Of a stretch of 64,000 bases of DNA, positions 1-64,000 are shown in pieces. The notes beneath the pieces are model-generated. The model was not told the origin of the DNA. It saw only the letters and a program-made list of their open reading frames with translations, and searched no databases. The position numbers and the translations under genes were made by a program. How positions within the stretch are numbered: position 1 is the first letter of the stretch; each line of letters begins with the position of its first letter. The stretch is from the IMG/VR virus record IMGVR_UViG_3300037882_003354, positions 186,001 to 250,000 of that record; one strand, 5' to 3'.

Positions 1-3000
1 CCGGCGGTGTTGTTGAGCAGTGCTTGGTAACCCAGAGCACTGTTCAGACTGCCAAGGGTGTTTGAGTATAGTGCAGAGTTGCCAATGGCCACGTTGTTGT
101 CGCCGGTGGTGTTACTGCGCAGTGAATCGGAACCCAGGGCAATATTACCGAATCCCGCAGTGTTTAAGGTCATGGCCAGACTTCCAATGGCTATATTTTT
201 ACAGCCAGCGGTGTTGCTACACAATGCACGTTTGCCTATGGCCGTGTTTTCATTGCCATGTGTATTTCTGAACAGTGCTCGCTCACCAATGGCTATATTG
301 TCGCAGCCGGTGACATTGCCGTAGAGTGCTCGGTATCCCTGGGCCACATTGTTGTTGCCGAGAGTGTTCAGTGCCAGAGACTGGTGCCCCTGGGCAATGT
401 TATTGACACCTGTGGTATTGCTGCATAATGTGCATGCACCGATGGCCACATTGCGGTTGCCCTGGGTATTGGCAGTTAAAGCCTGATGACCCAGTGCTGT
501 GTTAAACGAACCTTGGACGTTGGATTTTAACGAGTTGCATCCAATGGCTATGTTGTGTGATCCTGTTGTGTTGGCTGTTAGACCATAGGCTCCCAGTGCC
601 ACGTTGCCACCGCCGTCGGTGTTGCTGACCAATGCGCATCTGCCCAGCACCAGGTTGTCCTGGCCGGTCTGCGTCATGTTACCCGAGCAAAAGCCCACAC
701 TGATGTTGCCTAGGTTTGATGTGGTATATGCATACACCGCGCCCAGTACCACTGGTGTGGCTGCTGTGGATGTGCTACCAGCACCCCCTCCAGTAAATGG
801 GCTACCGTTGATGTATAATCCGGTGTCATCAACCTTGATACGCTCGGTGGTCCCTGCACCAATCAACACCGTGCCCACGCAATCAGCAGCGGCTGGCAGA
901 CTGCCAATCACAGTGTTGTTCACACCAGTGGTTATGGAACAGCCTGCCAGGGCGCCCACGGCTAGGTTGCCGCCGGTGGCATTGGCATTAAAGAGTGCGC
1001 GGCATCCCACGGCTGTGCTGTTGCAGCCAGTGGTGTTGCTTTTGAGTGCCCAGGTGCCCAGGGCTGTATTATTGTCACCAACAGTGTTGCTGCACATGGC
1101 TCGATAACCCTGTGCAACGTTGAAATTACCATCCCTATTTTTGTGTAGCGCATCGTAACCGATGGCCACGTTCAAGTTGCCAGTGGAGTTGCACCTCAGT
1201 GCATTTGCACCCAGGGCCACGTTGGCTTGGCCCGTGGTGTTGTCCAAGAGGGCATTCCAGCCCACAGCCACGTTAGATTGACCCGTGGTGTTGTTGTAGA
1301 GTGCACCGTAGCCCAGCGCAGTGTTCTGACTGCCAATGGTGTTTTCGCGCAGTGTACCGGCACCCACGGCTGTATTTTCCACTCCCACAGTGTTAGCGTA
1401 GAGTGCCCTGCTGCCCACAGCCACGTTGTCGTAGCCATTGGTGTTGCTGTAGAGTGCTGTGTAACCCTGGGCCGTGTTGCCCACGCCGGTGGTGTTGCCG
1501 TAGAGTGCTTGATAACCCTGGGCAGTATTGTTAATACCGCTGGTGTTGTTGGCCAGCGCGGCATTGCCCACGGCTATGTTGTTGTAGCCGGTGGTGTTGC
1601 CGTAGAGTGCATTCATACCTAGAGCAGTGTTGCCGGTGCCCATGGTGTTGTTGGTAAGTGCCGCCCGTCCAATGGCTGTATTGCCGTATCCTGCTGTGTT
1701 GCAGGTGAGTGCGCGATCGCCCACAGCAGTGTTCTGGCAACCGGTGGTGTTACGGTAGAGTGCACCGTAGCCCTGAGCTGTGTTATTACAGCCGGTGGTG
1801 TTGCAGAACAGTGCCAGTGTACCCTGAGCGGTGTTATTACAGCCGGTGGTATTTTTACACAGCGCCATGGCTCCCAGGGCCGTGTTGCATTGGCCAAAGG
1901 TATTACCATAGAGTGCTTGATGGCCCACGGCTACATTATAACAACCAGTGGTGTTGCATTTGAGTGCCAGTGATCCAATGGCCAGATTGCAACTGCCCAG
2001 GGTGTTATTGAATAATGCGCGACTGCCCAGGGCTATGTTGGAGCACCCTTGCGAGTTACTGTAGAGTGCTTCAGTGCCAATGGCAATGGTGCAACAACTG
2101 GTGTTACCGGCGGCGGAGTATTGCCCGGCTAGAGCAGCAAGACCAATGGCTATGTTGAGTGAGGCTTCACAACCATCTTGCATGGCACTTAGACCAATGG
2201 CTATGTTACAGTGGCCTGTACGATTTTTCTCGGCTGACCTAAAGCCCAGGCCTATGTTGTAGCAACCCTCGGTGTTGTAACCAAGCCCACCTATAGATAT
2301 ATTCCGGCTTCCCGCGGTGTTGCAGCCCAGTGCACCGTAGCCCAGGGCCACATTGTATTCGCCGTTGCTTTGATCGTACAACTGTCCGTAGAGTGCTTTG
2401 TTGCCAATGGCTACATTCTGTTTTCCTTGAGCAAAATGCAAGGCATTCAAGCCCACGGCCACGTTACAGCAGCCGGTCAGGTTAAAACTGAGCGCACCGC
2501 CGCCAATGGCCACATTGCCGTCTCCGGATGTATTGAATATATTAGTGAAACCGCCAATGCTCACGTTGTTGCAGGAGTTTATATTGAATCCGGAACCCCA
2601 GCCCAATGCCACACTGTCGCTAGCGGTGGGAAAGGGAAAGCCGGCGCCGGGTACAGTCCAGTTTTTAAAATAACCAGTGCAGCCGAACATGGTGCCCAGC
2701 AACTCGGGTTGTGCTTGTGGCACTAGACCGCCTGATCCAGTGAGTGGTTGGCCGTTGATGCACAGGCCATTGTTGTCCACCTTGATGCGTTCACAGATGC
2801 CAGCGCCTATGAGCACAGTGCATTCCAAACCAGGTGTACCGGGCAATGTACCAATGATGGTGTTGTTGACACCGGTAATCAGGTCGCAGCCTGCACAAGA
2901 TCCTATGGCAATATTACCACCAGTGGCAGTGGCATAGAAGAGTGCTGAGGCGCCGATGGCTATATTGCAGCAGCCGGAGATGTTGCTGTAAAGTGCACTT

Positions 3001-4136
3001 TTCCCCATGGCAGTATTGTTACTACCGCAAACGTTTTCGTAGAGTGCTTCATATCCCTGAGCCACATTGTTGTTACCGCCACGATTCATTTGAAGCGCGG
3101 ATATTCCCACAGCCACATTTGCGCATCCAGTGGTGTTACAGAGGAGCGCAAAATGTCCCTGAGCCACATTGAAATTGCCATAAGTATTGAAACGAAGTGA
3201 GCAGGCTCCCACGGCTGTATTACGGCATCCCGTGGTGTTGCCGCGGAGTGCACCTACACCCACGGCTGTGTTATAAAGGCCAACTGTATTACCAGCCAAT
3301 GCACTGGTGCCCACTGCTGTGTTGTTGCCGCCAGTGGTGTTACGGTAGAGTGCGTTGTACCCTTGCGCCGTGTTGCAGCCACCAAAAGTATTACTAGCGA
3401 GCGAGTTATTACCCACCGCCGTGTTCCAGTTACCAGAAGTGTTGCTGGTCAGCGAATTATGTCCAATTGCCACATTACAACAACCAGAAATATTATTACG
3501 AAGTGCCTGACCAACGGCTGTATTACGATTACCAACAGTGTTGTTACGAAGTGCAGCATAGCCGTGCGCCGTGTTGAAACAGCCAGTGGTGTTATCGCGA
3601 AGCGCCCAAGCACCCACAGCAGTGTTGCAGCCGCCGTTTACACTATGATTTGCCAGAGCGCACACGCCCACTGCCACGGTCAAGGCACCAGTCATGCTAT
3701 TGCCTGCACAATATCCCAGAGCGGTGATACTACCGGTACTGGTGGTGTATGCGTACACTGTGCCCAGAGTGGTGGGGGTGGCCGGGTTGGTGGTACCTGA
3801 CCCACCTGAGCCCACCAGCACTCCATTGGAATAGATGTTGCCGCCCACGTAAAGATCCAGCCCAACACCCAGACCTCCTCCAACAACCAGTGCACCAGTG
3901 GTGGTGCCCGTGGAGTTGGTGGTGTTTGACAGTGTCAGGGTGCTGGTGGTGGCCGTGGTCAGCACCGAGTTTCCGCCCACGGTTATGTTGCCAGTGGCAG
4001 TGACTGTGGTGACCACCTGAGGGCCGCTGTTGGTTATCAACCATCTTTGGGTTGCCTCATTCCAGGTGTAGATAACACCTGAAGTACTGGTGGAAACTTG
4101 ACCGTTGGTTGGATTTGCTGGATATAATGTTGCCAT
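1..4136 (-). CDS. Cys-rich repeat tail fibre / adhesin-like beta-helical protein, partial (>1378 aa, runs off left edge)
   Basis: ATG at 4136 reads MATLYPANPTNGQVSTSTSGVIYTWNEATQRWL, then many ~14-aa repeats of type NTAVGxxALxxNTTGC. The ORF track lists no ORF in this frame, consistent with no stop codon inside the window. It starts 15 nt downstream of the 4152..6143 gene. Confidence 0.85.
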   Translation of the reverse strand, partial: MATLYPANPTNGQVSTSTSGVIYTWNEATQRWLITNSGPQVVTTVTATGNITVGGNSVLTTATTSTLTLSNTTNSTGTTTGALVVGGGLGVGLDLYVGGNIYSNGVLVGSGGSGTTNPATPTTLGTVYAYTTSTGSITALGYCAGNSMTGALTVAVGVCALANHSVNGGCNTAVGAWALRDNTTGCFNTAHGYAALRNNTVGNRNTAVGQALRNNISGCCNVAIGHNSLTSNTSGNWNTAVGNNSLASNTFGGCNTAQGYNALYRNTTGGNNTAVGTSALAGNTVGLYNTAVGVGALRGNTTGCRNTAVGACSLRFNTYGNFNVAQGHFALLCNTTGCANVAVGISALQMNRGGNNNVAQGYEALYENVCGSNNTAMGKSALYSNISGCCNIAIGASALFYATATGGNIAIGSCAGCDLITGVNNTIIGTLPGTPGLECTVLIGAGICERIKVDNNGLCINGQPLTGSGGLVPQAQPELLGTMFGCTGYFKNWTVPGAGFPFPTASDSVALGWGSGFNINSCNNVSIGGFTNIFNTSGDGNVAIGGGALSFNLTGCCNVAVGLNALHFAQGKQNVAIGNKALYGQLYDQSNGEYNVALGYGALGCNTAGSRNISIGGLGYNTEGCYNIGLGFRSAEKNRTGHCNIAIGLSAMQDGCEASLNIAIGLAALAGQYSAAGNTSCCTIAIGTEALYSNSQGCSNIALGSRALFNNTLGSCNLAIGSLALKCNTTGCYNVAVGHQALYGNTFGQCNTALGAMALCKNTTGCNNTAQGTLALFCNTTGCNNTAQGYGALYRNTTGCQNTAVGDRALTCNTAGYGNTAIGRAALTNNTMGTGNTALGMNALYGNTTGYNNIAVGNAALANNTSGINNTAQGYQALYGNTTGVGNTAQGYTALYSNTNGYDNVAVGSRALYANTVGVENTAVGAGTLRENTIGSQNTALGYGALYNNTTGQSNVAVGWNALLDNTTGQANVALGANALRCNSTGNLNVAIGYDALHKNRDGNFNVAQGYRAMCSNTVGDNNTALGTWALKSNTTGCNSTAVGCRALFNANATGGNLAVGALAGCSITTGVNNTVIGSLPAAADCVGTVLIGAGTTERIKVDDTGLYINGSPFTGGGAGSTSTAATPVVLGAVYAYTTSNLGNISVGFCSGNMTQTGQDNLVLGRCALVSNTDGGGNVALGAYGLTANTTGSHNIAIGCNSLKSNVQGSFNTALGHQALTANTQGNRNVAIGACTLCSNTTGVNNIAQGHQSLALNTLGNNNVAQGYRALYGNVTGCDNIAIGERALFRNTHGNENTAIGKRALCSNTAGCKNIAIGSLAMTLNTAGFGNIALGSDSLRSNTTGDNNVAIGNSALYSNTLGSLNSALGYQALLNNTA

Positions 4137-4151
4137 GCGATTGATCTCTTA

Positions 4152-6143
4152 TTATATATTACTTATCTGTATCCAGAATGTGCTGGTGCCGTCCTTGATG
4201 TACTGTAGATATGCACCAAACACCGTGTCAACCCAAAAGTCCCCCACCCTGGGATCGGCTGGTGGGAAACCTGTATCGGTGGCCGTGAACTTGGGGGTGT
4301 ACAGCAGGTAGTTTTCCTGTGGATTTCCATCAGCACTGTACACTGATCCCGCAACACCCAGGCCACCAGCCACCGTCACGGCACCAGTGGTGGTGGATGT
4401 TGACGCAGCGGTGCTGATGACTGCCAGTTTGGCAGTGCTCAATTTGTCGTCAGCGGTGTTGAAATTTAGATTGAGGGAGGCGCTGATGGGCGAACTGTCG
4501 CCCACAGTGTTGTCAGCCAAGCCCAGATAGTAGGTGGTGTTGGTGACTGTGCCATTTATTTGAATCTCAGTGGTGGCCAGGCCAGCACCGTAAAAATTGC
4601 CGCGTACTGTGAGATCTTTCTCCACAATGAGGTTTTCGCTGATGGCCACACCACCCAGCACACTCACTGCGGCTATCAATTCATTCAGGTATACTTCGCC
4701 ACCACCGGTGTACTCCACATATCCAGAACTATCAAACAGACTGGTCAAATAACCGTCTGTATACAATACCAGTTGGTCAGGTGCCGGGACCTTGACAAAA
4801 AACTTAGGGCCGTTCAACTCTGTCAGACCCTCCACCCCAATGAAGGACACACTCTGTCCAGGTACTATTCCGTGCGGTTCCCGGGTGGTCACAATGGTGG
4901 CTGTGTTTCCCGGCACGCTCCGCTGTACGTCGTCTATAAGGGTCTTAAATGTCTGATCGGTTGCAGTGGTACCAAATCCCACACCCAGGTCGGTGTTCAT
5001 CTGTGTGTAACCGTAACCGTTATAATACAACATGGAACCGATGTTGATCTGGTTGTCCAGCCCATCCACCAGGTTGTCGCCACCTATGCTGATGTTGCTG
5101 TTACCACGTGTCATGTTGCTGGCCACGCTGTGACCCATGAAGAAATTATAACTGCCAGTGGTCAGGTTGGTGGCAATGTTATAACCCAGCAGGAAGTTTT
5201 CCTGACCGTCGATCAGGCTAATACCTGCATTGACACCAATGGCCACGTTGCTGTTCCATACTGTGGTCACATTAACCTTACCGCCACTCTGGTATGGTGG
5301 CAATGCCGAACCATCCAGCGGACTTAGGAAAATAATGTCGTTGTACAGTGCCAGTGTGGATGAATCCACCACAATCACATAAAATTTCTGTTCATTTAAC
5401 TCATCTGGTCCCACTATTTCTGTGACTACAATTCGAGTGCCAGTGGTAAGAGCATGGCCTGGTGAGGTGACCAACACCGGGCTACTTGTGGTAATGTTGG
5501 TGATAGTGGATACAAACAGATACTGGTATGTGCCGATGTTTTTAAGTGCACTGTCACCAATGGCTATGGTGTTTTCCACCCCAGTGCCTGAACTGATGGC
5601 ATATCTGCCAATGGCAATGTTCTTGATTGCGCTGCCCAGGCCATCCAGGGCACTGTGCCCAATCACTATGTTTTCCTGACCGTTGGCAAAGTCGTTGGTC
5701 TGTGTGGTTGCCACACCCTGGATCACAATGTTATTGACTTGTCCCTGTTCATAATTTTTCAATCCTTGGCCGATCAACAGGCCATTCACATGGATGTCTT
5801 CAGCAGTCCAAAGAGCACCACCTATGCCCACACCGCCCTCCACAGTCAATGCACCTGTGTCGGTGCTCACTGACATGACAGTGCCTCGCACCTGCACGTT
5901 GCTGGTACCAGTGCCAATGAACACAATGGGAGTATTGGGTAGGTTGTTATAAACAGTGCCCGAGTTCATTTCCAAGTTGCCCAAGCTGGAACGATAGGTG
6001 GTCACCAGTTTGTCGCTGGTGACCACAGTATAGCCCGTGCTGGTGTCAGGTGTGGCCGGCAACTGAGGTTGCGCGCCGGCCAGGTCAATATATTGACCGC
6101 TGCCACCAGTTCGTAGTGTTCTTCCGCTTAGTAGTGATGCCAT
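4152..6143 (-). CDS. Tail fibre / virion structural protein with NxAIG repeats and two small beta domains
   Basis: 663-aa ORF with STxTGALTVxGGVGIGG fibre motifs, NIAIG repeats, and two copies of (I/V)VT..(P/G)H.....G..(I/V)....G..ELN..KF(Y/F)V....L.LY. Confidence 0.7.
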   Translation of the reverse strand: MASLLSGRTLRTGGSGQYIDLAGAQPQLPATPDTSTGYTVVTSDKLVTTYRSSLGNLEMNSGTVYNNLPNTPIVFIGTGTSNVQVRGTVMSVSTDTGALTVEGGVGIGGALWTAEDIHVNGLLIGQGLKNYEQGQVNNIVIQGVATTQTNDFANGQENIVIGHSALDGLGSAIKNIAIGRYAISSGTGVENTIAIGDSALKNIGTYQYLFVSTITNITTSSPVLVTSPGHALTTGTRIVVTEIVGPDELNEQKFYVIVVDSSTLALYNDIIFLSPLDGSALPPYQSGGKVNVTTVWNSNVAIGVNAGISLIDGQENFLLGYNIATNLTTGSYNFFMGHSVASNMTRGNSNISIGGDNLVDGLDNQINIGSMLYYNGYGYTQMNTDLGVGFGTTATDQTFKTLIDDVQRSVPGNTATIVTTREPHGIVPGQSVSFIGVEGLTELNGPKFFVKVPAPDQLVLYTDGYLTSLFDSSGYVEYTGGGEVYLNELIAAVSVLGGVAISENLIVEKDLTVRGNFYGAGLATTEIQINGTVTNTTYYLGLADNTVGDSSPISASLNLNFNTADDKLSTAKLAVISTAASTSTTTGAVTVAGGLGVAGSVYSADGNPQENYLLYTPKFTATDTGFPPADPRVGDFWVDTVFGAYLQYIKDGTSTFWIQISNI

Positions 6144-6159
6144 TTTACACCTCTATATA

Positions 6160-6564
6160 TTATTGGTTAGCTGTTTCTAATATACTCATCACCAATTGCA
6201 AGGTGCCGGTGGTGGCATTTTCAGGTTGGAAACACCGTATGCTGTCAAGTTCTTCAACGATCAGTTTGCCCGCCAGCACACTGGCTGCATCATTTGAAGG
6301 TATTTCAAATTCTTTTACCAAAAAGTTTGGCGTTTGGGGCAGTTGCAAGCCATTTCCCTGTGCGTCAGCAAGCACTCGTCGATTTCGGAAGTGGACTAGA
6401 CTGACCAGTTGTGATGCTGTGCTGACGTTGGATATCTGTGCCATGAGCACGATGGCTGTGGTGCCTACTGGGGCTGTATAAACAGTGGTCGCCGTGGTTG
6501 TCTCTATGCCCGTCAATACACGCGCAGTTTTTGTTTTAAATGTGTTTAATGGTATTAATGCCAT
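6160..6564 (-). CDS. Small virion structural protein (likely start MALIPLNTFKTKT)
   Basis: SD-like AAAGGA precedes ATG at 6564. The VYTAPVGTTAIVLMAQISNV ... LVMSILET pattern is typical of small structural proteins of aquatic T4-like phages. Confidence 0.6.
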   Translation of the reverse strand: MALIPLNTFKTKTARVLTGIETTTATTVYTAPVGTTAIVLMAQISNVSTASQLVSLVHFRNRRVLADAQGNGLQLPQTPNFLVKEFEIPSNDAASVLAGKLIVEELDSIRCFQPENATTGTLQLVMSILETANQ

Positions 6565-6577
6565 GATGTTTCCTTTA

Positions 6578-9500
6578 TTATCCGCCGGCTTCAATGGCTA
6601 ATATGAACGGAGTCATGTTAGCAAATAACGATTTAGTAAATGTTCGTCCAGATAGTACGCCAGTGGCTTGACTGATCACCAAGCCCGGTCCAATTCTAAA
6701 GTCACCATTCTGGTCAGTGCTGGTAAAGAACACCTTGCCAGTGTCCAACTGAACTGTTTCTTTTCCCTGCACAGGGTCAGCCAGTCCCACTTGTGGCAGA
6801 GCTCCGTAATCAGTACCGGCGCCCACATATTCAAACACATAACCAGATGCGCTGATATACGAACGTTGATAGAAATTCACATTGCAGCCATCTGGGAACA
6901 GATCAGTTCTTCTGACGGCTTCACCAAGATCCACCAGGTGGTGAGTGCGGTCTCTAGACCAGTAGCTCAGACCTGTGAACACGCTGTTGTAATTACCACC
7001 AGACTGCAAATCGTAAATCAATCTCCGCAAGATGAGTTTGAGGTCTCTGCGACACTTGACGTCATCATAGTCGGAAAAATTCAACCCTGGTCCAGCCAAT
7101 CCAGTGCTGCTGGATCCAATATAAGCACTGACTTCTGCTGCCAAGAAATCTAAATTTCGTTCTATCAGGGTTATGGCTGCCCCAGCGCCAGCAGGAATTG
7201 TGCCTGTCTTCAATCTCAATTTGCTGGTATCTGGAACTATTCCATTCGCCTGGGTAAAATCTGGTGCATCGATTATATCGTTGATGATTTTAAATCTTAG
7301 ATTGATAAACGGTGTAGCAGCCGCACCACCGCTGACCAGTAGATCTATTTGTTGCGTTGCAGTGGTCTGATAATAGTCCACAGAAGAGCTAGTATTATTA
7401 CTGATCACAAGGTTGGTCAAGGTGTTTAAATATACCAATGCAGCCAGATGATTTTCCACTTGATCGGGTGGTTGTACTAACGAAGCAGCAAGTGGTACCA
7501 ACGGGCTCGGGTCGCTGTATTCCAAACCATCCGCAGAAAGAATGTTAATTCCAGCCGGCTTGGGGTTTTCAGGATCAACTTTCACACTAATGGGATTCTC
7601 AGCTATGTTACTGCTCAACACCGTATAATAGGCGTTGCCGCAAAATAACAGAGTAAAATACCTGTCGTTTATTTGTCCGGGTTTGTTATCAGGATCCTGC
7701 CCGCCATTGGTCAATGCGTTGTTTAATGTCACGCTCCGATAGCCAATGTCAGTGACCACTGTACCCGAGGCAGCATACATCACTCCATTGGTGCCGGTCT
7801 GGGAGTTGTCTTGGTCCCTGATATAAACAGCATTGCCAACTGCAATACCTTCAGTATCAATTCCAGTGATGGTTATGGTGCCAGTATTCAATATACCAAT
7901 ATCAGGCAGGGCATTCAAGAAACCTGGGAAATTTTGTTCGTTACGGTAGGGACCCAGGTCACCGTTGAAATCACGAAATGCGTCCGGTGGCTCCACTTCC
8001 ATGACCAAGGATATGTGAGGGCGGTCAGCCGTGTCTGGCAGGAACACCTGAACCCTGGCATTGTTGGGCCAGAAACCGTTGGGATAATATTGATTGTCCC
8101 CTTCGTTCTCAATCTCGTCGATCTTGACCCCCGCCAGGTCGCGTTTGAACCTTGGTGGACTGTTGGGATATGCTCGGAATGCAGGGTTATAAATTGTGCC
8201 CGAGAATTTACGCTTGCCATAACCCTTGCTCAACAGGCAAATATCGCCAAAGTTGGCATTACTGTTGACGATGGACGCAATACCGCCGCTGTCAGTTTGC
8301 ACACCCACTGAGGAGAAGATGGTGAACACGGACACCAACTGGGCATAGCCGTCATTGGTGATATGAATTCCGCGGCCGCCTTGTGTCAACTGAGTATATG
8401 CGTCATACACGAATGACTGAATGGGCGAACGACTGCTGACCACTTTGCCATCCACCAGGCTGCCGCCCATGCCACCTATGGGGTCTACTTTTCGTTGATT
8501 CCAAGTGGTGGTCGTGTTGGTGTATGCCAAACTTAATTCTTCAACTTCAAAGTCACGCTTGGGGAACACCAAGACATCTCCAAAATACAGTGTGGCATTG
8601 TTGCCAAATCCTATGGTGGGGGTGTCCAGTCCAATCAAGAATGTTCCAGTAGTGGCCGAAGTCACACTGGTCACCCGAGTGGCTATTTTTGTATCCAGTC
8701 CGTTGATGCCAGTTAGTGAAAATAGTCCACCACCAGCATACACTGGCGGTGCGTATAATGGCCCACGCTCAATGATGGTGGTGATGATGCTAAAATTACG
8801 CATTATTGCCTGCTGCGGCATGTAATCACCACCGTACTGGAAGAAGGTGTTGATCACCTGCTTGGCCACAGTGCCTGTTTGTGGTGTCACTGGTTGGTTG
8901 GCAATGATCTGCAGTGCAATGTCCCTGGCATGATTGAGAGCCAGGGTGGTTGTGGTTTCCTGACCAGTGACATAATTGTACCCGGCGTTCCAATAGGAGA
9001 CTCCAGCCTCTATGGACTTCTGATTGCCACCCAGCAAGATGTCCTGACTCACTGCGTCAATAATTAGTCCGGTGTCTCTGTAACATTTTTCTTGGTTGTA
9101 GTTAAAAGAATTGGGATTCTCAGTATTATTGATATACTGTATGACTTCTGCTGCAATGAATGCCTTGTTGGCATTCAATATTTTAAAGGCGTTCATTGCC
9201 ATGCCTAGGTCGTCGGCAGCAACGAGCGAGATGGGGCGTAACGCTTGCGCTGCACCAGGGCCATCGTCGATTATGGTGTTAATTATATTAATTGCTGCAG
9301 CCAAGGCAGCTGCCGTGGCTGCATTGCTACTAACGAATGAAGAGGTGTTGGCTTGAAGTACAGTGGTTTGTAAAGGAACTATGACCCTATTTTGTATAAT
9401 GTCCCCAATAATGGTGGACATGTGTTCAAATGCGGCCACCGTTTGTGGTTGTTCGCCCTGGATAACTGAAGTAGAGGTGCTCAGATTATAATATGACAAT

Positions 9501-12500
9501 CCTGATTGTACACTCTGTCTGTTTCCACCATGTTTAAGGTCGAAACATATGCTGTCCACCATGTATCCAATGTCGCGTGTGCAAGTGTTCTCGTTGTAGG
9601 TTCCTTGAAATCCAGGATTGGTAGCGTTGATAAACGCAATAATTTCTTCTTGTAAATAACCCTTGTTGGCCTGCAACAAGTCGTAGGCATTGTAAACGCT
9701 GGCCAAGTTGCTGGGCAAGCCGTTGGGCACAATCCGGTCGCTCCATCCCAGATTATTGCCGCTGACTATGGTGATGATGTTGTCAAAGTTTGCATTGATG
9801 ATGGCAATTTCACGGTCGGTGGCAGGTTCTAGGTTGGTGATTTGTGTGGCTGTGGAATATCTAGAAACACCAACCAACACATCAGTGGCCGTGGTGATGT
9901 TTTGAATGATTTTGACACTCAACTCTTTTAGATATCCGATTGCTGAAACAGTGGGGTTCAGCTGGGTTAAAATTTCTCCAGTGTACCCGTCCTGATTCCA
10001 ATATTGCAAGCCCGCAAATGTTGACTGACTGTTTTCCACAGTGGGATAGAGTACGTCCAGAGCAATACTGTCAATGATCAATCCAGTGTCTCTCTTGCAC
10101 TTGATTTCGTTATATGGAAATTCCTTAAATGTATTATTGATCCAATTGATGGTGTCTTCTTGTATAAACGCGCGATTGGCCTGCATTAAAATCTCAGCAC
10201 TGACATATGCAGCATCTGGGCCAGGGCCAGTATACACCTCAGGAACAGAATCAGCGCCCTGCAGAATGGCATCAGTGACTATGTCAAATAGTTTGCTGAT
10301 GCTGCTGACACTGACTTCACCGCCAATCAACGCAGTGTTGATCACCTGCTGATTGGTGGCCGTGGTAATTTCTCCCTGCACAAAGAGATCCGTGCACGGG
10401 GTATTGGTCACCACCTTTTGACACAGCCCGCTCAGGTAATCAATGGCCGATGAGCATTGATTTTCCTGCCCGGCAATGTAACTGACTGCACCGTCATAGT
10501 ATGCCAATCCACTTTCCACAGACTTTTGATTGCCGCCAAACGCCACATCATACGCAATATTTTCAACTAAGATGCCTGAATCTCTATACGATTTTTCTCT
10601 GGAGAATTCAAAACTGTTAAACTGACTAGCGATGTAGGCTACGACCTCTGCCTGTATAAATGCACGGTTGGCCACCAGCAGATTGTATGCATTTTCCACC
10701 TGAACCGATTCATTCTTGGTCAAATTAATGGGCACCTTGGATGGGGCAAATTCCGAGCCCAGTCTAGTAATGTTGACGATGAGATCCATCTTATCCTGCA
10801 AACTGTTCACTTCATAAGTAGTTGCACTGGTTAAGTTTACCACCTGAGACGTGCCTGTTTGATACAGAGTGGCTGGTGGTTTGCATGTGACCACACTTTG
10901 AACAAGTGTCTTGATGTAGTTGTACGCGGCGCTGGTCCGTGGAATTTGTCCTGGTATGGTGGATGCGCCAGTATATCCGTAATAATAAAAACCGATTTTG
11001 GTAGATTGCTTGTTGCTGCTAATGGTGGTGGCACCGTGTAGCAAATCAAAGGCCACGCTATCAATAATATATCCTAGATCAATTCTGCATCTCGCCTCAT
11101 CGTACACGAATCCAGAAAGTAATCCAACTGTGATTTGTCGGTTGATCTCTTCAATCGTCTCTTCAATTACACCAGCCTTGCCGTTCACCAGGGCGGTATA
11201 AGCAGCCACCACACCAGCATCAGTGGTGGCTGTGGTATTCGATACAATGTTGCCTGGGGTAGCAGCAATTTGACGATTGTCATCACTGTTTATGATACCA
11301 CGTACCCTGTCGAACAAGGTCCCAACGTTTGCGCCATATGCACCAGCCAGAGTCTGGCAAAGACCATTGGCAAAGAAAACAGCTTCAAGAGTGGCGGTAG
11401 ACTGATCGCCAATGACTGATTGGGTATTGTTTTCTTGATTCCAGTTGCTCAGGCCAGCAAACACACTCTCACTAGTACTGTTGTACAATAAATCCAGGGC
11501 AATACTGTCTACGATCGATCCAACATCTGCACCGGTATACGCAGGCGCACTACCATTAAATGTGTTGTCGAGAAACTTGACCACTTGCTCTTGCATGAAT
11601 GGTTTGTTGGCCAACATCAAGGTGCGGGCATTAAAAAATCCTGGATTTTGTTGTCCCGGATTTATATACATGCCCTGTTCAATGGTGCCGGTGCTGACTT
11701 CCACCAGGAGAGTGGTGGTGTTGGACACCCAGGTGCCGGTGCCCACAGCCAGTGGCACTTGAACAGTCTGATTGGGCACAAACAAGGTGCCATCCTTCAA
11801 CCAAGGACCAGACAGATTGGTACAGTTTTGAATGTAGGGTGAGTGGAATATGTCAATACGGGCATCGCCTTCCAGTGGGGGATAGGCAGTGGCATATGCT
11901 CCACGGTTGAATCTGGGATCATAAACACCTTCCAGTAATCCACTACGTCCATTGAGGAATTGCATGAATGCCAGATAGCAGCCGGAGTTCATGTGGAACA
12001 AGTCCTGCGTCTTGTTAATGGGTTCAATACTGGTGGTTCTAATATCGGAACCCATGACGCTGGTATAAGGTTTCAATTGCAGCGGATTGTCTTCCAGATA
12101 GGTGCCGGCGCTGACTTGAATTTGTGTGCCCGGCTGATAGTATGGGCTGTTGATTGCACCCCCCACGGTACGGCAGGCGCGGCTGGCATCCAGTGCCCGC
12201 CCATCGTTGGTGTCGTTGCCGTCCATGGTCACATAAAGCACATTGGTCACCACAGGTGCTGTGCCTATGGGTTTCTGACCCAGCACGCGAATGTCTCCCA
12301 CTATCTCAGTCAGTCTGCTTTCAGGTTTGATCTGTATGGGGCCGCTGGTGCTCTCTATGATCTTGGTGTACAGCTGATCCACATACTCGGCACCGCCTAT
12401 GTGCACATCTCCGCCTATGCCCACGCCGCCAGTGACTGTGAACGCTCCAGTGGTGGTGCTGGTACTCGACGCAGTGGATGTCACTGCCATTTGTTCCACG

Positions 12501-13150
12501 ACCAATTTTCCAGTGAATGGGTTGTATGTCAACCCACCCTCAACGTCAGTACCGTTGGTGTTGTCAGTGAACAAATATCCAATTCCGTTGGGATTTCGAC
12601 TGAATGTTGGATAAAATGTAGCATCCACGTTGGTGGCCGTGATCAACAACTGCAAGGAGGTGGTGGCTTGTGCCACTCGTCCGTAGATGAATCCACCAAC
12701 GTTTAAATCTTTTTGTATGCCTACACCGCCGGCAATAAAAACAGCACCCTGCTGTCGTTGCAGATCGGCTGCCTCCCGTCCCAAAAGATCCTGACCATAT
12801 ACATCCTCAGCCAGAGGGATTCCGAAAGGATTGTCCACATTGTCATCGTTGGCTTTGATGATCATGGTACCGGTGTTGCCAACCACGGCAATGGTGCCAG
12901 TTATGGCAGTGTCACCACCCACATTGAGGTTCTTGGTGATGCCCACACCACCGTTGACCACCAGTGCACCCGTGGCACTTGATACTGACTCTGATGTATC
13001 CTGAACAATGGTGGGGCCGGCAATAGTCAGGTTACCAGTGACGAATGTATCTGTGGAATCTATGTAGATTTTCCCGGTGGGCGACGATACCGCCGTGTCC
13101 CCCTTGGGGGTTACAACTCTGGTTCCGGATACTCTGATCACTGTGGCCAT
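6578..13150 (-). CDS. Large virion structural protein (2190 aa): fibre motifs, beta-helix entry motif and seven helical repeats
   Basis: VLYVTMDGNDTNDG...ACRTVGGA motif and repeated KCxRDxGxIIDSIAxDLxxGGNxxSxxxGLxY(W/Y). SD AAAGGA and a TAAATA motif lie upstream. Confidence 0.75.
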   Translation of the reverse strand: MATVIRVSGTRVVTPKGDTAVSSPTGKIYIDSTDTFVTGNLTIAGPTIVQDTSESVSSATGALVVNGGVGITKNLNVGGDTAITGTIAVVGNTGTMIIKANDDNVDNPFGIPLAEDVYGQDLLGREAADLQRQQGAVFIAGGVGIQKDLNVGGFIYGRVAQATTSLQLLITATNVDATFYPTFSRNPNGIGYLFTDNTNGTDVEGGLTYNPFTGKLVVEQMAVTSTASSTSTTTGAFTVTGGVGIGGDVHIGGAEYVDQLYTKIIESTSGPIQIKPESRLTEIVGDIRVLGQKPIGTAPVVTNVLYVTMDGNDTNDGRALDASRACRTVGGAINSPYYQPGTQIQVSAGTYLEDNPLQLKPYTSVMGSDIRTTSIEPINKTQDLFHMNSGCYLAFMQFLNGRSGLLEGVYDPRFNRGAYATAYPPLEGDARIDIFHSPYIQNCTNLSGPWLKDGTLFVPNQTVQVPLAVGTGTWVSNTTTLLVEVSTGTIEQGMYINPGQQNPGFFNARTLMLANKPFMQEQVVKFLDNTFNGSAPAYTGADVGSIVDSIALDLLYNSTSESVFAGLSNWNQENNTQSVIGDQSTATLEAVFFANGLCQTLAGAYGANVGTLFDRVRGIINSDDNRQIAATPGNIVSNTTATTDAGVVAAYTALVNGKAGVIEETIEEINRQITVGLLSGFVYDEARCRIDLGYIIDSVAFDLLHGATTISSNKQSTKIGFYYYGYTGASTIPGQIPRTSAAYNYIKTLVQSVVTCKPPATLYQTGTSQVVNLTSATTYEVNSLQDKMDLIVNITRLGSEFAPSKVPINLTKNESVQVENAYNLLVANRAFIQAEVVAYIASQFNSFEFSREKSYRDSGILVENIAYDVAFGGNQKSVESGLAYYDGAVSYIAGQENQCSSAIDYLSGLCQKVVTNTPCTDLFVQGEITTATNQQVINTALIGGEVSVSSISKLFDIVTDAILQGADSVPEVYTGPGPDAAYVSAEILMQANRAFIQEDTINWINNTFKEFPYNEIKCKRDTGLIIDSIALDVLYPTVENSQSTFAGLQYWNQDGYTGEILTQLNPTVSAIGYLKELSVKIIQNITTATDVLVGVSRYSTATQITNLEPATDREIAIINANFDNIITIVSGNNLGWSDRIVPNGLPSNLASVYNAYDLLQANKGYLQEEIIAFINATNPGFQGTYNENTCTRDIGYMVDSICFDLKHGGNRQSVQSGLSYYNLSTSTSVIQGEQPQTVAAFEHMSTIIGDIIQNRVIVPLQTTVLQANTSSFVSSNAATAAALAAAINIINTIIDDGPGAAQALRPISLVAADDLGMAMNAFKILNANKAFIAAEVIQYINNTENPNSFNYNQEKCYRDTGLIIDAVSQDILLGGNQKSIEAGVSYWNAGYNYVTGQETTTTLALNHARDIALQIIANQPVTPQTGTVAKQVINTFFQYGGDYMPQQAIMRNFSIITTIIERGPLYAPPVYAGGGLFSLTGINGLDTKIATRVTSVTSATTGTFLIGLDTPTIGFGNNATLYFGDVLVFPKRDFEVEELSLAYTNTTTTWNQRKVDPIGGMGGSLVDGKVVSSRSPIQSFVYDAYTQLTQGGRGIHITNDGYAQLVSVFTIFSSVGVQTDSGGIASIVNSNANFGDICLLSKGYGKRKFSGTIYNPAFRAYPNSPPRFKRDLAGVKIDEIENEGDNQYYPNGFWPNNARVQVFLPDTADRPHISLVMEVEPPDAFRDFNGDLGPYRNEQNFPGFLNALPDIGILNTGTITITGIDTEGIAVGNAVYIRDQDNSQTGTNGVMYAASGTVVTDIGYRSVTLNNALTNGGQDPDNKPGQINDRYFTLLFCGNAYYTVLSSNIAENPISVKVDPENPKPAGINILSADGLEYSDPSPLVPLAASLVQPPDQVENHLAALVYLNTLTNLVISNNTSSSVDYYQTTATQQIDLLVSGGAAATPFINLRFKIINDIIDAPDFTQANGIVPDTSKLRLKTGTIPAGAGAAITLIERNLDFLAAEVSAYIGSSSTGLAGPGLNFSDYDDVKCRRDLKLILRRLIYDLQSGGNYNSVFTGLSYWSRDRTHHLVDLGEAVRRTDLFPDGCNVNFYQRSYISASGYVFEYVGAGTDYGALPQVGLADPVQGKETVQLDTGKVFFTSTDQNGDFRIGPGLVISQATGVLSGRTFTKSLFANMTPFILAIEAGG

Positions 13151-13166
13151 TTTTATTCCTTTGTAG

Positions 13167-13172
13167 TATTTA
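13167..13172 (-). promoter_or_regulatory. Putative late promoter TAAATA
   Basis: CATAAATAC 16 nt upstream of ATG 13150. Resembles the T4 gp55 promoter TATAAATA. Confidence 0.6.
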
Positions 13173-13177
13173 TGGTT

Positions 13178-13705
13178 TTAATGAATTCGTAATTCAACTG
13201 AATCCACTGAGGCACCATCACTGTGCGGCCATTGTGGGTGACTTTGGAATCTCACAGTGATGCCAAAACTTGAATTTTGTAAATCCGACACGCTCAATTG
13301 CCTGGTGCCCCATAATGCAGTTTCACCACCATAAATCTTTATGGGTGCTAGCGACAGGTCAGCTTGATTTTTACCCGTCAATTGACCGTTCAAGCACAGG
13401 GATATTTGCTCGTCAGTGATTCTTCCTCGACGATTAGCAGTCAATCTGGCTTCAATGCCGGTGATGAATTCAGGTAAGTTTTCAAAGTTATAACCAGTCA
13501 GCTCCAGATAGTAAGTTTTCATGGTTATGTCAGCCTTGGGGCTTCTGGCTATGTGCAGCAGCGGCCGCTCTGTTCTAATCAGGGATCCGTTGACATTTTG
13601 CAGTGCAGCGAATCCATCACGATCGTTCCAGCGCACATGCACATCCTCAGCGGTGGGTTCTGCATATTGTCGTATTGCAGTGGGTAGCGTCCATTCAGTG
13701 GCCAT
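13178..13705 (-). CDS. Hypothetical protein, probably structural (likely start MATEWTLP)
   Basis: The longer track start overlaps a terminator and the upstream gene. ATG 13705 follows TAAATA by 4 nt. Confidence 0.6.
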   Translation of the reverse strand: MATEWTLPTAIRQYAEPTAEDVHVRWNDRDGFAALQNVNGSLIRTERPLLHIARSPKADITMKTYYLELTGYNFENLPEFITGIEARLTANRRGRITDEQISLCLNGQLTGKNQADLSLAPIKIYGGETALWGTRQLSVSDLQNSSFGITVRFQSHPQWPHSDGASVDSVELRIH

Positions 13706-13709
13706 AGCG

Positions 13710-13715
13710 TATTTA
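13710..13715 (-). promoter_or_regulatory. Putative late promoter TAAATA
   Basis: GGTAAATACGCTATG, directly after the terminator at 13737-13762. Confidence 0.6.
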
Positions 13716-13736
13716 CCTAAATCTGTATATCCAAAT

Positions 13737-13762
13737 GAAAAGGGCCCACAAGGGCCCTTTTC
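13737..13762 (-). terminator. Intrinsic terminator
   Basis: Perfect inverted repeat GAAAAGGGCCC-TTGT-GGGCCCTTTTC, 19 nt after the stop at 13782. Confidence 0.8.
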
Positions 13763-13781
13763 TCTACAGCACATGTAAAGA

Positions 13782-14636
13782 TTACGAGTTGGCAATACTC
13801 ACTGTGCCAGTGGTGGCCGCATCGATGGACCAGTTGGCAACTGCACCATTGGCATATTCAAAACTACCATTAACTGTAAACTGAGTTAGCACTGCTCTTC
13901 TAGCAGTCAACTTGGTGACAAAATAGGTGCTGGCATTGACGTCTGTGGCGACCAGGTTCATTTGACCTTCCGTTAAACTGCCTGTTGCTGTGGAAGCCAA
14001 TCTGCATATGCCGGTGGCTGTGGTGCGCACCAGGTAGCGGGTGCTGGATTCTTGCTTGACAATGTCACCAGTTTGACCACTGCCACCGCCTGGCACGAAT
14101 GCACCCACAGATAATCCATTGGCACGACCTGTGGTCAGTACAGTGGAGGAAACAGCAGCCGTGGTGGGTGAGTCCCTGAAACTGATTGATCCACTGACGG
14201 TGCTGGCGTTATTCAGGGTGACATTGACCAGTCCTGACTCAATGGAGGAAACATAAGTAGGGCTGGCATTGATACCTGTACCAGTCACTTGCATGCCTGT
14301 GAAAATGCCGGCGGTGGTAACATAAACAATACTGGTTCCGGTAGTACCAGTTCCTGCCACTACAACCCCAGTGGCCGTGGTGATGGTCATGGTGGCCGTG
14401 GAAATATATCCAGATCCATTGTTGGTCATGGTGATGCTGGAAAAATTACGGTTGGCAAACACCGGGGTACCAGTTGCAGTGACCCCACCTGGAATGCTGG
14501 GTGCACTGAATGTCACAGTGGCGCCGGATGAATAATTTGCACCGGTGTTGGAAAAGTTAACTGAGGCAATGCCCTCACCACCAATACCGCCGGCGGTCAG
14601 TTCACCGAAAAACTTCTTTTTAATTGGACGTCCCAT
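13782..14636 (-). CDS. Thr/Gly-rich virion protein downstream of major capsid (possible head decoration; likely start MGRPIKKKFFG)
   Basis: SD GAAGGAG precedes ATG 14636. Beta-rich composition with an ITMTNNGSGY-type motif. It has its own promoter and terminator. Confidence 0.6.
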   Translation of the reverse strand: MGRPIKKKFFGELTAGGIGGEGIASVNFSNTGANYSSGATVTFSAPSIPGGVTATGTPVFANRNFSSITMTNNGSGYISTATMTITTATGVVVAGTGTTGTSIVYVTTAGIFTGMQVTGTGINASPTYVSSIESGLVNVTLNNASTVSGSISFRDSPTTAAVSSTVLTTGRANGLSVGAFVPGGGSGQTGDIVKQESSTRYLVRTTATGICRLASTATGSLTEGQMNLVATDVNASTYFVTKLTARRAVLTQFTVNGSFEYANGAVANWSIDAATTGTVSIANS

Positions 14637-14726
14637 TTTATTTTCTCCTTCAGAAAAACACGGCGTTCTAGGCCGTACGCGGTTGGATTTCCGCATAAAA
14701 TTCACATGATTGTAAATTATACCTGG

Positions 14727-14732
14727 TATTTA
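14727..14732 (-). promoter_or_regulatory. Putative late promoter TAAATA followed by a structured ~85-nt leader
   Basis: ACTAAATACC just downstream of the capsid terminator. Confidence 0.55.
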
Positions 14733-14754
14733 GTTTGCTTGTGTAATAGTCAAC

Positions 14755-14779
14755 AAAAAACCCGCCGGGGCGGGTTTTT
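14755..14779 (-). terminator. Intrinsic terminator after the major capsid gene
   Basis: Plus strand AAAAAACCCGCCGGGGCGGGTTTTT: a GC stem flanked by A and T tracts. Confidence 0.85.
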
Positions 14780-14802
14780 GTTTTATAACAGTAACGGTTA
14801 AA

Positions 14803-15981
14803 TTACTTGAAGCTGACGCCGGCGGAGGTGATGGACACCTTGCCCAGGTAGTCAGCAGCATTGCCCAGTGAACTGGCGGCATTGCTCAACTCAACATAGC
14901 CATAACGTGTCAGGAAACCAACCACTGGCTCGAATGTGGATGGGTCAAGAACAACACCAGAGCTCATTAGAGGGATGTAAGGGCAATAGAAAGCGGCGGC
15001 ATCGGCCTCGCTTGCACCCTTGTATCCAACCAGCACCTGGTTGTCATCAGAAGTGTCGCTCAGATAAGCGTCAACATAGATGCGCATGCTTCCATTCAGT
15101 GTTCCAACAAACTTGGTGTTTGTAGGAGCTTCGAATGTGCCCTCTGTGGTGCGAGCAAACGCACTGGTGGTAGCACTCTGCAGAATGGTCAGAGCTTGGT
15201 TGGAAACCACAGCCCAGTTACCAGCGCCACGACGTGTGCGCTGTGCGATCAGATTGGCTGTACGGTTGATCTGAATGGCCAGAGCAGCATGCTCGTCACC
15301 AACAAATGTGGCTGTACCAGAAACCAGACGTTGGTCATATGTTTCTTCAACACTGGCCAATCCGCGCAGGCTGGTCAAGATTTCTTGGTCGATTTCAGCC
15401 GTGATTTCTTGTGCCAGAGCAGCCATGATTTCTGCTTCGATGTCAATGCCTTGTTGGGCTTGTGCATCTTGAGCAGCTTCAAAGGTCCAACGAGCTGACA
15501 GCTTGCGGCTCTTGGCCTCAACTGGGCTCTTCAAGATCTGGATGCTCATGCGCTTGCCAGGTGTACCTTCCAGAGCCGATGTTGTATTGGCCTTGGGTGA
15601 AGTAACACTGTCAGCATTACCAGAGTAGCCAGCAGCAATCTTGAATGGGCTCAATGCCTCTTCACCAGCTGTGACCAGGTTGTCGCCATCTGCATAGCGA
15701 ACGCGAAGTGTGTGAATCTGTCCAACTGGACCAGTCATTGGCTGAACGCCGATGATCTCGTTGGCAATAACTGTAGGCATAACACGGCGGATAACTGGTA
15801 GAATCACACGGTTAAGTGTTGCTACGTTACCTGCGCTGGTTGCACCGGCGGTTGCGCTTTCAGCCAAACTGCGACGTGTGTTCTCTAAGCATACGCTCAT
15901 TGAAGCACGACGGTTACCAGATAGGCCTTCAAGCAGAGCTTCTTTGGTCTCTGACCATCTTTCATTTAGTAATTGTGACAT
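14803..15981 (-). CDS. gp23: Major capsid protein, T4 gp23 family
   Basis: Motifs VIRRVMPTVIANEIIGVQPMTGPVGQIHTLR, AKSRKLSARWTFEAAQD, EITAEIDQEI, FYCPYIPL and DPSTFEPVVGFLTRYG. Confidence 0.97.
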   Translation of the reverse strand: MSQLLNERWSETKEALLEGLSGNRRASMSVCLENTRRSLAESATAGATSAGNVATLNRVILPVIRRVMPTVIANEIIGVQPMTGPVGQIHTLRVRYADGDNLVTAGEEALSPFKIAAGYSGNADSVTSPKANTTSALEGTPGKRMSIQILKSPVEAKSRKLSARWTFEAAQDAQAQQGIDIEAEIMAALAQEITAEIDQEILTSLRGLASVEETYDQRLVSGTATFVGDEHAALAIQINRTANLIAQRTRRGAGNWAVVSNQALTILQSATTSAFARTTEGTFEAPTNTKFVGTLNGSMRIYVDAYLSDTSDDNQVLVGYKGASEADAAAFYCPYIPLMSSGVVLDPSTFEPVVGFLTRYGYVELSNAASSLGNAADYLGKVSITSAGVSFK

Positions 15982-16002
15982 TTATGTCTCCTTGAATGTT
16001 GT

Positions 16003-17094
16003 TTATTTCAGTCCCGCTAATTTGCGGATGTCTAAAATGTTATCTAAGCCTACCTCTGGCTTGGTTCCACGATTGCCAGTCACTTCTGTTCCTTCTGATA
16101 GCATTGCTTTCTTAGGAGCAACTGTTTTCTTCTGGCCTTCCATCACTGCCGGTAGGTATTTGTCGAAAGCTTCATTAAGTTTTGTGGTCTTGACAGATTC
16201 CAGCAATTCTTTCATGATCTCTCTCTTGCTAGCATCCAACGGTGCTAGTAACTCGCCCATGACAGACTTCCGTTCCATCAAATCTTGTGTGATGCGTATT
16301 TCACGATCTTTAGATTCAACCAGATTGGATTTTTCTGCCACTGCTTGTTTTGCTTCAGCTAGTTCTTGCTCCTTTTTACGAATGATCTTCAACAACTTGC
16401 TGGTCTCAGACTTTTCGTTTAGATAGGAACCTGCATACTCCTGAGCAAATGCCTCATAGAGTCTGCGACCAAAATCATTTGTACGTGCATTGTCGATGTC
16501 TTCTTTCAATTGCTTGATTTCAGATGTCAACTTTTTAGTAACTGCACTTTCAACAACCTTGGCTGAACGTTGTATAAAACTTTGTTTGATTTCTGCGAAC
16601 TTGCTACGGGCTTCACGCACCAACTTGACTTTCGTCTCAGCCAGATCACGTTTGTCCACTGCAAACTCGTTGATTTCTCTAGCCAGAGCATGTACAATAA
16701 ACTGCTCCAACTTTTGGAAGTTCTCGGAAACCTTCTTGCGGTCACCCTGGAACTCTACCAATTCTTTACCCAATTGCTTGATGACGAAACCTTCTAGTTT
16801 CTTGGCATCCTCAGCAATACGCGAATGGTATGCTGTTTTTGCCAGTACTAGTTGCTTCTTGTCTTCGTACAATTCGGCCATTTCTGCGGCCAATCTTTCA
16901 CCAATCATCTTGTCCAGTGCTTCGACCATGACACCTTTATCGTGTGCATAGCGTTGAGCAAACTCTTCACGAAGTTCGGCTGTGACTTGGTCGCGATTCT
17001 CTTGAATTTTTTGCTTGAATGCAGTCTCGATCTCAGAACCCACTTGCTCTGACATCACACCACTTTCAACTAATTGTTTGAATGCGTCCAACAT
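16003..17094 (-). CDS. gp22: Prohead core scaffold protein, gp22-like
   Basis: Coiled-coil, E/K-rich 363-aa protein located between protease and capsid, as in T4. Confidence 0.8.
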   Translation of the reverse strand: MLDAFKQLVESGVMSEQVGSEIETAFKQKIQENRDQVTAELREEFAQRYAHDKGVMVEALDKMIGERLAAEMAELYEDKKQLVLAKTAYHSRIAEDAKKLEGFVIKQLGKELVEFQGDRKKVSENFQKLEQFIVHALAREINEFAVDKRDLAETKVKLVREARSKFAEIKQSFIQRSAKVVESAVTKKLTSEIKQLKEDIDNARTNDFGRRLYEAFAQEYAGSYLNEKSETSKLLKIIRKKEQELAEAKQAVAEKSNLVESKDREIRITQDLMERKSVMGELLAPLDASKREIMKELLESVKTTKLNEAFDKYLPAVMEGQKKTVAPKKAMLSEGTEVTGNRGTKPEVGLDNILDIRKLAGLK

Positions 17095-17109
17095 TAATTT
17101 CTCCTCGGG

Positions 17110-17739
17110 CTATTTTAGACCTTTGATGATCGCAAGGAGACTTTCCTTGAGATATTTTTGGGCCTTAGGATCTTCTTTTGTTTCGGTTGCCACTGTCCAC
17201 GCACGATTGCCGCCACGCACATTCATAAGATGTTCGTAGATGGGTGTAGGGTACGCGCCAGGGGCCGAAGGTTGGGCAACAACATCCACAGTGATGATCT
17301 CAAAATCGGATACATGGCCATTCCCGTCGTTCACGTTGCCGCTACCACGAGAGCTTACGCCAAGTTTTACTCCGCTTTCCAGCATCGTACGAACTAAGTT
17401 GCCCATTGGAGTAGGAAGGATTTTCATCTTTCCATATCCATTGGGACCTTCCATCCACATATGAGTGATCATATGGGACACACGGTCCAAATTTACTTTT
17501 AAATCATCAGGATGATCAACTTCACCAAGAACACTGTACCCGTTCTGAATCTGATCGTTCAGTGTCTTGACTGCGCGCTCAATTTCGTCCACAGGGTAAA
17601 CACGTTGATTGGCATTGCGAATGCCGCCTTGAATGGTAATGCCTTTTAGGTAAAGGCTTTTTCCATCTTTATCATCCGACTCCATGACGATGCCGGATTG
17701 ATCAAAACTCAACTGCTCTTTGAGATAGGTTAACTTCAT
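17110..17739 (-). CDS. gp21: Prohead protease, gp21 family
   Basis: Motifs NANQRVYP, LGEVDHP, VSHMIT, LGVSSRGSG and DVVAQPSAPGAY. Confidence 0.95.
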   Translation of the reverse strand: MKLTYLKEQLSFDQSGIVMESDDKDGKSLYLKGITIQGGIRNANQRVYPVDEIERAVKTLNDQIQNGYSVLGEVDHPDDLKVNLDRVSHMITHMWMEGPNGYGKMKILPTPMGNLVRTMLESGVKLGVSSRGSGNVNDGNGHVSDFEIITVDVVAQPSAPGAYPTPIYEHLMNVRGGNRAWTVATETKEDPKAQKYLKESLLAIIKGLK

Positions 17740-17752
17740 CCTGATTCTCTAA

Positions 17753-18733
17753 TTACTTGCCAAAGCTCTTGAGTGGGCTGGTGGTGTGTGTTGCACCCTT
17801 GACACTGTTGTCGCCAGATCCAGCACCAACTGCTGTGCCTTCGCTGCCGTTGTTCTTGCTGGCTGCGGCCAAACCGTGTGCATCACCAACCTTCTGCAGG
17901 TTCTTGACACCCATTTTGCCACCAGGAACATTACCAGCAGACTTGGCAAACTTGTCGCCGCTGTCTGGTGTGATGCCCTTGTTTACTTTATTTGGGCTGG
18001 TTCCGGTGTTGTTTTGACCTTCTGTGCCACCCTTGGCAATGTTGCCAGAGTTTGCACCAGTGGTGGGCTTGCCAGATCCAGAGCTGATGGGGCTGCGTCC
18101 TTCTGTAGGAGCGCCGTCTTTTTCACCAGTGCCAGCACCTGCGTATTGACCTTGTGACTTCTGACTGTTCTTGTCCCAGTCGTTACCAACTTTTTCCACA
18201 TATTCACGTGTGACGCGACGGTTTTCCATCATGCCCATCATTTCGTCGGCTTCCTCGTCATCTTGGCTGTCCATGTCCATGTCATCTTCACTGTCCATGT
18301 CCATGTCGTCTTCTTCACCGCCTTGGGCAGCTTCTAGTTCGGCAAACGCGGCTTCTAGTTCTTGGATGGCGTTCTTGATGTCAAAGATGGCTTGGTCTTC
18401 GTCGCTTTCGGCTCCCATTTCTTGGTCGTCACCGTCAGCGCCGATGTCTGAACCAAATTTGTCGGCTGCATCGCCTTCTTCTCCACCGTCAAATCCGTCG
18501 GTGTCATCGTCAGCATCCATCATGTAGCTGTCTTCCAGCTCTTCTTCAGATTCTTCCATGGATTCGTCTTCCATAGACTCTTCCATATCTTTCTCTTCAT
18601 CGGCCTCTTCGGCGATTAAATTTTCATAGATATCTCTAGACTTCTCCACAACGATTTCATGGAAAAGCTCGTTGGCCTTATCCATTTCTTCATTTACCAG
18701 GTAGTCCAGTAGTTGTTCAAATTTTGTAGACAT
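17753..18733 (-). CDS. Acidic prohead core protein (gp67-like position; likely start MSTKFEQ)
   Basis: SD AAGGAG precedes ATG 18733. Very D/E-rich N-terminal half and G/K/S-rich C-terminal half. Located between portal and protease. Confidence 0.65.
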   Translation of the reverse strand: MSTKFEQLLDYLVNEEMDKANELFHEIVVEKSRDIYENLIAEEADEEKDMEESMEDESMEESEEELEDSYMMDADDDTDGFDGGEEGDAADKFGSDIGADGDDQEMGAESDEDQAIFDIKNAIQELEAAFAELEAAQGGEEDDMDMDSEDDMDMDSQDDEEADEMMGMMENRRVTREYVEKVGNDWDKNSQKSQGQYAGAGTGEKDGAPTEGRSPISSGSGKPTTGANSGNIAKGGTEGQNNTGTSPNKVNKGITPDSGDKFAKSAGNVPGGKMGVKNLQKVGDAHGLAAASKNNGSEGTAVGAGSGDNSVKGATHTTSPLKSFGK

Positions 18734-18777
18734 TGCAATATTTCTCCTTGTTGGGTGGGGCGGCATGGCTGTAAGTG

Positions 18778-18783
18778 TATTTA
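18778..18783 (-). promoter_or_regulatory. Putative late promoter TAAATA for the head operon
   Basis: TGTAAATACAC in the intergenic gap. Confidence 0.6.
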
Positions 18784-18845
18784 CAAACGCATTAGAATAC
18801 TTATGCCAAACAGGCTAAAAACAGCCAGTTTTGGATATTTGCAAG

Positions 18846-19088
18846 TCAAGCAGCCGCTTCTGATGGCGGTGCTGCATACATCTTACGAATCAATCCCAAC
18901 TCTTCTTGTTTTTCACGTGCTCTGGCATCGCCGGCCAGGCGCAAACCATTGAGCATGCCCAGTGTCAGTCGAGTCTTGCGCAGGTCAGTTTGTCGTAGGA
19001 TGGAAGTGTCGTTTTGACTCTGATACCGGTCATCCTCCTGCGGGCCCTGGTGCTCTCGATCAAAATAAATGAATTCTCGTAAAAACAT
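18846..19088 (-). CDS. Small head-module protein (likely start MFLREFIYF)
   Basis: 80 aa with DLRKTRLTL motif. TAAATA at 19096-19101 lies 7 nt before the ATG. Confidence 0.6.
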   Translation of the reverse strand: MFLREFIYFDREHQGPQEDDRYQSQNDTSILRQTDLRKTRLTLGMLNGLRLAGDARAREKQEELGLIRKMYAAPPSEAAA

Positions 19089-19105
19089 GATCAAGTATTT
19101 ATGAA

Positions 19106-20842
19106 TTATGCTGCAGGAGGGGTTGGTGAGGCTGCACCTGGTGTGCCACCTGCCGCCATGTCCTGACCTTCAGCACCAGGCTCCTGGGCAGGTGGCTGTG
19201 CAGTGGTACTTAGACCACTGAGATCACCAGTCATGCCGTTGGCTGTGATGCCGGCATTGCGTAATTCTGCGCTGGCCGACAGGTTGGTGTCGGTGTCCAC
19301 GTTTTCTTCGCGCCATAGTGTCTCGTTCTCAGCCAATTCTTCAGCGGTCAAGCCCAGGAATCGCTTGAGTGCAAAGCGTTTGCTGATGTGCGGCACTGCC
19401 ATCATGGTGGTATACGTGGTCACACGCGCAGTATCCATCTCAGTCTGACGATAGGCCGCAAAATTCTGCGGTGGATTGAACTTTAAGTCGAAGATGTTGC
19501 TGTCAATGTTGATGCCCTTGGCATGCAGGTACATTTTAAACTCAAGATCGAAGGGCTCGTTGATTAAACTTTGGAGTCGTTCGCAGTATTTGTTGAATCG
19601 GAGCTCTTGTATATAGGCTGTCCCCACTCGTCCGTCATTGAAGTTGCTCCCTCCATCATCCGATCCAGTAGGTAGATAACTGCTAGGAATACGCAGGGCA
19701 CGAAACAGTTTATTAGTAAAGTACTTAAGGTCATCAATTTCTCCTAGGTTTTGACCGCCTTGAAGTATTTCAACCTTGCTGCCGCGGCCTTCTGCTGTCT
19801 GAGGGAAGAAATAATCCTCATTTACTGAGAGGGGGTTAAAACTGGCATCAACCACACTCTGACTGCCACCAGTGGTACTGGGGATTCTACGTTGATTTAC
19901 TTCATTTTTCACACGTTCAACAAAACTCATGGCCAAATGGCTGGGCATGTTGCCCACGTCAATGTAAAACACACGCCGTTCAGGTGCACGCTGTATGCGA
20001 TAGATTAGAATGGCATCTTCCAGCAGTTCCTTTTGCTTGAACACCTTGAATATACTCTCCAACAGGCTGTTGCCGAATGGGAAGTTGTTGTCCAGGCCCT
20101 CGCTCATGCTCAGGTGTATGACATGTCGGGCATCTATGGCATATTGATTTTGGTTCTGCGCAAATCTGCTGGAATTCGTGGATGTGGGGAATGATCCCAC
20201 CATGCCGCGGCTGCCACCAGCCCCTCCCTGTCCTGTGCCGTAACTGCCACCAAAGGAACTACTGCCACCCTGGGTGTTACTGGGCTGAATGGCAGTGGTG
20301 GCCAGTGTTTCAAAGTTGGGATTAAAGTCTCGGATGTGGTACTGCTCGGGTTTCTTGCCTTCTGACTCGTTGACAATGATTTTGTCCACCTTGGCAGGGT
20401 CCACATACATCCAACTCTGTGTTTCAGGGTCACGAACAAAGAAACTGTCGCCATACTTGAAGGCATTACGCACGATCTTGAATATTCTGATGTTAAACTT
20501 GTTTAACTTGGTCCACTGTTGCAGATACTTCTTGATGATCTTGATTTCAGTGCTGGTGGCCTGATCCTTGAAGAACACCTGGAAGGGAGTGCCGTTTTCG
20601 TCACTGGGCTGTGTGCAGAATTCTGCCAGAATGTCCAGTGCAGCGTTGACCTCACTGTCTGAATCCATGGTATCATACTGACCATAACGTTCCAGTCGGT
20701 TGGGATGCCCGGCATACACATCCGGCAGGTAACTGGAGTAGTTGGTTCTGCTGGGATTGCCGGAATTTGACCCCATGCTGCCATTAATCGGACTCAGTTT
20801 GCCCGAAGTTTCTACAGGGGTGAAATATTTACGCCATGACAT
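19106..20842 (-). CDS. gp20: Portal protein, T4 gp20 family
   Basis: Motifs LLEDAILIYRIQRAPERRVFYIDVGNMP, EDYFFP, GRGSKVEILQGGQNLGEIDDLKYF and LRIPSSYL. Confidence 0.97.
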   Translation of the reverse strand: MSWRKYFTPVETSGKLSPINGSMGSNSGNPSRTNYSSYLPDVYAGHPNRLERYGQYDTMDSDSEVNAALDILAEFCTQPSDENGTPFQVFFKDQATSTEIKIIKKYLQQWTKLNKFNIRIFKIVRNAFKYGDSFFVRDPETQSWMYVDPAKVDKIIVNESEGKKPEQYHIRDFNPNFETLATTAIQPSNTQGGSSSFGGSYGTGQGGAGGSRGMVGSFPTSTNSSRFAQNQNQYAIDARHVIHLSMSEGLDNNFPFGNSLLESIFKVFKQKELLEDAILIYRIQRAPERRVFYIDVGNMPSHLAMSFVERVKNEVNQRRIPSTTGGSQSVVDASFNPLSVNEDYFFPQTAEGRGSKVEILQGGQNLGEIDDLKYFTNKLFRALRIPSSYLPTGSDDGGSNFNDGRVGTAYIQELRFNKYCERLQSLINEPFDLEFKMYLHAKGINIDSNIFDLKFNPPQNFAAYRQTEMDTARVTTYTTMMAVPHISKRFALKRFLGLTAEELAENETLWREENVDTDTNLSASAELRNAGITANGMTGDLSGLSTTAQPPAQEPGAEGQDMAAGGTPGAASPTPPAA

Positions 20843-20854
20843 TGTGCATACCTT

Positions 20855-23158
20855 TTATATGGATGGGAAGAGATTACCGTTCAGTGATCGAGTGGCATCC
20901 ACGGTGCGTTTTGTGTAATCCGCAGTCTCCTTCACGTATTTAAGCATTTCCCGCATGGTAGTATTTAATGCTTGCACATCTGTCTGTAAAGTTTTTGTCT
21001 GAGATTCAAATTCCACAGGTTTGGGCATGGGGCCTTCTTTAATTTCAGCAGCATCCTTGGCTTCTTTGGTTTTATCAGATGTACTTTTGAGCCATTCCCC
21101 TGCCATTTTACCAAGTCCACCGCCAGTAAACCCACCAACTGCACCACCAATCAGGCCACCAATAGCTGTTCCCAGGATAGGCACTACTGATCCCATGGCT
21201 GCGCCCAGGGCGGCACCTGCCGCAGCACCCGCCAAGCCGCCACCTGCTTCCCCAACAGCACCACCCTTGGCTTTCTTTGCTTCCTCTTCAGTGAGTTCCC
21301 CGCTTGCTTGTTGTTCATTGATGTCACCAAGATTGCCGTACAGACTGGCCGCACCCAGTACAGCGCCCGCTGCGCCCCCAATTTTGGCGAATTTACCCGC
21401 GGCCTTCATCATGTCACTGGGTGCCTTGCCACCAGGTTTACCAGGACCACCAGGCCCGCCACCCAGTCCTCCGCCTAGCGCAATTACATACATGGGGTTA
21501 CCTCTGGAGCCCAACGGGCCTAATCCTGCTAGAGCACCTTTTACTCCACCGCCCTTGCCAAAACCTGCGGAAAGCCTTTTGGCAGTTTCGACCGCAGTTG
21601 CCGCAGCAGTTGCCACCTTGAGGGCAACGAACCCCGCTGTTATTGCAATTATGGCAACACCCAAGCCAGTTAAAAGTTTGGGACTTTCTAAAAGATACTT
21701 GGCAAAATCAGCAAACCCAATGGTCACTTTATTAACAAACCCAATTAGTTCTGCAAAGATCGGCATCAATCTGTTGATAATTTGTTGTCCTAATTCATTT
21801 AATGATTTTTTGGCTTCAGCAGCACTAGCAGCTTCAGAAGCCACACGCTCTTTTTGCTTGGCAGCAATTTCTTTACGTTGATTTTCCGCGTCCTGTTCTG
21901 TTTTAATACCTTGCTGTTCATTGCGATTGGCAGTGGCGGTAATTGTACTCATGGTGTCTGAATAAGACCCGTTGGATAACATTAATGCATTAGAAGTCTG
22001 TCCTAGGTCTTTCTTTGTTTGGTTAGCAGCGACACCTAATGCATCACTTGCTTTTTTAACATCATTTAATCCTTTACTACTATCGTTGACCGCCGCCGCC
22101 ATTTGATTGTTCGCCGCCGCCATTTTGGGTGCGACCGCGGTAAATTCTTGTGCGGCTTTTGTCATTGGGGGCAATCCCAATAATTGACTTGTCAAGGCTT
22201 GAGCTGCTCCTTTACCACCTTTTGCTAATGCTTCTGCCATTGCGGCGTTGGCTTTCTCTTTACCCTTTTCATCTAATGTTAGCAAATAAGATTGATATGC
22301 TTGATTGGCCGTTGCTTCTTTTAATTCTTGCTCTTGTGCTTCTCTACTTTTACCAGTTATTTGTGCTAATGCATCTAACTGCGCCATATATTCACCGGCG
22401 GCCGCCGACAATTTTTGCGTATCCTGCATCTCAGTTTTATTTCTACCACCCGTCATGGCAATGTAACTGGCCAATCCCGCATTGGCCTGGTCTGAGGTGT
22501 AACCTAATGCGCGAAGTTGATCACCTATTTCGCTTTTTTGCATTTGATTTGCAACTTTTACAAATGCTCGCGCACCTTCGTCAGCAGTGCCACCCATTTT
22601 GGCAAATGCTTGACTATTATCTTTTAACAACTTGGTAAATCCGTCCAGTGTCATGTATGTACTGGCTGCTGACATGCGCATCTGACTGAGACTTCCACCA
22701 AAGTTTATACCAGCACTGCTTAAATCTTGATAAGTTTTTAAATATGACTCTTGTACAAGTGCCAACTTTTGCATGCCACCAAATACGGCACCAGTCACAC
22801 CACCCATTTTGGCAAAAGATCCAAAGACATCACTGGCTTCAGCACTGCCGCTGGCCAATTTTTTAGTCAGGTCAACAGCTTCATTAAATGCTTTGCTGAC
22901 CGACCCGGCGGCAAATCCCAGGGCTTCAAAACCTGTGCCCAGTTTAGCGCCAGTGGCGCCGGCTTTCTGCATGCCCTGGTTGGCGGCTGCCACTGAGGCT
23001 GGATTTATTCCGCTCTGCTGTGCCAGCTTCTGAATGCTGGCCATGCTCTGCTTGTTGGCGGCCAGGCTACTTTGCAGTAATAGTTTTAACGTGGCTTCCG
23101 TGGCGGCATTATTAAGTTCAACTGCCGCGTTACCGATCGTGCCTGTTACATCTGCCAT
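20855..23158 (-). CDS. Probable tail tape-measure protein (gp29-like)
   Basis: 767 aa, Ala-rich and helical, with a hydrophobic segment and glycine zipper (GAAAGAALGAAMGSVVPILGTAIGGLIGGAVGG). Divergent from the gp26-like chaperone. Confidence 0.7.
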   Translation of the reverse strand: MADVTGTIGNAAVELNNAATEATLKLLLQSSLAANKQSMASIQKLAQQSGINPASVAAANQGMQKAGATGAKLGTGFEALGFAAGSVSKAFNEAVDLTKKLASGSAEASDVFGSFAKMGGVTGAVFGGMQKLALVQESYLKTYQDLSSAGINFGGSLSQMRMSAASTYMTLDGFTKLLKDNSQAFAKMGGTADEGARAFVKVANQMQKSEIGDQLRALGYTSDQANAGLASYIAMTGGRNKTEMQDTQKLSAAAGEYMAQLDALAQITGKSREAQEQELKEATANQAYQSYLLTLDEKGKEKANAAMAEALAKGGKGAAQALTSQLLGLPPMTKAAQEFTAVAPKMAAANNQMAAAVNDSSKGLNDVKKASDALGVAANQTKKDLGQTSNALMLSNGSYSDTMSTITATANRNEQQGIKTEQDAENQRKEIAAKQKERVASEAASAAEAKKSLNELGQQIINRLMPIFAELIGFVNKVTIGFADFAKYLLESPKLLTGLGVAIIAITAGFVALKVATAAATAVETAKRLSAGFGKGGGVKGALAGLGPLGSRGNPMYVIALGGGLGGGPGGPGKPGGKAPSDMMKAAGKFAKIGGAAGAVLGAASLYGNLGDINEQQASGELTEEEAKKAKGGAVGEAGGGLAGAAAGAALGAAMGSVVPILGTAIGGLIGGAVGGFTGGGLGKMAGEWLKSTSDKTKEAKDAAEIKEGPMPKPVEFESQTKTLQTDVQALNTTMREMLKYVKETADYTKRTVDATRSLNGNLFPSI

Positions 23159-23184
23159 TGTTTTTCCAGTGTTATCTGCGTAGA

Positions 23185-23225
23185 TAAATATCTTGACGAC
23201 TACTTATCATAGTGTCAGTTATTTA
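23185..23225. promoter_or_regulatory. Pair of opposed TAAATA motifs (+ at 23185-23190, - at 23220-23225)
   Basis: One motif per divergent gene, oriented face to face. Confidence 0.55.
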
Positions 23226-23240
23226 CCGGAGATAAAGATC

Positions 23241-24104
23241 ATGATACCGCAACAGCCAGGCAATCCATTAACATCTTTCATGCGGCAACCCAAGATTTAC
23301 ATCAGGCTGCCTAGTAATGGTGAGTATTGGCCCGCAGGGTCATTACAAATGACAGAAACTGGCGAATTTCCCGTGTACTCCATGACTGCCAGGGACGAGT
23401 TGTTGATCAAAGTGCCCGATGCACTGATGAACGGCCAGGCCATAGTGGATGTTGTGCAGAATTGCATGCCCAATATTAAAAATGCCTGGATGATACCCAG
23501 CATTGACATGGATGTCATACTGATTGCCATTAGATTGGCCACATACGGTGAAAAAATGACCACACCCATTACATTTGGTGAGGACATTGAAATGGAACAC
23601 GTGGTGGATCTGCGTTCAGTCATGGACACCATGATGAATCAGATCGCCTGGGATCCTGTGGTGTCCATCAACCAGGATTTGACTGTGTTTGTCAAACCCT
23701 TGACCTACAAACAGATGACTGAAACTGCATTGCAGACATTCGAAACTCAAAAGATCATGCAGCTAGCCAACGATGAAAAAATGAATGAAGATGACAAGTT
23801 GGCCATGTTCAAGGAAAGTTTTAAAAAGTTAACCAATGCCACAGTGGGCACAGTCAGTGCCGGCATCTTCAAGATTGACAGCAGTCAGGGCAGCACAGAC
23901 AATCCAATATACATTAAAGAGTTCATTGACAACATCGACAAGGACATCTTTAATAAAATCCAAGAACACTTGGAGATGCTGAAAGATAAAAATACCATCA
24001 AACCAATCAATGTACCTGTAACAGATGACATGAGGGAAAAAGGCATCACAGGGGAAGTTGTTGAAATCCCCTTAATATTTGATGCTTCAACTTTTTTCGT
24101 ATAA
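23241..24104 (+). CDS. gp26: Baseplate hub assembly chaperone, T4 gp26-like (likely start MIPQQPGNPL)
   Basis: SD GGAG precedes ATG 23241. Motifs PKIYIRLPSNG, MTARDELL and IDMDVILIAIRLATYGE. Ends in STFFV. Confidence 0.75.
   Translation: MIPQQPGNPLTSFMRQPKIYIRLPSNGEYWPAGSLQMTETGEFPVYSMTARDELLIKVPDALMNGQAIVDVVQNCMPNIKNAWMIPSIDMDVILIAIRLATYGEKMTTPITFGEDIEMEHVVDLRSVMDTMMNQIAWDPVVSINQDLTVFVKPLTYKQMTETALQTFETQKIMQLANDEKMNEDDKLAMFKESFKKLTNATVGTVSAGIFKIDSSQGSTDNPIYIKEFIDNIDKDIFNKIQEHLEMLKDKNTIKPINVPVTDDMREKGITGEVVEIPLIFDASTFFV
24092..24098 (+). other. Putative -1 ribosomal frameshift site T TTT TTC
   Basis: X XXY YYZ heptamer in the gp26 frame, one codon before its stop. The -1 frame runs into the 24110..24328 ORF. 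Confidence 0.6.
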
Positions 24105-24109
24105 GGCTT

Positions 24110-24328
24110 TTGAACCTCGATAACGCAGGTATCGAGAGGTTGGTCAGACAGCATGATGACCATACAAAAGCCATCAAAGAAGAGTTGTTGAGAATGTGCT
24201 GGTACATGCGAGGTGGGCTGAGTTACAATGAAGCCCACCTGCTGACCGTGGAAGAACGTGCGTTGGTTAACAAGATTATTGAAGGCAACCTGGAAACCAC
24301 CAAAGAAACACAGTTGCCTTTCTTTTAA
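24110..24328 (+). CDS. gp51-like baseplate/tail assembly domain, probably expressed as a frameshift extension of gp26
   Basis: CWYMRGGLSYNEAHLLTVEER resembles the gp51/gpT-type motif. It has only a TTG start with a poorly spaced SD. Confidence 0.6.
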   Translation: MNLDNAGIERLVRQHDDHTKAIKEELLRMCWYMRGGLSYNEAHLLTVEERALVNKIIEGNLETTKETQLPFF

Positions 24329-24942
24329 ATCTTTTTGTCCAAGAACTTACTGTGAAATATCACAGATTCTGACGTGGTCGTACGGTTGGGATTGTTAGGG
24401 TTGGCCACATGCGTGCGGCTAGTGGGTAGTCTAGTAACTGTACCACCTGTACTAGACGTTGGGTTTAATTGATTTGCCATCTGCGCCATGGCACCACCAG
24501 CTGGCGCAGCGGCCGGTTTAGCTGCCTGCGCAGAACCCAATTGTTTTTGCAGGAGTGCTAATATGCGTTGCTTGCCCTTGGCGTCCAACTGATTGATGTT
24601 AGTTTTGACTTGGTTATACAATGATGGTGCAGCCGCTGGCTGCGGTGTCGTCCCAGGGGTAGAGGTTGCTGGAGCAGTCGCAGACTGTGCTGTTGCTGAG
24701 GGAGCAGTTGTAGACGCAGGCGCTGTCCCAGTTGCATCATCTCCTGCACCAGCTACATAGTTCTTGCCTGCTTGGTATCCTGTCTTGACAGCACTCCCAA
24801 GTCCAGCCACACCGCCGGCAACAGCACCAACGCCCTTGGCGGCAGTACCGACAGCTTTGCCTATACCAGCACCAATTTTATTCAGAATTGGTCCTTCCTC
24901 AACCGGCTCGGTGTTTTCTATAATTAAGTCATGTATTCTCAT
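24325..24942 (-). CDS. Hypothetical low-complexity protein, possible internal head protein
   Basis: 205 aa, Ala/Gly/Thr/Pro-rich, N-terminus MRIHDLIIE. SD GAGG and TAAATA at 24966-24971 lie upstream. Confidence 0.6.
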   Translation of the reverse strand: MRIHDLIIENTEPVEEGPILNKIGAGIGKAVGTAAKGVGAVAGGVAGLGSAVKTGYQAGKNYVAGAGDDATGTAPASTTAPSATAQSATAPATSTPGTTPQPAAAPSLYNQVKTNINQLDAKGKQRILALLQKQLGSAQAAKPAAAPAGGAMAQMANQLNPTSSTGGTVTRLPTSRTHVANPNNPNRTTTSESVIFHSKFLDKKI

Positions 24943-24986
24943 ATAAACCTCTAGGTCAATGCTTTTATTTATGACCTATTGAGGGG

Positions 24987-25029
24987 AAGTGAACTCCGTT
25001 CACTTGCTTCATCGCTGGCGCTCGAAGCA
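24987..25029. repeat. Two adjacent inverted repeats
   Basis: AAGTGAAC-TCC-GTTCACTT (24987-25005) and TGCTTC-N13-GAAGCA (25005-25029). Confidence 0.7.
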
Positions 25030-25084
25030 TTTTTACAAAACACTAACATAATTATATCACCAGGTGTACGGCGAAGCGGAGTTG

Positions 25085-25445
25085 GTATTATCTAGATTAA
25101 GCGGTCACACTTAGCCCACTCGGGGCGAGAGTGTTTGTGAACATTATCTGAGTAGCACAGTCACATAGCGTTAGAGCATTACAGAGGCGGTTGTCCGGTA
25201 CCTCGAGCTCCGTCTTAACAACGGCAGTCAACAAAACATACGCTATCATGCTTGCTGACCCAGGGTTTTTCTCCCTTCATTGGGCCTTTTTAAATTACGT
25301 TCAAACAATCAAACCGCGGCATTTTGCGATCTTCGTCCTGTAAAGGATAGTGATTGAGTGCTCCCTTCAGCGGAGAGTCTTCCGTTCCAGTGACCCTAGG
25401 TCCTGTTGTCATGGGCACCCGATATTTGCCGGTGCTAGCCTATAC
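25085..25445 (-). ncRNA. Candidate large structured non-coding RNA, family not recognised; boundaries approximate
   Basis: Lies in the only long ORF-free tract of the window (24943-25459). About ten helices can be drawn by eye, with G-U pairs valid only on the minus strand and a 7-bp loop-to-distal pairing. Confidence 0.65.
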
Positions 25446-25459
25446 TGAAAAAAGTTGCC

Positions 25460-25885
25460 TTAGAGTTTTTTAATGTGCGAGCCATGTACACGGACACTAA
25501 TTTGCCCGTTGTAATAATCATTAGATTCCAAAACTTTGTGTTCAAACTGAAGTCTTGCTTCAATGTAAGAACACTCTGCCTTGGATTTACAGTAGTACAG
25601 TATCTCTCGCTTGAATTTGTCGGTGCCTATGGTGTTGATATCAGCGGTTAGTTCTACGCTGGATCCATAATAGTCTTGCCAATCGGAGTCAATCTTGCTC
25701 CTAATTTTTTTTCGTTTCTTGGTGCCGTTCTTCAACTTCACAGTCTTGTAGGTCGTTTTACTAAATTTTGCTAGTTTTTTGCCTATGTATTTGCGTCCTG
25801 TGACCATATTGGTTATAAGATAAACATAACCAACACAGTCCTCAGGTAATTCTTCAACTATAGTATTTTCAAAATACCAAGTCAT
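25460..25885 (-). CDS. Minimal GIY-YIG family nuclease (catalytic domain only)
   Basis: GYVYLITNMVTGRKYIGKK, YYGSS, conserved Glu (SYIEARLQ) and Asn (YYNGQI). 141 aa. Confidence 0.85.
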   Translation of the reverse strand: MTWYFENTIVEELPEDCVGYVYLITNMVTGRKYIGKKLAKFSKTTYKTVKLKNGTKKRKKIRSKIDSDWQDYYGSSVELTADINTIGTDKFKREILYYCKSKAECSYIEARLQFEHKVLESNDYYNGQISVRVHGSHIKKL

Positions 25886-25888
25886 CTA

Positions 25889-26086
25889 TTACTTGGCTGC
25901 CTTGGCCTCTTTACGAGCATTTTTTTCTGCTGTAATTTCGTTGCGACGAGCCTTGATCAATTTGCCCATTTCGGCCAGAGCCTTGCGAGCGCGAGCACCT
26001 GCTGCTGAATTGCCGCCGGTGAACTTTTCGTCCTCGGCTAAAAATTCATCAAAGTGCTTTTTTAATTCGGTTGCTGTTGATTCCAT
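25889..26086 (-). CDS. Small basic protein, histone H1-like Hc1 family
   Basis: EKFTGGNSAAGARARKALAEMGKLIKARRNEI matches the Hc1-type GNKAAxxRxRK core. SD AAGGA upstream. Confidence 0.7.
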   Translation of the reverse strand: MESTATELKKHFDEFLAEDEKFTGGNSAAGARARKALAEMGKLIKARRNEITAEKNARKEAKAAK

Positions 26087-26366
26087 ATTGTTCTTCCTTT
26101 TTTACTTTTCTATCAGCGACTTTTTTAGTCTTGACGGCTTGCGCCTCCAGTTTGCGTTGGTCCCTGCGAGCATTTGACACGCTGACAGTGGCCTCGGCCA
26201 GAGTTTTTTGCATTTTAGTCAGTCGACGCAATTCGCGACGAAGTATCACACCCGCCTCCACGGTGACATTTCCAACAAATAATTGATGTTGATTATGAAA
26301 ATCCACCATGTTTTCTACATACTGCATGTATAAATTCTGATATTTTTCCAGCTCATCTTTAAACAT
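26049..26366 (-). CDS. Hypothetical helical basic protein, possible diverged Hc1-like paralogue
   Basis: 105 aa; FVGNVTVEAGVILRRELRRLTKMQK aligns loosely with the neighbouring gene. Confidence 0.5.
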   Translation of the reverse strand: MFKDELEKYQNLYMQYVENMVDFHNQHQLFVGNVTVEAGVILRRELRRLTKMQKTLAEATVSVSNARRDQRKLEAQAVKTKKVADRKVKKEEQYGINSNRIKKAL

Positions 26367-26437
26367 AAATTACAATATTATTAGATATGTACATGTAAAT
26401 TTATCTTTTTCAGGCAAACATTCATCTTATTCTCGGA

Positions 26438-28216
26438 TCAGGCGTCTGCGTTTTGCTCGTATGTGGTAAATCCACCCTCTTTGATCACCCGTAACACATT
26501 GTTCACCCGACCCACCAGTTCGTCTCGATGGCTGATCAGGTATATGTTCTTGCTGCGCTCTCTGGCCATTTTTTTCAGCACAGAAAGCGAATTTTCAACA
26601 CCAGCGGCGTCCATACCAGAGTCAATCAGCTCGTCGATAAACAACAGGTTGATGCTCTGATATAGTCCCTCCCAGACATCTCTAAACGCAAAACTCATGG
26701 AGAGTATCAGTCGATTTCGCTCACCTCTGGACAGATTGTCAAAATCCAGGTCCTGCCCCAGTTGCGTGATCTCCACAGTCAGGTCATTCTGGAATATCAC
26801 TTTATGTGGCAGCCCCAGTTTGTCAATGTAATAGCCCAGGCGCTTGTTCAGATATGTCAAATTTTGATCGATGATCTTCTTGCGAATGAAACTGTCCTTG
26901 TTAGTCAGCAACTTGTATAAAAATTCCTGATGGTCTTTTAATTTGGTCTGTGTGTTGATCATGTCCCAGGAGATTTCCTGTATGGCAGTCTTGTTCAGTT
27001 CAACAATTTGCTCCTGATAGGGGTTGGCGTCATCAATTCTGGACAGCAGACTTTTTTCCAGACTGTCCACATTATTCTTGTGACCCAAGGCTGCTGCTTC
27101 AGTGTCATAGAATGTCACAGGCTTGCGCGGTTGTTGTCCAATTTCTTCTATGCTGGCGTTGATCAACGTCAGATCGTCGTTGACTTTCTTCTGATAGGTC
27201 AATGCATCTTCCAGATTCTTTTCTGACAACCGGGTCATTTGTTCGTGCTTGTGGTCATGCAACTCTTGTTCACATGCCGGACAACTTTTGTCCACCAATT
27301 TTTCCAACTCTTGGACATATTTGTTCACGGTCTTGTCAGCCTGACTCACTGCGGCCTCCAGTGTGGCTTTTTGTTTTCTCAGGTTGACCAGCCGGGTGTT
27401 ATTGTCATCCCAGACCTTGGTCTGAGCATGCAATTCCAGTTCATGGGCAATGTTGACATTTTCCAGAGCCATGATGGACTTGCTGAAACTTTCAATGTCG
27501 TTTTCCTTCTTGGATTCCCAGGCCGAACTCTTGATCTCCAGACTGCTGATGCTTTTTTGTACATTCTCGTTGGCTGCTTTGACGCCTTCGATTCTAAACT
27601 GTTCCACCTGTATGGCATCCTTGGCGTCTTTAATCTGCAATTTGAGTAATTCAGCCTTCTCACTCAGCATGGTGATGCCCAGCAACTGCTCGATGACCTC
27701 ACGTTGTTCGGCAGCCTTCATGGACAAGAATGGCTCGGTGTAAGTGTTCAGGGCCACCAGATGCTTGAACATGGTGTGACTCATGCCCAGCAACTGCTCA
27801 ATGGATTTTTGTGTCTCCCTGCTGTCACCCTGACTGTCGTCATCAACGTCATCAGACTTTATCTGTTGATTGTTCACATAAAACTTCAGCAGGTTGGGTT
27901 TGCGACCACGTTCGATACGATACTTGGTGCCAGCCTTTTCAAACTCCACAGTGACCAGCATGGCCTTGCCGTTGATCTTGTTGATCAGGTTTTCTTTGCG
28001 TATGTTGGTCAGAGCCTGCCCATACAATGCATAACTCAATGCATTGATCAGGGTGCTCTTGCCAGTTCCGTTTCTGCTGCCAGTGTCATCTCCGCCCAGA
28101 TCAATGTTGGAGCCCAACACCAGTGTCAATGGAGCCTGATCAAAAACCACAGCCTGGGAAACATTGCCCACGGACAAGAAATTTTTCACACAGATGTTCT
28201 GTATACGAAATGTCAT
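26438..28216 (-). CDS. gp46: Recombination ATPase gp46 (Rad50/SbcC-like)
   Basis: Walker A RNGTGKST, zinc hook CPAC, signature LSRGE, Walker B LLFIDE, and LISH. Confidence 0.95.
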   Translation of the reverse strand: MTFRIQNICVKNFLSVGNVSQAVVFDQAPLTLVLGSNIDLGGDDTGSRNGTGKSTLINALSYALYGQALTNIRKENLINKINGKAMLVTVEFEKAGTKYRIERGRKPNLLKFYVNNQQIKSDDVDDDSQGDSRETQKSIEQLLGMSHTMFKHLVALNTYTEPFLSMKAAEQREVIEQLLGITMLSEKAELLKLQIKDAKDAIQVEQFRIEGVKAANENVQKSISSLEIKSSAWESKKENDIESFSKSIMALENVNIAHELELHAQTKVWDDNNTRLVNLRKQKATLEAAVSQADKTVNKYVQELEKLVDKSCPACEQELHDHKHEQMTRLSEKNLEDALTYQKKVNDDLTLINASIEEIGQQPRKPVTFYDTEAAALGHKNNVDSLEKSLLSRIDDANPYQEQIVELNKTAIQEISWDMINTQTKLKDHQEFLYKLLTNKDSFIRKKIIDQNLTYLNKRLGYYIDKLGLPHKVIFQNDLTVEITQLGQDLDFDNLSRGERNRLILSMSFAFRDVWEGLYQSINLLFIDELIDSGMDAAGVENSLSVLKKMARERSKNIYLISHRDELVGRVNNVLRVIKEGGFTTYEQNADA

Positions 28217-29226
28217 AGGTTGTTATAAATTGCTAACAGGGTGTTGCGATCAAATTGTTCAGATTCCACATTGATCAACTCTTGGCTGACAATTTGATCA
28301 ATACTTTCAAATTTGGCGTCAGGGTTGTCTTCTATGGTGCCGTCCAGATTGGTTTTATCTTGAATCAGGCTAATCTCACGGATGTCATAATCAGCAACAA
28401 ATGTTTCCTTGATGAAGTTTGCTTCTTCATAACTGATGTCAATGTCAAGATTGACCTTGAGATACATTTTACTTTTCATGATGGCATCTTTACCATCAAT
28501 CAGATCACTGAGTTTGACAGTTCTGTACTTGGGTGCATCCTGCCAATTGATGAACTCAGGCTCACCACCCCACTCCAAGGTCATCATGCCACGGTCATCG
28601 TCCCAGGCATCTGCAAAGTTGTGCGGGAAGGCGTTGCCAATATACCAAATCTTGCCCTGATTTTGACGTTTGTGAAAGTGGCCGCTGAACACATAATCTT
28701 GATGTTGGAAGTGACTGGGCTGTAGTTCACCATGATCCGGCATCTGTATCATGGCGTTCATGTAGAACAAGGGCAGTTCGAAATGCCCAAACATGTACTT
28801 GCTCTTGACCGAGCTGATGTCGCGCCATTCGTCGCCCACCAACCAGGGCACCAGTGTGACATCCCGGATGGTGGTCACATTCTCGATTACAGTGACACCG
28901 GGAATATGCCGGCCAAATGATGAACTGTGGATGTCACGTTTGTCCTTGTAGAATAGATCGTGATTGCCTGGGAACCAGAAGAATTGTTCAAATGCAGCAC
29001 CCAGTTTTTCCAGACATCTGATGCTGGAGTCCAGGGTGAATAGATTCACATTGTTACGATTATGATTCCAATCACCCATGCAAATGGCGGTCTCGCAACC
29101 TGCTGCCTGTGCTTGCTGGATAAACCAGTCTACAAATTCTTCACAGTCCTTGAGATGCGTGGGACTGTTGGACTTTAGACCAAAATGAATGTCAGTCATG
29201 CAAGCAACTTTTTTAAACAAGGTCAT
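28213..29226 (-). CDS. gp47: Recombination nuclease gp47 (Mre11/SbcD-like; likely start MTLFKKVAC)
   Basis: Metallophosphoesterase motifs TDIHFG, GDWNH, GNHD, GHFE and SGHFH. SD GGAGG precedes ATG 29226. Confidence 0.95.
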   Translation of the reverse strand: MTLFKKVACMTDIHFGLKSNSPTHLKDCEEFVDWFIQQAQAAGCETAICMGDWNHNRNNVNLFTLDSSIRCLEKLGAAFEQFFWFPGNHDLFYKDKRDIHSSSFGRHIPGVTVIENVTTIRDVTLVPWLVGDEWRDISSVKSKYMFGHFELPLFYMNAMIQMPDHGELQPSHFQHQDYVFSGHFHKRQNQGKIWYIGNAFPHNFADAWDDDRGMMTLEWGGEPEFINWQDAPKYRTVKLSDLIDGKDAIMKSKMYLKVNLDIDISYEEANFIKETFVADYDIREISLIQDKTNLDGTIEDNPDAKFESIDQIVSQELINVESEQFDRNTLLAIYNNL

Positions 29227-29245
29227 ATAACCCCTCCTGTTTAAG

Positions 29246-29274
29246 AGTGTAGCAGCACACAATTACAAAGTCAA
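29246..29274 (-). promoter_or_regulatory. Sigma70-type promoter for the gp47 operon
   Basis: TTGACT-N17-TACACT with an extended -10 TG. Confidence 0.7.
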
Positions 29275-30182
29275 GGTTCTAGTTCCTCTTCATCCTCGGC
29301 AACGTCTTCGCTCTTGGGCATTCTCATGTTCTTGTACAGCTCAGCCTGGCGGGCAATTTCTCCAGAATATTCTTGCTGGTTCTGTCGTGTCAGGCTGGGG
29401 GTTAATCCAGCCTCCACCAGCAGGTCGTCTCGAATGTTCTGACCTTTCTTTTCTTCATTTAATATCCTGGTGAAGGAATTGGTCACTGCCGCGGTATAGT
29501 AGGCAAAGGGATTTTCACTCTTCATCTCATCAAACTTTAACCCAATATGACTGAGTTGTAGTATTGCCTGCCCTTTCATTTCATCAACATATGTGTATCC
29601 GCGCCAGTTGCTACGCTGTGCATATCTTTCGCTGAGTTTGATGAACATCCTGCCCAGATTTTCAGTGATGCGCCCATGATCTGTGGAAAACTCACCAGAT
29701 TCCAAATCGCCAATCCAGTGGCTTTTACCCACACAGATCAAACCATCCTCCTCATATTTCCAGTGCTGGAAGGGTGGGAAGTTGACCTTGGCATGCGAAT
29801 CGGCGGTGGTCCTGGTGGTTTTCTTTCGACCTGGCGCCAAGGGCACATGATCGAACGACATTATTCTTATGATGACATCGGTCTTTTGTATGGTCTTGTA
29901 GTCTGGCAGACATTCTGCTAGTTTGATTTTACGGTCACCGGCTGCTCTAGCGGCATTAAACGCTTGCAGGCCCAGTCTCTTGGCTCTATTGCGTTTGGCT
30001 TCAGCCACGGTGCGTATGTTTATCTTGTCTATATCAGCCAGAATAATGTCATATTGGTGATATTCTGGCTGAGCAAACGTGGAGTATGAGCATTTACTAC
30101 GGTGTATCTCTGCCAATAGGTCTCGATTATTTAGGTATTTGACCTTACGGGTCGTTGGTGCAAGTGGTGGTATGGTGGTCAT
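29271..30182 (-). CDS. gp55: Late-transcription sigma factor, T4 gp55 family
   Basis: YLNNRDLLAEI, NWRGYTYVDEM, KFDEMKSENPFAYYT and FTRILNEEKK match the gp55 pattern. Confidence 0.85.
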   Translation of the reverse strand: MTTIPPLAPTTRKVKYLNNRDLLAEIHRSKCSYSTFAQPEYHQYDIILADIDKINIRTVAEAKRNRAKRLGLQAFNAARAAGDRKIKLAECLPDYKTIQKTDVIIRIMSFDHVPLAPGRKKTTRTTADSHAKVNFPPFQHWKYEEDGLICVGKSHWIGDLESGEFSTDHGRITENLGRMFIKLSERYAQRSNWRGYTYVDEMKGQAILQLSHIGLKFDEMKSENPFAYYTAAVTNSFTRILNEEKKGQNIRDDLLVEAGLTPSLTRQNQQEYSGEIARQAELYKNMRMPKSEDVAEDEEELEP

Positions 30183-30210
30183 TTTGTTATTATTATTTCC
30201 TTATATGCTA

Positions 30211-30238
30211 AGTGTAACATGAAAACAACTAACGTCAA
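30211..30238 (-). promoter_or_regulatory. Sigma70-type promoter for gp55
   Basis: TTGACG-N16-TACACT with an extended -10 TG; same -10 hexamer as the gp47 promoter. Confidence 0.6.
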
Positions 30239-30267
30239 CCAAAATAAGTTAGCAGTTTATTTATTGC

Positions 30268-30273
30268 TAAATA
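30268..30273 (+). promoter_or_regulatory. Putative late promoter TAAATA for the baseplate operon
   Basis: GCTAAATACAG followed by SD GGGGGA and ATG 30291. Confidence 0.6.
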
Positions 30274-30290
30274 CAGTACAGGGGGATCTT

Positions 30291-31034
30291 ATGTCTTTTT
30301 CAATTTTGGATGTGGCCACAAGAATGGCGATGGGCAAACTTTTTGGTGCCCAGCCTCAAAAACCGCCTGCGGCGAAGCCCATTATTGTGGATGCGCAAGG
30401 CACCATTAACAAGGAAGACTTGCGTGTGAAAATCAGGGTTCCGGCTTCGTACCTGGTGAATTTGACCCAGGGAGACCCAAAGCAGCCATTGGGCATCATG
30501 CGGTCAATTATTTTTCCATACACCCCTAACATATCGTTTGATTACAAGGCAGATTATACGCCTCAGCAGCCGCTGCACTCTAATTTTACATTAAATTTTT
30601 ATAAAAGCAGTTCAGTAACGCCCATCAGCATCACGGGAAAATTCACCGTACAAAATGATGCTGACGCTGAGGTGTACCTGGGAACCTTGCATTTATTGCG
30701 TGCTTTGACCAAGATGCGTACTGGTGGTCCAACTGGCGACAAGAACAGCGGAGCCCCGCCACCCATTTGCCGGCTGGATGCATACGGTGACTTCATGATG
30801 GCCAATGTGCCTGTGGCAATTGGTGGGTTCAAAGTGGAATTACCAGAAGGTGTAGATTACTTTACCTCGGGCACAGGTGTTAATAATAGGTCTCCCTATG
30901 GTCAAGCATTTGTTCCCACAGTTTCCACTATATCAATCACCTGTATACCCATGTACAGCAGAGAGGAAATGCAAAAATTTTCAGTTACCGGCTGGCTCAA
31001 TGACCGGGCTGTTAGGATGTCTGGAATATTATAA
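30291..31034 (+). CDS. Baseplate tail-tube initiator-like protein (gp48/gp54-like; likely start MSFSILD)
   Basis: IIFPYTPNIS, ISITGKFTVQ and GAPPPICRLDAYG. First gene of the baseplate cluster, ahead of the gp53-like gene. Confidence 0.6.
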   Translation: MSFSILDVATRMAMGKLFGAQPQKPPAAKPIIVDAQGTINKEDLRVKIRVPASYLVNLTQGDPKQPLGIMRSIIFPYTPNISFDYKADYTPQQPLHSNFTLNFYKSSSVTPISITGKFTVQNDADAEVYLGTLHLLRALTKMRTGGPTGDKNSGAPPPICRLDAYGDFMMANVPVAIGGFKVELPEGVDYFTSGTGVNNRSPYGQAFVPTVSTISITCIPMYSREEMQKFSVTGWLNDRAVRMSGIL

Positions 31035-31333
31035 TGGCCACATACACCAACACCAGTCCGTATTACACCACAGATCAGTCCAGCGGATATCTTGATGTAG
31101 TTGCATTCAGGGATATTCCTGCAGAAACAGACGACATACTGTTTGAGGTGACCAGCACTTATGAAAACAGGCCCGATCTACTGGCCCATGATTTATACAA
31201 TGACAGTCGACTGTGGTGGGTATTTGCGGTGAGGAATCCCAGCAAGCTCAAAGATCCAGTCTATAACCTGGTGGCCGGCACTAGGATATACCTGCCCAAG
31301 ATCAACACCATCAAGAAAGCATTGGGAATTTAA
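31034..31333 (+). CDS. gp53: Baseplate wedge protein gp53-like (LysM-like)
   Basis: ENRPDLLAHDLYNDSRLWWVFAVRN...L.AGTRIYLP. Confidence 0.8.
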   Translation: MATYTNTSPYYTTDQSSGYLDVVAFRDIPAETDDILFEVTSTYENRPDLLAHDLYNDSRLWWVFAVRNPSKLKDPVYNLVAGTRIYLPKINTIKKALGI

Positions 31334-31334
31334 T

Positions 31335-34300
31335 ATGGCGGGGTTTAATGCCAGCACACAGGGAATACCCAAGAGCGAACGAGATAAGTTAAATGGCGTT
31401 TATTCTTCGGATATAACGATTAAAAATCCCAAAATTGAGCCGGTGGTAATCACTCCCATAGTACAGGCACCCCCTAGTCCAGCATCCACCAGTAATGTAT
31501 TGAACAAATATAGATCTGTTTCCTACAAGTTCACACTGGCAGCGTTGAGTTCTTATGGGGTCAATGATCCCAACTCTTACAGAGCCAGTACATTGGATTT
31601 TGTCATATTACAATCCGGTGGTAAAGGGACCAATGGTACAAACTCAACAAAGTTACAGGTGGACAAAAGAGCCAACGCAGAAACATCATTTGACGAGCAA
31701 ATGAATGCAATAAATGAACGTGCATCACAACGAGATAATGACGTAACCAAGGAAATCATACAGGGATTCAATAAAAATAGCCCCGGTAGGTTTGACATGT
31801 TTATTGACCATGTGGAAATTGAAACACTCATGGCATTTAACACTGATGGTGGTGTGACATTGCCAACCTCCATCAAGTTTGAAGTCAACGAACCCTACAG
31901 CATAAATGGGTTCATAGAAGCTCTGCATGTGAATGCAATTGCAGCAGGGTACCTGTCGTATACACAAGCCAGTTTTTTACTCAAAATGGAATTTATTGGG
32001 TATCCTGATGATGTGGCATTGCCGGATCCGGAACCGGTTGCCAATTCCACTCGTTATTTTGTATTTGGGTTTACTGGTCTAGAAGTTTCTGTCACAGAAC
32101 GTGGCACCCGATACATGTGTTCAGCAGTGCCATTTAACGAGCGAGCATATGGACAGCCCAATGTTTTAAAAAATTCCATAACAGCCACGGGCGATACTGT
32201 GGGGGCATCACTGACTGATTTTTTTAAACAACTGAATGCGCAAATCGAAAAATCGGATTTGGCCACCAGGGTGCGGTCAAACTCCCACAACAAGTACGAT
32301 ATAAAATTTCAAACGTGGGACGAACAAACTGGATTTAGTTTTACCAACCAACCCGACTCCAAAATATACAAGTCTCCCATTGTAAACAGGGACACTGGCG
32401 GCGAAAAGCCTGCCATGCCGGATCCGCAGACCACCAACATGTCCAATGCCACTCGTGTGGAGAACAAACCAGCCTCGTCTCAGACTTCTGCAGCACAGGC
32501 ATCAGCCGAGTCCAGGGGGTCTAGGAATACCATAAAATCATCACCCACTATCAATTTTGAAGCCGGGGTCAACATTCATGATTGTATCACTTCAATAATT
32601 CGTGACAGCGAGTATGTGATCAACATATTGCGGACACTGGGGCAAACCAACAACCCTGACAAATTTGGCATGGTTGATTATTTCATGGTCAAATTAGAGG
32701 TCACCAATCAAAACATCATAGATGACCTTTCCAAGGAGCCTTATAAGAATTATACATATGTGGTGGCCCCTTATCGCATGCATTACACTCGGATTCCCAA
32801 TTACGGCTCCATGATCAAAGACACAGCCGGTCTGTTGCCCATTGCCAGGCGCACTTACAATTACATATACACTGGCCAAAACATAGACGTACTAGATTTT
32901 AAATTAAACTTCAACACTTTGTTTTTTGAAGCCATACCTTCTGGCATGGGGGCAAATTCCAATCCAAGTGTCAAGGACGGTGCCGCACCGGCCAAGAATA
33001 TTGAAACACAACGGACCACACAGGACACTACACCGTCGCTGCTCAGTGAAAACCCACAGGCGCGATCACTTGTGGATCCATCGCTCACCATGGGTGCTGG
33101 CATCAGGGGCAACCAGCCGCAAAGTTCTGATCCTTATGCTGTTTTGGCTTCCGGCATGCATAATGCAATAGTTGATTCCAAGGCCAGCATGTTGACTGGT
33201 AGCATTAGTATATTGGGCGATCCTTTTTACCTTTCCACTGGTGGGATTGGCAACTACAATCCTAAACCTGGAGTGCGTGGTGAAACACAGGACGGCGAAG
33301 CAGATCAAAACTTCAGTGAAGTGCTGATCAATATTAATTTTAGAAATCCTGTGGACATTGGTGATGATGGTTTCTTAAAATTCAGGGACGGCCTGGTACC
33401 GTTCAGTGGAATCTATCGAGTGCTCAAAGTGGTCAGCAATTTTAAAGATGGAGTATTCAAGCAGGAATTGGAGATTGTTCGAGTGCCAGGAAACATTGGC
33501 AACTCTTTGACCAAAACTGACATTCAAAATCAGACGGTGTCCGCGCCCAAGCCTGAGGATACTGGTGCCACTGATACATCCAGGGCAGTGGAAGTGGTCA
33601 GTTCATCTGGCACCAGTGGGTCAGGATTTAGACCATCAGCCGGATCATTACTCAGCCTGTTGTCCAGGGGACTGCCCAGCGTTGGGCTGCCAGGGTCGCT
33701 GAGTAATTTCACCGCCGCTCTTGGGGGATTGGGTGGATCTGCACAGAGTTTATTGACGCAGGCATCAGGCGCAGTCACCAACGGTATAGGAAATTTGACG
33801 TCATCGGTGACTGGACTCGGCAGCAACCTATCCAGTAGTTTCGGTGGATCTGCACAGAGTTTATTGACGCAGGCATCAGGCGCAGTCACCACCGGGGTGG
33901 GAAATCTTTCATCAGCAGTGGGCGCATTTGGATCCAGCATTCCAGGAGGTCTTGCACAATCTGCGTCGGGCTTGCGGTTGTCCGCCCAGGGATTGGGATT
34001 GACTTCGACGGACCCAGCCACTGTGGCTGCTGGTTTTGGCATTAACGCATCACAAATTTCAGGATTATCCGAAAACTTAGAAAGTAAAGCCATTTCACAA
34101 TTGGCCAGTCTCAATCGGAACATTCCTGTTGACACCAACATCGGTGTGGCCCTGGATCAAGGTGTAATTTTTGACAATCTAAACAAATACAACTTGAGTA
34201 ATTTACCGGCCACGCCGCCATTTTCAACTGCCCCAGCCGCCGCCCTGGATCCTGCTTATAAAACAGTAGCATCAAGTGGCAATCTACTGAATACCAATTT

Positions 34301-34412
34301 AACAAATAATGCGACGTCGTTGTCGCCCAACTTTAACTCCTCACAATTTTCTCTGTCATCTGATCCTATATCACGAAAAAGACTGGGACTCCCAGCAATA
34401 ACCAAAATATAA
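31335..34412 (+). CDS. Probable baseplate hub protein (gp27-like) with a Ser/Gly-rich C-terminal tail
   Basis: Located between gp53 and gp5. ISILGDPFYL and FSGIYRVLKVVSNFKDGVFKQELEIVR are typical of hub C-terminal barrels. Confidence 0.6.
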   Translation: MAGFNASTQGIPKSERDKLNGVYSSDITIKNPKIEPVVITPIVQAPPSPASTSNVLNKYRSVSYKFTLAALSSYGVNDPNSYRASTLDFVILQSGGKGTNGTNSTKLQVDKRANAETSFDEQMNAINERASQRDNDVTKEIIQGFNKNSPGRFDMFIDHVEIETLMAFNTDGGVTLPTSIKFEVNEPYSINGFIEALHVNAIAAGYLSYTQASFLLKMEFIGYPDDVALPDPEPVANSTRYFVFGFTGLEVSVTERGTRYMCSAVPFNERAYGQPNVLKNSITATGDTVGASLTDFFKQLNAQIEKSDLATRVRSNSHNKYDIKFQTWDEQTGFSFTNQPDSKIYKSPIVNRDTGGEKPAMPDPQTTNMSNATRVENKPASSQTSAAQASAESRGSRNTIKSSPTINFEAGVNIHDCITSIIRDSEYVINILRTLGQTNNPDKFGMVDYFMVKLEVTNQNIIDDLSKEPYKNYTYVVAPYRMHYTRIPNYGSMIKDTAGLLPIARRTYNYIYTGQNIDVLDFKLNFNTLFFEAIPSGMGANSNPSVKDGAAPAKNIETQRTTQDTTPSLLSENPQARSLVDPSLTMGAGIRGNQPQSSDPYAVLASGMHNAIVDSKASMLTGSISILGDPFYLSTGGIGNYNPKPGVRGETQDGEADQNFSEVLININFRNPVDIGDDGFLKFRDGLVPFSGIYRVLKVVSNFKDGVFKQELEIVRVPGNIGNSLTKTDIQNQTVSAPKPEDTGATDTSRAVEVVSSSGTSGSGFRPSAGSLLSLLSRGLPSVGLPGSLSNFTAALGGLGGSAQSLLTQASGAVTNGIGNLTSSVTGLGSNLSSSFGGSAQSLLTQASGAVTTGVGNLSSAVGAFGSSIPGGLAQSASGLRLSAQGLGLTSTDPATVAAGFGINASQISGLSENLESKAISQLASLNRNIPVDTNIGVALDQGVIFDNLNKYNLSNLPATPPFSTAPAAALDPAYKTVASSGNLLNTNLTNNATSLSPNFNSSQFSLSSDPISRKRLGLPAITKI
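33732..33891 (+). repeat. Exact 49-bp direct repeat, in frame, with a 111-bp period
   Basis: GGTGGATCTGCACAGAGTTTATTGACGCAGGCATCAGGCGCAGTCACCA at 33732-33780 and 33843-33891. Confidence 0.9.
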
Positions 34413-34413
34413 C

Positions 34414-36648
34414 ATGCCATTTGAAAAACGCACACGAAGTAAATTACCCAGCTCAGGTCCTTTCCTTGCCGAAGTCACCAATCACCTGGATCCCACCTAC
34501 ATGGGAGGATTAGAGGTTGCCCTGGTACGTGGCGTGCCCAATGACGTGGAATTGCAATCCAACACCTTCCATGTGCGATATTTGAACCCTTTTTATGGTG
34601 TGACGTCAGTGAGGTTTGAAGGTAACAACAGCGGCGAGTTTAATGACGTACAAAAAAGTTACGGCATGTGGATGATACCACCTGATGTGGGCAGCACCGT
34701 GATGGTGATTTTTATCAACGGAGACACCAATCAAGGATTTTGGATAGGGTGCATCCAGGACAAATATCAAAACCACATGGTACCGGGCATTGCTGCAAGC
34801 ATGGAGACTGCGCTGACAGAAGAACAGCGTAAGAAATATGGAACCACGTACCTGCCAGTAGCAGAGTTCAACAAGAAAACACACCTGCCCAACAATCCCA
34901 ACATAGAAAAAATACCCAAACCAGTGCATCCGTTTGCTGACAGGCTGCTGGCGCAGGGACTATTGCTGGACACCATCCGTGGAGTGACGTCTAGTTCTGC
35001 CAGGCGTGAAGTGCCCAGTGGTGTATTTGGAATCAGTACCCCGGGCCCATTGGACACCCGCCCGGGTGCCAAACGCGGAAAAGTTGGATATGCTGGAAAT
35101 TTGCAAGCTCCCGTGAGTCGTCTGGGTGGCAGCACGTTTGTCATGGATGACGGAGACGTTAACGGACAAAATGAGCTGGTGCGCATACGTACCAGGACAG
35201 GGCATCAGATTTTGTTACACAACAGCCAAGATTTAATCTACATAGCCAACAGCAAGGGCACAGCCTGGATCGAGTTGACCTCCAACGGCAAGATCGACAT
35301 GTATGCAGCAGATTCTGTCAGCATACACACTGAAAAAGATTTTAACTTCCGTGCCGACCGAGACATTAATCTGGAAGCTGGCCGCAACATCAACATGTCG
35401 GCTGACAAGAACATGGAAACCAACATCACTGGATTCTACAACCTAATCATTGATGATTATGCCAAAATAGCCATCAAGAATAACAAAGACGAAACCATCG
35501 GCGGTAGTCATAAATTGACCACAGTATTGGATCAAGACATCTTGGTTGGTCAACAACTGACCATTAATTCGGCAGGTGGTATCGACATCGCAGCATCAGC
35601 AGATGTCAAACAGGCGGCTGGTGCCAGCTTCAGTGTATCTGCGTCTGGCCAATATCGTGAATCGGCTGCGCAAATTCACATGAACGGTCCTGTCGCGGCC
35701 ACGCCGGGCACGGCTGATGCGGCGGAGGTTCCGCCCAGATTGCCTAGATTCAGCCTGCCGGGCAGGTCTTCCAGTGCAGGATGGGCCAACGGTAATTTTT
35801 ACAAAAGCAGCAGCATACGCAGTATCATGCAACGAGTGCCCACACACGAGCCCTGGGATCAGCATGAAAATATCAATCCGGAAAAATTCAGTCCAGATGC
35901 CACTGACGTCACCCGTGTTGACAGAAGTGATTCTGGATTGCCACCCACCAATTTGAGCAGCCAGACATCGGCCAATCAGCCAGACAATGTTCCAGGCACC
36001 TGCGATCCGGAAAATGCCAAGGAAATTGGGGCACCAGCGGCTCAACAAGGCATCAGTGCCCTCAAGGCTGCCTGTACCAAGTTGGGACTCACCTCGCCAT
36101 ATGCTGTTGCATCGTTATTGGGCATAGCCGGTGGCGAATGTCGTTGGAAATTGGTCGAGGAAAACTTTAATTACAAAGCAGACCGACTGCTGGCGGTCTT
36201 CCCCAGTGTGTTCAAGGGTGATGTGGCACTGGCACAGCAATATGCTGGTAATCCCAATAACACGTTACCTGAACTGTTGTACGGATACCAAACCACCAAG
36301 GGCAAGGGATTGGGCAACACACAACCTGGCGATGGCGCCAAGTTCATAGGTCGCGGATATTTACAATTGACCGGTCGCTACAACTATAACAAATATTCAA
36401 AACTCATGTTCAGTAAAGGTTTAGTTTCTTCTGAGACCGCGTTGGTAGACGATCCAGCATTATTAAACACGCCGGAGATTGCTGCACAGGTCAGTGTGTT
36501 GTACCTACTGGATCGTTGCAAAGCAGATCAAACAGATCCGGGGTATGTAGAAAAAGCAATTGAGTCGGTGGGCAAGTGCACACCTGACATATACGCCAAG
36601 AAGAAGGGATTTTATTCTTGTTTCTTGGCCCAATTGCAGTCGGCATGA
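34414..36648 (+). CDS. gp5: Baseplate central spike gp5/VgrG-like with a C-terminal GH19-type lysozyme
   Basis: OB-fold DPTYMGGLEV...PPDVGSTVMVIF...GFWIG, RTRTGHQI and beta-helix repeats. C-terminal GNTQPGDGAKFIGRGYLQLTGRYNY. Confidence 0.85.
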   Translation: MPFEKRTRSKLPSSGPFLAEVTNHLDPTYMGGLEVALVRGVPNDVELQSNTFHVRYLNPFYGVTSVRFEGNNSGEFNDVQKSYGMWMIPPDVGSTVMVIFINGDTNQGFWIGCIQDKYQNHMVPGIAASMETALTEEQRKKYGTTYLPVAEFNKKTHLPNNPNIEKIPKPVHPFADRLLAQGLLLDTIRGVTSSSARREVPSGVFGISTPGPLDTRPGAKRGKVGYAGNLQAPVSRLGGSTFVMDDGDVNGQNELVRIRTRTGHQILLHNSQDLIYIANSKGTAWIELTSNGKIDMYAADSVSIHTEKDFNFRADRDINLEAGRNINMSADKNMETNITGFYNLIIDDYAKIAIKNNKDETIGGSHKLTTVLDQDILVGQQLTINSAGGIDIAASADVKQAAGASFSVSASGQYRESAAQIHMNGPVAATPGTADAAEVPPRLPRFSLPGRSSSAGWANGNFYKSSSIRSIMQRVPTHEPWDQHENINPEKFSPDATDVTRVDRSDSGLPPTNLSSQTSANQPDNVPGTCDPENAKEIGAPAAQQGISALKAACTKLGLTSPYAVASLLGIAGGECRWKLVEENFNYKADRLLAVFPSVFKGDVALAQQYAGNPNNTLPELLYGYQTTKGKGLGNTQPGDGAKFIGRGYLQLTGRYNYNKYSKLMFSKGLVSSETALVDDPALLNTPEIAAQVSVLYLLDRCKADQTDPGYVEKAIESVGKCTPDIYAKKKGFYSCFLAQLQSA

Positions 36649-36676
36649 TGCCATTGGACCGCAAATTTTACAACAA

Positions 36677-36682
36677 TAAATA
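36677..36682 (+). promoter_or_regulatory. Putative late promoter TAAATA
   Basis: AATAAATAGATCATG, 4 nt before the gp25 ATG. Confidence 0.6.
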
Positions 36683-36686
36683 GATC

Positions 36687-37124
36687 ATGCCATACAAAAA
36701 TTTTGAAATCACCGGTCCGGGTTCTGTTGAACAACGTGCGCAAAAGCAAAATCAATTCTATAAAGGATTTAGTTCTGCAGGCACAAAGAAATCCGGCACC
36801 AAATTATACGACTTTGATCTGGTCAAACAGGACATAATAAATCAATTCAACACTCGGCGCGGTGAGCGAGTGATGAATCCCAACTTCGGCAGTATCATCT
36901 GGGACCTGATGATGGAACCACTGACTGACGATGTCAGGGATGCATTGTCCAACGACATCACTACCATTTGTAATTCAGATCCCAGGGTCACCCCAACTCA
37001 GATCAAGCTCACTGAATATGACATGGGATATGTGTTGGAATTAACGCTGTTGCTCAACGGCACTGATCAAAGCAGCAATCTGCGACTGACATTCGACCAA
37101 AAAATTGGTCTTGGTGTACAATAA
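36687..37124 (+). CDS. gp25: Baseplate wedge protein gp25
   Basis: TRRGERVMNPNFGSIIWDLMMEP...DPRV. Confidence 0.9.
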   Translation: MPYKNFEITGPGSVEQRAQKQNQFYKGFSSAGTKKSGTKLYDFDLVKQDIINQFNTRRGERVMNPNFGSIIWDLMMEPLTDDVRDALSNDITTICNSDPRVTPTQIKLTEYDMGYVLELTLLLNGTDQSSNLRLTFDQKIGLGVQ

Positions 37125-37146
37125 TATACCCAGATTATTGATGTAA

Positions 37147-37152
37147 TAAATA
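37147..37152 (+). promoter_or_regulatory. Putative late promoter TAAATA
   Basis: AATAAATATAG in the gap before gp6. Confidence 0.55.
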
Positions 37153-37172
37153 TAGTATCAACTAAAATCCCT

Positions 37173-40100
37173 ATGATTCCATCAACTAATACAAAACTTC
37201 TAGTGGCTGAAGACTGGAAAAAGATTTACCAATCTTTCCGCAATGCAGACTTTCAGAGTTATGACTTTGAAACACTGCGCCGCACCATGATTTCATATCT
37301 TGAGGAAAATTATCCTGAAGATTTTAACGATTATATCGACAGCAGCGAATATATTGCCCTTATAGACGTCATTGCATATCTGGGACAAAACCTTAGTTTC
37401 CGTATTGATTTAAACGCTCGTGAAAACTTTCTAGAAACCGCTCAACGCAGGGACAGCATCTTGCGCTTGGCGCAATTGATCAGCTATGCACCTTCTAGAA
37501 ACACACCAGCGTCGGGATTTTTAAAAGTCACAGCAATATCCACCACAGACAACGTCATTGATTCCAATGGCATCAACTTGGCCAACACCACCATCAGTTG
37601 GAACGATCCAACCAACATCAGCTGGTATCAACAATTTATTGGAATATTAAACTCTGCCATGAGTGGTAGTTTTGTATTTGGCAAGCCTTATGACAGAAAT
37701 ACCATTGATGGTGTGCTCACTGAACAATATAGAATTGCCAGTGCAAACACCGATGTTTCCATCTATAGTTTTTTGTCCAACATTGGTGGCACGTCCATGA
37801 ATTTTGAAATCGTGCCAGCCACGTTCTCGGGACAAAGCTACATTTATGAAGAAGCGCCCAGGCCAGCCAATACATTTAGTTTTATATATCAGAATGACAA
37901 TCAAGGATCAGGCAGTGCAAATACTGGATTCTTCACACACTTCCGTCAGGGATCGTTGAGTACATCTCAATTTAGCATACCTGCTCCAGTGCCCAATCAA
38001 ATCATTGGAGTCAATACACCCAACATTAACAAGACAGATGTCTGGTTATGGCAGTTGGATGCAACAGGTGTATACGACAATGTATGGACCAAGGTTCCTG
38101 ACATTGTGGGCAACAACATCATCTACAATAGTTTAGACAAGAATATTAGAAATATATACAGCGTTTCCTCACGCGATCAAGACCAGATTGATTTAAACTT
38201 TGCAGATGGTAGTTTTGGCAACCTGCCCAAGGGAAATTTCAGGTTATTCTACCGCCAGAGTAATGGATTGACCTATTCCATCAAACCAGAGCAGATGAGC
38301 GGGGTAGTGGTTGATGTATCGTACTTTAATAAATCAGGACAACGACAGGTATTGACCATGACCATGGGTCTGCAATACACAGTGAACAACAGCTCGGGTC
38401 CTGAGACCAACGCCAGCATACAGAATAAAGCACCGCAGGCCTACTACACTCAAAATCGCATGGTCACAGCGGAAGACTACAATATTGCACCATTGACTGT
38501 GGGAAATGACGTACTCAAGGTCAAAAGTGTCAATCGTGTGTCAAGTGGGCTCAGCAAATATTTTGATCTGAGCGACATCAGCGGAAAATATAGTAAAACA
38601 AACATCTTTGCCAATGACGGAATTTTATACAAAAAGGCTTACGAGCAAAATTTTGAATTTTCGTCTACCAATAGAAACGAAATTTTTTCAGTAATAAAAC
38701 AACAATTGGCTCCGGTAATAGCATCCGCGGCCATGCGGTCGTTTTACTTTGACTTGTACCCACGCCCAACCTTGGACTATGCCACACCTGATACATTTTA
38801 TTGGAAACAAGTTAATAAAACTTCAGGACAGAGTCGCGGATATTTTTATCAAGGCACCGGCGGCGTAGAGATTCCACAAAATGTGGGGGTGTTTTCCACT
38901 AGTAATTTGCGGCATGTGGAACCTGGGGCCCTGATAAAATTTAAACCACCTGCCGGAAAATATTTTTTACCCAATGGATCCGTGGTGTCTAAAATCAGTG
39001 GAAAAACATTAAATTATCTATGGGTTAAAGTCGTGCAGGTCATCGGCGATGGATCTAATTCTGGACAGGGCGCCCTGGATGATGGCACAGGTCCCATCAT
39101 ATTCAGCAATGCCATTGACAGTTCCTCTAGCCCAGTGGAAATTATCCCCAAATTCATCAGCACATTTTCATATACATTTGAATCTGCACTGGTAAATCTA
39201 TGCCTCAACCAACGTAATTTTGGATTGTCGTTTGACAAATTGTACCGAAAGTGGAATATTATTTCTGATTCCAACCTGGATTTATACAGGCCATTCAGCC
39301 TGGATCTTCAAAACGACACTGACAACGCCAGCAGAGATGCCAGTTGGCTGGTGTCGTTCACTTGGACTGGGAAAAGTTACAATGTGAGATATCGTAGTAT
39401 TGATTACATCTTTGAGAGTGCTGCGGAAACTGCATTTTTTGTAGATCCCAACTCCATCAATTACGACTTTGTCAACGACACAGTGATCAAGGATCGAATT
39501 GATGTATTATCAATCAACACGGCAGTACAACCTCTGCTGGCTGCCAGCACAGCCACCGTCGGCAGCGTGGGTAAAGATTATCAATGGCAGATTGACAATG
39601 CCATTGTAGAGGCTGACGGATACACTGAGCCCAAGAAGGTCAAGGTTAGTTTTTATGATTACAATAATGCTGGGCAGATAAGTGATCCGGATGCGTTCGT
39701 CAACATAGTGGAACCTTTGACCACCAGTACAGTCACTGGATTTTTAGATAAATTTGTTTATTTTCAAAAGGCAGCAGGGACCACTGGATATTCATTAGTT
39801 GATGGTGAACAGTTTTCAGCATACCCCACGCCGGATGATGTGCCCAGGGCTGTGTTGGAACTTGCGCAGTCTGGTGATCTTTATTATTTTTATGACCCTG
39901 CTTATAATGTCATCAACAGTTACTCCACTGGCGTCACCACCTGGATTTATGAGGACAGCTATATTGCCTATCCAGGACGCGACACATTAAAATTTCATTA
40001 TGTGCACAACAGCGGTGAAGACAAACGCATTGACCCCAGCAAGAGCAACATAATAGATGTCTACTTGTTGACGGCCACCTACGATACCAATTACAGAAAC

Positions 40101-40619
40101 TGGCTGCTGACTGGATCGGGATTGGAGCCAGCATCTCCCACTAGCCAGGGTCTAGAACAAAATTACTCAGCCTTGCTAGAACCAATAAAAACCATCAGTG
40201 ATGAAATGGTTTTCCAACCCGTAAAATACAAAGTGTTATTTGGCAGCCAGGCTGCACCCAGTTTACAAGCCACATTTAAAGCCGTGAGAAATTCCAGCAG
40301 ACCAGTCAGTGATAACGATCTCAAGACTCGTATACTTGATGCCATACAAAACTTTTTCACGCTGGATAATTGGGACTTTGGTCAAAGTTTTTACTTTAGT
40401 GAATTATCCACCTATGTGATGAATTTATTAACACCTGACATCACTAATTTTATCATAGTGCCCAAGACATCCAGCAACTTTGGTAGTTTGTATGAGATTG
40501 CATGTTTAAGCAACGAAATTTTTATTAATGGTGCAACGGTGTCGGATATCGAAATTATTGATGCCATCACTGCGTCACAATTGAAGACGTCATCCATCGT
40601 AACCAGTAGCGGAAGTTAA
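37173..40619 (+). CDS. gp6: Baseplate wedge protein gp6-like (1148 aa)
   Basis: DFETLRRTMISYL, ARENFLETAQRRDSILRLAQLISY, FADGSFGNLP and APQAYYTQNRMVTAEDY. Confidence 0.9.
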   Translation: MIPSTNTKLLVAEDWKKIYQSFRNADFQSYDFETLRRTMISYLEENYPEDFNDYIDSSEYIALIDVIAYLGQNLSFRIDLNARENFLETAQRRDSILRLAQLISYAPSRNTPASGFLKVTAISTTDNVIDSNGINLANTTISWNDPTNISWYQQFIGILNSAMSGSFVFGKPYDRNTIDGVLTEQYRIASANTDVSIYSFLSNIGGTSMNFEIVPATFSGQSYIYEEAPRPANTFSFIYQNDNQGSGSANTGFFTHFRQGSLSTSQFSIPAPVPNQIIGVNTPNINKTDVWLWQLDATGVYDNVWTKVPDIVGNNIIYNSLDKNIRNIYSVSSRDQDQIDLNFADGSFGNLPKGNFRLFYRQSNGLTYSIKPEQMSGVVVDVSYFNKSGQRQVLTMTMGLQYTVNNSSGPETNASIQNKAPQAYYTQNRMVTAEDYNIAPLTVGNDVLKVKSVNRVSSGLSKYFDLSDISGKYSKTNIFANDGILYKKAYEQNFEFSSTNRNEIFSVIKQQLAPVIASAAMRSFYFDLYPRPTLDYATPDTFYWKQVNKTSGQSRGYFYQGTGGVEIPQNVGVFSTSNLRHVEPGALIKFKPPAGKYFLPNGSVVSKISGKTLNYLWVKVVQVIGDGSNSGQGALDDGTGPIIFSNAIDSSSSPVEIIPKFISTFSYTFESALVNLCLNQRNFGLSFDKLYRKWNIISDSNLDLYRPFSLDLQNDTDNASRDASWLVSFTWTGKSYNVRYRSIDYIFESAAETAFFVDPNSINYDFVNDTVIKDRIDVLSINTAVQPLLAASTATVGSVGKDYQWQIDNAIVEADGYTEPKKVKVSFYDYNNAGQISDPDAFVNIVEPLTTSTVTGFLDKFVYFQKAAGTTGYSLVDGEQFSAYPTPDDVPRAVLELAQSGDLYYFYDPAYNVINSYSTGVTTWIYEDSYIAYPGRDTLKFHYVHNSGEDKRIDPSKSNIIDVYLLTATYDTNYRNWLLTGSGLEPASPTSQGLEQNYSALLEPIKTISDEMVFQPVKYKVLFGSQAAPSLQATFKAVRNSSRPVSDNDLKTRILDAIQNFFTLDNWDFGQSFYFSELSTYVMNLLTPDITNFIIVPKTSSNFGSLYEIACLSNEIFINGATVSDIEIIDAITASQLKTSSIVTSSGS

Positions 40620-40620
40620 T

Positions 40621-43600
40621 ATGGCAACTAAGATCATTAAGTCAATCAATCTACTACCGGAATTTTTACGTTCGGAAAAAAATTCAAAATTTTTATCCAG
40701 CACAATTGATCAGCTGATTCAACCACCACAGCTGGAGCGTATAGACGGGTACATTGGATCAAAACTGACCCCCACTTATAATTCAACGTCTGATGTATAC
40801 ATACCTGAGTCGCTGCCACTGCGCCGGGACTATCAATTGGATCCTGCTCTGGTCATTAACGACGCTGCGGAAACGCCACGCGATGTCATTGCACTTGATG
40901 ACCTAATCAATGAAATAAAAACCAAAGGTGGGATAAACAACAATCTGGACCGAATGTTTCGTTCGGAGTTTTACTCCTACGACCCACACATCGATTGGGA
41001 TAAACTGATAAATTATGCGCAATACTACTGGTTGCCGGTCGGGCCAGACATAATTACAATCACCGGTCAGCAGAGTAATTCCACCAGCACCTATGTGGTT
41101 CGCGACAACCCGCAAGATTCGGCATTTATTTTCAACCCCAATGGGTTGATTGAGGATCCGTTGATCACCCTGTACAACGGCAGTACCTATCGCTTTGAAA
41201 TATCTTCCAAGCACAAGTTTTATATCAAGACAGCACCGTCTGAGGGATCCGACGATTTATATAATTTTGGTGTAACCAATAATGGCACCTCGAGTGGCAT
41301 CATTACACTTGTGGTAAATCAATACACACCCATGACGCTGTATTATGTGGCCGGGGATCAAAAATTTGCAGCTGGTGAGTTTGTAATCAAGGACATCACC
41401 CAAGATTCCGCTGTGGATGTTGATGCTGAAATTGTGGGTAAGAAGAATTATATATCAGGTACCGGCATCGCTCTAACCAATGGCATGAAGATTAAATTTG
41501 GTGGCGACGTTTCTCCAGTATATTATCAAAATAAAGAATTCTTTGTTGAAGGTGTGGGACGAGCCATTACATTGATCGATTATACAACATTGAATACTCC
41601 TGATCGAATTGCCTCGATCTTTGATGAAGACTTTGACGCAAATCCATTTGATGAATACCCCTTTGACAATTTTAAAAACCTACCATTAGCGCCTGAATAC
41701 ATGACTGTCAATCGTGGCAGTCGAGACCTAAACCCCTGGACACGATATAATCGTTGGGTGCATCGTGATGTCATAGAGCTTTCTGCCAAGTTCAATGGAC
41801 GCGAGCCAGTTTTCCCTCAAAAGCTGAGAGCCAAGCGGCCTATTATTGAATTTAAAGCCAATCTGGCGTTGTACAACTTTGGAACCCAGGCCATTGGCAG
41901 TGTCGACCTCATTGATACAGAGACCAAGGATGCATTCAGCACTGTGTCAGGATCTGCTGGCTATCATGTTGACGGGGTGTTGTTGCAACAAGGCCACCGA
42001 GTGATATTCAACGCAGATTCGGATGCTGATGTGCGCGGCAGGGTTTATCAGGTCAATTATGCAACTTATAATAAAAAACTGACTCTTGAACTCAAAATAG
42101 TCAGTGACACCGTGCCGGCTGCATTTTCGTCCACTGTGATTAATACTGGTGACACCTATGCCGGTACCAATTGGTGGTATGACGGGTCTGTTTGGAGATA
42201 CGCACAGCAGCACACCAGTCTGAATCAGCCACCTCTGTTTGATTTATTTGACAATCAGGGTTACAGTTATAGCGATCCTGATGAGTATTTGACAAATTTT
42301 TCCGGAAACAAGATTTTTTCTTACGAGGTCGGCACTGGTGCAACTGATGCAGTGTTGGGCATTCCGTTAAAATATCGCAATAGCGTGGGTGTTGGCAGTT
42401 ATCTGTTCAAGAATTATTTCATGACAGAATCCATTTCAATTACGGAAAATCAGACAGACTACACCATTCCCACGTCAATGGCCTACTGTAAGTTTGCGAA
42501 TGCAGCCGGAGATGTCTATAAAAATGTGTGGGCACCAGCAGAAGAATATCAGATCCCCATACTTCAATTTCAGGCCCTTGAGTCGTCCACAGCAAGTGTG
42601 GCCGTGACATGCATAGATGCGCCCAGCACCACTAACATGACAGTTGATGTATACGTGGATGACAACAAGTTACCGACGTCCCAATATACCACGTCAGTTG
42701 TTGCTGGCACTTATTTGGTTAATTTTACTACACTGATACCCACGGGCAGTCGAGTTTTATTCAAAATATACTCTGACAAGATTCCTAACGATCGCGGATA
42801 TTACGAAACACCCATAAGCCTTACCAACAACCCGTTGAACGGTGTGATTGAATCAATGACACTGTCAGACCTCGGCGATCATTTGCACACCATGGTGAAC
42901 AGAACTCCGTCGTTCTCTGGCCAAGTGCTGGGCAGCAATAACCTGCGGGATTTGTCTGACATAGAAAAATATGGATATAGACTGGTGTCCAACGCCAACC
43001 CCATGCCGTTTGCTCAAATGTTCATTGGAAAAAAAGAGCATAGCGCCGTTGATGCAATTGTCAAAGCAGGAGATCAGTATAATCAATTTAAGATGATACT
43101 ACTCAAGCAAATTTCATTGTTGAGTGAGCAAGTTAATCCTGTTGATGCACTTGACATTGCAATGAAGGAAATCAACAAAGATAAAGATTTACGCACTCCC
43201 TATTATTTGTCTGACATGATAGCATATGGCTCGGACAAGACTGTCAGGACTTGGAGAGTGGCCAACAGCCGCATCAAGCAATATTCCCTGTCGTCCTCCT
43301 TTGATCCATCTGTGTTGGGCATGCGTTCAGTGCTGGTCTATCTCAATGGTGAGCAATTGTTGTTGAATCAAGATTACTCGTTTGACACAGTTGACTCCTT
43401 GGTCACCCTGCTGGTTGATCTTAAAGTTGGCGATCAACTCACAGTCAATGATTATTATAGCACTATTGGTTGCTATGTTCCTCCGACCCCTACTAAATTG
43501 GGACTGTATCCAAAATATAGTCCTTCGAAGTTTTTAGATAATACCTATGCCAAGGAGCCCATCAACGTCATTCAAGGGCATGATGGCAGCATCATGGTGG

Positions 43601-46600
43601 CATATAATGATTTTAGGGACGACATATTAATAGAATTTGAAAAACGTGTTTATAACAACATTAAGGCTGAGTATAGGAGAGAGTTATTTGATATCAACAC
43701 GGTCATGCCTGGATCTTTTAGGCCCACTGCATACACTCTTTCAGAAATAACTCATGTTTTACAGTCAGATTTCATCAAGTGGGTGGGATTCTACGGAATA
43801 GACTACACGACCAATGCAGTTGACCTCGACAATCCGTTCACCTGGAATTATTCTGGTGCGTACTGTGCGGCCCTGGCGCAGCCAGTGTCTGGATACTGGC
43901 GAGCAGTGTATAAGAAATTTTATGATACTGACCGTCCCCACACCAATCCCTGGGAAATGCTGGGATTTTCAGAGCAGCCCGACTGGTGGGAAACCTGGTA
44001 TGGACCAGCGCCATATACCTCGGGAAATAAAATACTATGGAACGACATTGAGTCAGGCACAATACGCCAAGGGGTAAATTCTGGGACTAACTTGACCTAC
44101 GCTCGTGCAGGCTTGAGTTTGATAATTCCTGTGGACCAATATGGCAACCTGTTGTCTCCTGATGTTCTTTTGGGTGGCGCTGGTGGAAATCGAGATAAAA
44201 TTGCCAACGTCACACCCTACAATCTAAGACAATCCTGGAAGTTTGGCGACCAATCTCCCGCTGAGACCGCCTGGAGGCGCAGCAGTTATTGGCCATTTGC
44301 AGTGCAACGGCTACTGGCTCTTTTGAACCCTGCTGTGTACGCGTCGCTAATGTACGACGTCAGTCGAATGACCAAGAATATCGCGGGACAGTGGACCTAT
44401 GGCAACCAGCAAGAGTTTTTAAAAATTAATAAAGTCATTGTATCTGACGACTCCGCCAGATTGTCGGCCGGTTATGGCGAGTATGTGAGAGAAATTGGCA
44501 AGCAACGTAGCAGTAACTATGTTCAAGAACTCATGCAAGATCTTGAATATGCCAATCTCAATCTATTTTATAAAGTGGGTGGATTTGTCAGTAAAGATAA
44601 AATAAGATTGGTGATAGATTCAGTTGACCCCAACAGCCCCAGTCCCGGCGCACTGTTGCCGCCTGAGGACTACAAACTAATCTTGAACGTCAGCAACCCC
44701 ATTCAATCCATAGGAATTTCTGGAGTAATTGTACAAAAGATAGACGGGAAATTTTTAGTCAAGGGATACGATCGATATAAACCCTATTTCAGTGTTTACG
44801 TCCCCACTCGAAATTCAAATACCCCAACCATCACAGTGGGCGGAGTCAGTGAGTCGTATGTGTCCTGGGATAATACATCCAATGATGGTGGCAACGGGTT
44901 ATCGGCCACCGACACCACCAGCGCCACTGCTGCAGCCACTGGTCACTTTTATCAAAAGGGCCAGATAGTTCTATACGGTGCAAATTTTTACCGAGTCACA
45001 GTCAGCCATCAAGCAGAATCCGCATTCAACCCGGCTTATTATCAAAGATTGGCCACTGTGCCCACCAGGGGGGGCGCAACTGTGCAAATGGCTGCGTCAT
45101 TCAGCAGCACTGTCAATGAAATACCCTACGGTACTGAATTCGACACCATACAGCAGGTGTATGATCTGTTGGTTGGATATGGGGCCTGGTTAACGGACCA
45201 GGGATTTGTATTTGATGAATACAGCACTGATTTTAATTCAACAATTGACTGGAATTTCTCTGCCAAGGAATTTTTGTATTGGTCCACACAAAATTGGGCC
45301 AACAACAGCGTTATAACACTGAGTCCGTTTTCCAATAGAATCAAATACAGTTTGCCCAACAGTGTGGTTGATGATGTTTTTAGTAGTTTTTATGAGTACA
45401 GCATACTACAAGCCAATGGAGTATCGCTGCCCAAGCAGAATATTGATGTAGATAGAAATGACGGCGTGTGTACTATTTCTACAAACGACGCCAACAGCGG
45501 CATGTATTTTGCAGTGATTAATTCAGTGCAAAAAGAACATGCCATGGTGTTCAACAACGCAACCATGTTTAATGACACGGTGTATAGTATTGAAACTGGA
45601 TATCGACAAAAACGCATGTTGATGTCTGGATTCAGGACAGCCAATTGGGACGGCGATTACTTCAGTCCCGGATTTGTGTATGATACGGCCACCATCAGCA
45701 CCTGGGAACCCTATACTGGATACCAGCCTGGATCGGTGGTACGCTATAAAAATGGAAATTACTATTCAGCAATTGGAAAACTAACCGGTTCCAAGACTTT
45801 TGATTTTACCAATTGGGTTTTACTTGGATCCAAGCCCATCGCTGGTCTACTGCCCAATTTTGATTATAAGATCAATCAGTTTGAAGATTTTTACAGCCTG
45901 GACACTGATAATTTTGATAGTGCACAGCAAAAAATGGCTCAGCATCTGATTGGATTCACACCCCGCAATTATCTTACAAATGTATTCACTGATCCCATCG
46001 CGCAATACAAGTTTTATCAGGGATTCATTAAAGAAAAAGGCACCCGTAATGCGGTGAGCAAATTGTCCAAGGCCAGTGTTCGTAACCTGCAGGGTGAAAT
46101 GACCTACACTGAGGAATGGGCATTTAGAATAGGTCAATACGGGTCCTATCAAACTTATCAAGAATTGGAAGTTCCGCTAACTGAGGGAAAATTTATAGAA
46201 AATCCCCAAGTGGTTAGTTTTGTGGATAACATACCGTCAGTAGCCAACGATTTAATTTATTACAGCACTGCCACTGACAGGATCATAGCACCAAATGACT
46301 ATGTTCCTGCCAGGTCGTTTGCACTGAATCCCGGCAGCTATCAGGACAATGACTTCCAATTGACCACTGCGGGATATGCTCGCACTGACGACGTGTTTGC
46401 CACTGCGTATAATGAAAACAGCCTGCTTGACATTGCCAATAGCAGGGCACTTGACGACGGTGATGTAATTTGGTTGGGATTTAAAAAAAATGGCGACTGG
46501 GATGTATTGCGATATACAAAATCCAAGTCCAGAGTCCTGGAAGTATCTGCCAGCCTACCAGGTAGTGAATTGACAGTAACCACCGACCTGTACCACGGAT

Positions 46601-49600
46601 TAACCAAGGGCGACATCGTATCCATAATTGAATATACGGATCAAATTGACGGGGTCTACCTAGTGCAATCAGTGCTGGATCTAAATCGATTTGTAGTAGC
46701 CAGTGAGGTGATAGCCATTGATAATGAAACATCGTCTGGTCCTGGATTATTGTTTAAATTTTCGAGTTTTAGGTTTAACAATTATGATGCATTTCCGTCG
46801 GATCAAGATTTAATTAAATTGCCCAAGGGAACCAAGATCTGGGTAGACGATGCTGGATCCGGTAAATGGGCGGTGTATCAAAAAATCAACAATTATCTCC
46901 CGGTGTCTAAAATAAGTCCCAATGCATTGGCCACGCAACAACTTGGTCGATCCATCAGCAAACGCCGCGGGTCCCAGGTGTTTGCAGTCGGAGCCCCGGC
47001 CTATCGCAATGTGGACGCTGACGAATATGGTGCCGTCTATGTGTACCGAAAAAATGAACGTTCGATTGAAAATTTGTTCAGTTATTCTTTGAAATATTCT
47101 TTGAACAGGAGATATACCGAAACACCTGGTCCAACGGATCTAGGGTATTCAGTAGTATACGATGACCTGGGGTTCAGCAGCCTGGATGCCCCCAATGGTT
47201 ATGGATTGATATTTGCTGGCGCACCGGCGGCCAGTCATGTGATATCCGACACCGTGGGCACTGATGTCATGCGACAATCCACTGGAACCGGGACAGCATC
47301 GTCCTTTGTCCAGGAGGGGCTGGTTAAAATCAGTAGTGTGAACGACATATTGATTGCTGAACAAGAAGAGTTTGTTTTATTGAGCCCCAAGCCCAGCAAT
47401 CATGAGCGTTTTGGATCTTCGTTATATGTCCAGCGCAACTCCCTTGCAAAATTGCTGATAGTTGGTGCCACACAAACATCAAATACTGGCACTGGTGATA
47501 TATTTTACGGACCCGGGCATGTTTATGCATTCACTGTAACAGCATCGTCGGCCTCCACATCAGCCACATTGGGTGTAACCTACATCAAGGAGTTGACCAC
47601 ATCATCAATAACCAATGCCAATACCGGCAGCCAGTGGGGACACTCGGTCAGTGGTTCAGATCGTGCAGGCGTGGTTGCAGTCAGCGCACCAGGCTGGCCA
47701 AGTACTGACATTGGTACTGGTGTGGTGGTTGTTTTCTCAGGAACCAACTACCTACAAACAATTAATTCTCCTTACGAGCCTGGATCCAGGTTCGGGGAAA
47801 AAGTTGTAGTATCGCCTGATGGTGGATACCTGTTTATTTCAGCACCACTGGCCAGAGGTATTGACCAATCTTATGGAAAGGTTGCTGTGTATACAGCAAC
47901 CAATGGCGTCTTTATAAGAGACAGTTCGCTAGAAATATTAAATCCCATACCTAACGTGGGCATGCAATTTGGTAAAGACATGGATGTCAGTGAAGACAAC
48001 CGGACACTGATAATATCGGCATTGGGTACCAATAAATCACTAGACACAACATTTGATGTTAGTCAATCAAATAATATCGCGTCTTTGGCAGACTCTACTA
48101 CTTTTGATACCAATGTCACGCAGTTTTATGGAAGTATTAAAAATTCCGGATCAGTATATCTGTATAATAGGCGTCAAAATAGGTTTGTATTTGCACAAGA
48201 CCTATCTCCGGTGTCATTATTACCAGGCACTGATTACGGGCATAGTATTATGCTGGATAGTGATGCCATCTATGTGGGTGCACCTGCGTACAACGGCACT
48301 ACCACAAGCACTATTACCACAAGTTCTTTCTATCAATTTTATAAAATAGAAAATGCCACCAACGGTTGGCAAGAGTTGAGAACGCAAGAAGATCTAGTGG
48401 CAATTGATAATATTCAGCAGGTCAGAATAATAGACAATTTTAAAGAAGAAATACTTGATTATCTGGATGTAATTGATCCACTCAAGGGCCGGATTGCTGG
48501 TATTGCAGATCAAGAATTAAAATACAAATCTGCATTTGATCCGGCGGTCTATTCCATAGGGGTAGCAGGCACCGTCAACGATGTCAACACAAATTGGTTG
48601 GATGAACATGTGGGCGAGTTGTGGTGGGATTTAAGTTCTGTCAAATACCAGTGGTATGAGCAAGGTGACGCCATATTTAGAAAAAACAACTGGGGCAAGT
48701 TGTTCCCAGGTGCAAGTATTGACGTTTATGAATGGGTGGGTTCTGATTTATTACCTGCAGATTGGAGCGCCCAGGCCGATACTCCCACGGGACTCACCCG
48801 TGGCATCAGCGGTCAGCCAAAATTTGCCGATAATTCAGTGATTTCTGTAAAACAAATCTACAATTCAGTCAGTAATTCTTTTAGTAATTACTATTACTTC
48901 TGGGTTAAAAACAAAATCACTGTGCCTACAGCAAAAAATAGACGAATTAGTTCGTTCCAAGTGGCTTCTTTAATTGCAGATCCCACTGCATATGGTCTGC
49001 CACACGTGGCCGTGATTTCCAGTGACAGTGTGGCCCTGGCCAATGTAGGTGCAGTATTGGTGGACAATCGCATGCATCTTAATGTTGCATCAGACATCAT
49101 TAACAGCGACATACCCAGGCATACTGAATGGTTGTTGTTGAAAGAGGGCTCGCCGGTCAGTGTGGCCCCTGCCTTGCTGGAAAAGAAATTGTTGGACAGT
49201 CTGCTGGGCCATGATGTCTTGGGAAATCTAGTGCCCAGTCCTGAGTTGACGTCACGCACCCGATACGGTATAGGTATCCGTCCTCAACAAACGCTGTTTA
49301 AAGATCGATTCCAGGCGTTGCGCAATCTAATTGAGTTTTCCAACGGGATCCTTAAATCCAACAGAATCACTGGAAACTATAGTTTTAAAAATTTAAATCA
49401 ACAGGAACAAATTCCCGATCAATACAGTCGTGCATACGATGTCATAGTGGAAGACAACGAAGGTCTGCTGACCATTGATACCTACCGCTTGAAGACGGCC
49501 AAGTTAAGTTGCACAGTGAGTAATGGAAAGATACGAAGTGTATCCATAGAAGATCCAGGCTTTGGGTATGTGACACCCCCGGCTGTAACCGTGGTTGATG

Positions 49601-52600
49601 ACAGCACCGGTGCACTCATAACAACTGAAATTGATTCATTGGGCAGGGTTACATCAGCTAGTATTACTGATGCGGGTGGAAATTTTATAACAGCTCCTGC
49701 ACTGGTGGTCAGACCTTATACGGTCATGGTGTTATCTGACTCTATCTACAAAGGCAAATGGACTCAGTTTATATTTGATTCAAATTCAGCACAGTGGATT
49801 AGATTGCGCACACAGCAATATAATACTCCTGCTTATTGGTACTATATTGATTGGTCCAGTGCTGACTATAATACGTTTATAGATTATACAGTCACTGTCA
49901 ATGATGTATTTGAGCTTAATAAACTATCGCTTGCTCTGGGTCAATACGTAAAAGTTAAAAATGGCGGGCTGGGCTATTACATAATATTAAACAGGGTTAA
50001 ATCCAACGGAAATTTTAGCGACCAATATGACATTGTGTTTGCTGAAAAAGGAACCATACAAATTTCGGACAGCATTTGGGATACAAAGAATTCCACATTT
50101 AATTTTGACCAGGGAAATTTATATGATCAAACATTGTACGATCAAGGTCCTGATTTGGAATTAAAATTTATACTGTCAGCATTAAAGAACGATCTGTTTG
50201 TGCGTGACCTCAAGATTAATTGGAACTTATTCTTTTTCAAAGCAGTAAAATATGCGTTGACTGAACAAAAATTGTTAGACTGGGCATTCAAAACCAGTTT
50301 TATCAGTGTTACAAACAATGCAGGTACTCTTGATCAGCGACCAGTGTATAAATTGACCGACAGTGTATATTTTGAGCAATACCTGGAAGAGGTCAAACCT
50401 TACCATTCAATCATCAGAGACTTTACCACCAATTACGGTGTGATTGACCCCACTCAAACACATACTACAGATTTTGACATTGCGTCCACATATGAAAAAG
50501 ATACTGATCAATTTATTTCGGTAGACACCAGCGATACCTCCACGGTATTGTTAAACACTTATCCGTGGAAATCATGGACAGACAACTACAAATTTGGCAT
50601 CGGCAGCATATCTGTAGGGCGTGGGGGCTCGGGTTATACCACACCGCCACAGGTGATCGTACAGGCTGCTGACGGTGATTCTGGGCAAGGTGCCACCGCA
50701 CGTGCCTACATTAGATCTGGTGCAGTCAGCGATATTGAGGTGACCAATCCTGGACAGGGCTATTTGGTGAGCCCCAGCGTGGAGTTGATTGGTGGCGGAG
50801 ACACCGCATTGACTCCGGCAATTGCCTATGCTCGCCTGTCCAATCAAAAGGTTCGCTCCAACACCATTGGAATGAAATTTGACAGAATATCACCAGTCAA
50901 CCAAATAGGCGACAAGGCAATCACTGATCGATTTTTTGGTAATAGTGTTACGGCGGAGTTCACACTCACCTGGTTGGCACAACCAGACAGGTCTAAAATT
51001 TCAGTCGCTCTTAACGGATCAATTTTACTTATTTCTGATTATACCATCGAGTATTACACTGCTTTGTATAATGGTTATAATAAAAAATACAGCAGGATAG
51101 TTTTCTTAAATTATATACCCACAGTTGGGCAGATCGTTGAGGTTGAATACGAAAAGCATATTGTATTGCAAACAGCAGTTGATCGAATTCAAAATTACTA
51201 TGCGCCAATATCCGGCATGCCGGGTCTGGATTTGCCACAATTGATGACCGGTATAGAATACCCCAAAACGTCCATCGACTCGTTGCCTTTTGATTATTCC
51301 ACTGCCTGGGACAAATCCCAGACACCATTCGGTGTGTCATCGTGGGCAGACGACATTGGATATTATACCAAGGCCAAGATTGTTGCAACTGCACACACTG
51401 GTACCGACACACTGGTGCTTAATTCGGTAAGTGGAATAGCAGTGGGTCAGTTTGCCAACATCACCAGCGATGTGGTGTCTAAATTTAGCGATCAAATGGC
51501 CACTGTGACGGCTGTCAACGTAGCAAGGTCATCTGTGCGATTCAGTTCAACAATAACCGGTGTGGTCTCTGCTAATACTCTGACACATCAAATAGAATTT
51601 TGGAGTTACGATGCGAACTCCAATCTACTTGATACTGTTATTGATGGTGGAACCTGGACATCTTTGACCAGCATTGGTGCACTGGGAATAAATCCAGAAG
51701 ATATTATCCTTGACGGTGATAATTTCTACAGTCCTGACACCAGCCATGCACCTGAAGAGATGGTGCCAGGACAGGTGACAGAAAGTCTGGGCATCAATGT
51801 CTATACTAAAAACTCTGTCGGTGCTCCTGTGATTTTCGCCAGTAGTTTTGACGTATATGCCAGCAATACCACCACTGTGCACACGTTGAGCATCGTTCCT
51901 CCCAATGTGAACAGCATTGTGGTGGTGTTTGATAACGTCATGTTTGATTATGTTGAGTATTCAGACACTGTGATTTTTGAGACCAACGCACAATTCACCA
52001 TCAATTGGGCCACTAACGAGATCATCATACCACCGCAGTCAGTGTCTGGAAAGTTGGGTTACACCATTGTCAGCATAGGTGGTGGTATAGAAGCCAATCC
52101 GGGAGTCATTGATGTCACATATTTGACCACTGACCGGTCAACTGCGCAATTGCAGAGTCTGTCGGCATATACCACAGTCCGTGGTGCCTACGTCACAGTC
52201 AATGGACGCAGCATACCGGCGGCCACCACCTCCACTGATTACGTTAGTTATGTATTGACCTATGTGGGCGATAATAACAAACGCGCAGCAGTTGATGTGC
52301 AAAATCTGCCGGATGGTACTAACACCATACAGGCCTGGTTTTTTGGCACCACGTACAGTTATTATAATGAAATCACGGAACAAGTTTTTTCAATAACTTC
52401 GAACGACCAAACAGTGCAAAGTCTCCTGCATCCGCCAGGTAATTTAGAACCCGCGGATGCTCAGGTCATTGTGGAAATAAAAGATCAGCAGGGCCGTCGC
52501 AGGTTGACGCCACCGTTTGTCAGCTATTACTCAATACTGAACATCAACAACACAACTTTCAAGATTAACAATCGAAAAATTCGCTCACCAGGCACATACT

Positions 52601-54420
52601 CCATAAATGCAGGAAATGCACGGGTATACGTGAACGGCATTAAGTTGAGGCCAGGTTTTGATTATTCTGTCAACGCCGATAACACAGTGACATTGACTGC
52701 CAGTTCTATCAGGGTCAACGACGTTGTTGCCATTGTTGACCTTGGTGTACTTGATTATGACTATGACATCCAAGGTTCTGTACTAACACTAACTGCTGCA
52801 CCTGTGGGTAGCGAGATCAAAGTTGTGACCTTCACTGACCACGATGGCATGCTGATGCAGACCGAGCGGTTTGATGGAACTCCCACCAAGAGATACAAAC
52901 TCAACAGAGCCGTTCTTGACGACAATTATATATGGGTGCAGGTCAACGGGGTTCCCTTGACCAGCCGATTGGATTTTGTCATGTTAGATGATCAGGTGAC
53001 TGTGCAAATCAGTGATTCATATCACCATGTGTCCACTGACGTGGTCATTATAACCAGTGTCAGCAGCCAGAAACTGGCAGTGACCATACTTGGTTATAGA
53101 ATCTTTATGGACATGTTTAATCGTACACATTTCAAGAGATTGTCCAAGCAAAACACCACATACTTGACACATCCATTGGCAGTCATAGACACTGAAATTT
53201 ACGTGGCAGATGCCAAGGTTCTCACTCCACCACTGCCCTCTAAGAAGATACCTGGAGTGATTCTTGTCGATGGTGAACGAATCGAATTCTTCAAGATCAC
53301 TAACAATGTATTGAGTCAATTGCGCAGGGGCACGCTGGGCACCTCTCCAGCTGAATACTCGGATCTGTATACCAAGGTCATTGATCAGAGTCCTGATCAA
53401 ACTATACCTTATGCAGAAAACATTTTACGCCAAGCGCATACCACCACTGCTGGGACCGACACTTATCTGATCAGTACAGTGACCACCAGTACAGGTGGTG
53501 ATGGTATTATATTGACCACTAATGTCACGGCTGCTACTCCCACTGAGCAACTGATCCCCAATGCATTGTCACAGCCCACACTGATTCCTATGATTGATCA
53601 GGTGTCAGTATACTATGGCGGTCGCCTGTTGCGGAAGACTGGTGCATATTATCATGATACTACCGTGGCCTATGACAGTCCTGAAATCAACCTGGTGGGT
53701 ACCACTTCCACCAGTCTCATGTTGCCAGAGATATCGTTACCAAAAGATGCCTACGTCACACTGGATACAAACAAAGTTTGGGTACGCACTGATTCAAACC
53801 AATTGGACGCAGTCAACGGGTATGTGTACAATGGATTACATTATGCACCACCAGAGTTTGCCATCAATATCGTTCCGGAAGTTGCTGTGCCGGTTAGCAG
53901 TCTAATCACCGGAGGTACGGGTCCCTATGCTAATACCACAGGATTTATAATACCATTAACGCCCGCCAATGTTACAATACAAGAGGGCTGGCTTTGTTCG
54001 GTTCCGGGATATAGTACCCCGTTTGTTGTCACTCAGGTGACGCAGGGGCCCTTTCTTACTTACGGCATAGGCATAAGTATACTTTTTAATGGTGGTGTTA
54101 ATTTTACTCTTGCTTTCCCTCTTAAATTTTATACACCACTTGAACAGAGATTGACGTTAAATATTGCAGGTGGTGTGGGAGATGGCATTCAATTGATCAT
54201 TGTTAAGAAACAATTTGATAGAGATACGGAATGGAATGATGCCGTCACTGATAATTCCACCCTGTCATTGATGCAGAGTACCACGGCTCCTGCAGTATTT
54301 TTGCAGAGAAGACCTGCTGAACTACCAGACAAGTATTATTATGGTGGTGATGCCACACTGACTGACGGTGGCGGATTTGCCCTGACTGACAACAATAACG
54401 AAACCATCCAAGGATATTAA
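40621..54420 (+). CDS. Giant baseplate wedge / structural protein (4599 aa, gp7-like position)
   Basis: Uninterrupted ORF after gp6. N-terminal LLPEFLRSEKNSKFL, FG-GAP-like propeller repeats, GxGY repeats and EVKPYHS. Confidence 0.75.
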   Translation: MATKIIKSINLLPEFLRSEKNSKFLSSTIDQLIQPPQLERIDGYIGSKLTPTYNSTSDVYIPESLPLRRDYQLDPALVINDAAETPRDVIALDDLINEIKTKGGINNNLDRMFRSEFYSYDPHIDWDKLINYAQYYWLPVGPDIITITGQQSNSTSTYVVRDNPQDSAFIFNPNGLIEDPLITLYNGSTYRFEISSKHKFYIKTAPSEGSDDLYNFGVTNNGTSSGIITLVVNQYTPMTLYYVAGDQKFAAGEFVIKDITQDSAVDVDAEIVGKKNYISGTGIALTNGMKIKFGGDVSPVYYQNKEFFVEGVGRAITLIDYTTLNTPDRIASIFDEDFDANPFDEYPFDNFKNLPLAPEYMTVNRGSRDLNPWTRYNRWVHRDVIELSAKFNGREPVFPQKLRAKRPIIEFKANLALYNFGTQAIGSVDLIDTETKDAFSTVSGSAGYHVDGVLLQQGHRVIFNADSDADVRGRVYQVNYATYNKKLTLELKIVSDTVPAAFSSTVINTGDTYAGTNWWYDGSVWRYAQQHTSLNQPPLFDLFDNQGYSYSDPDEYLTNFSGNKIFSYEVGTGATDAVLGIPLKYRNSVGVGSYLFKNYFMTESISITENQTDYTIPTSMAYCKFANAAGDVYKNVWAPAEEYQIPILQFQALESSTASVAVTCIDAPSTTNMTVDVYVDDNKLPTSQYTTSVVAGTYLVNFTTLIPTGSRVLFKIYSDKIPNDRGYYETPISLTNNPLNGVIESMTLSDLGDHLHTMVNRTPSFSGQVLGSNNLRDLSDIEKYGYRLVSNANPMPFAQMFIGKKEHSAVDAIVKAGDQYNQFKMILLKQISLLSEQVNPVDALDIAMKEINKDKDLRTPYYLSDMIAYGSDKTVRTWRVANSRIKQYSLSSSFDPSVLGMRSVLVYLNGEQLLLNQDYSFDTVDSLVTLLVDLKVGDQLTVNDYYSTIGCYVPPTPTKLGLYPKYSPSKFLDNTYAKEPINVIQGHDGSIMVAYNDFRDDILIEFEKRVYNNIKAEYRRELFDINTVMPGSFRPTAYTLSEITHVLQSDFIKWVGFYGIDYTTNAVDLDNPFTWNYSGAYCAALAQPVSGYWRAVYKKFYDTDRPHTNPWEMLGFSEQPDWWETWYGPAPYTSGNKILWNDIESGTIRQGVNSGTNLTYARAGLSLIIPVDQYGNLLSPDVLLGGAGGNRDKIANVTPYNLRQSWKFGDQSPAETAWRRSSYWPFAVQRLLALLNPAVYASLMYDVSRMTKNIAGQWTYGNQQEFLKINKVIVSDDSARLSAGYGEYVREIGKQRSSNYVQELMQDLEYANLNLFYKVGGFVSKDKIRLVIDSVDPNSPSPGALLPPEDYKLILNVSNPIQSIGISGVIVQKIDGKFLVKGYDRYKPYFSVYVPTRNSNTPTITVGGVSESYVSWDNTSNDGGNGLSATDTTSATAAATGHFYQKGQIVLYGANFYRVTVSHQAESAFNPAYYQRLATVPTRGGATVQMAASFSSTVNEIPYGTEFDTIQQVYDLLVGYGAWLTDQGFVFDEYSTDFNSTIDWNFSAKEFLYWSTQNWANNSVITLSPFSNRIKYSLPNSVVDDVFSSFYEYSILQANGVSLPKQNIDVDRNDGVCTISTNDANSGMYFAVINSVQKEHAMVFNNATMFNDTVYSIETGYRQKRMLMSGFRTANWDGDYFSPGFVYDTATISTWEPYTGYQPGSVVRYKNGNYYSAIGKLTGSKTFDFTNWVLLGSKPIAGLLPNFDYKINQFEDFYSLDTDNFDSAQQKMAQHLIGFTPRNYLTNVFTDPIAQYKFYQGFIKEKGTRNAVSKLSKASVRNLQGEMTYTEEWAFRIGQYGSYQTYQELEVPLTEGKFIENPQVVSFVDNIPSVANDLIYYSTATDRIIAPNDYVPARSFALNPGSYQDNDFQLTTAGYARTDDVFATAYNENSLLDIANSRALDDGDVIWLGFKKNGDWDVLRYTKSKSRVLEVSASLPGSELTVTTDLYHGLTKGDIVSIIEYTDQIDGVYLVQSVLDLNRFVVASEVIAIDNETSSGPGLLFKFSSFRFNNYDAFPSDQDLIKLPKGTKIWVDDAGSGKWAVYQKINNYLPVSKISPNALATQQLGRSISKRRGSQVFAVGAPAYRNVDADEYGAVYVYRKNERSIENLFSYSLKYSLNRRYTETPGPTDLGYSVVYDDLGFSSLDAPNGYGLIFAGAPAASHVISDTVGTDVMRQSTGTGTASSFVQEGLVKISSVNDILIAEQEEFVLLSPKPSNHERFGSSLYVQRNSLAKLLIVGATQTSNTGTGDIFYGPGHVYAFTVTASSASTSATLGVTYIKELTTSSITNANTGSQWGHSVSGSDRAGVVAVSAPGWPSTDIGTGVVVVFSGTNYLQTINSPYEPGSRFGEKVVVSPDGGYLFISAPLARGIDQSYGKVAVYTATNGVFIRDSSLEILNPIPNVGMQFGKDMDVSEDNRTLIISALGTNKSLDTTFDVSQSNNIASLADSTTFDTNVTQFYGSIKNSGSVYLYNRRQNRFVFAQDLSPVSLLPGTDYGHSIMLDSDAIYVGAPAYNGTTTSTITTSSFYQFYKIENATNGWQELRTQEDLVAIDNIQQVRIIDNFKEEILDYLDVIDPLKGRIAGIADQELKYKSAFDPAVYSIGVAGTVNDVNTNWLDEHVGELWWDLSSVKYQWYEQGDAIFRKNNWGKLFPGASIDVYEWVGSDLLPADWSAQADTPTGLTRGISGQPKFADNSVISVKQIYNSVSNSFSNYYYFWVKNKITVPTAKNRRISSFQVASLIADPTAYGLPHVAVISSDSVALANVGAVLVDNRMHLNVASDIINSDIPRHTEWLLLKEGSPVSVAPALLEKKLLDSLLGHDVLGNLVPSPELTSRTRYGIGIRPQQTLFKDRFQALRNLIEFSNGILKSNRITGNYSFKNLNQQEQIPDQYSRAYDVIVEDNEGLLTIDTYRLKTAKLSCTVSNGKIRSVSIEDPGFGYVTPPAVTVVDDSTGALITTEIDSLGRVTSASITDAGGNFITAPALVVRPYTVMVLSDSIYKGKWTQFIFDSNSAQWIRLRTQQYNTPAYWYYIDWSSADYNTFIDYTVTVNDVFELNKLSLALGQYVKVKNGGLGYYIILNRVKSNGNFSDQYDIVFAEKGTIQISDSIWDTKNSTFNFDQGNLYDQTLYDQGPDLELKFILSALKNDLFVRDLKINWNLFFFKAVKYALTEQKLLDWAFKTSFISVTNNAGTLDQRPVYKLTDSVYFEQYLEEVKPYHSIIRDFTTNYGVIDPTQTHTTDFDIASTYEKDTDQFISVDTSDTSTVLLNTYPWKSWTDNYKFGIGSISVGRGGSGYTTPPQVIVQAADGDSGQGATARAYIRSGAVSDIEVTNPGQGYLVSPSVELIGGGDTALTPAIAYARLSNQKVRSNTIGMKFDRISPVNQIGDKAITDRFFGNSVTAEFTLTWLAQPDRSKISVALNGSILLISDYTIEYYTALYNGYNKKYSRIVFLNYIPTVGQIVEVEYEKHIVLQTAVDRIQNYYAPISGMPGLDLPQLMTGIEYPKTSIDSLPFDYSTAWDKSQTPFGVSSWADDIGYYTKAKIVATAHTGTDTLVLNSVSGIAVGQFANITSDVVSKFSDQMATVTAVNVARSSVRFSSTITGVVSANTLTHQIEFWSYDANSNLLDTVIDGGTWTSLTSIGALGINPEDIILDGDNFYSPDTSHAPEEMVPGQVTESLGINVYTKNSVGAPVIFASSFDVYASNTTTVHTLSIVPPNVNSIVVVFDNVMFDYVEYSDTVIFETNAQFTINWATNEIIIPPQSVSGKLGYTIVSIGGGIEANPGVIDVTYLTTDRSTAQLQSLSAYTTVRGAYVTVNGRSIPAATTSTDYVSYVLTYVGDNNKRAAVDVQNLPDGTNTIQAWFFGTTYSYYNEITEQVFSITSNDQTVQSLLHPPGNLEPADAQVIVEIKDQQGRRRLTPPFVSYYSILNINNTTFKINNRKIRSPGTYSINAGNARVYVNGIKLRPGFDYSVNADNTVTLTASSIRVNDVVAIVDLGVLDYDYDIQGSVLTLTAAPVGSEIKVVTFTDHDGMLMQTERFDGTPTKRYKLNRAVLDDNYIWVQVNGVPLTSRLDFVMLDDQVTVQISDSYHHVSTDVVIITSVSSQKLAVTILGYRIFMDMFNRTHFKRLSKQNTTYLTHPLAVIDTEIYVADAKVLTPPLPSKKIPGVILVDGERIEFFKITNNVLSQLRRGTLGTSPAEYSDLYTKVIDQSPDQTIPYAENILRQAHTTTAGTDTYLISTVTTSTGGDGIILTTNVTAATPTEQLIPNALSQPTLIPMIDQVSVYYGGRLLRKTGAYYHDTTVAYDSPEINLVGTTSTSLMLPEISLPKDAYVTLDTNKVWVRTDSNQLDAVNGYVYNGLHYAPPEFAINIVPEVAVPVSSLITGGTGPYANTTGFIIPLTPANVTIQEGWLCSVPGYSTPFVVTQVTQGPFLTYGIGISILFNGGVNFTLAFPLKFYTPLEQRLTLNIAGGVGDGIQLIIVKKQFDRDTEWNDAVTDNSTLSLMQSTTAPAVFLQRRPAELPDKYYYGGDATLTDGGGFALTDNNNETIQGY

Positions 54421-54421
54421 T

Positions 54422-55492
54422 ATGCCAAATGTAACCCAACTGCCAATAATTAACACAGCCACATCACAAACATTCTTCATGGTTGTTGATAACAGGCTGA
54501 CCAAACGATTGAATTTCCAGTCATTGCCCAGCAGCTTTGTTGGATATGTGGGATCGCGCGGCGCCGTGGGCCCAATCGGACCACTGGGAAATACTGGACC
54601 TTCAGGGCCACAGGGGCTGACTGGCTCAGTGGGCCCGCAGGGGCCCAGGGGTGAGGTGGGGTATTCAGGCAGTCTGGGGGATTTGGGTTACACGGGCAGT
54701 ATTGGCATAGGATACGCTGGATCTTTCGGCCTGCAGGGGTATCCTGGTGAAATCGGGGTCACGGGGTATGTGGGTAGCATTGGCTATACGGGCTCAATAG
54801 GCCCAGTGGGCCCAGCAGGTGGATACACCGGCAGTCAGGGTGATCCCGGACCCATTGGTTCTCGCGGGGATCCGGGCGGATATACTGGCAGTCAAGGTGA
54901 CATTGGATATTCCGGCAGTGCATCTCGTGATGGATATGCAGGATCTGCGGGCTACGCAGGATCTCAGGGATTCATTGGCTATGCTGGATCACGCGGTGGC
55001 GAGGGACTGCCGGGATATGCTGGAAGTGCCGTGTCAGGACCACGCGGATACACAGGCAGCATGGTGGTGGGATACGCTGGTTCAGCAGCCAGCAGCGGAG
55101 GAATTGGCCTAAACAGTCGGACAACAGCCAGCGTGACCACAGCCTTGATTGCTAATGGCGTCACCACGCAGATAACTTTGTCTGGCTATAAGACCTACAT
55201 GTTGAGCAAGGTGGTCACCTCTGATGCATCATGGATCAGGATATATACTGATCCGTCCAATCGAGCCTCTGACCTAGTGCGTTTGATTGGAAATGACCCT
55301 GTGCCAGGCAGCGGAGTCATTGCCGAGGTGGTTACTACTCCGGCACTGCTAACTCAAATGATCACGCCTGGTGTGATTGGATTCAATGGTGAAACTCCTG
55401 CAAATAATAGTATCTTTTTAAATGTCACCAACAATAGCGGTAGCACACGAGCAATCACAGTGACATTGACTTTACTTCAACTGGAAGCATGA
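54422..55492 (+). CDS. Collagen-like (Gly-X-Y) fibre protein
   Basis: Interrupted Gly-X-Y tract (about 54540-55095) built largely from GY(T/A/S)GSxG units, followed by a C-terminal globular domain. Confidence 0.85.
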   Translation: MPNVTQLPIINTATSQTFFMVVDNRLTKRLNFQSLPSSFVGYVGSRGAVGPIGPLGNTGPSGPQGLTGSVGPQGPRGEVGYSGSLGDLGYTGSIGIGYAGSFGLQGYPGEIGVTGYVGSIGYTGSIGPVGPAGGYTGSQGDPGPIGSRGDPGGYTGSQGDIGYSGSASRDGYAGSAGYAGSQGFIGYAGSRGGEGLPGYAGSAVSGPRGYTGSMVVGYAGSAASSGGIGLNSRTTASVTTALIANGVTTQITLSGYKTYMLSKVVTSDASWIRIYTDPSNRASDLVRLIGNDPVPGSGVIAEVVTTPALLTQMITPGVIGFNGETPANNSIFLNVTNNSGSTRAITVTLTLLQLEA

Positions 55493-57162
55493 TGGCTGAA
55501 CGAGAATATGTGGTGAGCCTCCATAACCACCAAGACTTAACATCTTTCTATGGTGATATGGAAACGCCTGGTGGAAATTTATACATTCCAAATAGAGCGG
55601 TTCCAGTGCATGCTAGACGCCCCATCAGCAGAAATACACATTACTTATTAACAGAACAAGAAGCAGAAACCATACGACATGATCCGCGTGTGGCTGCCGT
55701 CGAATTAAGTCTAAAAGAACAAGGGGCAGAATATCGTCCTTGCTGGACACAGATCAGTAGTTTTTGGAACAAGTCCAGTCAATTGTCTAATACAAGCGTG
55801 TATCCCAATTGGGGATTGTTGAGGTGTACAAATGGGTCACAGATCCCCAATTGGGGATCAGACGGTGTGGTCAATCAATCAGCCACAATTAAGACAACGT
55901 CCAGCGGCCAGGGTGTTGATGTTGTGGTGATCGACGGTCACATGGATCCGGAACACCCCGAGTTTTCCAGTAGTGTTTCCGGCATTGGGGAATCCAGAGT
56001 AAATCAATTCAACTGGTTGTCTTTGACACCACTGGTTGACCGGGGAGCTGCTGGGACTTATCAGTATGCCCCGTATGTTGATCCCACTTACGCCGATACC
56101 GATGCAGACGGAATATCTGACAGGACTTTTGACAACGATCATGGATGCCATGTGGCAGGGATTGTTGCTGGAAACACGCAGGGTTGGGCAAGGGATTCTA
56201 TAATTTATAACATCAGCCCCTATCGAACCAGTCCAAGTTATGTGGAACATTTTATGGATTATGTAAGGGTATGGCACAGCACCAAGTCCATAGAACCCTA
56301 CAATGGAATCAAACGACCTACCATTGTGAATCTCAGTGCTGGAATTTATCGTGAGGTGAATATAACAAATATTACCCAGGTGGCCTATCGTGGTGTCGTC
56401 AACTCCGGGCCTTTTACATCCAACCAGTTGCAGGGCTATGGCATATACAATGCTGACGGGTTTGCTCAGGTTCCTTTAAGATATCCGGCAGCGGAAATTG
56501 ACATTCAAGAAGCCATGGCTGCTGGTGTGATTGTGGTGGGCGCCGCCGGGAATGACCATTCAAAAATCAGCCTTCCCAGTTCCGATCCCGCTGACGATTA
56601 CAATAATTATTTTGTTGACAATACAAACGGTCTTCAGTATTCATATTACAATCGAGGCACAGTTACTTCAGCACCGGGTGTGATCACAGTTGGATCGGTA
56701 GGAGCCACAGCCATTGAAAGAAAAGCAACCTATAGCAATTGTGGTCCCCGGGTGGATGTATACGCACCAGGCACGTACATAACCAGTAGCATTAATTCTG
56801 ACTCTGCTGGATCTGTGACTGACCGGCGAAACACTGCTTTTTACCAAAACAAGTATTCTGGAACATCAGTGGCGGCCCCGCAAGTTGCTGGAGTGCTGGC
56901 ATGTTTGGCTGAAACCTGGCCCAACATGACTCAGGCCCAGGCCCTGGAATATATAACACTGCACGCAAAACAAAACCAGATCACAGCCACCACTGGCGGG
57001 CCCGCAGACTTTACAGACTTGCAGGGTTCATATAACAGATATCTGTGTTATGTCAAAGAGCGACCAGAAAGTGGCCAGGTATATCCCAAGGTAAATCAGG
57101 GAAATCGAAAAGCCACCGGCATGCTGTATCCAAGACCCAAAATATATCGCTATGGAAGATGA
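55489..57162 (+). CDS. Subtilisin-like serine protease (family S8)
   Basis: Catalytic motifs VVVIDG (Asp), DHGCHVAGIVAG (His), GAAGND (oxyanion Asn) and YSGTSVAAPQVAG (Ser), with an N-terminal prodomain-like segment. Confidence 0.92.
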   Translation: MMAEREYVVSLHNHQDLTSFYGDMETPGGNLYIPNRAVPVHARRPISRNTHYLLTEQEAETIRHDPRVAAVELSLKEQGAEYRPCWTQISSFWNKSSQLSNTSVYPNWGLLRCTNGSQIPNWGSDGVVNQSATIKTTSSGQGVDVVVIDGHMDPEHPEFSSSVSGIGESRVNQFNWLSLTPLVDRGAAGTYQYAPYVDPTYADTDADGISDRTFDNDHGCHVAGIVAGNTQGWARDSIIYNISPYRTSPSYVEHFMDYVRVWHSTKSIEPYNGIKRPTIVNLSAGIYREVNITNITQVAYRGVVNSGPFTSNQLQGYGIYNADGFAQVPLRYPAAEIDIQEAMAAGVIVVGAAGNDHSKISLPSSDPADDYNNYFVDNTNGLQYSYYNRGTVTSAPGVITVGSVGATAIERKATYSNCGPRVDVYAPGTYITSSINSDSAGSVTDRRNTAFYQNKYSGTSVAAPQVAGVLACLAETWPNMTQAQALEYITLHAKQNQITATTGGPADFTDLQGSYNRYLCYVKERPESGQVYPKVNQGNRKATGMLYPRPKIYRYGR

Positions 57163-57182
57163 CCTGCCAAGAATTTTTTAAA

Positions 57183-57188
57183 TAAATA
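57183..57188 (+). promoter_or_regulatory. Putative late promoter TAAATA
   Basis: AATAAATATCATTATG, 5 nt before the ATG. Confidence 0.6.
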
Positions 57189-57193
57189 TCATT

Positions 57194-57841
57194 ATGAATA
57201 AACAATTACCTCCCATCGTGCAACACGATAAGCCAAAACCCAATGAGCAAGGATCCATTAAGATTCAGGGCCACATCAAGATCTTTGATCCACAGACCAA
57301 GGAAGTGTTTATCGACAAGCGTAATGCTGTGCATTATGAGAATTTCAGCATGGCGCTGGCCAACAGCCTGAGCAATCAGGGATACGGAACCATTGCAGAA
57401 ATTGCATTTGGTAACGGAGGCACGCGGGTGGATGAGACTGGCATCATCACATACCTGACTCCCAATGTCATAGGTTCCAATGCTAGTTTATATAACGAGA
57501 CATATGTCAAAGTTGTTGATGGTCGCCAACCCACTGACCTGGACCCTGCTAGAAACTTTATGGAGGTTCGCCATGTCACCGGCACCTATTATTCAGACAT
57601 CCTGGTCAGTTGTTTGCTGGATTTTGGAGAACCCAATGGTCAGCAGGCTTTTGACAACGCCACCAATTCCGACGGCAACTTTGTATTTGATGAACTGGGT
57701 TTGAAAGCATACACCCCAGATGGTCCGGGGCTGGGCGATTTACTCACTCATGTTATTTTCCACCCTGTGCAAAAGTCTTTGAACAGAATGATTCAAATTG
57801 ATTATACTGTCAGGGTTCAAAGTCTAAGTAGCGGAATATAA
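57194..57841 (+). CDS. Virion structural protein, tail/baseplate-associated
   Basis: IAFGNGGT, FVFDELGL and HVIFHPVQKSLNRMIQIDYTVR. Leads the fibre cluster. Confidence 0.65.
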   Translation: MNKQLPPIVQHDKPKPNEQGSIKIQGHIKIFDPQTKEVFIDKRNAVHYENFSMALANSLSNQGYGTIAEIAFGNGGTRVDETGIITYLTPNVIGSNASLYNETYVKVVDGRQPTDLDPARNFMEVRHVTGTYYSDILVSCLLDFGEPNGQQAFDNATNSDGNFVFDELGLKAYTPDGPGLGDLLTHVIFHPVQKSLNRMIQIDYTVRVQSLSSGI

Positions 57842-57843
57842 TC

Positions 57844-59604
57844 ATGCCATATACATTAAATTTTTCTGATCCCACAAAATCTGATACAGTGATAGTGCCG
57901 GACATGCCGCCCGGTATCAACGCCATCGACACCAGCCTGTCTTTGGTTGGCAAAGGATATCCCAATTACGGAATAAAATATGCAGAAAACTTTTTGAGGT
58001 TGTTGGAGAATTTTGCCAGCCCAACCCCTCCTCAAAATCCCATTGAGGGTCAGTTATGGTATGATACCAGCAATCAGTCCAATAAAGTTTTGAAAATCAT
58101 GGACGGTACTGCGGGATCCACACGCTGGCCCAATGCAAACGGCATCTATCAGCAGGGTTACGACCCTAGAACTACAAATGCCGTTTTAAAAATTGGCGAC
58201 ATCTGGGTGGATACTGTAAGCAATCAGGTTAAAATTTTTAATTCTAATGATTGGACACTGGTGGGCCCACCGTCTGTAACCACAGTCACTGGTGCTGTAC
58301 CTGAACAAATAATTGATGTGCTAAACGTCAATCATTGGGTGATTAAAAATTATGTGGACAGTGTGGTAGTTTCCGTTGTAGCGTCTGAGACCTTTACACC
58401 AAAATTGTCTATACCTGGGTTTTTATCCTTGCAGCGCGGAGTCAATGTGACCGACACGGGGGTATTTGACGGTGCTTCGTCGTCCGCTCAGGGTCTGACC
58501 ATCAACAACTTCAACTATCCAGCCGAATCCTTTTTAAGAAAAGACGATCAGTCCTTGTCCGGTCAGATTGTAACTGGCAAGATTATATTCCAAACTCCCG
58601 AAGCACAGTCTGGTGCACAAGGGCGTGATGGCATTGTGATCAATACCGGTGTGACCAACGAATACACACAGTTTTATAAATTGGGCAATGATGCAGTGCT
58701 TTTGAATTATAAAACTGGCGGCAAGATAGTTTTTCAAACAAAGACTGGCGCAGGCAATGCGCTAGGCACTGTGTTGACCATTGATAATAAAACAGTGGGA
58801 ATTAACACGTCTACCACTGCTGCATCTCCAGCACTGGATGTTTTTGGGACCACCAGAATATCCAGCACACTGAGTGTGATGACCACCTCTGGCGTTTCAA
58901 TCAGCACCCTGGGTGGCATGAGTGTTGGACGAGATCTGGCAGTTTCTGGAAATTTGACAGTGGCCGAAATAACTGCCACCATGTTGACTGTGGGACCTTA
59001 TCCTGGTCAGGGAACCGCCATTGCAACACCCAGTGCCGATACGTATGACATTGGTTCCCGGGATTACCCATTTAGGCATATATATGCAATGAATATAGGA
59101 TCCACTGGGTCAATTATATACGGATCTATACAAGGTACTGCCAACGGTCTCTCTGCCTCTACATTATTTAAATTACAAGGTCAGGTTACTGCAACATCAT
59201 TCTTGTTCTCAGGGACTGGCACCCAGGCGACTTTTGACACCACACTGACTAGATCAGCCATCACTGCTCATCCAATATTGACCGGCCCTGCAGCCACAGC
59301 TGGTACATTGACGTTGCTGGCATTAAACACTGCAACCAATACATCAGTTCTGCAGCAGGTGAGCAAGCGAGATTTCTTAAGTGACATTTCTTTTCCTGGC
59401 ATGATGGTGGCATACGGCGGCCTGGTGGCGCCAGACAGCTGGTTGTTGTGTGACGGGAGTGCATATACAGTGACGGCATATCCTGCATTGTTTGAGGTAA
59501 TTGGGCAACGTTATGGGGGAGAGTCCGGCTTTTTTAAAGTACCCAGCTACTCGACCAGCACCAACACAGGCAGCTATACCATAAATTATATTATAAAGAC
59601 TTAA
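57844..59604 (+). CDS. Tail fibre protein with a C-terminal tail-collar domain
   Basis: N-terminal TSLSLVGKGYPNYG..ENFLRLLENFA..P.EGQLWYD; collar PGMMVAYGG...WLLCDGS...YPALFEVIG. Confidence 0.8.
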   Translation: MPYTLNFSDPTKSDTVIVPDMPPGINAIDTSLSLVGKGYPNYGIKYAENFLRLLENFASPTPPQNPIEGQLWYDTSNQSNKVLKIMDGTAGSTRWPNANGIYQQGYDPRTTNAVLKIGDIWVDTVSNQVKIFNSNDWTLVGPPSVTTVTGAVPEQIIDVLNVNHWVIKNYVDSVVVSVVASETFTPKLSIPGFLSLQRGVNVTDTGVFDGASSSAQGLTINNFNYPAESFLRKDDQSLSGQIVTGKIIFQTPEAQSGAQGRDGIVINTGVTNEYTQFYKLGNDAVLLNYKTGGKIVFQTKTGAGNALGTVLTIDNKTVGINTSTTAASPALDVFGTTRISSTLSVMTTSGVSISTLGGMSVGRDLAVSGNLTVAEITATMLTVGPYPGQGTAIATPSADTYDIGSRDYPFRHIYAMNIGSTGSIIYGSIQGTANGLSASTLFKLQGQVTATSFLFSGTGTQATFDTTLTRSAITAHPILTGPAATAGTLTLLALNTATNTSVLQQVSKRDFLSDISFPGMMVAYGGLVAPDSWLLCDGSAYTVTAYPALFEVIGQRYGGESGFFKVPSYSTSTNTGSYTINYIIKT

Positions 59605-59607
59605 CAC

Positions 59608-60591
59608 ATGGCCTACACAATATTAAATGCAGACGGCACCACACTGCTGCTACTAGCAGACAACATTACTGATAAAGTTACCACCAGTCTGGACCTGGTT
59701 GGAAGAAATGTCAACTCATATGGGCAGTCAGTCAACAATAATTTTGTAAAACTACTGGAAAACTTTGCAAGTTCAGCCAGTACTCCGCCCAGGTCTCCCT
59801 TGGTGGGGCAGCTTTGGTACAATACAACCAACCGACGATTGAATATTTACGACAACGGGTTCAAGTCAGTCAGCGGCGCGCTGGTGGCGGCGGCCCAGCC
59901 CACCATCATCTCTTCAGGAGACTTTTGGTGGGACACAGTGAACGAACAATTGAGGGTGTTCAATGGCACACAAAACTATCTGGTGGGCCCACTCTTTCCC
60001 AAGGAAGTTGGCGAAACTGGTTGGGTACTGCCCGCCGTCACCATCAACGACGATGAAAACATTCCACAACAGGTCACCTTGTTGAGAAATCACGGACAAT
60101 TTGTCGGCATGATGTCAAATGCTAAATTTGACATGACCACAGCTACGTCACAAGTTTACTTTAACACATCCACCACTGCCACGGTGGTGTCCGGTCTTAC
60201 TATAGATGGCGACATTCGATTTACAGGGCAAATGACCGATCGCCATCTTTCAGCTGGTGTGAATATTGAAATTATGGCACGCGAGTCCTCTAATGTAAGA
60301 AACTATCCGGAATACATCATTCAAAATACAGCCATATCAGCAATGTTGGAAAAAATGTTTCCTTTTGTGGCAAGTGTTGAGGATGACGAAGTGGGAGTTC
60401 CCATGGGATCCGAGTGCAGAGTCAACTGCGATCATAATTTACCGGGTTTAGGCATGCAGGTCAGGCGGTTTCGTGTGGCTAACACAGGCGGTAGTATAGG
60501 CTGGAAGCCTTATGAAGTATATCCATACACTTTTGCTGATAATGGATTAGAGGATTCAAATATAATGTATGAAATTTATCGAGCAGCATAA
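59608..60591 (+). CDS. Tail fibre / baseplate protein paralogue
   Basis: Same N-terminal module, TSLDLVGRNVNSYG..NNFVKLLENFA..GQLWYN. Confidence 0.75.
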   Translation: MAYTILNADGTTLLLLADNITDKVTTSLDLVGRNVNSYGQSVNNNFVKLLENFASSASTPPRSPLVGQLWYNTTNRRLNIYDNGFKSVSGALVAAAQPTIISSGDFWWDTVNEQLRVFNGTQNYLVGPLFPKEVGETGWVLPAVTINDDENIPQQVTLLRNHGQFVGMMSNAKFDMTTATSQVYFNTSTTATVVSGLTIDGDIRFTGQMTDRHLSAGVNIEIMARESSNVRNYPEYIIQNTAISAMLEKMFPFVASVEDDEVGVPMGSECRVNCDHNLPGLGMQVRRFRVANTGGSIGWKPYEVYPYTFADNGLEDSNIMYEIYRAA

Positions 60592-60600
60592 GGAAAAATC

Positions 60601-62250
60601 ATGGCATATGAAATAACCAAAAGCGACGGCACAAGACTCACTCTTGTCAAAGATGGATTGATCGATCAAACCAGCTCAAGTCTGGTTTTCGTGGGCAAGA
60701 CTGTGGTCAACTACGGACAAATACAGAATACCAATTTCCTGCATCTGCTGGAACACTTTGCCGATACCACTGAACCGCCCAACAAGTTAACCGGTCAACT
60801 CTGGTTTGACACCAGCACAAATACTTTAAAACTCTACAATCAAAATTCTAATGCCTGGCAGACCATCAGTGTGCTCTCCTACTCCCCCAGTTCTGCTCGA
60901 GCTAACTATCAAGGAAATTTATGGTATGACAGCGACAATCAGCAGTTGTATATCAACACTGGCGGCGCATTTACTTTAATTGGACCCGACGGCGCACCTG
61001 GATTTTCCACCACTAGATGGGAATCCGATGTGTTGGAGGATACAACTGATATTCCGCATGCTGTTATAAACTGTGTACTCAATGGCGAAGTGATTGCTAT
61101 CATGACCAAGGACAGTTTTGAAATCAAGCCCAGTGCCATCATACCAGGATTCAGGATTCTAGGCCGAGGCATGAATTTTAAAAACGGAACAACCACTGAT
61201 GTTCAGTTATACGGTATAAGTCAATTTGCGTTTAATTCAGATGCCTTGAAGAGTCAGGACGGTGATGAATATATAACTCCATCGGTGGCCAGTGTGGCCA
61301 ATTCCATCATGCAACGTGATGACAGTGGCAACACCAACATCTTAAAATTAACAGCATCAGAACTGGCGTCCAACAATGGTGTGTTGTCAGGCCCGTGGAA
61401 AATTAATACAGATCTAACACCTGTTGCCGACGCTACAATCAATCTGGGAGCCGCTGATCTCACCTGGAACAATGTGTATGTCAAGCAAGTGCGGGCTGGT
61501 GACATTTCTGTCACCAATCAAGTGACTGCGTCAGTGGTAAAATTTTCCACGTTACAAGATCCACAGAATACTAATATAATAAAATTTGACAAGGACGTGG
61601 CCCTGGCGGCCAATAGTGACAGCAATTTAACCACTCAACGAGCAGTCAAGACTTATATTGATAAAGTAGTTGCAGATGAAGTGGCCGCTAGAATTAGTGC
61701 AATAAATACTGTGTCAACTAGAATTACCAATCTGGTATTTGTTCCGGCGGGTTGTGTGTTTTATACCGCCAGCGATGAGGTTCCCACTGGTTATCTCCGA
61801 GCCGAGGGCCAACTGGTAAGTAAAACTGGGATATATGCTGCATTGTTTGCTGCGATAGGTATACGGTATGGGGGTGACGGCAATCCAAATTTCAGACTTC
61901 CAGATCTCAGAGGTGAATTTATCCGAGGCGTGTCTTCCGGTCGGTCAGGTGTCGCAAACAGAGGATTGGCAACATTTGAGGACGATTCCATGGCGGAGCA
62001 CCGACACTATATATTTAAAGCAGTTCCGTATAATACATACTACGCAGGCGATTATGAAATAAATGGGAACGCAAATTATGCTCCCGTGTCCATGGTTACT
62101 AGAAGTGATAGGGACGAATCATACATCATTAGTGCTAATAGAAGATCCCAGGATGCAGGTAATGCCAATGTTGGTCTAACTTCCCCAGCGGGCAGTGGAA
62201 GTGAAACCCGCCCAAGAAACCTTGCACTATATGCAATTATCAAATATTAA
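60601..62250 (+). CDS. Tail fibre protein with a tail-collar domain
   Basis: Same N-terminal module; collar PAGCVFY...YAALFAAIG...FRLPDLRGEFIRG; C-terminal ETRPRNLALYAIIKY. Confidence 0.85.
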   Translation: MAYEITKSDGTRLTLVKDGLIDQTSSSLVFVGKTVVNYGQIQNTNFLHLLEHFADTTEPPNKLTGQLWFDTSTNTLKLYNQNSNAWQTISVLSYSPSSARANYQGNLWYDSDNQQLYINTGGAFTLIGPDGAPGFSTTRWESDVLEDTTDIPHAVINCVLNGEVIAIMTKDSFEIKPSAIIPGFRILGRGMNFKNGTTTDVQLYGISQFAFNSDALKSQDGDEYITPSVASVANSIMQRDDSGNTNILKLTASELASNNGVLSGPWKINTDLTPVADATINLGAADLTWNNVYVKQVRAGDISVTNQVTASVVKFSTLQDPQNTNIIKFDKDVALAANSDSNLTTQRAVKTYIDKVVADEVAARISAINTVSTRITNLVFVPAGCVFYTASDEVPTGYLRAEGQLVSKTGIYAALFAAIGIRYGGDGNPNFRLPDLRGEFIRGVSSGRSGVANRGLATFEDDSMAEHRHYIFKAVPYNTYYAGDYEINGNANYAPVSMVTRSDRDESYIISANRRSQDAGNANVGLTSPAGSGSETRPRNLALYAIIKY

Positions 62251-62264
62251 ACTGGTTAACAAAC

Positions 62265-63476
62265 ATGCCTTATATTTTAAATAAAACCAACGGTGCCAAA
62301 CTGGCCACAGTGGATGATGGAGCCGCCAATGTCTCAACAAGCCTGACTTTCGTGGGTAGGAATTATTCAGGCTATGGTGAGATTGTAAACGAAAACTTTC
62401 TTAAATTACTGGAAAGTTCGGCCAACACCACCGCGCCTGCAAAACCCATTCAAGGACAACTGTGGTTTGACACCAACAACACCAGCCAACGATTGAACGT
62501 GTGCCATGACGGCAAGTCTTTCAAGACCCTGGCCAATCTGTTCATACAAAACACCACGCCCGTTACCACCATTCGAGGAGACCTCTGGTGGGATTCTCAA
62601 AACAATCAACTCAGGGCGTATAACGGCACTATATTTCAATTAATTGGGCCACCCACCAGTCGTTCGTCAAAATCATCTTGGGATTTTACAGAAGAAGCCA
62701 GCACAGCCGATGTCAATACATTTAACCCCATCATAGAGGGACGAATTTCAACCAATGTGGTGGTGGTGGTTTCGGATGACGAATTCAACCCCTTGCAAAC
62801 CTCAGAATTACGCCGGTCATTCCCTGTGATCAAACGCGGTGTAACCCTGGCTGGCACAACCAGTACTGGGGTAAGTGCAACTTCAGCGTCAGACGGTTAC
62901 ATACTCTGGGGCACGGCAGCCAACGCACTCACAGCCAATGCCAGCGCCACGGTTGATGTGTTGCCCGGTACCACTGGTACATATTATGTTCCCTTGCTAA
63001 ACTCTGTGTCTGGCACAGGATTACCAGTGTTCTCCAGCAGCAACCTCAGCTATGACTACAATACCCGTGTGCTGTCTGCCACAGCCCTGGCGGCCCGATA
63101 TGCCGACCTTGCCGAACGTTATGCGGCTGATGACACATACGAAGAGGGAACTGTGGTGGTGATTGGCGGCGACTTTGAAGTCACGGTCACAACCGAATGT
63201 GCCAGTACAGCGGTGGCAGGCATAGTGAGTAAAAACCCTGCGTATATGATGAATTCTGAGGCTGGAAGTGACCAAACACACCCATATATTGCTCTAAAAG
63301 GCCGAGTTCCATGTAAAATCGTGGGCCAAGTGAACATGGGTGACTTATTGGTTACCAGTGTACACCCAGGGTACGCTTGTGCCTGGCAACCGGGCGACAG
63401 TCCCAATGCAGTCATAGGAAAAGCCCTGAGATCGCAATCCGAGGGCTTTGGGGTAATTGAAGTTCTGGTGGTTTAA
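62265..63476 (+). CDS. Tail fibre paralogue with a C-terminal intramolecular-chaperone-like (peptidase G2-type) domain
   Basis: Same N-terminal module; ARYADLAERY...GTVVVIGG...IALKGRVPCK...GDLLVTS...IGKAL. Confidence 0.75.
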   Translation: MPYILNKTNGAKLATVDDGAANVSTSLTFVGRNYSGYGEIVNENFLKLLESSANTTAPAKPIQGQLWFDTNNTSQRLNVCHDGKSFKTLANLFIQNTTPVTTIRGDLWWDSQNNQLRAYNGTIFQLIGPPTSRSSKSSWDFTEEASTADVNTFNPIIEGRISTNVVVVVSDDEFNPLQTSELRRSFPVIKRGVTLAGTTSTGVSATSASDGYILWGTAANALTANASATVDVLPGTTGTYYVPLLNSVSGTGLPVFSSSNLSYDYNTRVLSATALAARYADLAERYAADDTYEEGTVVVIGGDFEVTVTTECASTAVAGIVSKNPAYMMNSEAGSDQTHPYIALKGRVPCKIVGQVNMGDLLVTSVHPGYACAWQPGDSPNAVIGKALRSQSEGFGVIEVLVV

Positions 63477-64000
63477 ACTGCCATGGGTGCCCGAATGGCA
63501 TCGTGACATTCATAGTCCACCAGTTCAACATCATCCATGCCGAAGTCGGTGATCACTTGAATATCGGCATTCAATTTAAGTGAAGGCAACTTTTTAGGTG
63601 TTCTGGACAGTTGCTCCTTCACCTGGTCCATGTGATTGTTGTAAATGTGTGCATCCCCTACTGACACAATCAAGTCCCCTACCCCCAGGTTACACACCTG
63701 TGCAATCATGTGAGTGAATAATGCGTATGACGCAATATTGAACGGAGCGCCTAATAGCATGTCCGCAGAACGCTGATACATGTGGCAACTGAGCCGCCCA
63801 TTGCTGACGTAAAATTGACTCATCATGTGACATGGTGGCAGGGCCATCAGATCAAGTTCTCCCGGATTCCATGCAGTGATGATGTGCCGTCTGCTGTACG
63901 GATCGTGCTTGATGCCCTCGATTAGTTCAATCAGTTGATCGTGATTCTGCAGAGCCACCTTGTTAATACAGATCAAGGGTTTACGCCACCGCCGCCACTG
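63473..64000 (-). CDS. thyA: Thymidylate synthase, C-terminal part (gene starts beyond the window)
   Basis: The frame is open to the edge (QWRRWRKP). Motifs SRRHIITAWNP, MALPPCH, YQRSAD, PFNIASY and GDAHIY. Confidence 0.95.
   Translation of the reverse strand, partial: QWRRWRKPLICINKVALQNHDQLIELIEGIKHDPYSRRHIITAWNPGELDLMALPPCHMMSQFYVSNGRLSCHMYQRSADMLLGAPFNIASYALFTHMIAQVCNLGVGDLIVSVGDAHIYNNHMDQVKEQLSRTPKKLPSLKLNADIQVITDFGMDDVELVDYECHDAIRAPMAV

What the first reader, a model, noticed from the sequence alone, without database searches (positions are those of the whole stretch)
6960..11560. Phycobiliprotein-like C-x-R-D repeats with a ~166-aa period in a virion protein
Seen: seven helical repeats in the 2190-aa protein. 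Examples: RCRIDLGYIIDSVAFDLLHG (Cys codon 11087-11089), KSYRDSGILVENIAYDVAFGG, KCKRDTGLIIDSIALDVLY (10097-10099), TCTRDIGYMVDSICFDLKHGG (9581-9583), KCYRDTGLIIDAVSQDILLGG (9083-9085) and KCRRDLKLILRRLIYDLQSGG (7052-7054). Five consecutive copies sit at residues 688, 854, 1018, 1190 and 1356 (spacings 166, 164, 172, 166). Known: the bilin-attachment helix of phycocyanin alpha reads approximately [21 protein letters not shown], and phycobiliprotein subunits are about 160-175 aa with a globin-like fold. Inference: these may be tandem phycobiliprotein-fold domains. Five of seven keep the Cys, raising the possibility of a pigment-binding (photoprotective or light-sensing) virion appendage. Similar repeats may be common in aquatic T4-like phages, and the resemblance was judged by eye only.
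Basis: partly seen in the sequence, partly recalled or inferred. Interest (0 to 1): 0.7.

Follow-up and report, generated by a model that had tools for sequence, protein, structure and literature searches.

The report
Phycobiliprotein-like domains in a phage fibre
A giant tail-fibre-like protein of a 322-kb freshwater phage has a shaft made of tandem domains that are remote relatives of the light-harvesting phycobiliproteins of cyanobacteria and keep their pigment-attachment residues, so phage particles may carry bilin pigments, although nothing here shows that a pigment is bound.

Summary
The ORF at window 6578-13150 (-), 2190 aa, holds six tandem ~166-aa units plus one split unit. Cys is kept in five units, and the full C-x-R-D motif in four.

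The fold inference is supported. A single unit gives a confident AlphaFold2 model (pLDDT 92). Phycobiliproteins are its best matches among 48,161 PDB chains (Z 13-15, then sensor globins at Z 11). A profile-profile comparison with CpcA gives 93% probability (P 3e-7) and aligns Cys, Arg and Asp with Cys84, Arg86 and Asp87.

In 1,230 units from 121 giant metagenomic homologues, Cys is kept in 98%, Arg in 99% and Asp in 100%. Among 50,697 phage isolates the domain occurs only in cyanophages, in baseplate or fibre proteins (S-PM2, P-HM1, P-HM2, Syn9 and others).

The window's genome carries a hemO-pcyX bilin cassette 160 kb away. In 25 cyanomyoviruses the lyase-like gene cpeT never occurs without the domain, but this is not significant once phylogeny is considered.

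Pigment binding is untested. Points against it: the motif is eroded in this protein, a 92%-identical relative has Phe/Tyr in place of three of the Cys residues, and near-complete relatives lack the cassette. I found no publication describing this.

The parts
6578..13150 (-). ORF of 2190 aa (P0001): giant virion fibre-like protein
   Evidence: ORF list and translation. PHROG tail-fibre families phrog_5342, 17885 and 4527, E 1e-55 to 5e-68. It lies two small ORFs downstream of the major head protein, in a portal / head / tail-spike module.
11672..13150 (-). N-terminal non-repeat region (residues 1-493), Gly-rich; likely the attachment or beta-helical part
   Evidence: No repeat-HMM match. Only weak Pfam hits, for example DUF1565 at E 0.12. 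This part and the C-terminus are what match tail fibres of many cyanophage isolates.
11228..11671 (-). Unit 0 (residues 494-641): phycobiliprotein-like domain, motif lost (no Cys, no Arg), C-terminus truncated
   Evidence: Repeat HMM positions 1-139, 152 bits; alignment A1.
10721..11239 (-). Unit 1 (residues 638-810): Cys688 present, motif reads C-R-I-D
10226..10735 (-). Unit 2 (residues 806-975): S-Y-R-D, with Ser854 in place of Cys
9716..10237 (-). Unit 3 (residues 972-1145): K-C1018-K-R-D, full motif
9224..9730 (-). Unit 4 (residues 1141-1309): T-C1190-T-R-D, full motif
   Evidence: part of the two-unit AlphaFold2 model.
8729..9235 (-). Unit 5 (residues 1306-1474): K-C1356-Y-R-D, full motif; the unit that was modelled
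   Evidence: AlphaFold2 pLDDT 91.8, pTM 0.88. Best PDB matches are all phycobiliproteins. Pfam PF00502 at E 0.004-0.005, below the cut-off. The Cys codon shows only a synonymous variant in lake metagenomes.
7481..8728 (-). Non-repeat insert (residues 1475-1890), function unknown
   Evidence: No repeat-HMM match. phrog_29288 (unknown function) matches residues 1554-1645.
7259..7480 (-). C-terminal-half unit (residues 1891-1964; helices G-H equivalent)
   Evidence: Repeat HMM positions 87-159.
6896..7207 (-). N-terminal-half unit (residues 1982-2085) with K-C2033-R-R-D, full motif
   Evidence: Repeat HMM positions 5-99, 110 bits. This Cys is conserved in all close relatives.
6590..6889 (-). Conserved C-terminal fibre domain (residues 2088-2187)
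   Evidence: Matches the C-terminal ends of PHROG tail-fibre and baseplate families 17885, 3442, 9851 and 13163, and of fibre proteins of cyanophage isolates.

Best explanation
Shown: the ORF encodes a giant virion fibre-type protein. Its shaft is an array of ~166-aa helical domains that are remote homologues of phycobiliproteins. They have the globin-like core (helices A-H) but no X-Y dimerisation hairpin. The units align best with phycocyanin alpha. Across the family they keep the three residues that define the Cys84 chromophore site of phycobiliproteins: the thioether Cys, the propionate-binding Arg, and the Asp that binds the pyrrole nitrogens.

Inferred, and my preferred mechanism at about 40%: units with an intact motif bind a linear tetrapyrrole while the fibre is made inside the infected cell. 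The bilin would sit along the Cys helix, held by Asp and Arg and fixed through the Cys. It would come from the host or from the phage's own heme oxygenase-PcyX cassette. Attachment would be autocatalytic (as in ApcE), by host S-type lyases, or, in marine cyanomyoviruses, by the phage's CpeT-like protein. Released particles would then carry pigmented fibres or baseplates.

The most attractive use is as a light-responsive element in adsorption, but that step is speculation.

In this particular protein the site is eroding. Only four of seven units are intact, so at most a few sites would be occupied.

The confidence given (0.4) is for the bilin-binding mechanism. The architecture and homology part I hold at about 0.9.
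For: Fold:
- The single-unit AlphaFold2 model has pLDDT 91.8 and pTM 0.88.
- A Foldseek-independent search of 48,161 PDB representatives puts eight phycobiliproteins on top (Z 14.9-11.6). ApcE's bilin domain scores Z 13.7 at rmsd 2.1 over 117 residues. Sensor globins follow at Z 11 and haemoglobins at Z 6-7.
- The Foldseek top 50 are all phycobiliproteins, probability 1.0, TM 0.55-0.68.
- The two-unit model scores Z 16.3 against phycobiliproteins, and the next unrelated fold scores 6.4.

Sequence:
- A profile of 95 units searched against 177,635 PDB sequences returns phycocyanin alpha as the top 15 hits, best E 0.002, with Cys/Arg/Asp aligned to Cys84/Arg86/Asp87.
- hhalign against 75 CpcA sequences gives 93.3% probability, P 2.7e-7, over 97 columns. 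The reversed control gives 0.5% and 20 block shuffles give at most 6%.
- PF00502 is the only Pfam family hit. It matches 10 of 95 single units at E <= 0.01, and the 17-unit homologues P0002 and P0004 pass its sequence cut-off.

Site conservation:
- In 1,230 units that average ~30% identity, Cys is kept in 98%, Arg in 99% and Asp in 100%, with one conserved Cys per unit.
- In 37 copies from 13 marine cyanomyovirus isolates, Cys is kept in 32 and the Asp in about 33.

Context:
- Among 50,697 isolate genomes the domain occurs in 211 records, all cyanophages.
- The window's genome carries PcyX (PDB 5OWG, E 2e-46) next to a heme oxygenase.
- cpeT is present in 15 of 18 domain-positive cyanomyoviruses and in 0 of 7 domain-negative ones.
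- cpeT lies 1-3 kb upstream, on the same strand, of a giant domain-bearing fibre gene in S-PM2, S-RSM4 and Syn1.
- S-PM2, P-HM1 and P-HM2, which need light to adsorb, have the domain. P-SSM2 and P-SSP7, which adsorb in the dark, do not.
Against: - No pigment has been observed. Nothing here tests binding, and I could not inspect the model's pocket.
- In this protein three of seven motifs are degenerate. A 92%-identical relative (P0027) has Phe, Tyr and Phe in place of C1018, C1190 and C1356, so these Cys residues are dispensable in this lineage.
- Two of the four near-complete jumbo genomes that have the fibre protein lack both heme oxygenase and reductase.
- Reductase genes show no association with the domain in the 18 isolates checked (17 cyanomyoviruses plus the podovirus P-SSP7). 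P-SSM2 and S-SSM7 have a reductase but no domain.
- The cpeT association rests on two or three phylogenetically independent contrasts, so a sign test cannot reach significance.
- T-type lyases canonically serve Cys155, not Cys84 (PMC10452541).
- About a third of the marine copies read C-x-D-D, so the Arg is not needed there.
- Tandem units made of the C-terminal half alone exist in S-PM2, which suggests a plain building-block role.
- The host is unknown and the genome has no psbA.
- I know of no report of coloured cyanophage particles.
Confidence: 0.4

Rival explanations
1. Pigment-free scaffold. A phycobiliprotein-type globin domain was captured (or shares ancestry) and is now only a rigid, stackable helical spacer that sets fibre length. 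Cys, Arg and Asp are kept because they form an internal hydrogen-bond or salt-bridge network with the other family-specific invariant residues (Asp at +14, Tyr78, Gln129).
For: - Unit number varies from 7 to 18 between homologues, as expected for a length-setting module.
- Units made of half a domain occur in tandem in S-PM2 and as a split unit in this protein.
- A 92%-identical relative replaces Cys with Phe or Tyr, which suits a buried packing position.
- The family has its own invariant residues that phycobiliproteins lack.
- Near-complete relatives lack bilin genes.
- The marine C-x-D-D subclass dispenses with the Arg.
Against: - Exactly the three chromophore-site residues are the most conserved positions, while the rest of the domain has drifted to ~15% identity with phycobiliproteins.
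- A single, 98%-conserved unpaired Cys per domain is unusual for an extracellular structural protein.
- Among isolates the module is restricted to phages whose hosts are full of bilins and bilin lyases.
- cpeT is never found without the domain.
Confidence: 0.4
2. The conserved Cys/Asp site binds something other than a bilin, for example a metal ion, a host surface ligand or a redox partner. The phycobiliprotein fold is then only the chassis of a receptor-binding or sensing module.
For: - C-x-D-D and C-x-R-D variants, plus an invariant Asp three turns along the same helix, would give an acidic, thiol-containing site.
- The nearest non-phycobiliprotein structural neighbours are sensor globins and stressosome RsbR domains, which are ligand-sensing modules.
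Against: - No positive evidence points to any particular ligand.
- All sequence-level similarity is to phycobiliproteins, not to sensor globins.
- Arg at 99% in the jumbo-phage family does not fit a metal site.
Confidence: 0.12
3. The resemblance to phycobiliproteins is convergent or a modelling artefact. The units would be an unrelated helical repeat that shares a short K-C-x-R-D-x-G-Y motif by chance.
For: - Single-sequence and Foldseek E-values are weak, 0.002 to 0.07.
- The window's protein does not reach Pfam's cut-off.
- hhalign against CpcB alone gives only 6.7%.
Against: - The hhalign alignment spans 97 columns (helices A to G), not just the motif. Block shuffles that keep the motif reach at most 6%.
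- The unbiased structural search ranks eight phycobiliproteins first out of 48,161 chains, covering residues 8-157 of 169.
- In the two-unit search Z falls from 10.7 to 6.4 after the phycobiliproteins.
- PF00502 is the only one of 24,736 Pfam models that the units hit recurrently.
Confidence: 0.05

Closest known systems
Phycobiliproteins (Pfam PF00502), especially phycocyanin alpha (CpcA)
   Same: Globin-like helical core A-H of about 165 aa. The helix-E motif K-C-x-R-D-[IV]-G-Y...G-G aligns with Cys84, Arg86 and Asp87. Supporting scores: hhalign 93%, structural Z 13-16, and PF00502 as the only Pfam hit.
   Different: No X-Y N-terminal hairpin. The units are fused head to tail, 7-18 per chain, inside a 2,000-3,800-aa virion protein rather than being free 160-175-aa subunits in (alpha-beta)3 discs. 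About 15% identity. The family has its own invariant residues (Asp at +14, Tyr78, Gln129). No evidence of a chromophore.
Bilin-binding PB domain of the phycobilisome core-membrane linker ApcE
   Same: A phycobiliprotein-type domain embedded in a very large multidomain protein. It is one of the tightest structural matches (Z 13.7, rmsd 2.1 over 117 residues). From my own knowledge, ApcE attaches its bilin without a lyase, which shows that such a domain can do so.
   Different: ApcE has one such domain, interrupted by a loop, and its attachment Cys is at a different position. It is a cellular antenna component, not a virion protein.
BBAGs, the bilin biosynthesis-associated globins (phycobiliprotein paralogues of heterotrophic bacteria; Rockwell et al. 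2023, PMC10151467), and the 'bacterial fluorescent protein' 8U0F
   Same: Phycobiliprotein-like globins outside phycobilisomes, found in genomes that carry PcyA-type reductases. 8U0F is among the best structural matches (Z 16.0). The Shemin-pathway phage paper (PMC11480375) names BBAGs as a possible partner of phage hemO-pcyA/X cassettes.
   Different: BBAGs are small free-standing cellular proteins encoded beside the reductase. Here the domains are tandem parts of a structural protein 160 kb from the cassette. I made no direct sequence comparison with BBAGs.
Giant baseplate and tail-fibre proteins of T4-like cyanophages (S-PM2 p091 and the 3,779-aa 'short tail fiber', P-HM1/P-HM2 gp7, Syn9, Syn1, S-RSM4, S-SCSM1 'long tail fiber, virion protein')
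   Same: They contain 2-11 copies of the same domain with K-C-x-R-D or N-C-x-D-D, and they share the N- and C-terminal fibre domains.
   Different: They have fewer, more scattered and more diverged copies mixed with other modules. Their phages are 170-250-kb Kyanoviridae carrying psbA-type genes, whereas this phage is a 322-kb jumbo phage with a PA5oct-like portal. None of the records seen annotates the domain as phycobiliprotein-like.
Globin-coupled sensors and stressosome RsbR N-domains
   Same: Same broad globin-like fold; they are the next-best structural neighbours (Z 10-11.5).
   Different: No sequence signal, no Cys-x-Arg-Asp motif, and they bind heme or are ligand-free.

Membership tests
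Phycobiliprotein family (PF00502) | Globin-like helical fold of phycobiliprotein type (helices A, B, E, F', F, G, H) | tested here: met
   AlphaFold2 model with pLDDT 91.8. In VIA-align against 48,161 chains the top 8 are phycobiliproteins, Z 11.6-14.9, covering model residues 8-157. The Foldseek top 50 are all phycobiliproteins.
Phycobiliprotein family (PF00502) | Sequence match above Pfam's curated cut-off (22.2 bits) | tested here: not met
   Not met for the window's protein: 15.4 bits for the whole protein and 17.3-17.4 for unit 5. The 17-unit homologues P0002 and P0004 pass at sequence level (35.4 and 38.1 bits) by summing weak domain hits.
Phycobiliprotein family (PF00502) | Detectable homology by profile-profile comparison | tested here: met
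   hhalign against CpcA gives 93.3% probability, P 2.7e-7, over 97 columns. Controls reach at most 6%. Against CpcB the result is only 6.7%.
Phycobiliprotein family (PF00502) | Chromophore-site triad Cys84 / Arg86 / Asp87 on helix E | tested here: met
   The triad is aligned column for column. It is present in four of seven units here. In the family Cys is kept in 98%, Arg in 99% and Asp in 100%.
Phycobiliprotein family (PF00502) | N-terminal X-Y helix hairpin that mediates alpha-beta pairing | tested here: not met
   Structural and profile alignments begin at phycobiliprotein residues ~20-48. A unit has six helices and no extra N-terminal hairpin.
Phycobiliprotein family (PF00502) | Covalently bound bilin | not testable with these tools
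   Needs expression or virion biochemistry. The complex predictor offers no bilin ligand.
Phage tail-fibre / baseplate-associated fibre proteins | Similarity to known fibre families and location in the virion gene module | tested here: met
   PHROG tail-fibre families at E down to 5e-68. Neighbouring genes are the major head protein, portal, tape-measure-like protein and tail spikes. The C-terminal domain is shared with cyanophage fibres.
Phage tail-fibre / baseplate-associated fibre proteins | Presence in the virion and trimeric fibre assembly | not tested
   No proteomics exists for this uncultured phage. The S-SCSM1 homologue is annotated as a virion protein. I ran no oligomer prediction.
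Phage hemO-pcyX pigment cassette (Ledermann et al.; PMC11480375) | PcyX-type reductase adjacent to a heme oxygenase in the same genome | tested here: met
   G000:C1:32238-32801 matches PDB 5OWG PcyX at E 1.7e-46, against PcyA at 2e-9. A heme oxygenase lies at 33028-33411. A functional link to the fibre protein is not shown.

The most novel reading that the evidence does not exclude
Cyanophage (and related jumbo-phage) particles carry covalently bound bilins on phycobiliprotein-derived domains of their fibres and baseplates. These domains would act as the phage's own photoreceptor, gating adsorption by light. This would explain the light-dependent, photosynthesis-independent adsorption of S-PM2, P-HM1 and P-HM2. 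It would also give the long-unexplained phage genes cpeT, pebS, pcyA, pcyX and ho1 a target in the virion rather than in the host antenna.
Probability: 0.15. Interest if true: 0.95.

Novelty: new variant of a known kind. Interest (0 to 1): 0.78.

Why it matters
Three questions in cyanophage biology have stayed open:
- Why do phages carry bilin-synthesis genes, even phages of Prochlorococcus, which lacks phycobilisomes? Sullivan et al. 2010 (PMC3037559) call this "a mystery". PMC11480375 asks the same about hemO-pcyX cassettes in phages thought to infect non-cyanobacteria.
- What is the substrate of the phage CpeT-like lyase? PMC3037559 calls its role "unresolved".
- How can adsorption of some cyanomyoviruses depend on light but not on host photosynthesis? 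PMC6628666 suggests light-sensitive host receptors or phage tail fibres.

A phycobiliprotein-type domain with an intact chromophore triad, sitting in exactly those fibre and baseplate proteins, gives one concrete molecular candidate for all three. It can be tested with cultured phages (S-PM2, P-HM2, Syn9) and standard E. coli bilin co-expression.

Even if the domains are pigment-free, the finding documents a light-harvesting protein fold reused as a structural module of virions. It also gives a name to a domain present in hundreds of unannotated giant phage proteins.

Tried and rejected
- An orthologous alignment of the last unit (A4) worked.
- **No small stand-alone homologues.** Searching the 5.8-billion protein set with the unit profile for small proteins or phycobiliproteins gave only fragments of giant proteins. 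No intermediate between phycobiliproteins and the phage domain was found.
- **AFDB clusters uninformative.** They gave only generic globin-like hits at E > 0.2 and no closer cellular relative.
- **Reductase and heme oxygenase association rejected.** Only 3 of 25 long IMG/VR contigs carry them, and only G000 and G004 among the four near-complete genomes. There is no association in the 18 isolates checked.
- **pcyX-bearing contigs inconclusive.** Five of 14 fragments carry domain proteins. These contigs are 20-58% complete and probably kin, so this proves nothing.
- **cpeT association not established.** The raw Fisher test gives 2.5e-4. On a portal tree only two or three independent pairs exist, none discordant in direction, and the sign test gives p 0.5-1. 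I treat it as a lead, not a result.
- **Host inference failed.** There is no psbA in this genome or in 15 related contigs. No CpeT or CpeS was found.
- **Cys-to-Phe/Tyr variant not seen in metagenomes.** Read laying on four lake metagenomes did not show the P0027 variant. The only variant seen at the Cys1356 codon is synonymous.
- **Paper not available.** Gasper et al. 2017 on phage CpeT is not held in the library.
- **Not attempted.** I did not use complex prediction, because no bilin ligand is offered and I make no protein-protein binding claim. Model coordinates are not readable, so pocket geometry and Cys exposure were not examined.

Full report
**The observation.** The window holds one 2190-aa ORF on the minus strand, 6578-13150.
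- The units are real repeats. They are 26-37% identical over ~170 aa, and BLASTP of unit 5 against unit 2 gives E 5e-35.
- A repeat HMM defines six consecutive units (residues 494-1474), a ~415-aa non-repeat insert, a C-terminal-half unit (1891-1964), an N-terminal-half unit carrying the motif (1982-2085), and a 100-aa conserved C-terminal domain.
- Five of the seven motif-bearing units keep the Cys. Only four keep the full C-x-R-D. Unit 1 reads C-R-I-D, unit 2 reads S-Y-R-D, and unit 0 has lost the motif.

**What the protein is.**
- PHROG matches are all tail-fibre, short-tail-fibre, baseplate-wedge or virion-structural families, with E down to 5e-68.
- The gene lies in a structural module: portal at 19106-20842, major head protein at 14803-15981, two small ORFs, this gene, then two tail-spike-like proteins.
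- The genome is a 322,512-bp virus record with terminal repeats, judged complete.
- Its portal is closest (~50% identity) to Pseudomonas PA5oct-like, Sinorhizobium Phosso and Erwinia jumbo phages. It has no psbA.
- The sequence recurs in lake and freshwater metagenomes from about a dozen studies, and in lake metatranscriptomes.
- It is therefore an uncultured freshwater jumbo phage of unknown host, not a classical T4-like cyanophage.

**The fold.**
- A single unit (residues 1306-1474), modelled with an alignment of 95 diverse units, gives a confident compact domain of six helices (pLDDT 91.8, pTM 0.88). A two-unit model gives pLDDT 83.
- In a search that does not rely on Foldseek, across 48,161 PDB representatives, the eight best matches are all phycobiliproteins: phycoerythrin beta Z 14.9, allophycocyanin Z 14.2, and the ApcE bilin domain Z 13.7 at rmsd 2.1 A over 117 residues. 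Globin-coupled sensors follow at Z ~11, photocobilin globin domains at 10.8, and haemoglobins at 6-7.
- The Foldseek top 50 are all phycobiliproteins (probability 1.0, TM 0.55-0.68).
- For the two-unit model the phycobiliproteins score up to Z 16.3, and the first unrelated fold scores 6.4.
- The alignments cover phycobiliprotein residues ~33-177. This is the globin core without the X-Y hairpin.

**Sequence-level homology.**
- Pfam's Phycobilisome family PF00502 is the only family the units hit recurrently. It matches 10 of 95 units at E <= 0.01, against two stray single hits to other families.
- The window's own protein stays below the curated cut-off: 15.4-17.4 bits against 22.2.
- The 17-unit homologues P0002 and P0004 pass the cut-off at 35 and 38 bits.
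- A profile of 95 units searched against all PDB sequences returns phycocyanin alpha subunits as the top 15 hits (best E 0.002). It aligns helices A/B through E and places Cys, Arg and Asp on Cys84, Arg86 and Asp87.
- I fetched cpcA and cpcB genes from 80 cyanobacterial genomes and ran hhalign. The unit profile against CpcA gives 93.3% probability, P 2.7e-7, over 97 columns (unit 13-116 against CpcA 38-147).
- Controls: the reversed alignment gives 0.5% and 20 block-shuffled controls give at most 6%. CpcB alone gives 6.7%.
- Together with the fold, this supports remote homology rather than a chance motif.

**The family.**
- The unit region finds 981 proteins, mostly 2,000-3,800 aa, from metagenomes, on contigs up to 373 kb. 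Many carry precomputed PF00502 hits.
- These proteins have up to 17-18 C-x-R-D motifs spaced ~162-166 residues apart.
- In 1,230 full units from 121 proteins, at about 30-35% mean identity, the best-conserved positions include Cys (98%), Arg (99%) and Asp (100%) of the motif. Also conserved are an Asp 14 residues after the Cys (100%), a Tyr (100%) and a Gln (89%).
- There is one conserved Cys per unit.
- The window's protein belongs to a short subfamily of ~2,160-2,200 aa with seven units, in which the motif is eroding unit by unit.
- The 92%-identical P0027 has Phe, Tyr and Phe in place of C1018, C1190 and C1356. P0089 and P0094 lose different units.
- In four lake metagenomes the only variant seen at the Cys1356 codon is synonymous.

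**Distribution among cultured phages.**
- tblastn of two units against 50,697 isolate genomes hits 211 records. All are Synechococcus or Prochlorococcus phages, in genes annotated gp7 baseplate wedge, short or long tail fibre, tail protein or virion structural protein. BFVD fold matches agree.
- S-PM2 p091 (3,338 aa) and P-HM2 gp7 contain copies with K-C-x-R-D.
- In 37 motif-bearing copies from 13 marine cyanomyoviruses, Cys is kept in 32. Eighteen read C-x-R-D, 12 read C-x-D-D and 2 read C-x-T-D. Cys and Asp are therefore the constant pair, while the Arg is specific to a subclass.
- No record seen here calls the domain phycobiliprotein-like. Seven full-text searches and targeted reading found no description of it.

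**Links to bilin metabolism.**
- The window's genome encodes a reductase far closer to phage PcyX (PDB 5OWG, E 1.7e-46) than to PcyA (2e-9). It sits next to a short heme oxygenase, then ClpS and an Hsp20, about 160 kb from the fibre gene. There is no CpeS and no CpeT.
- The purpose of such cassettes is an acknowledged open question. A BBAG-type globin has been floated as a partner (PMC11480375).
- The cassette is not tied to the fibre protein. Of the four near-complete jumbo genomes that have the protein, only two carry it. Reductases show no association with the domain in the 18 isolates checked.
- The lyase-like gene cpeT behaves differently. Across 25 cyanomyovirus genomes the counts are: domain and cpeT both present 15, domain only 3, cpeT only 0, neither 7. 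P-SSM7's cpeT is taken from the table in PMC3037559.
- The raw Fisher p is 2.5e-4. A portal tree, however, places all seven negatives in one of two major clades and leaves only two or three independent contrasts. None is discordant in direction, which is too few for significance.
- In S-PM2, S-RSM4 and Syn1, cpeT lies 1-3 kb upstream of a giant domain-bearing fibre gene on the same strand. These three phages are a single clade on the portal tree.

**A possible phenotype.**
- Published work shows that P-HM1 and P-HM2 do not adsorb in the dark, and that S-PM2's light-dependent adsorption is independent of host photosynthesis. P-SSM2 and the podovirus P-SSP7 do adsorb in the dark. The authors suggest light-sensitive receptors or tail fibres (PMC6628666; PMC2984593).
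- The first three phages have the domain and the last two do not.
- With five phages this is an anecdote, but it points to the experiment.

**Interpretation.**
- Established: the fibre shaft is an array of phycobiliprotein-homologous globin domains that retain the chromophore-site residues, and the module is a widespread, previously unnamed component of cyanophage fibres and baseplates.
- Not established: that any bilin is bound. I put bilin binding in intact units at about 40%. A pigment-free scaffold is also about 40%. Another ligand is about 12%, and chance or artefact about 5%.
- The erosion of the motif in this protein, the Phe/Tyr replacements in its nearest relative, the half-units, and the relatives without bilin genes are the main arguments for the scaffold view.
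- The main arguments for a ligand site are the near-invariance of exactly the chromophore triad across more than 1,200 diverged units, the single conserved free Cys in an extracellular protein, and the restriction to cyanophages among isolates.

**Novelty and score.**
- The fold and family are known. Their use as tandem modules of virion proteins, with the chromophore site preserved, is to my knowledge undescribed. I class it as a new variant of a known kind.
- It makes three long-standing puzzles directly testable with cultured phages: the role of phage bilin genes, the target of CpeT, and light-gated adsorption. Interest 0.78.

Noticed in passing
G000:C1:30738-34301 (locus L002; outside the window, about 160 kb upstream): A cassette of a PcyX-type bilin reductase, a short (175-aa) heme oxygenase, a ClpS adaptor and an Hsp20 chaperone on one strand. 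A collagen-like (Gly-X-Y) protein lies on the other strand.
   Followed up: partly
window 7259-7480 and 6896-7207: The last unit is split and in reversed order. A C-terminal-half unit (helices G-H) comes first, then an N-terminal-half unit with the motif. They might pack together as a circularly permuted domain.
   Followed up: no
S-PM2 p091, locus L278, residues ~1147-1475: Tandem units consisting only of the C-terminal half of the domain (HMM positions 43-155), with no Cys helix. These also appear in Syn1, S-RSM4 and others, so the half-domain is a repeat unit in its own right.
   Followed up: partly
P0027 (92% identical metagenomic homologue), residues equivalent to C1018, C1190 and C1356: All three Cys residues are replaced by aromatic residues (Phe, Tyr, Phe), each by a single-base change of a TGY codon, while Arg-Asp is kept. 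Only the last unit keeps its Cys. The variant was not seen in four lake metagenomes.
   Followed up: partly
window 3-4136 and 4152-6143 (minus strand): Two further large structural proteins lie just downstream (more than 1378 aa and 663 aa). Both match tail-spike and virion-structural PHROGs, and the first has 9-13 repeated matches.
   Followed up: no
NC_006820.1 (S-PM2) 165928-177267, locus L283: The RefSeq table lists 16 tRNA features inside the 3,779-aa 'short tail fiber' CDS, sharing its locus tag S-PM2t009. This looks like an annotation or coordinate inconsistency in that record.
   Followed up: no
window 19106-20842 (portal) and the whole genome G000: The portal is ~50% identical to those of Pseudomonas PA5oct-like, Sinorhizobium Phosso and Erwinia jumbo phages. 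The fibre protein's relatives among isolates, in contrast, are exclusively cyanophages. There is no psbA in this genome or in 15 related contigs, so the host is unresolved.
   Followed up: partly
window 9384-9476: A cluster of 16 substitutions within ~90 bases, in the loop/helix G-H region of unit 4, is shared by contigs from two independent lake studies (X1, X3). The flanks are nearly identical, so this may be a local hypervariable or recombined patch.
   Followed up: no
S-PM2 163952-165888; similar arrangement in Syn1 and S-RSM4: A 2OG-Fe(II) oxygenase gene sits between cpeT and the giant domain-bearing fibre gene in S-PM2. Whether it belongs with them is unknown.
   Followed up: no

Follow-up and report, generated by a model that had tools for sequence, protein, structure and literature searches.

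Programmed -1 ribosomal frameshifting in tail-assembly genes is a textbook rule for long-tailed phages, as in the G/GT pair of phage lambda (Xu, Hendrix and Duda 2004; PMC5009743). In these systems, a -1 shift on a heptamer a few codons before the stop of a tail-assembly gene next to the tape-measure gene gives a short major product and a long minor product that share the N-terminal body, and the extension has no start codon of its own. Lambda G/GT works by a fixed ratio of the two forms, in which the shared part binds the tape measure and the T part binds the tube protein (PMC5009743). A comparable logic is found in E. coli dnaX (tau/gamma), where a -1 shift on a homopolymeric heptamer, with a downstream stem-loop, an upstream SD-like element that helps and a stop very soon in one frame, yields two products in a fixed ratio, the shifted one being the shorter. 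In contrast, T4 and its relatives have served as the model without such a frameshift. T4 gp26 is classed as a hub assembly chaperone, although its presence in the hub is disputed (PMC3004832), and the T4 record (NC_000866) annotates a second product of gene 26, the 95-aa 26' (positions 2803-3090 on the minus strand of the T4 stretch examined), which arises from an in-frame internal start and shares the C-terminus. T4 thus also makes two products from this gene, by a different route.

Here, a gp26-like gene with features of a -1 frameshift is described in a giant T4-related freshwater phage. The window analyzed is a 64,000-nt stretch (positions 186,001 to 250,000) of IMG/VR record IMGVR_UViG_3300037882_003354, a complete 322,512-bp virus record with direct terminal repeats that occurs in freshwater and lake metagenomes. 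The phage carries T4-type core genes, including the portal (19106-20842, minus strand; PF07230, E 3e-108), prohead protease and major head protein, gp46/47-like nuclease, a gp55-like late sigma factor (29271-30182) and a gp5-like hub-lysozyme, whereas its tube protein is only weakly identified (E 0.0015). The gp26-like gene runs on the plus strand from ATG 23241 to TAA 24102-24104, with GGAG 8 nt before the ATG, and encodes 287 aa without internal stops. Its product matches Pfam PF12322 (T4_baseplate, the family of T4 gp26) at 30.6 bits against a cut-off of 24.5, covering residues 61-252, as well as phrog_150 (baseplate hub), and it is the only PF12322 gene in the genome. It should be noted that this protein has a single Cys, whereas T4 gp26 has two CxxC pairs (CTCG and CPEC; a putative zinc site) and the in-frame long homologs discussed below have four invariant Cys (C96, C99, C244 and C247 in their alignment). 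The window's clade seems to have lost the putative zinc site, which is a clade-specific loss and not an exclusion from the family.

The gp26-like gene lies next to, and is transcribed divergently from, a 767-aa tape-measure-like (gp29-like) gene (20855-23158, minus strand; phrog_794, tail length tape measure protein, E 4e-20), behind which lies the portal gene. The same order, portal, then large structural or TMP-like protein, then gp26-like gene, is found in Phosso, PA5oct and Serratia BF, while in RaK2, GAP32, XaC1, Munch, CBB and Hallingskeid the stretch retrieved shows only the large structural or TMP-like gene next to the gp26-like gene. The divergent orientation holds in the isolates as well. 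On the other side, a 205-aa ORF with no Pfam or PHROG family (24325-24942, minus strand) converges on the gp26-like locus, and its stop codon overlaps the stop of the -1 ORF by 4 nt, leaving no room for a terminator. A SegE-type GIY-YIG homing-endonuclease-like gene (25460-25885, minus strand; PF19835, E 1e-32) sits between the gp26 locus and the gp46/47-like nuclease genes, and very large ORFs of 4599 aa (40621-54420, plus strand) and 2190 aa (6578-13150, minus strand) lie in the structural region. In addition, ATAAATA, the core of the T4 late promoter TATAAATA, lies 12-57 nt upstream of several gene starts (23184-23190, 13167-13173, 24966-24972, 37146-37152 and 57182-57188), including 51 nt before the gp26-like ATG. 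However, its total count is no higher than chance (9 against 7.8), and only the placement is suggestive.

An earlier note, made from the sequence alone, had drawn attention to the end of this gene, and what it observed there proved correct in every detail. The last codons are ACT TTT TTC GTA TAA, with the slippery heptamer T TTT TTC at 24092-24098 (codons 285-286, Phe-Phe) in X XXY YYZ register and the frame-0 stop one codon after it. The -1 frame is closed by TGA 24080-24082, open from 24083 to the stop TAA 24326-24328, and reads FFRIRLLNLDNAGIERL... The extension spans 24098-24328, comprising 76 codons from CGT 24098 to TTT 24325 plus the stop, so that the two predicted products are 287 aa and 286 + 76 = 362 aa. 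In the -1 reading, FFRIRLLNLDNAG..., the first ATG, GTG or TTG is TTG 24110, which lies 5 nt after the frame-0 stop and 3 nt after TAAGG. Unlike in dnaX, the shifted product would be the longer one, and no SD-like element is seen upstream of the heptamer. Among the 41 ORFs of 150 aa or more on both strands of the window, only this one has an in-register heptamer in its last 20 codons followed by a long -1 extension, 74 codons beyond its stop.

A rival explanation is an assembly artifact or a decayed gene, the real gene being one long ORF and the T6 run a homopolymer error or a recent frameshift mutation; in its favor, in-frame long versions exist in other lineages. However, three independent freshwater DNA assemblies cover the T6 run without an indel, and the window, the 27 IMG/VR loci and the 12 isolate-phage records inspected, produced by many laboratories, all show the same frame relation. 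A homopolymer error is therefore excluded, and this explanation as a whole is extremely unlikely. Two short contigs from other, more distant phages align to the window only across the heptamer and the start of the stem (24063-24112) and diverge on both sides, this junction being the best-conserved DNA stretch of the locus.

The site is conserved far beyond the window's clade. Alignment of the junction in related phages, which the earlier note had proposed as a check, showed that all 39 relatives inspected carry an in-register slippery heptamer followed by a homologous -1 ORF of about 75 aa. These comprise 27 metagenomic loci from IMG/VR (39-72% protein identity) and 12 isolate records representing 11 distinct phages, as Serratia BF was inspected under two accessions. 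A nucleotide search of the phage collection with the locus gave no match, and a scan with one of the in-frame long proteins (P0029) found no IMG/VR relatives, but tblastn places the nearest cultured relatives among jumbo myophages at about 30% identity. Phosso, PA5oct, Serratia BF, RaK2, GAP32, XaC1, Munch, CBB, Hallingskeid and Atu_ph07 have T TTT TTC, and Xoo-sp13 has T TTT TTT; the isolates' -1 ORFs are about 72-78 aa. The identical heptamer is thus present in 38 of the 39 relatives, which share only 26-72% gp26 identity. The RaK2-type and window-type extensions are homologous (hhalign probability 93%). In the phage collection, 74 records hold the RaK2-type extension and 4 hold the window type, with the match beginning at the FF and, in most of the rows listed, overlapping the annotated hub gene; together with the PA5oct-like phages found by tblastn, these make up the cultured relatives. 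None of the records inspected annotates a joined CDS, the -1 ORF being either called from an arbitrary internal start, as a small hypothetical gene, or not called at all, as in RaK2 and PA5oct.

The main alternative to a frameshift is that these are two separate genes, with the small ORF translated on its own from TTG 24110, by coupling or re-initiation after the TAA, to give a free 72-aa protein. In favor of this, a TTG occupies the same codon in 15 of the 25 distinct junction sequences tabulated, an ATG overlaps the TGA stop in three more, and record annotators call small ORFs here; in the window, the TTG with its weak TAAGG 3 nt upstream could allow some independent or re-initiated translation. 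However, the -1 ORF has no conserved start. Across the 25 junctions, the first start codon is TTG at codon 7, ATG at codon 4, TTG at codon 9 or 15, or ATG at codon 15 or 39, and PA5oct has no ATG, GTG or TTG anywhere in its -1 ORF. In two loci (L025 and L029) the first start is codon 39, inside the invariant W-x-M-R-G-G motif. The encoded peptide is conserved, with F1, F2, R3, W37, M39, R40 and G41 invariant in its alignment, and the conserved residues upstream of any start (F-F-R-hydrophobic-R/K-L-L) align with '..F R x K/R L I..' inside in-frame proteins; residues 3-6 lie upstream of the TTG. The annotated starts differ from record to record, and an SD-to-start spacing of 3 nt is poor. Moreover, the base after TTTTTTCG, the third base of the codon after the heptamer, varies freely (T, C, G, A), which changes frame 0 (Val, Ala, Gly, Glu) but is silent in frame -1, where the codon is always CGN, Arg. 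Selection therefore acts on the -1 frame before the frame-0 stop, which falls one codon after the heptamer in 22 of the 25 junctions. Independent initiation cannot explain PA5oct, L025 or L029, nor the conserved upstream residues, and is regarded as very unlikely.

Other lineages encode the same pair of products without recoding. A profile of the extension, searched against 1.8 billion representative proteins, found among the top 150 hits at least 17 cluster representatives of 319-351 aa in which a T4_baseplate body is followed in the same frame by this extension, with a single Phe and non-slippery codons at the junction. Two metagenomic contigs, L037 and L038, carry a short gp26 paralog (294 and 276 aa) followed directly by a long one (346 and 334 aa), so both forms are wanted; in L038, a weakly tape-measure-like gene lies upstream in divergent orientation. 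The junction of the long gene is not slippery and is followed by no RNA stem. It should be noted that the short paralogs still end with T TTT TTC or T TTT TTA (L037 1687-1704; L038 2769-2789), although their -1 frame stops after one codon, which is either a relic of an ancestral frameshift site or a plain codon preference at the FF motif. A T-rich FF motif alone is therefore not proof of shifting. T4 keeps the FF motif three residues from the C-terminus but encodes it as the non-slippery TTC TTT, and no homolog of the extension was found by the profile anywhere in its genome. T4 gene 26 also lies in the hub and tape-measure gene cluster.

A predicted stimulatory RNA structure occupies 24105-24172. 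Its outer stem pairs 24105-24112 with 24165-24172 and encloses hairpins at 24116-24136 and 24141-24162, with a 6-nt spacer after the heptamer in which the frame-0 stop sits. The minimum free energy is -25.1 kcal/mol, with z of -4.1 in one calculation and -3.8 in a second, and no shuffle of 200 folds as well. Stable stems (z about -4 to -8) are seen across the clade, z being -3.7 or lower in 13 of 15 loci of the window's clade plus Phosso, and three loci (L024, L025 and L028) and Phosso use different stem sequences that start at the same position. In an alignment from the window's clade, the 12-bp stem is 79% paired against 32-49% when the 3' arm is slid, 9 of its 12 pairs show compensatory double changes, and none of 500 shuffles reaches the observed values. 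Controls that need no shift, namely the in-frame junctions, the short paralogs and T4, show no such structure (z from -0.3 to +1.7). However, the RaK2-like group and PA5oct show no significant downstream structure either (z -1.8 to +1.3), that of PA5oct being weak.

These data also bear on slippage at the RNA level, in which RNA polymerase would add one U in the T6 run and standard translation would give exactly the same 362-aa protein. Xoo-sp13 has a longer run, T8, and no RNA reads cover the site, as the one metatranscriptome that holds the phage covers only 24142-24351, so this possibility is not excluded directly. Nevertheless, runs of about 9 or more A/T are needed for appreciable transcriptional slippage in bacteria, and this run has 6. 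In addition, a stable, covarying stem 6 nt downstream of an in-register X XXY YYZ heptamer is the signature of ribosomal -1 frameshifting, and transcriptional slippage does not require the invariant register of the run relative to frame 0. It is therefore considered very unlikely.

Taken together, the phage very probably makes two versions of its gp26-like hub assembly protein by a programmed -1 ribosomal frameshift. The analysis itself establishes the site, the frame relation and its conservation, the lack of an independent start codon, selection on the -1 frame upstream of the frame-0 stop, the RNA stem, and the natural single-frame and two-gene versions of the same pair of products. The mechanism is inferred, albeit with strong support, and the trans-frame protein is predicted rather than observed in any of these phages. 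In this view, most ribosomes would stop at TAA 24102 and make the 287-aa form, while a fraction would slip back one base on U UUU UUC, the two tRNA-Phe re-pairing from UUU/UUC to UUU/UUU, probably while the ribosome is paused by the stem, and would then read CGU AUA AGG... to the stop at 24326, giving a 362-aa form with a helical extension of about 76 aa.

The interpretation offered in the earlier note, that gp26-like and gp51-like genes are fused as the equivalent of G/GT beside the tape measure, is only partly supported. The frameshift, the two product sizes, the gp26-like identity of the upstream gene and its place beside the tape-measure-like gene are supported. The gp51-like identity of the downstream ORF is rejected, as profile comparison with T4 gp51 gives an hhalign probability of 1.8%, the extension profile finds nothing in the T4 genome, and the extension belongs to no Pfam or PHROG family found in the searches. 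In T4, genes 26 and 51, which the note took as the separately annotated counterparts, are transcribed divergently, and gene 26 is followed directly by gene 25. The G/GT comparison is reasonable, given the short and long forms, the position beside the tape-measure gene and the lineages that encode both forms separately, but it remains an analogy. The pair is neither co-oriented with nor immediately upstream of the tape-measure gene in the lambda manner, nor sandwiched between the tube and tape-measure genes, and the body is about 285 aa, against roughly 100-140 aa for the lambda-type chaperones. Pfam searches return only PF12322 and no tail-assembly-chaperone family. A confident AlphaFold model of an in-frame long homolog (pLDDT 90, pTM 0.85) shows the extension as helices, but Foldseek found no PDB match at E of 0.001 or better, and VIA-align gave at most Z 8.1 on a single helical hairpin, which is within the noise for helical models. 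In the PA5oct record, the portal and the TMP-like protein are flagged as seen by ESI-MS/MS and the gp26-like protein is not, which is only a hint that it may be absent from virions, whereas the virion proteomics of phage CBB was uninformative, the main-text table listing CBB_251 and not the neighboring genes, with ambiguous gene numbering.

By analogy with lambda G/GT, and resting on gene position and T4 genetics rather than on binding data, it is tentatively inferred that both forms are needed in a set ratio for hub and tape-measure assembly, in which case the shared body would act on the tape-measure or hub complex and the extension would recruit a second partner. A broader and more speculative reading, possible but less likely than not, is that the gp26 family is the missing tail-assembly chaperone of T4-type contractile tails and that two isoforms of it are generally required. 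Evolution would then have supplied them in three interchangeable ways, by -1 frameshifting in jumbo phages such as RaK2, PA5oct, Atu_ph07 and this one, by tandem short and long paralogs in metagenomic lineages, and by an internal start in T4 (gp26/26'). On this reading, the frameshift sets the stoichiometry that couples the tape measure and hub to a second partner, which would extend the Xu-Hendrix-Duda rule to the lineage usually treated as its exception.

The tail-gene frameshift strategy is itself established; what differs here is that the same logic appears in another protein family, the gp26 hub-assembly gene, in a large, deep group of T4-related jumbo phages whose model member lacks it. 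No report of frameshifting in gp26-like genes was found in full-text literature searches, although these miss most papers in subscription journals and a prior description cannot be excluded. At least 74 cultured isolate records carry the extension, and the finding corrects the annotations of those in which it is called a small hypothetical gene or not called at all, as in every record inspected. It also supplies a conserved heptamer-plus-stem element for studying U UUU UUC frameshifting in bacteria, gives a concrete, testable role to gp26, one of the least understood T4 tail genes, and offers a natural three-way comparison, between frameshift, duplicated genes and short form only, for asking why two isoforms are needed.

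What the first reader, a model, noticed from the sequence alone, without database searches (positions are those of the whole stretch)
25085..25445. Ornate ~360-nt pseudoknotted non-coding RNA in an otherwise wall-to-wall coding genome
Seen on the minus strand, 5' to 3': (1) GCACC/GGUGC hairpin (25415-25435); (2) CAG-GACC/GGUC-A-CUG (25388-25405); (3) CUCUC/GGGAG; (4) a three-way junction closed by CAAUCA/UGAUUG (25306-25356) holding UCCU/AGGA and GAUCGC/GCGGUU; (5) GGG-AGAAAAA-CCC; (6) a long stem GUCAGCAA-GCAUG/UAUGU-U-UUGUUGAC whose loop sequence AUAGCGU (25240-25246) is exactly complementary to distal ACGCUAU (25165-25171); (7) CCGU/ACGG; (8) GAGC/GCUC enclosing GAGG-UAC-CGG-ACAA-CCG-CCUC; (9) ACACU..GCCC/GGGC..AGUGU flanked by two AGAUAAU copies (25143-25149, 25087-25093). 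Many G-U pairs would be A-C mismatches on the other strand, which favours a minus-strand RNA over DNA cruciforms. It does not look to me like tRNA, tmRNA, RNase P or a group I/II intron. Inference: an unannotated large structured phage RNA (ribozyme, scaffold, guide or primer).
Basis: partly seen in the sequence, partly recalled or inferred. Interest (0 to 1): 0.9.

Follow-up and report, generated by a model that had tools for sequence, protein, structure and literature searches.

The report
Known phage RNA, longer than catalogued
The 360-base region is a real, heavily folded non-coding RNA of a freshwater T4-like giant phage, but it belongs to the already described 'Polynucleobacter-1' RNA family of unknown function; what is new is a 3' end piece with two short repeats that always change together.

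Summary

It is not a new RNA. Bases 25303-25440 are a full-length match to Rfam RF01718, Polynucleobacter-1 RNA (112 bits, threshold 37).

In 109 non-redundant homologues from phage contigs, 81 proposed pairs are 91% paired, against 75% after shuffling. 58 pairs show compensatory double changes, including all 7 pseudoknot pairs.

Beyond the published motif I find:
- two more pseudoknots;
- a 3' module of repeat, hairpin, repeat, whose two heptamers (AGAUAAU here) are identical in 109 of 109 RNAs across 12 variants;
- a consistent setting in T4-like freshwater phages, directly after a small stand-alone nuclease gene (GIY-YIG, sometimes a PD-(D/E)xK protein).

Function is still unknown. My best guess is a trans-acting RNA that presents two identical recognition strands. 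No partner was found, and transcription of this copy was not shown.

The parts
25086..25462 (-). Whole conserved RNA element, about 375 nt. Its 5' edge overlaps the stop codon of the upstream gene, inside a conserved UAAGGCAA.
   Evidence: blastn and nhmmer conservation limits. UARGGCAA is conserved upstream whatever the upstream gene is. No ORF: the median longest stop-free run is 36-48 codons, and lengths mod 3 are 35/37/37.
25303..25440 (-). 5' domain, a match to Rfam RF01718 Polynucleobacter-1 RNA (helices P1, P2, P3 and a three-way junction).
   Evidence: cmscan 112.2 bits against a gathering score of 37, E 1.5e-25, model positions 1-141 of 141.
25444..25448 (-). 5' tail UCAGU, pairing with GCUGA (25367-25371) in the loop of P3. 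This pseudoknot is in neither Rfam nor the 2010 alignment.
   Evidence: 5 pairs, 92.7% paired, 4 covary.
25415..25435 (-). P1 hairpin GCACC/GGUGC. The GC at 25438-25439 also pairs into its loop (25428-25429).
   Evidence: 99.4% paired, 5 of 5 pairs covary. The loop pairing is 100% paired with GC/AU exchange.
25306..25356 (-). Three-way junction closed by CAAUCA/UGAUUG. It holds CC/GG (plus C25350-G25334) and GAUCGC/GCGGUU.
   Evidence: Closing helix 95% paired, 4 pairs covary. Inner helix 94% paired, 4 pairs covary. C-G/G-C exchange at 25350/25334, and U.C/C.U exchange at 25347/25335.
25227..25259 (-). Long stem P6. Its loop AUAGCGU (25240-25246) forms the main pseudoknot.
   Evidence: Inner part 92% paired with 7 of 8 pairs covarying; outer 3 bp all covary.
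25165..25171 (-). ACGCUAU, the 3' strand of the main pseudoknot with 25240-25246.
   Evidence: 98.8% paired, 7 of 7 pairs with compensatory double changes. It is already drawn as SS_cons_1 in the 2010 alignment, without covariation support at that time.
25174..25222 (-). P8 (GAGC/GCUC) enclosing P9 (GAGGU/GCCUC). GUUGU (25218-25222) pairs with ACAAC (25190-25194) in the P9 loop, a further pseudoknot. The core GGUACCGGACAACCGCC is nearly invariant.
   Evidence: P8 97% paired, 4 of 4 covary. P9 100% paired. GUUGU:ACAAC 99% paired, 3 pairs covary, for example GUCAU/AUGAC.
25143..25164 (-). Repeat unit 1: box GUGAC (25160-25164), spacer, ACUC, heptamer AGAUAAU (25143-25149).
   Evidence: The heptamer is identical to that of unit 2 in 109 of 109 non-redundant RNAs, across 12 variants. 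The boxes mostly change together.
25107..25134 (-). P10 hairpin (GCCC/GGGC core, 25114-25126) between the two repeat units.
   Evidence: Every one of 138 distinct inter-repeat segments folds into a stem of at least 5 bp (mostly 8-12 bp). Stem sequences differ: GCCC, CCGU, CCCG and others.
25087..25108 (-). Repeat unit 2: box GUGAC (25104-25108), spacer, AUCU, heptamer AGAUAAU (25087-25093). Strong conservation ends here.
25460..25885 (-). Upstream gene: a 141-aa stand-alone GIY-YIG nuclease domain (SegE-like) with a basic beta-hairpin insert.
   Evidence: Pfam PF19835, E 1e-32. The best solved fold match to the model is the I-TevI catalytic domain 1LN0 (prob 0.99, TM 0.65). Motif residues are conserved in 127 distinct homologues.
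24987..25028 (-). Two-hairpin element downstream, with loop GAGCG-N-AGCGA. It may be the 3' end or terminator of the same transcript, or a separate leader.
   Evidence: Present 18-93 nt after repeat 2 in 90 of 139 loci, with covarying stems. No Rfam match.

Best explanation
Shown: this is a genuine non-coding RNA gene on the minus strand and a full-length member of the Polynucleobacter-1 RNA family.
- The 5' domain is what Rfam models.
- The middle 'tail' with its pseudoknot is as drawn in the 2010 description.
- About 85 nt at the 3' end (repeat unit, hairpin, repeat unit) have not been described.
- The RNA is carried once per genome by a large lineage of freshwater T4-like phages. It sits at the end of the SbcD-SbcC-small-nuclease gene block, directly after the nuclease's stop codon.

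Inferred:
- It is made as the tail of that operon's transcript, whole or processed.
- It folds into a compact, multiply pseudoknotted body.
- It works in trans, with the body holding out two copies of the same 7-nt strand (with a matching upstream box) that bind two copies or two sites of one partner.
- The partner is most simply a nucleic acid, because the two strands switch sequence freely but always together.

Likelihoods: identity and reality of the RNA about 0.95; the two-recognition-strand mechanism about 0.25-0.3.
For: Family membership:
- cmscan 112 bits, full model length.
- The published alignment shows the same tail and pseudoknot.

Real RNA structure:
- 81 pairs are 91.1% paired, against 74.7 +/- 0.26% in 500 shuffles.
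- 58 pairs show double compensatory changes.
- 16 of the 20 strongest APC-corrected mutual-information pairs, out of 65,545 column pairs, fall in the proposed helices, and 3 more are the repeat pairs.
- No ORF and no codon periodicity.
- G-U content favours the minus strand.

Lineage and setting:
- 178 phage loci have the RNA.
- Synteny is SbcD-SbcC-...-nuclease-RNA, followed by a T4 baseplate gene on the other strand.
- Of 161 RNA loci with enough upstream sequence, 138 have the GIY-YIG gene adjacent, 11 have it with a 243-1833 nt insert, and 6 have a PDDEXK_15 nuclease instead.
- There is one copy in the 322-kb genome.

Two identical recognition strands:
- The heptamers are identical in 109 of 109 RNAs at four variable positions, with 12 variants and at least 45 state changes on a tree built without those columns.
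- 160 of 166 loci overall have identical heptamers.
- The Polynucleobacter chromosome copy printed in the 2010 file also has matching heptamers, AGCGAAA twice.
- No Watson-Crick partner lies inside the RNA.

Transcription of relatives is hinted at but not shown: one 168-nt metatranscriptome contig runs from a relative's GIY-YIG 3' end into the RNA, and 14 RNA runs hold a conserved piece.
Against: - No partner was found: not within +/-10 kb, and there is no second paired site nor any copy or complement of 9 nt or more in the whole phage genome.
- Transcription of this copy is not shown. Metatranscriptome contigs cover the neighbouring Hc1 gene at 99-100% identity but not this RNA.
- Whether repeat 1 sits in a hairpin loop could not be established: flank complementarity is no better than controls (4.28 vs 4.09 bp).
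- The RNA's 5' and 3' ends are not mapped. A conserved two-hairpin element further downstream may belong to it.
- Single-sequence folding energy is unremarkable.
Confidence: 0.55

Rival explanations
1. The RNA is the targeting or regulatory subunit of the stand-alone nuclease encoded just upstream (GIY-YIG, or PD-(D/E)xK in some phages). The nuclease lacks a DNA-binding domain, the RNA supplies specificity through its two identical heptamers, and the complex cuts both strands or two sites of a short target.
For: - The nuclease is a bare catalytic domain: 141 aa, Pfam covers residues 3-129, and the fold matches only the I-TevI catalytic domain.
- 155 of 161 RNA loci have a small nuclease gene upstream on the same strand.
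- A non-homologous nuclease (PDDEXK_15) occupies the same slot in 6 loci.
- The stop codon lies inside the conserved 5' edge of the RNA.
- The heptamers behave like freely reprogrammable recognition strands.
Against: - The same GIY-YIG family occurs in 454 cultured phage records, mostly T4-like cyanophages. The three examined (Melnitz, phiN3, S-SRM01) have no room for the RNA and no match to it.
- Unrelated genes are inserted between nuclease and RNA in 11 loci.
- No protein column tracks the heptamer (MI/H at most 0.23 for the two A/G positions and 0.43 overall).
- The same RNA works beside two unrelated nuclease folds, which argues against an intimate complex.
- Seven nucleotides is short for a guide.
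Confidence: 0.12
2. It is a self-processing RNA (ribozyme). The two units ACUC|heptamer and AUCU|heptamer are its two processing sites, releasing or circularising the roughly 56-nt hairpin segment.
For: - Size, multiple pseudoknots and many invariant unpaired nucleotides (for example GGUACCGGACAACCGCC and GGACGAAGAU) are typical of ribozymes.
- Two sites with the same local sequence flank a discrete hairpin.
Against: - No match to any ribozyme or intron family in Rfam at E up to 10.
- No internal guide covaries with the sites.
- No read-level evidence of ends or joints could be obtained.
Confidence: 0.1
3. It acts only in cis. Either it is a 3' UTR structure that stabilises or terminates the SbcCD-nuclease operon transcript, or it is a leader regulating the downstream gene.
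For: - It starts at the stop codon of the upstream gene and no own promoter is evident.
- Weinberg et al. rated it a possible cis-regulator.
Against: - About 375 nt with four pseudoknots and invariant junctions is far more than stability or termination needs.
- The downstream gene varies between loci and is often on the opposite strand.
- In this window a promoter-like TGATATAAT and a T4-late-like ATAAATA lie between the RNA and the next gene.
- The upstream gene can be replaced or separated by inserts while the RNA stays.
Confidence: 0.1
4. The repeats mark a template: a polymerase copies from repeat 2 to repeat 1 and jumps back, as in telomerase or DRT2 rolling-circle reverse transcription. 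This would require the two repeats to be identical.
For: Strict identity with free variation is what a template jump demands.
Against: - No reverse transcriptase in the complete 322-kb genome.
- Unit length varies without any frame constraint.
- Nothing else points to cDNA.
Confidence: 0.03
5. It is a DNA-level element, such as a replication origin with iterons or recombination sites, rather than an RNA.
For: - Direct repeats that change together resemble iterons bound by one protein.
- The region lies in a DNA-metabolism block.
Against: - Compensatory changes follow RNA rules with 11% G-U, so the complementary strand pairs worse.
- The pseudoknots have no DNA rationale.
- Cumulative GC skew has no extreme here.
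- The CUC and UCU flanks stay different, so the repeats are not being homogenised as DNA.
Confidence: 0.03

Closest known systems
Polynucleobacter-1 RNA motif (Rfam RF01718; Weinberg et al. 2010, Genome Biol 11:R31)
   Same: - Full-length, high-scoring match of the 5' domain.
- The tail helices P5, P6, P8 and P9 and the 7-bp pseudoknot match the published consensus structure.
- It lies downstream of the same kind of small gene.
- It comes from the same freshwater setting.
- Function unknown.
   Different: - The Rfam model stops after 141 nt.
- The published motif stops at the pseudoknot's 3' strand.
- Not described there: the repeat-hairpin-repeat 3' module, the 5'-tail:P3-loop pairing, and the GUUGU:ACAAC pairing.
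- The authors had 16 sequences and no covariation for the pseudoknot, and found none in purified phages. Here it sits in a complete 322-kb phage genome and 178 phage contigs.
Other large, ornate bacterial or phage RNAs of unknown function (GOLLD, ROOL)
   Same: Several hundred nucleotides, multiple pseudoknots, many invariant unpaired bases, often phage-borne, no known biochemical role (from my own knowledge of these families).
   Different: No sequence or structure match to their Rfam models. It is smaller. It has the paired heptamers, for which I know no counterpart in those RNAs.
Nuclease-associated guide RNAs (HEARO/omega RNA with IscB, TnpB reRNA)
   Same: A conserved structured RNA next to a small nuclease gene, with a short variable segment attached to a constant scaffold.
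   Different: - There, the guide is a single stretch of 16 nt or more at one end, and the protein family is fixed and never found without its RNA.
- Here there are two identical 7-nt segments, two unrelated nuclease folds, and the nuclease family is common without the RNA.
- No HEARO match.
Template RNAs with matching boundary repeats (telomerase RNA, DRT2 ncRNA)
   Same: Two short direct repeats that must be identical flank a defined segment.
   Different: No reverse transcriptase in the genome. The repeats here carry extra conserved boxes.

Membership tests
Polynucleobacter-1 RNA (RF01718) | Covariance-model score above Rfam's gathering threshold over the whole model | tested here: met
   112.2 bits against 37, model positions 1-141 of 141, E 1.5e-25.
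Polynucleobacter-1 RNA (RF01718) | Helices of the 5' domain (P1, P2, P3, three-way junction) kept by compensatory change | tested here: met
   87-99% paired, with 4-5 covarying pairs per helix in 109 homologues.
Polynucleobacter-1 RNA (RF01718) | Published 'tail': hairpin, long stem, nested P8/P9, and a 7-bp pseudoknot between the long stem's loop and the strand after P8 | tested here: met
   The consensus structure lines of the 2010 Stockholm file correspond to window helices at 25262-25275, 25227-25259, 25174-25210 and 25240-25246:25165-25171. All are supported by covariation.
Polynucleobacter-1 RNA (RF01718) | Lies downstream of a GOS11034 / P-SSM2_218-like gene | tested here: inconclusive
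   The upstream gene is a SegE-like GIY-YIG protein with homologues in 22 Prochlorococcus and 337 Synechococcus phage records. I did not check identity with P-SSM2 gene 218 itself.
Group I / group II introns, RNase P, tmRNA, tRNA | Match to the family's covariance model or ARAGORN | tested here: not met
   No hit at E up to 10 in 24900-25500. ARAGORN finds nothing.
HEARO / omega RNA (IscB) and other nuclease guide RNAs | Obligate pairing with one nuclease family, and a single long guide at the RNA's end | tested here: not met
   No Rfam HEARO hit. Two unrelated nucleases occupy the slot. The nuclease family is widespread without the RNA.
DRT2-type / telomerase-type template RNA | A reverse transcriptase encoded with the RNA | tested here: not met
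   PF00078 is absent from the complete genome.
Free-standing homing endonuclease with its target gene | Sporadic presence of the endonuclease among close relatives, and a DNA-binding domain | tested here: not met
   The nuclease is near-universal in the lineage and 72-85% conserved. There is one copy per genome. It is a catalytic domain only.

The most novel reading that the evidence does not exclude
The RNA is a programmable recognition module. Its two identical heptamers, each with a matching upstream box, specify a short nucleic-acid target for the adjacent domain-only nuclease (GIY-YIG or PD-(D/E)xK), working with SbcCD. The frequent concerted switching of the heptamers reflects an arms race with hosts or competing phages. 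This would be an RNA-guided GIY-YIG system of a kind not described.
Probability: 0.08. Interest if true: 0.9.

Novelty: new member of a known kind. Interest (0 to 1): 0.5.

Why it matters
Polynucleobacter-1 is one of the larger bacterial or phage RNAs that still has no function.

This work:
- places it firmly in complete T4-like freshwater phage genomes;
- shows that the catalogued model covers little more than a third of the molecule;
- supplies covariation proof for the main pseudoknot and two further ones;
- uncovers a feature that can be tested directly: two 7-nt strands that are always identical yet vary freely between phages.

That pattern is not explained by ordinary RNA pairing. It gives experimenters a handle (change one copy, both copies, or swap variants) on an RNA that is abundant in lakes.

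It also corrects a widespread mis-annotation of the neighbouring nuclease as 'NAD synthetase'.

Tried and rejected
- Single-sequence folding: MFE z-scores of -0.93 and -0.33 on the two strands are uninformative.
- RNAalifold on raw MAFFT alignments recovered only part of the structure and nothing for the 3' module, because of misalignment in length-variable parts. I used mutual information and pair counting in Python instead.
- My first DNA pattern was one base too long and gave only chance hits, L082-L103.
None is a homologue by nhmmer, so there is no host information.
- blastn against cultured phages found nothing.
- Partner search for the heptamers. The reverse complement is only about 1.6-fold enriched in flanks. 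The recurring sites are conserved coding sequence (SbcC, the start of the baseplate gene) that does not track the heptamer. Nothing was found in the whole genome.
- Protein co-variation with GIY-YIG: none.
- A hairpin enclosing repeat 1: not better than controls.
- Replication origin: no GC-skew extreme.
- Reverse transcriptase: absent.
- Ideas considered and dropped:
  - T4 gene-60-like ribosome hopping. The codon plus UAA/UGA and the roughly 50-nt gap fit, but there is no ORF, and divergent members carry CGAA in place of AUNA.
  - Anticodon-loop or T-loop pairing: position 37 and 58 rules are not met.
  - CsrA-type GGA sites: many variants lack GGA.
  - An integron attC or CRISPR mini-array: the repeat geometry is wrong.
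Full report
**What is there**

The window is bases 186001-250000 of a complete 322,512-bp phage genome with direct terminal repeats. Between a 141-aa gene (25460-25885, minus strand) and the next minus-strand ORF (start 24942) lie 517 nt without a credible ORF.

**It is a known family**

- cmscan against Rfam 15 gives a full-length match of 25303-25440 (minus) to RF01718, Polynucleobacter-1 RNA: 112.2 bits against a gathering score of 37, E 1.5e-25, model positions 1-141 of 141. Nothing else in 24900-25500 scores, even at E up to 10. ARAGORN finds no tRNA or tmRNA.
- The only paper in the library that names the motif is Weinberg et al. 2010 (PMC2864571).
- Its supplement says the motif occurs in environmental samples and in Polynucleobacter sp. 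[quoted passage not shown]
- The Stockholm file of that paper (supplementary file 101) carries a consensus structure that goes well beyond the 141 nt kept by Rfam. It has a hairpin, a long stem, two nested helices and a separate 7-bp pseudoknot line, drawn as the sub-families 'tail' and 'tailpknot'. The file has 16 sequences and no covariation marks on the pseudoknot.
So items 1-8 (item 7 excepted, see below) were published. The 85 nt after the pseudoknot's 3' strand appear in that file only as unaligned flank.

**Homologues**

- The upstream protein has at least 575 relatives at 72-85% identity in IMG/VR contigs, and 80 loci were fetched.
- A pattern from the invariant 3' core (CCGT...GGTAYMGGNYNACCGCC) found at least 120 further phage contigs.
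- An HMM of the first alignment hits 178 loci. Of these, 132 are near full length, and 109 remain after removing pairs above 95% identity (mean pairwise identity 0.67).

**Structure**

- Mutual information with average-product correction, computed blind to any structure, puts 16 of the top 20 of 65,545 column pairs into antiparallel Watson-Crick helices. Three more are the direct-repeat pairs.
- For 81 proposed pairs, 91.1% of cells are canonical or G-U, against 74.7 +/- 0.26% (maximum 75.5%) in 500 shuffles. 58 pairs have compensatory double changes.
- Sliding the 3' partner by one column drops most helices to 20-50% paired.
- The main pseudoknot (25240-25246 with 25165-25171) is 98.8% paired and all 7 pairs covary.
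- Two pairings are in neither Rfam nor the 2010 file:
  - the 5' tail UCAGU (25444-25448) with GCUGA (25367-25371) in the P3 loop: 92.7% paired, 4 of 5 pairs covary;
  - GUUGU (25218-25222) with ACAAC (25190-25194) in the P9 loop: 99.1% paired, 3 pairs covary.
- G-U pairs are 11.3% of cells, so the plus strand would be only 79.9% canonical.
- Coding is excluded. The median longest stop-free run is 36-48 codons in every frame. Lengths (362-465 nt) are spread evenly over the three residues mod 3. Column variability has no period of three.
- Single-sequence MFE is not better than shuffles.

**The undescribed 3' module**

- After the pseudoknot come a box GUGAC (25160-25164), a short spacer, ACUC and the heptamer AGAUAAU (25143-25149).
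- Next is a hairpin with a GCCC/GGGC core.
- Then come a second GUGAC (25104-25108), a spacer, AUCU and the same heptamer (25087-25093).
- The hairpin is universal: all 138 distinct inter-repeat segments fold into stems of at least 5 bp, usually 8-12 bp, with different stem sequences.
- The two heptamers are identical at all four variable positions in 109 of 109 non-redundant RNAs:
  - position 1: G 57 / A 52;
  - position 2: G 103 / A 3 / C 3;
  - position 5: A 55 / G 54;
  - position 7: U 80 / A 27 / G 2.
- There are 12 heptamer variants. On a tree built without these columns the heptamer changes state at least 45 times. Recombination of the whole module would inflate that count.
- Over all loci, 160 of 166 are identical. 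Four of the six exceptions are mis-hits of my regular expression. The other two are the most divergent members, L217 and L123 (one and two mismatches, heptamer core CGAA).
- The Polynucleobacter chromosome copy printed in the 2010 file also shows ACUC-AGCGAAA ... AUCU-AGCGAAA.
- The GUGAC boxes mostly change together too, while the CUC and UCU flanks never converge. Simple gene conversion therefore does not explain the pattern.
- No column in the RNA pairs with the heptamers.
- Their reverse complement is not consistently present within 10 kb.
- The 322-kb genome has no other copy or complement of 9 nt or more, and no second place with two heptamers within 400 nt.
- No GIY-YIG residue tracks them, and there is no reverse transcriptase.
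- I could not show that repeat 1 is enclosed by a local stem.

**Setting**

- The upstream gene is a SegE-type GIY-YIG domain (Pfam PF19835, E 1e-32, residues 3-129 of 141).
- Its AlphaFold model (pLDDT 86) matches only the I-TevI catalytic domain among solved structures (1LN0, prob 0.99) and has an added lysine-rich beta-hairpin.
- The GIY, YIG, Glu and Asn motif positions are conserved in 127 distinct homologues.
- It is single-copy in the genome.
- Further upstream lie a histone-like Hc1 gene, SbcC and SbcD.
- Across loci the order SbcD-SbcC-(variable small genes)-nuclease-RNA is kept. The next conserved gene is a T4 baseplate protein on the other strand.
- Of 161 RNA loci with at least 600 nt upstream, 138 have the GIY-YIG gene adjacent and 11 have it with an unrelated insert of 243-1833 nt. 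Six have instead a PF24608 'phage putative PDDEXK endonuclease' of about 170 aa, and six have neither by my test.
- Conversely, at least 64 of 74 close GIY-YIG loci have the RNA by nhmmer, and seven more carry a divergent version with matching ACAUGAA heptamers.
- A conserved UARGGCAA containing the upstream stop codon precedes the RNA whatever the upstream gene is.
- The protein family is much wider than the RNA: 454 cultured phage records at 48% identity or less, mostly T4-like cyanophages, often annotated 'NAD synthetase'. Melnitz, phiN3 and S-SRM01 have neither space for the RNA nor any match to it.

**Expression**

- Metatranscriptome contigs at 99-100% identity cover the Hc1 and neighbouring genes (25879-26379) but not this RNA.
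- One 168-nt contig of a relative runs from the end of its GIY-YIG gene into the first 49 nt of its RNA.
- Fourteen RNA runs from freshwater and salt-marsh samples hold a short conserved piece.
- Transcription of this copy is therefore not shown. Co-transcription with the nuclease gene is suggested for a relative.
- No sigma-70-like promoter is evident in front of the RNA.

**What follows the RNA**

- In 92 of 139 loci a CTTCG-containing motif lies about 9 nt after repeat 2. In this window it is followed by TGATATAAT (25051-25059).
- In 90 of 139 loci a two-hairpin element with loop GAGCG-N-AGCGA follows (here 24987-25028), and then a T4-late-promoter-like ATAAATA.
- In some loci the two-hairpin element comes only about 12 nt after repeat 2, so it may be the true 3' end of the transcript.
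- Reading the CTTCG motif as a T4 MotA-type middle promoter is my inference from general knowledge. It was not tested.

**Interpretation**

- Settled: this is a real structured RNA, a member of the Polynucleobacter-1 family, carried by T4-like freshwater phages.
- The function is open. Size, four pseudoknots and long invariant unpaired stretches argue for a molecule that binds something specific or catalyses something, not for a mere terminator or stabiliser.
- The concerted heptamers are most simply explained if both bind the same kind of partner by a mechanism that distinguishes A from G. That points to nucleic-acid recognition stricter than wobble pairing, or to a copying step. I favour two recognition strands for one trans partner (about 0.25-0.3).
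- A complex with the adjacent nuclease is attractive, but it is weakened by three findings: the nuclease is common without the RNA, genes are inserted between the two, and two unrelated nuclease folds occupy the slot. I put it at about 0.1.
- Self-processing at the two sites and a purely cis role are each about 0.1.
- A template-jump role and a DNA-level role are unlikely.

**Verdict**

Novelty is limited to a new member of a known family, plus previously undescribed parts of that family.

Noticed in passing
window 14634-14717 (-): Full-length match to Rfam RF02980, freshwater-2 RNA (71.5 bits against a threshold of 49.9), another environmental motif of unknown role, in the same phage.
   Followed up: no
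window 24987-25028 (-); also 90 of 139 related loci: A conserved two-hairpin element 18-93 nt after the RNA. The first hairpin has loop GAGCG-N-AGCGA and a covarying stem, the second is variable, and a T4-late-promoter-like ATAAATA follows (24966-24972). No Rfam match. It may be the RNA's 3' end or a separate leader.
   Followed up: partly
window 25051-25059 and 25071-25077 (-): An extended -10-like TGATATAAT lies 22 nt after a conserved GCTTCG motif. The motif sits about 9 nt after repeat 2 in 92 of 139 loci. It could be a T4 middle-type promoter between the RNA and the next gene; this is an untested inference.
   Followed up: no
L151, L156, L176, L126, L214, L217 (gene just upstream of the RNA): In these phage contigs the GIY-YIG gene is replaced at the same position by an unrelated small nuclease, Pfam PF24608 PDDEXK_15. 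In L126 an RNase H gene lies between it and the RNA.
   Followed up: partly
window 25889-26086 (-): A 65-aa histone H1-like Hc1 protein gene (PF07432, E 1e-12) in a phage. It is the part of this locus best covered by metatranscriptome contigs at 99-100% identity.
   Followed up: no
window 25455-25462 (-) and the same place in related loci: The stop codon of whatever gene precedes the RNA (GIY-YIG, PDDEXK_15, or inserted genes) lies inside a conserved UARGGCAA about 10 nt before the RNA's first pairing.
   Followed up: partly
L107:8516-8600: A natural variant lacks the pseudoknot's 3' strand, repeat 1 and the hairpin. The sequence runs from ...CUGUAAUGCU straight into ACUGAACA-AUCU-AGAUAAU, as if the segment between the two units had been deleted.
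   Followed up: no
L193:3911-4304 and 5169-5240: A related phage contig that carries the RNA also encodes a permuted tmRNA (RF04321, 92 bits) and a tRNA a few kb upstream.
   Followed up: no
GenBank phage records such as KR052482.1 and MW015081.1 (loci L225, L226): Homologues of the 141-aa GIY-YIG protein are widely annotated 'NAD synthetase' (also PHROG 447). Pfam and the fold match indicate a GIY-YIG nuclease domain.
   Followed up: partly
window 40621-54420 (+) and 6578-13150 (-): Very long ORFs of 4599 aa and 2190 aa. Not examined.
   Followed up: no
L012, L018-L020, L025, L026, L054: A sub-lineage with close GIY-YIG genes has an RNA too diverged for the HMM. It still shows the two units with identical heptamers, ACAUGAA.
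   Followed up: partly

What the first reader, a model, noticed from the sequence alone, without database searches (positions are those of the whole stretch)
25085..25885. Candidate new ribonucleoprotein system: minimal GIY-YIG nuclease plus its directly abutting structured RNA
Seen: the RNA begins about 20 nt after the nuclease stop codon on the same strand, at the end of the gp47-gp46-Hc1 transcription unit. The 141-aa protein is a bare catalytic domain with no C-terminal DNA-recognition modules. It carries a very basic insertion (KFSKTTYKTVKLKNGTKKRKKIRSKI) where GIY-YIG enzymes have their Arg-bearing helix. Known: GIY-YIG homing endonucleases such as I-TevI get specificity from separate C-terminal domains, and compact nucleases such as IscB and TnpB get it from an adjacent structured RNA. 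Inference: the basic insertion binds the RNA, which guides, activates or restrains the nuclease. Co-expression with the Mre11/Rad50-like gp46/47 suggests programmed breaks feeding recombination-dependent replication, homing or exclusion of competing DNA. No guide or target was identified here.
Basis: inference. Interest (0 to 1): 0.85.

Follow-up and report, generated by a model that had tools for sequence, protein, structure and literature searches.

The report
Phage nuclease gene plus orphan RNA
A small nuclease gene in a freshwater giant phage is followed by a real, large folded RNA, partly catalogued since 2010 as the function-unknown Rfam motif Polynucleobacter-1; the pairing holds across hundreds of related phages, but no test I could run shows that the RNA guides the nuclease.

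Summary
A 141-aa SegE-family GIY-YIG protein (25460-25885, minus strand) ends the gp47-gp46-Hc1 unit. A structured RNA starts 19 nt after its stop codon.

The RNA is not new. Its first 138 nt are Rfam RF01718, Polynucleobacter-1 (112 bits, cut-off 37). In 2010 its authors noted that it lies downstream of this gene family (PSSM2_218-like).

New here:
- The conserved, covarying RNA runs about 370 nt (to about 25072). With a terminal double hairpin it reaches about 450 nt.
- The 5' domain differs between related phages, while the 3' domain is shared.
- Two 7-nt boxes in the 3' domain always carry the same sequence, with at least 17 variants seen. No complementary partner was found nearby.

Linkage is strong: 112 of 116 RNA-anchored viral loci have the nuclease upstream. 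All of them share one syntenic phage lineage.

Evidence against a nuclease-RNA particle:
- Five Polynucleobacter-type (Burkholderiales) bacterial chromosomes carry the RNA with DUF6641 and no GIY-YIG.
- Nuclease homologues outside the lineage lack the RNA.
- Unrelated genes sit between nuclease and RNA in 18 loci.
- The basic arm is family-wide.
- Protein and RNA do not co-vary.

Most likely this is an autonomous, trans-acting structured RNA at the end of the operon. The ribonucleoprotein idea is not excluded, but nothing tested here supports it.

The parts
25460..25885 (-). Stand-alone SegE-family GIY-YIG nuclease gene, 141 aa (phrog_447, often mislabelled 'NAD synthetase')
   Evidence: ORF. 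PF19835 at E 1.2e-32 over the full model. phrog_447 at E 1.5e-36. Invariant Y22, Y33, G35, K37, Y72, S75, E109 and N126 in alignment A2. AF2 pLDDT 97.
25303..25440 (-). RNA 5' domain, the known Rfam family RF01718 Polynucleobacter-1
   Evidence: cmscan 112.2 bits against a gathering score of 37, model positions 1-141. Helices covary.
25072..25302 (-). RNA middle and 3' domains, not covered by the Rfam model. Conserved in all RNA types and in the bacterial copies.
   Evidence: Conservation profile. nhmmer hits to this part in 166 loci. Covarying helices and long-range pairs. Shared by type-B loci that have a different 5' domain.
25241..25245 (-). Hairpin loop UAGCG, forming a pseudoknot with CGCUA at 25166-25170
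   Evidence: Covarying pairs 25243-25168 (GC 75, AT 10), 25242-25169 (CG 69, TA 16) and 25241-25170 (GC 64, AT 19).
25143..25152 (-). R1: CUC plus the 7-nt box AGAUAAU
   Evidence: Box positions 25149, 25145 and 25143 carry the same bases as 25093, 25089 and 25087 in 88 of 90 sequences.
25087..25096 (-). R2: UCU plus the same 7-nt box AGAUAAU
   Evidence: As for R1. The rule CTC(N7)...TCT(same N7) is met in 228 of 366 loci, against 10 in shuffled loci. 17 recurrent box variants were seen in phages, plus AGCGAAA in bacteria.
25040..25071 (-). A+T-rich linker, variable in length
   Evidence: Low identity and many gaps in the alignment.
24988..25029 (-). Terminal double hairpin with conserved loops (GAGCG..AGCGA and GCGUAGC-like). 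Probably the 3' end of the RNA.
   Evidence: Stems covary, for example 24999-24993 (GC 34, AT 32, TA 7) and 25024-25010 (TA 60, CG 22). Present in types A, B and C and in the bacterial copies.
25889..29262 (-). Upstream genes of the same unit: Hc1-like, an unnamed ORF, gp46-like (Rad50/SbcC type) and gp47-like (Mre11/SbcD type)
   Evidence: ORFs, Pfam. This synteny is conserved in every RNA-bearing viral locus examined.

Best explanation
This is the terminal module of a conserved phage recombination-gene operon. The module is a stand-alone SegE-family GIY-YIG nuclease gene followed by a large structured non-coding RNA. The RNA has a conserved core of about 370 nt and reaches about 450 nt with its terminal double hairpin. 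Its first third is the known Rfam motif Polynucleobacter-1.

Shown:
- Both parts are real, ancient and under purifying selection.
- The RNA has a complex pseudoknotted fold, with a 5' domain that differs between lineages and a conserved 3' domain.
- The same RNA class exists in Polynucleobacter-type bacterial chromosomes without any GIY-YIG gene.

Inferred:
- The RNA is made by read-through of the operon. The gap after the stop codon is 19 nt here (median 28 nt across loci), and the simple consensus scan found no terminator-like site in it.
- The RNA is kept stable by its own structure.
- It acts as an autonomous trans-acting RNA, not as a guide for the neighbouring nuclease.
- It probably works through two 7-nt boxes, R1 and R2. 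No intramolecular pairing partner was found for them. They always carry the same sequence, so they would engage two copies of one partner: a nucleic acid with two identical sites, or a dimeric protein.
- The nuclease is a domesticated DNA enzyme that uses its family-wide basic beta-hairpin arm on its substrate. The RNA and the nuclease are neighbours because both belong to the same old transcription unit.
For: - Identity of the parts.
- Extent and structure of the RNA: conservation profile; 12 or more covarying helices; pseudoknot and long-range pairs.
- RNA variants: types B and C share the 3' domain, the boxes and the double hairpin.
- Bacterial copies: RF01718 at 70-104 bits in 5 chromosomes, no GIY-YIG by tblastn, DUF6641 divergently adjacent in 5 of 5, and the same double hairpin.
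- Nuclease without RNA: Melnitz, phiN3, ACP17 and MED4-213; 0 of 53 loci below 50% identity, median distance to the next ORF 81 nt (40-49% identity bin); these loci are all outside the gp46/47 synteny.
- Unrelated same-strand genes between nuclease and RNA in 18 of 112 loci.
- Basic arm not specific to RNA-bearing loci.
- No covariation between the boxes and the protein. Mantel r is 0.35 with GIY and 0.43 with gp46.
- Matched boxes: mutual information 0.88-1.25 between the two copies and at most 0.39 with any other column. No complement in cis.
- Age and selection: synonymous sites are saturated (pS 0.67-0.98) while pN for GIY is 0.12-0.32, which means old divergence under purifying selection.
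Against: - Within phages the RNA was never seen without the GIY-YIG gene in the same unit (112 of 116; the other 4 loci have too little upstream sequence to judge). A functional tie therefore cannot be excluded.
Read-through, processing and RNA ends are all inferred.
- The partner of the boxes is unknown, and the trans-acting role rests on that one pattern.
- The bacterial copies may sit in mobile islands that exploit such phages, so they may not show an independent function.
Confidence: 0.45

Rival explanations
1. One reading: nuclease and RNA form a ribonucleoprotein. The basic arm binds the RNA, which guides, activates or restrains cutting.
For: The linkage within phages is near-perfect and ancient. 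It holds across RNA types A, B and C and further variants, down to about 50% protein identity. The protein has no DNA-recognition domain and carries a long, very basic beta-hairpin. The RNA carries short variable boxes that could give specificity.
Against: The RNA exists without the nuclease in bacteria. The nuclease family is mostly RNA-less, and its arm is equally basic in those members. The boxes do not co-vary with the protein. Co-phylogeny with GIY is no better than with gp46. Genes are inserted between the two parts in 18 loci. All co-occurrence lies inside one syntenic lineage, so shared descent explains it. No target was found.
Confidence: 0.17
2. The element acts in cis. It is a structured 3' end that terminates, stabilises or regulates the gp47-gp46-GIY transcript.
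For: It is always the last element of the unit, even where extra genes are inserted. It abuts the stop codon. The terminal double hairpin lies where convergent transcription meets in some loci.
Against: About 370 nt, 12 or more helices, pseudoknots and near-invariant junctions are far more than a 3' stabiliser needs. In bacteria the same RNA stands alone, divergent from DUF6641, and not at the end of an operon. The matched boxes are unexplained by this model.
Confidence: 0.12
3. The region also works as DNA, for example as a replication origin or protein-binding site, with R1 and R2 as iteron-like repeats. The bacterial islands would carry a copy in order to exploit the phage.
For: The two direct repeats change together as identical sequences, which is what binding sites for one protein do. 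The region lies next to recombination and replication genes. The bacterial copies lie in island-like, variable contexts, with a small integrase in 2 of 5.
Against: Extensive compensatory base-pair changes, including long-range pairs, point to a folded single strand and not to a duplex site. There are only two repeats. No initiator-like gene was identified nearby.
Confidence: 0.08
4. The GIY-YIG gene is a selfish free-standing homing endonuclease parked beside a conserved RNA gene that holds its cleavage site.
For: It belongs to the family of the T4 Seg homing endonucleases. Such enzymes commonly target conserved sequences (established knowledge, not tested here). GIY identity is uncorrelated with gp46 identity (r = 0.07), which indicates mosaicism.
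Against: There is no presence/absence polymorphism. The gene is in every syntenic locus and is single-copy in 504 phage records. Synonymous sites are saturated while amino-acid change is low, so there was no recent spread. It has no DNA-binding domain. No RNA-bearing phage locus lacking the gene was found.
Confidence: 0.05

Closest known systems
Polynucleobacter-1 RNA motif (Rfam RF01718; Weinberg et al. 2010, PMC2864571)
   Same: The window RNA is a full-length, high-scoring member (112 bits). As the authors noted, it lies downstream of a PSSM2_218-like gene and occurs in Polynucleobacter and in freshwater samples.
   Different: The Rfam model covers only 141 nt. The conserved RNA is about 370-450 nt, with a shared 3' domain, pseudoknot, matched boxes and terminal double hairpin. 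Its 5' domain is replaced in some lineages. In 2010 it was not detected in any purified phage; here it is found in hundreds of viral contigs.
T4 Seg-type free-standing GIY-YIG homing endonucleases (Pfam PF19835 SegE_GIY-YIG)
   Same: Same catalytic-domain family by profile. The GIY and YIG motifs and the Glu and Asn residues are conserved.
   Different: It has the catalytic domain only (141 aa), with no C-terminal DNA-binding part. It is single-copy, fixed in its lineage and under purifying selection. No Arg is invariant. No solved structure matches by sequence or by fold.
IscB/TnpB with omega RNA (HEARO) and other RNA-guided nucleases
   Same: A compact nuclease gene sits next to a large structured RNA on the same strand.
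   Different: There is no RuvC or HNH domain, no Rfam HEARO hit and no terminal guide segment. The RNA occurs without the nuclease and the nuclease without the RNA. No target match was found.
Large 'ornate' orphan RNAs of phages and mobile elements (GOLLD, ROOL, OLE)
   Same: Size, complexity, occurrence in phages and mobile islands, and unknown function. This comparison rests on my own knowledge and was not tested here.
   Different: There is no sequence or model similarity (no Rfam hit other than RF01718). This RNA has a fixed place at the end of a recombination-gene operon. No oligomer evidence exists.

Membership tests
Rfam RF01718 Polynucleobacter-1 | Covariance-model score above the curated gathering score over the full model | tested here: met
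   112.2 bits against 37, model positions 1-141, E 1.6e-23.
Rfam RF01718 Polynucleobacter-1 | Model helices supported by compensatory changes in relatives | tested here: met
   Hairpins in the 5' domain show 2-5 canonical pair types in 97 sequences. They also give top mutual-information pairs.
Rfam RF01718 Polynucleobacter-1 | Location downstream of a GOS11034 / PSSM2_218-like gene | tested here: met
   PSSM2_218 is 38% identical to the window protein, E 3e-20. 112 of 116 RNA-anchored loci have the gene upstream.
GIY-YIG nuclease superfamily (SegE subfamily, PF19835) | Profile match and the GIY...YIG motif pair | tested here: met
   E 1.2e-32 over the full model. The sequence GYVY...YIG is in the translation. 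Y22, Y33 and G35 are invariant.
GIY-YIG nuclease superfamily (SegE subfamily, PF19835) | Conserved catalytic Glu and Asn | tested here: met
   E109 and N126 are invariant in 66 diverse members.
GIY-YIG nuclease superfamily (SegE subfamily, PF19835) | Conserved Arg on the first helix | tested here: not met
   No invariant Arg. K37 is invariant and R93 nearly so. The place of the helix is taken by a beta-hairpin, residues 40-66.
GIY-YIG nuclease superfamily (SegE subfamily, PF19835) | Fold like solved GIY-YIG domains | tested here: inconclusive
   Foldseek against the PDB gave a best E of 0.15 and TM-score of at most 0.2, with no GIY-YIG entry. No sequence or profile hit to the PDB. The order of strands and helices in the model is compatible with the fold.
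GIY-YIG nuclease superfamily (SegE subfamily, PF19835) | Nuclease activity | not testable with these tools
   Needs an enzyme assay.
Free-standing homing endonuclease | Sporadic presence among close relatives, and signs of recent spread | tested here: not met
   Present in all syntenic loci, and one copy per record in 504 phage records. pS is saturated and pN low.
Free-standing homing endonuclease | Separate DNA-binding domain that sets the target | tested here: not met
   The catalytic domain fills 3-129 of 141 aa.
RNA-guided nuclease (Cas / OMEGA type) | RNA and nuclease depend on each other, so neither is found alone | tested here: not met
   RNA without the nuclease in 5 bacterial genomes. 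Nuclease without the RNA in cultured phages and in 53 of 53 loci below 50% identity.
RNA-guided nuclease (Cas / OMEGA type) | Hypervariable guide segment that matches targets | tested here: not met
   Both RNA ends are conserved. The only programmable-looking parts are two matched 7-nt boxes. No complementary site is enriched or positioned nearby: own boxes 101 sites, swapped boxes 84.6 +/- 8.3, with no clustering.
RNA-guided nuclease (Cas / OMEGA type) | Physical binding of the RNA by the nuclease | not testable with these tools
   Needs a pull-down or gel shift. The covariation proxy was negative.
Group I intron with an intron-encoded GIY-YIG gene | Match to the intron core model, and a split host gene | tested here: not met
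   No Rfam hit other than RF01718 at E up to 5 in 24800-26200. The flanking genes are complete.

The most novel reading that the evidence does not exclude
The two matched 7-nt boxes are a programmable recognition device. The RNA would hold two identical sites of a nucleic-acid target and present them to the co-expressed GIY-YIG nuclease or the gp46/gp47 complex. That would be an RNA-directed cutting or recombination system unrelated to Cas or OMEGA. In bacteria the same RNA would serve a different protein, DUF6641.
Probability: 0.1. Interest if true: 0.9.

Novelty: new member of a known kind. Interest (0 to 1): 0.5.

Why it matters
As stated, the finding joins two things already on record: Rfam RF01718, and its noted position after a PSSM2_218-like gene. 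That part is not a discovery.

What matters is that the recorded motif is only the first third of a much larger RNA with an elaborate fold. This RNA is abundant in freshwater and estuarine phages and is also present in their likely hosts. It is fixed at the end of the Mre11/Rad50-like operon.

It also has an unusual signature: two boxes that change together as identical, not complementary, sequences. That pattern gives a concrete handle for finding what this orphan RNA binds. If the partner turns out to be a nucleic acid, the RNA would be a new kind of programmable element. If it is a protein, the RNA would be a new phage ribonucleoprotein.

Tried and rejected
- RNase P-like core. By eye, UAAGACGGAGCUC ... 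ACUCCGCUU resembles helix P4 with its bulge. Rejected: no RNase P hit at E up to 5; the 3' strand lies in a poorly conserved stretch; and GAGC at 25210-25207 covaries with 25174-25177 instead.
- tRNA or tmRNA: none found.
- Other Rfam families (HEARO, introns, ribozymes): none found.
- 'RNA-less' close homologues. Eleven loci had no RF01718 hit. They turned out to carry variant RNAs of types B and C and further variants. Only L071, in a different genomic context, seems to lack an RNA.
- A partner in cis for the boxes. No covarying third column. No reverse complement within -1.5 to +1.2 kb. Own and swapped boxes pair equally well with every RNA region.
- A target in the flanking 5-14 kb. A weak excess of about 2 sd, with no positional clustering.
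- An R1-R2 duplex. It is contradicted by the GCAU and CAU variants, which change both strands alike.
- Protein-RNA covariation and co-phylogeny: negative.
- Structural relatives of the protein: none in the PDB by sequence, profile or fold.
- DUF6641 homologue in phages: none. No PADLOC or NCBIfam hits for DUF6641.
- Literature: nothing on DUF6641, and nothing on a GIY-YIG gene with an RNA of this kind.
- fold_alignment on A1 was cut off before its pair table. The pair counts come from my scripts.

Full report
**What is at the coordinates**

On the minus strand the window carries four genes in a row. They are a gp47-like metallophosphoesterase (28213-29262), a gp46-like SMC/AAA_23 ATPase (26438-28216), an unnamed ORF (26049-26366) and an Hc1 histone-like gene (25889-26086). 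Next comes a 141-aa ORF at 25460-25885.

This ORF matches Pfam PF19835 (SegE_GIY-YIG) over the whole model at E 1.2e-32 and has no other domain. In PHROGs it is phrog_447, whose label 'NAD synthetase' is a misnomer.

A 517-nt stretch with no plausible gene follows, up to the next minus-strand ORF (24325-24942). Rfam places family RF01718, Polynucleobacter-1, at 25303-25440 (-) with 112 bits against a cut-off of 37. That is 19 nt after the stop codon.

The window is part of IMG/VR contig 3300037882_003354, a 322.5-kb phage contig.

**The RNA is known, but only in part**

Weinberg et al. (2010, PMC2864571) described the motif from Polynucleobacter and freshwater metagenomes. They wrote that most copies lie downstream of genes of family GOS11034, possibly related to PSSM2_218 of cyanophage P-SSM2. 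They also wrote that the 3' half is not always detected and that no purified phage carried the motif.

PSSM2_218 is a 145-aa protein annotated 'NAD synthetase'. It is 38% identical to the window protein, E 3e-20.

The Rfam model covers only 141 nt. I aligned 97 non-redundant (<93% identical) homologous regions. Conservation runs from about 25445 to about 25072. An A+T-rich linker of variable length follows, and then a conserved double hairpin at about 25029-24988.

RNAalifold with pair counts gives at least 12 helices, many with 3-6 canonical pair types. Mutual-information analysis of alignment A1 (85 phage and 5 bacterial sequences) adds further features:
- a pseudoknot between loop UAGCG (25245-25241) and CGCUA (25170-25166);
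- a helix GUUG/CAAC (25222-25219 with 25193-25190);
- covarying stems in both terminal hairpins.

This is a genuine, elaborate RNA of about 370 nt, or about 450 nt with the terminal hairpins.

**How tight is the link to the nuclease**

A DNA pattern taken from the RNA retrieved more than 120 viral contigs. Of the 116 with a clear 5'-domain hit, 112 have the GIY-YIG gene upstream on the same strand. The other four have only 38-545 nt of upstream sequence available. The gap is at most 80 nt in 92 loci.

In 18 loci, 0.7-1.1 kb lies between nuclease and RNA. Among protein-anchored loci one gap reaches about 1.9 kb (L039). These gaps hold unrelated same-strand genes: SGNH-like hydrolases, other proteins, and once a second GIY-YIG gene.

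Among the 80 closest protein relatives (72-100% identity), eleven had no RF01718 hit. They carry variant RNAs instead:
- Type B has a different 5' domain joined to the same 3' domain.
- Type C is more divergent but keeps the 3' motifs and the double hairpin.

Searches seeded with more distant representatives show an RNA of this class downstream of proteins only 50-59% identical to the window's. It was detected in at least 49 of 81 such loci. This is a lower bound, because loci scored negative (L226, L230, L233) proved on inspection to hold further variants.

**Why the link does not show a joint function**

Every RNA-bearing viral locus has the same gene order: gp47, gp46, a variable stretch, GIY-YIG, the RNA, then convergent baseplate genes. 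Co-occurrence is therefore what shared descent predicts.

Outside that lineage the nuclease has no such RNA:
- Melnitz, phiN3, ACP17 and MED4-213 gave no Rfam hit at E up to 0.1.
- 0 of 53 viral loci with proteins below 50% identity have it, and the median distance to the next ORF in the 40-49% identity bin is 81 nt.

The family itself is large. It has 2101 representative clusters, nearly all 130-165 aa, and it is single-copy in 504 phage records, mostly cyanomyoviruses.

The RNA also occurs without the nuclease. A string from the Polynucleobacter-type 3' domain found five bacterial chromosomes or MAGs (Polynucleobacter and related Burkholderiales) and no viral contig. All five have RF01718 at 70-104 bits and no GIY-YIG homologue. 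All five have a divergently transcribed DUF6641 gene next to the RNA. Two have a small tyrosine recombinase downstream. The bacterial RNA is about 495 nt and ends in the same double hairpin. No DUF6641 relative occurs in the phage loci.

**Direct tests of the ribonucleoprotein idea**

The 'basic insertion' is part of the family consensus. AlphaFold2 models it with high confidence as a long beta-hairpin, residues 40-66, overall pLDDT 97. Its length and charge are the same whether or not an RNA follows the gene: 29.7 residues and +12.5 in 211 RNA-bearing loci, against 31.0 residues and +10.7 in 82 others.

No protein column tracks the variable RNA boxes. Their best mutual information ranks 195th, 152nd and 56th among 199 control RNA columns.

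RNA distances correlate with GIY distances (Mantel r 0.35) no better than with the gp46 C-terminus (r 0.43).

Synonymous sites are saturated for both GIY and gp46 (pS 0.67-0.98) while pN for GIY is 0.12-0.32. The nuclease is therefore an old gene under purifying selection, not a recently spreading homing element.

None of this rules out binding, which only an experiment can test. It does remove the comparative support the hypothesis would need.

**An unexplained feature worth following**

The 3' domain contains two copies of a motif. R1 is CUC plus a 7-nt box (25152-25143). R2 is UCU plus the same box (25096-25087). Each is preceded by GUGAC.

The variable box positions co-vary as identical bases:
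- 25149/25093: GG 54, AA 35.
- 25145/25089: GG 63, AA 27.
- 25143/25087: TT 48, AA 34, GG 7.

Mutual information between the copies is 0.88-1.25, against at most 0.39 with any other column. The three variable positions compared match in 88 of 90 aligned sequences.

The exact rule holds in 228 of 366 loci, against 10 in shuffled controls. Seventeen recurrent box variants occur in phages, such as GGAUGAA, AGAUAAU, GCAUGAU, ACAGAAA and AGACGAA, and bacteria have AGCGAAA.

No complementary partner turned up:
- none within the RNA;
- none within -1.5 to +1.2 kb;
- none clearly in the flanking 5-14 kb, where own boxes gave 101 sites against 84.6 +/- 8.3 for swapped boxes, with no clustering.

A duplex between R1 and R2 is contradicted by variants that change both copies alike. 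The simplest reading is that both boxes meet the same outside partner, either a nucleic acid with two identical sites or a dimeric protein. This is inference, not a result.

**Verdict**

The parts and their adjacency are real. The RNA is a typical member of a known but functionally orphan family, and its neighbour gene had been noted before.

The best-supported reading is an autonomous, trans-acting structured RNA that ends an ancient recombination-gene operon. The nuclease would be a neighbour, not a partner. The ribonucleoprotein reading keeps a modest probability.

The protein has no solved structural relative by sequence, profile or fold.

Noticed in passing
window 14634-14717 (-): A second Rfam motif, freshwater-2 (RF02980, 71.5 bits against a cut-off of 49.9). 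It is a candidate cis-regulatory leader that ends in AAGGAGAAAAUAAAUG, that is, a ribosome-binding site and a start codon.
   Followed up: no
L026, L028, L039, L052, L090, L093, L110, L112, L166, L179, L184, L200, L201 (between the GIY-YIG gene and the RNA): The short gap between nuclease and RNA is a hot spot for extra same-strand genes of 0.7-1.9 kb. These are several SGNH/GDSL-like hydrolases, other unrelated proteins, and a second GIY-YIG gene in L200. The RNA always stays last in the unit.
   Followed up: partly
window 25460-25885; L207 26712-27149 (P-SSM2 PSSM2_218): This GIY-YIG family (phrog_447, T4-GC 213) is annotated 'NAD synthetase' in many phage records. The label has no support from Pfam.
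   Followed up: partly
L202-L206 (Polynucleobacter spp., an Oxalobacteraceae chromosome and a betaproteobacterial MAG): The bacterial copies of the RNA sit next to a divergent DUF6641 gene in 5 of 5 loci. A 188-aa tyrosine recombinase lies downstream in 2 of 5, and toxin-antitoxin-like genes lie nearby. Neighbours vary as in mobile islands.
   Followed up: partly
A1 columns about 430-486 (window about 25184-25178); for example L025, L089, L115, L129: Some RNAs carry a 20-60-nt extra hairpin at one site of the 3' domain. Several of these are built from short tandem units such as TATAGTCAAC / TTATAG.
   Followed up: no
viral loci L005-L371: Identity of the nuclease to the window protein is uncorrelated with identity of gp46 (r = 0.07). 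Loci with about 53% gp46 identity can have about 80% GIY identity, and the reverse also occurs. This suggests old module exchange within the operon.
   Followed up: partly
window 25889-26366 (-): The phage encodes an Hc1 (chlamydial histone H1-like) protein of 65 aa. Its start overlaps the end of the preceding 105-aa ORF by 38 nt.
   Followed up: no
window 24325-24942 (-): The gene after the RNA encodes a 205-aa protein rich in Ala, Thr, Pro and Gly. It has no hit in Pfam, PHROGs, NCBIfam or PADLOC. Its N-terminus (MRI..L..EN) recurs in related loci.
   Followed up: no
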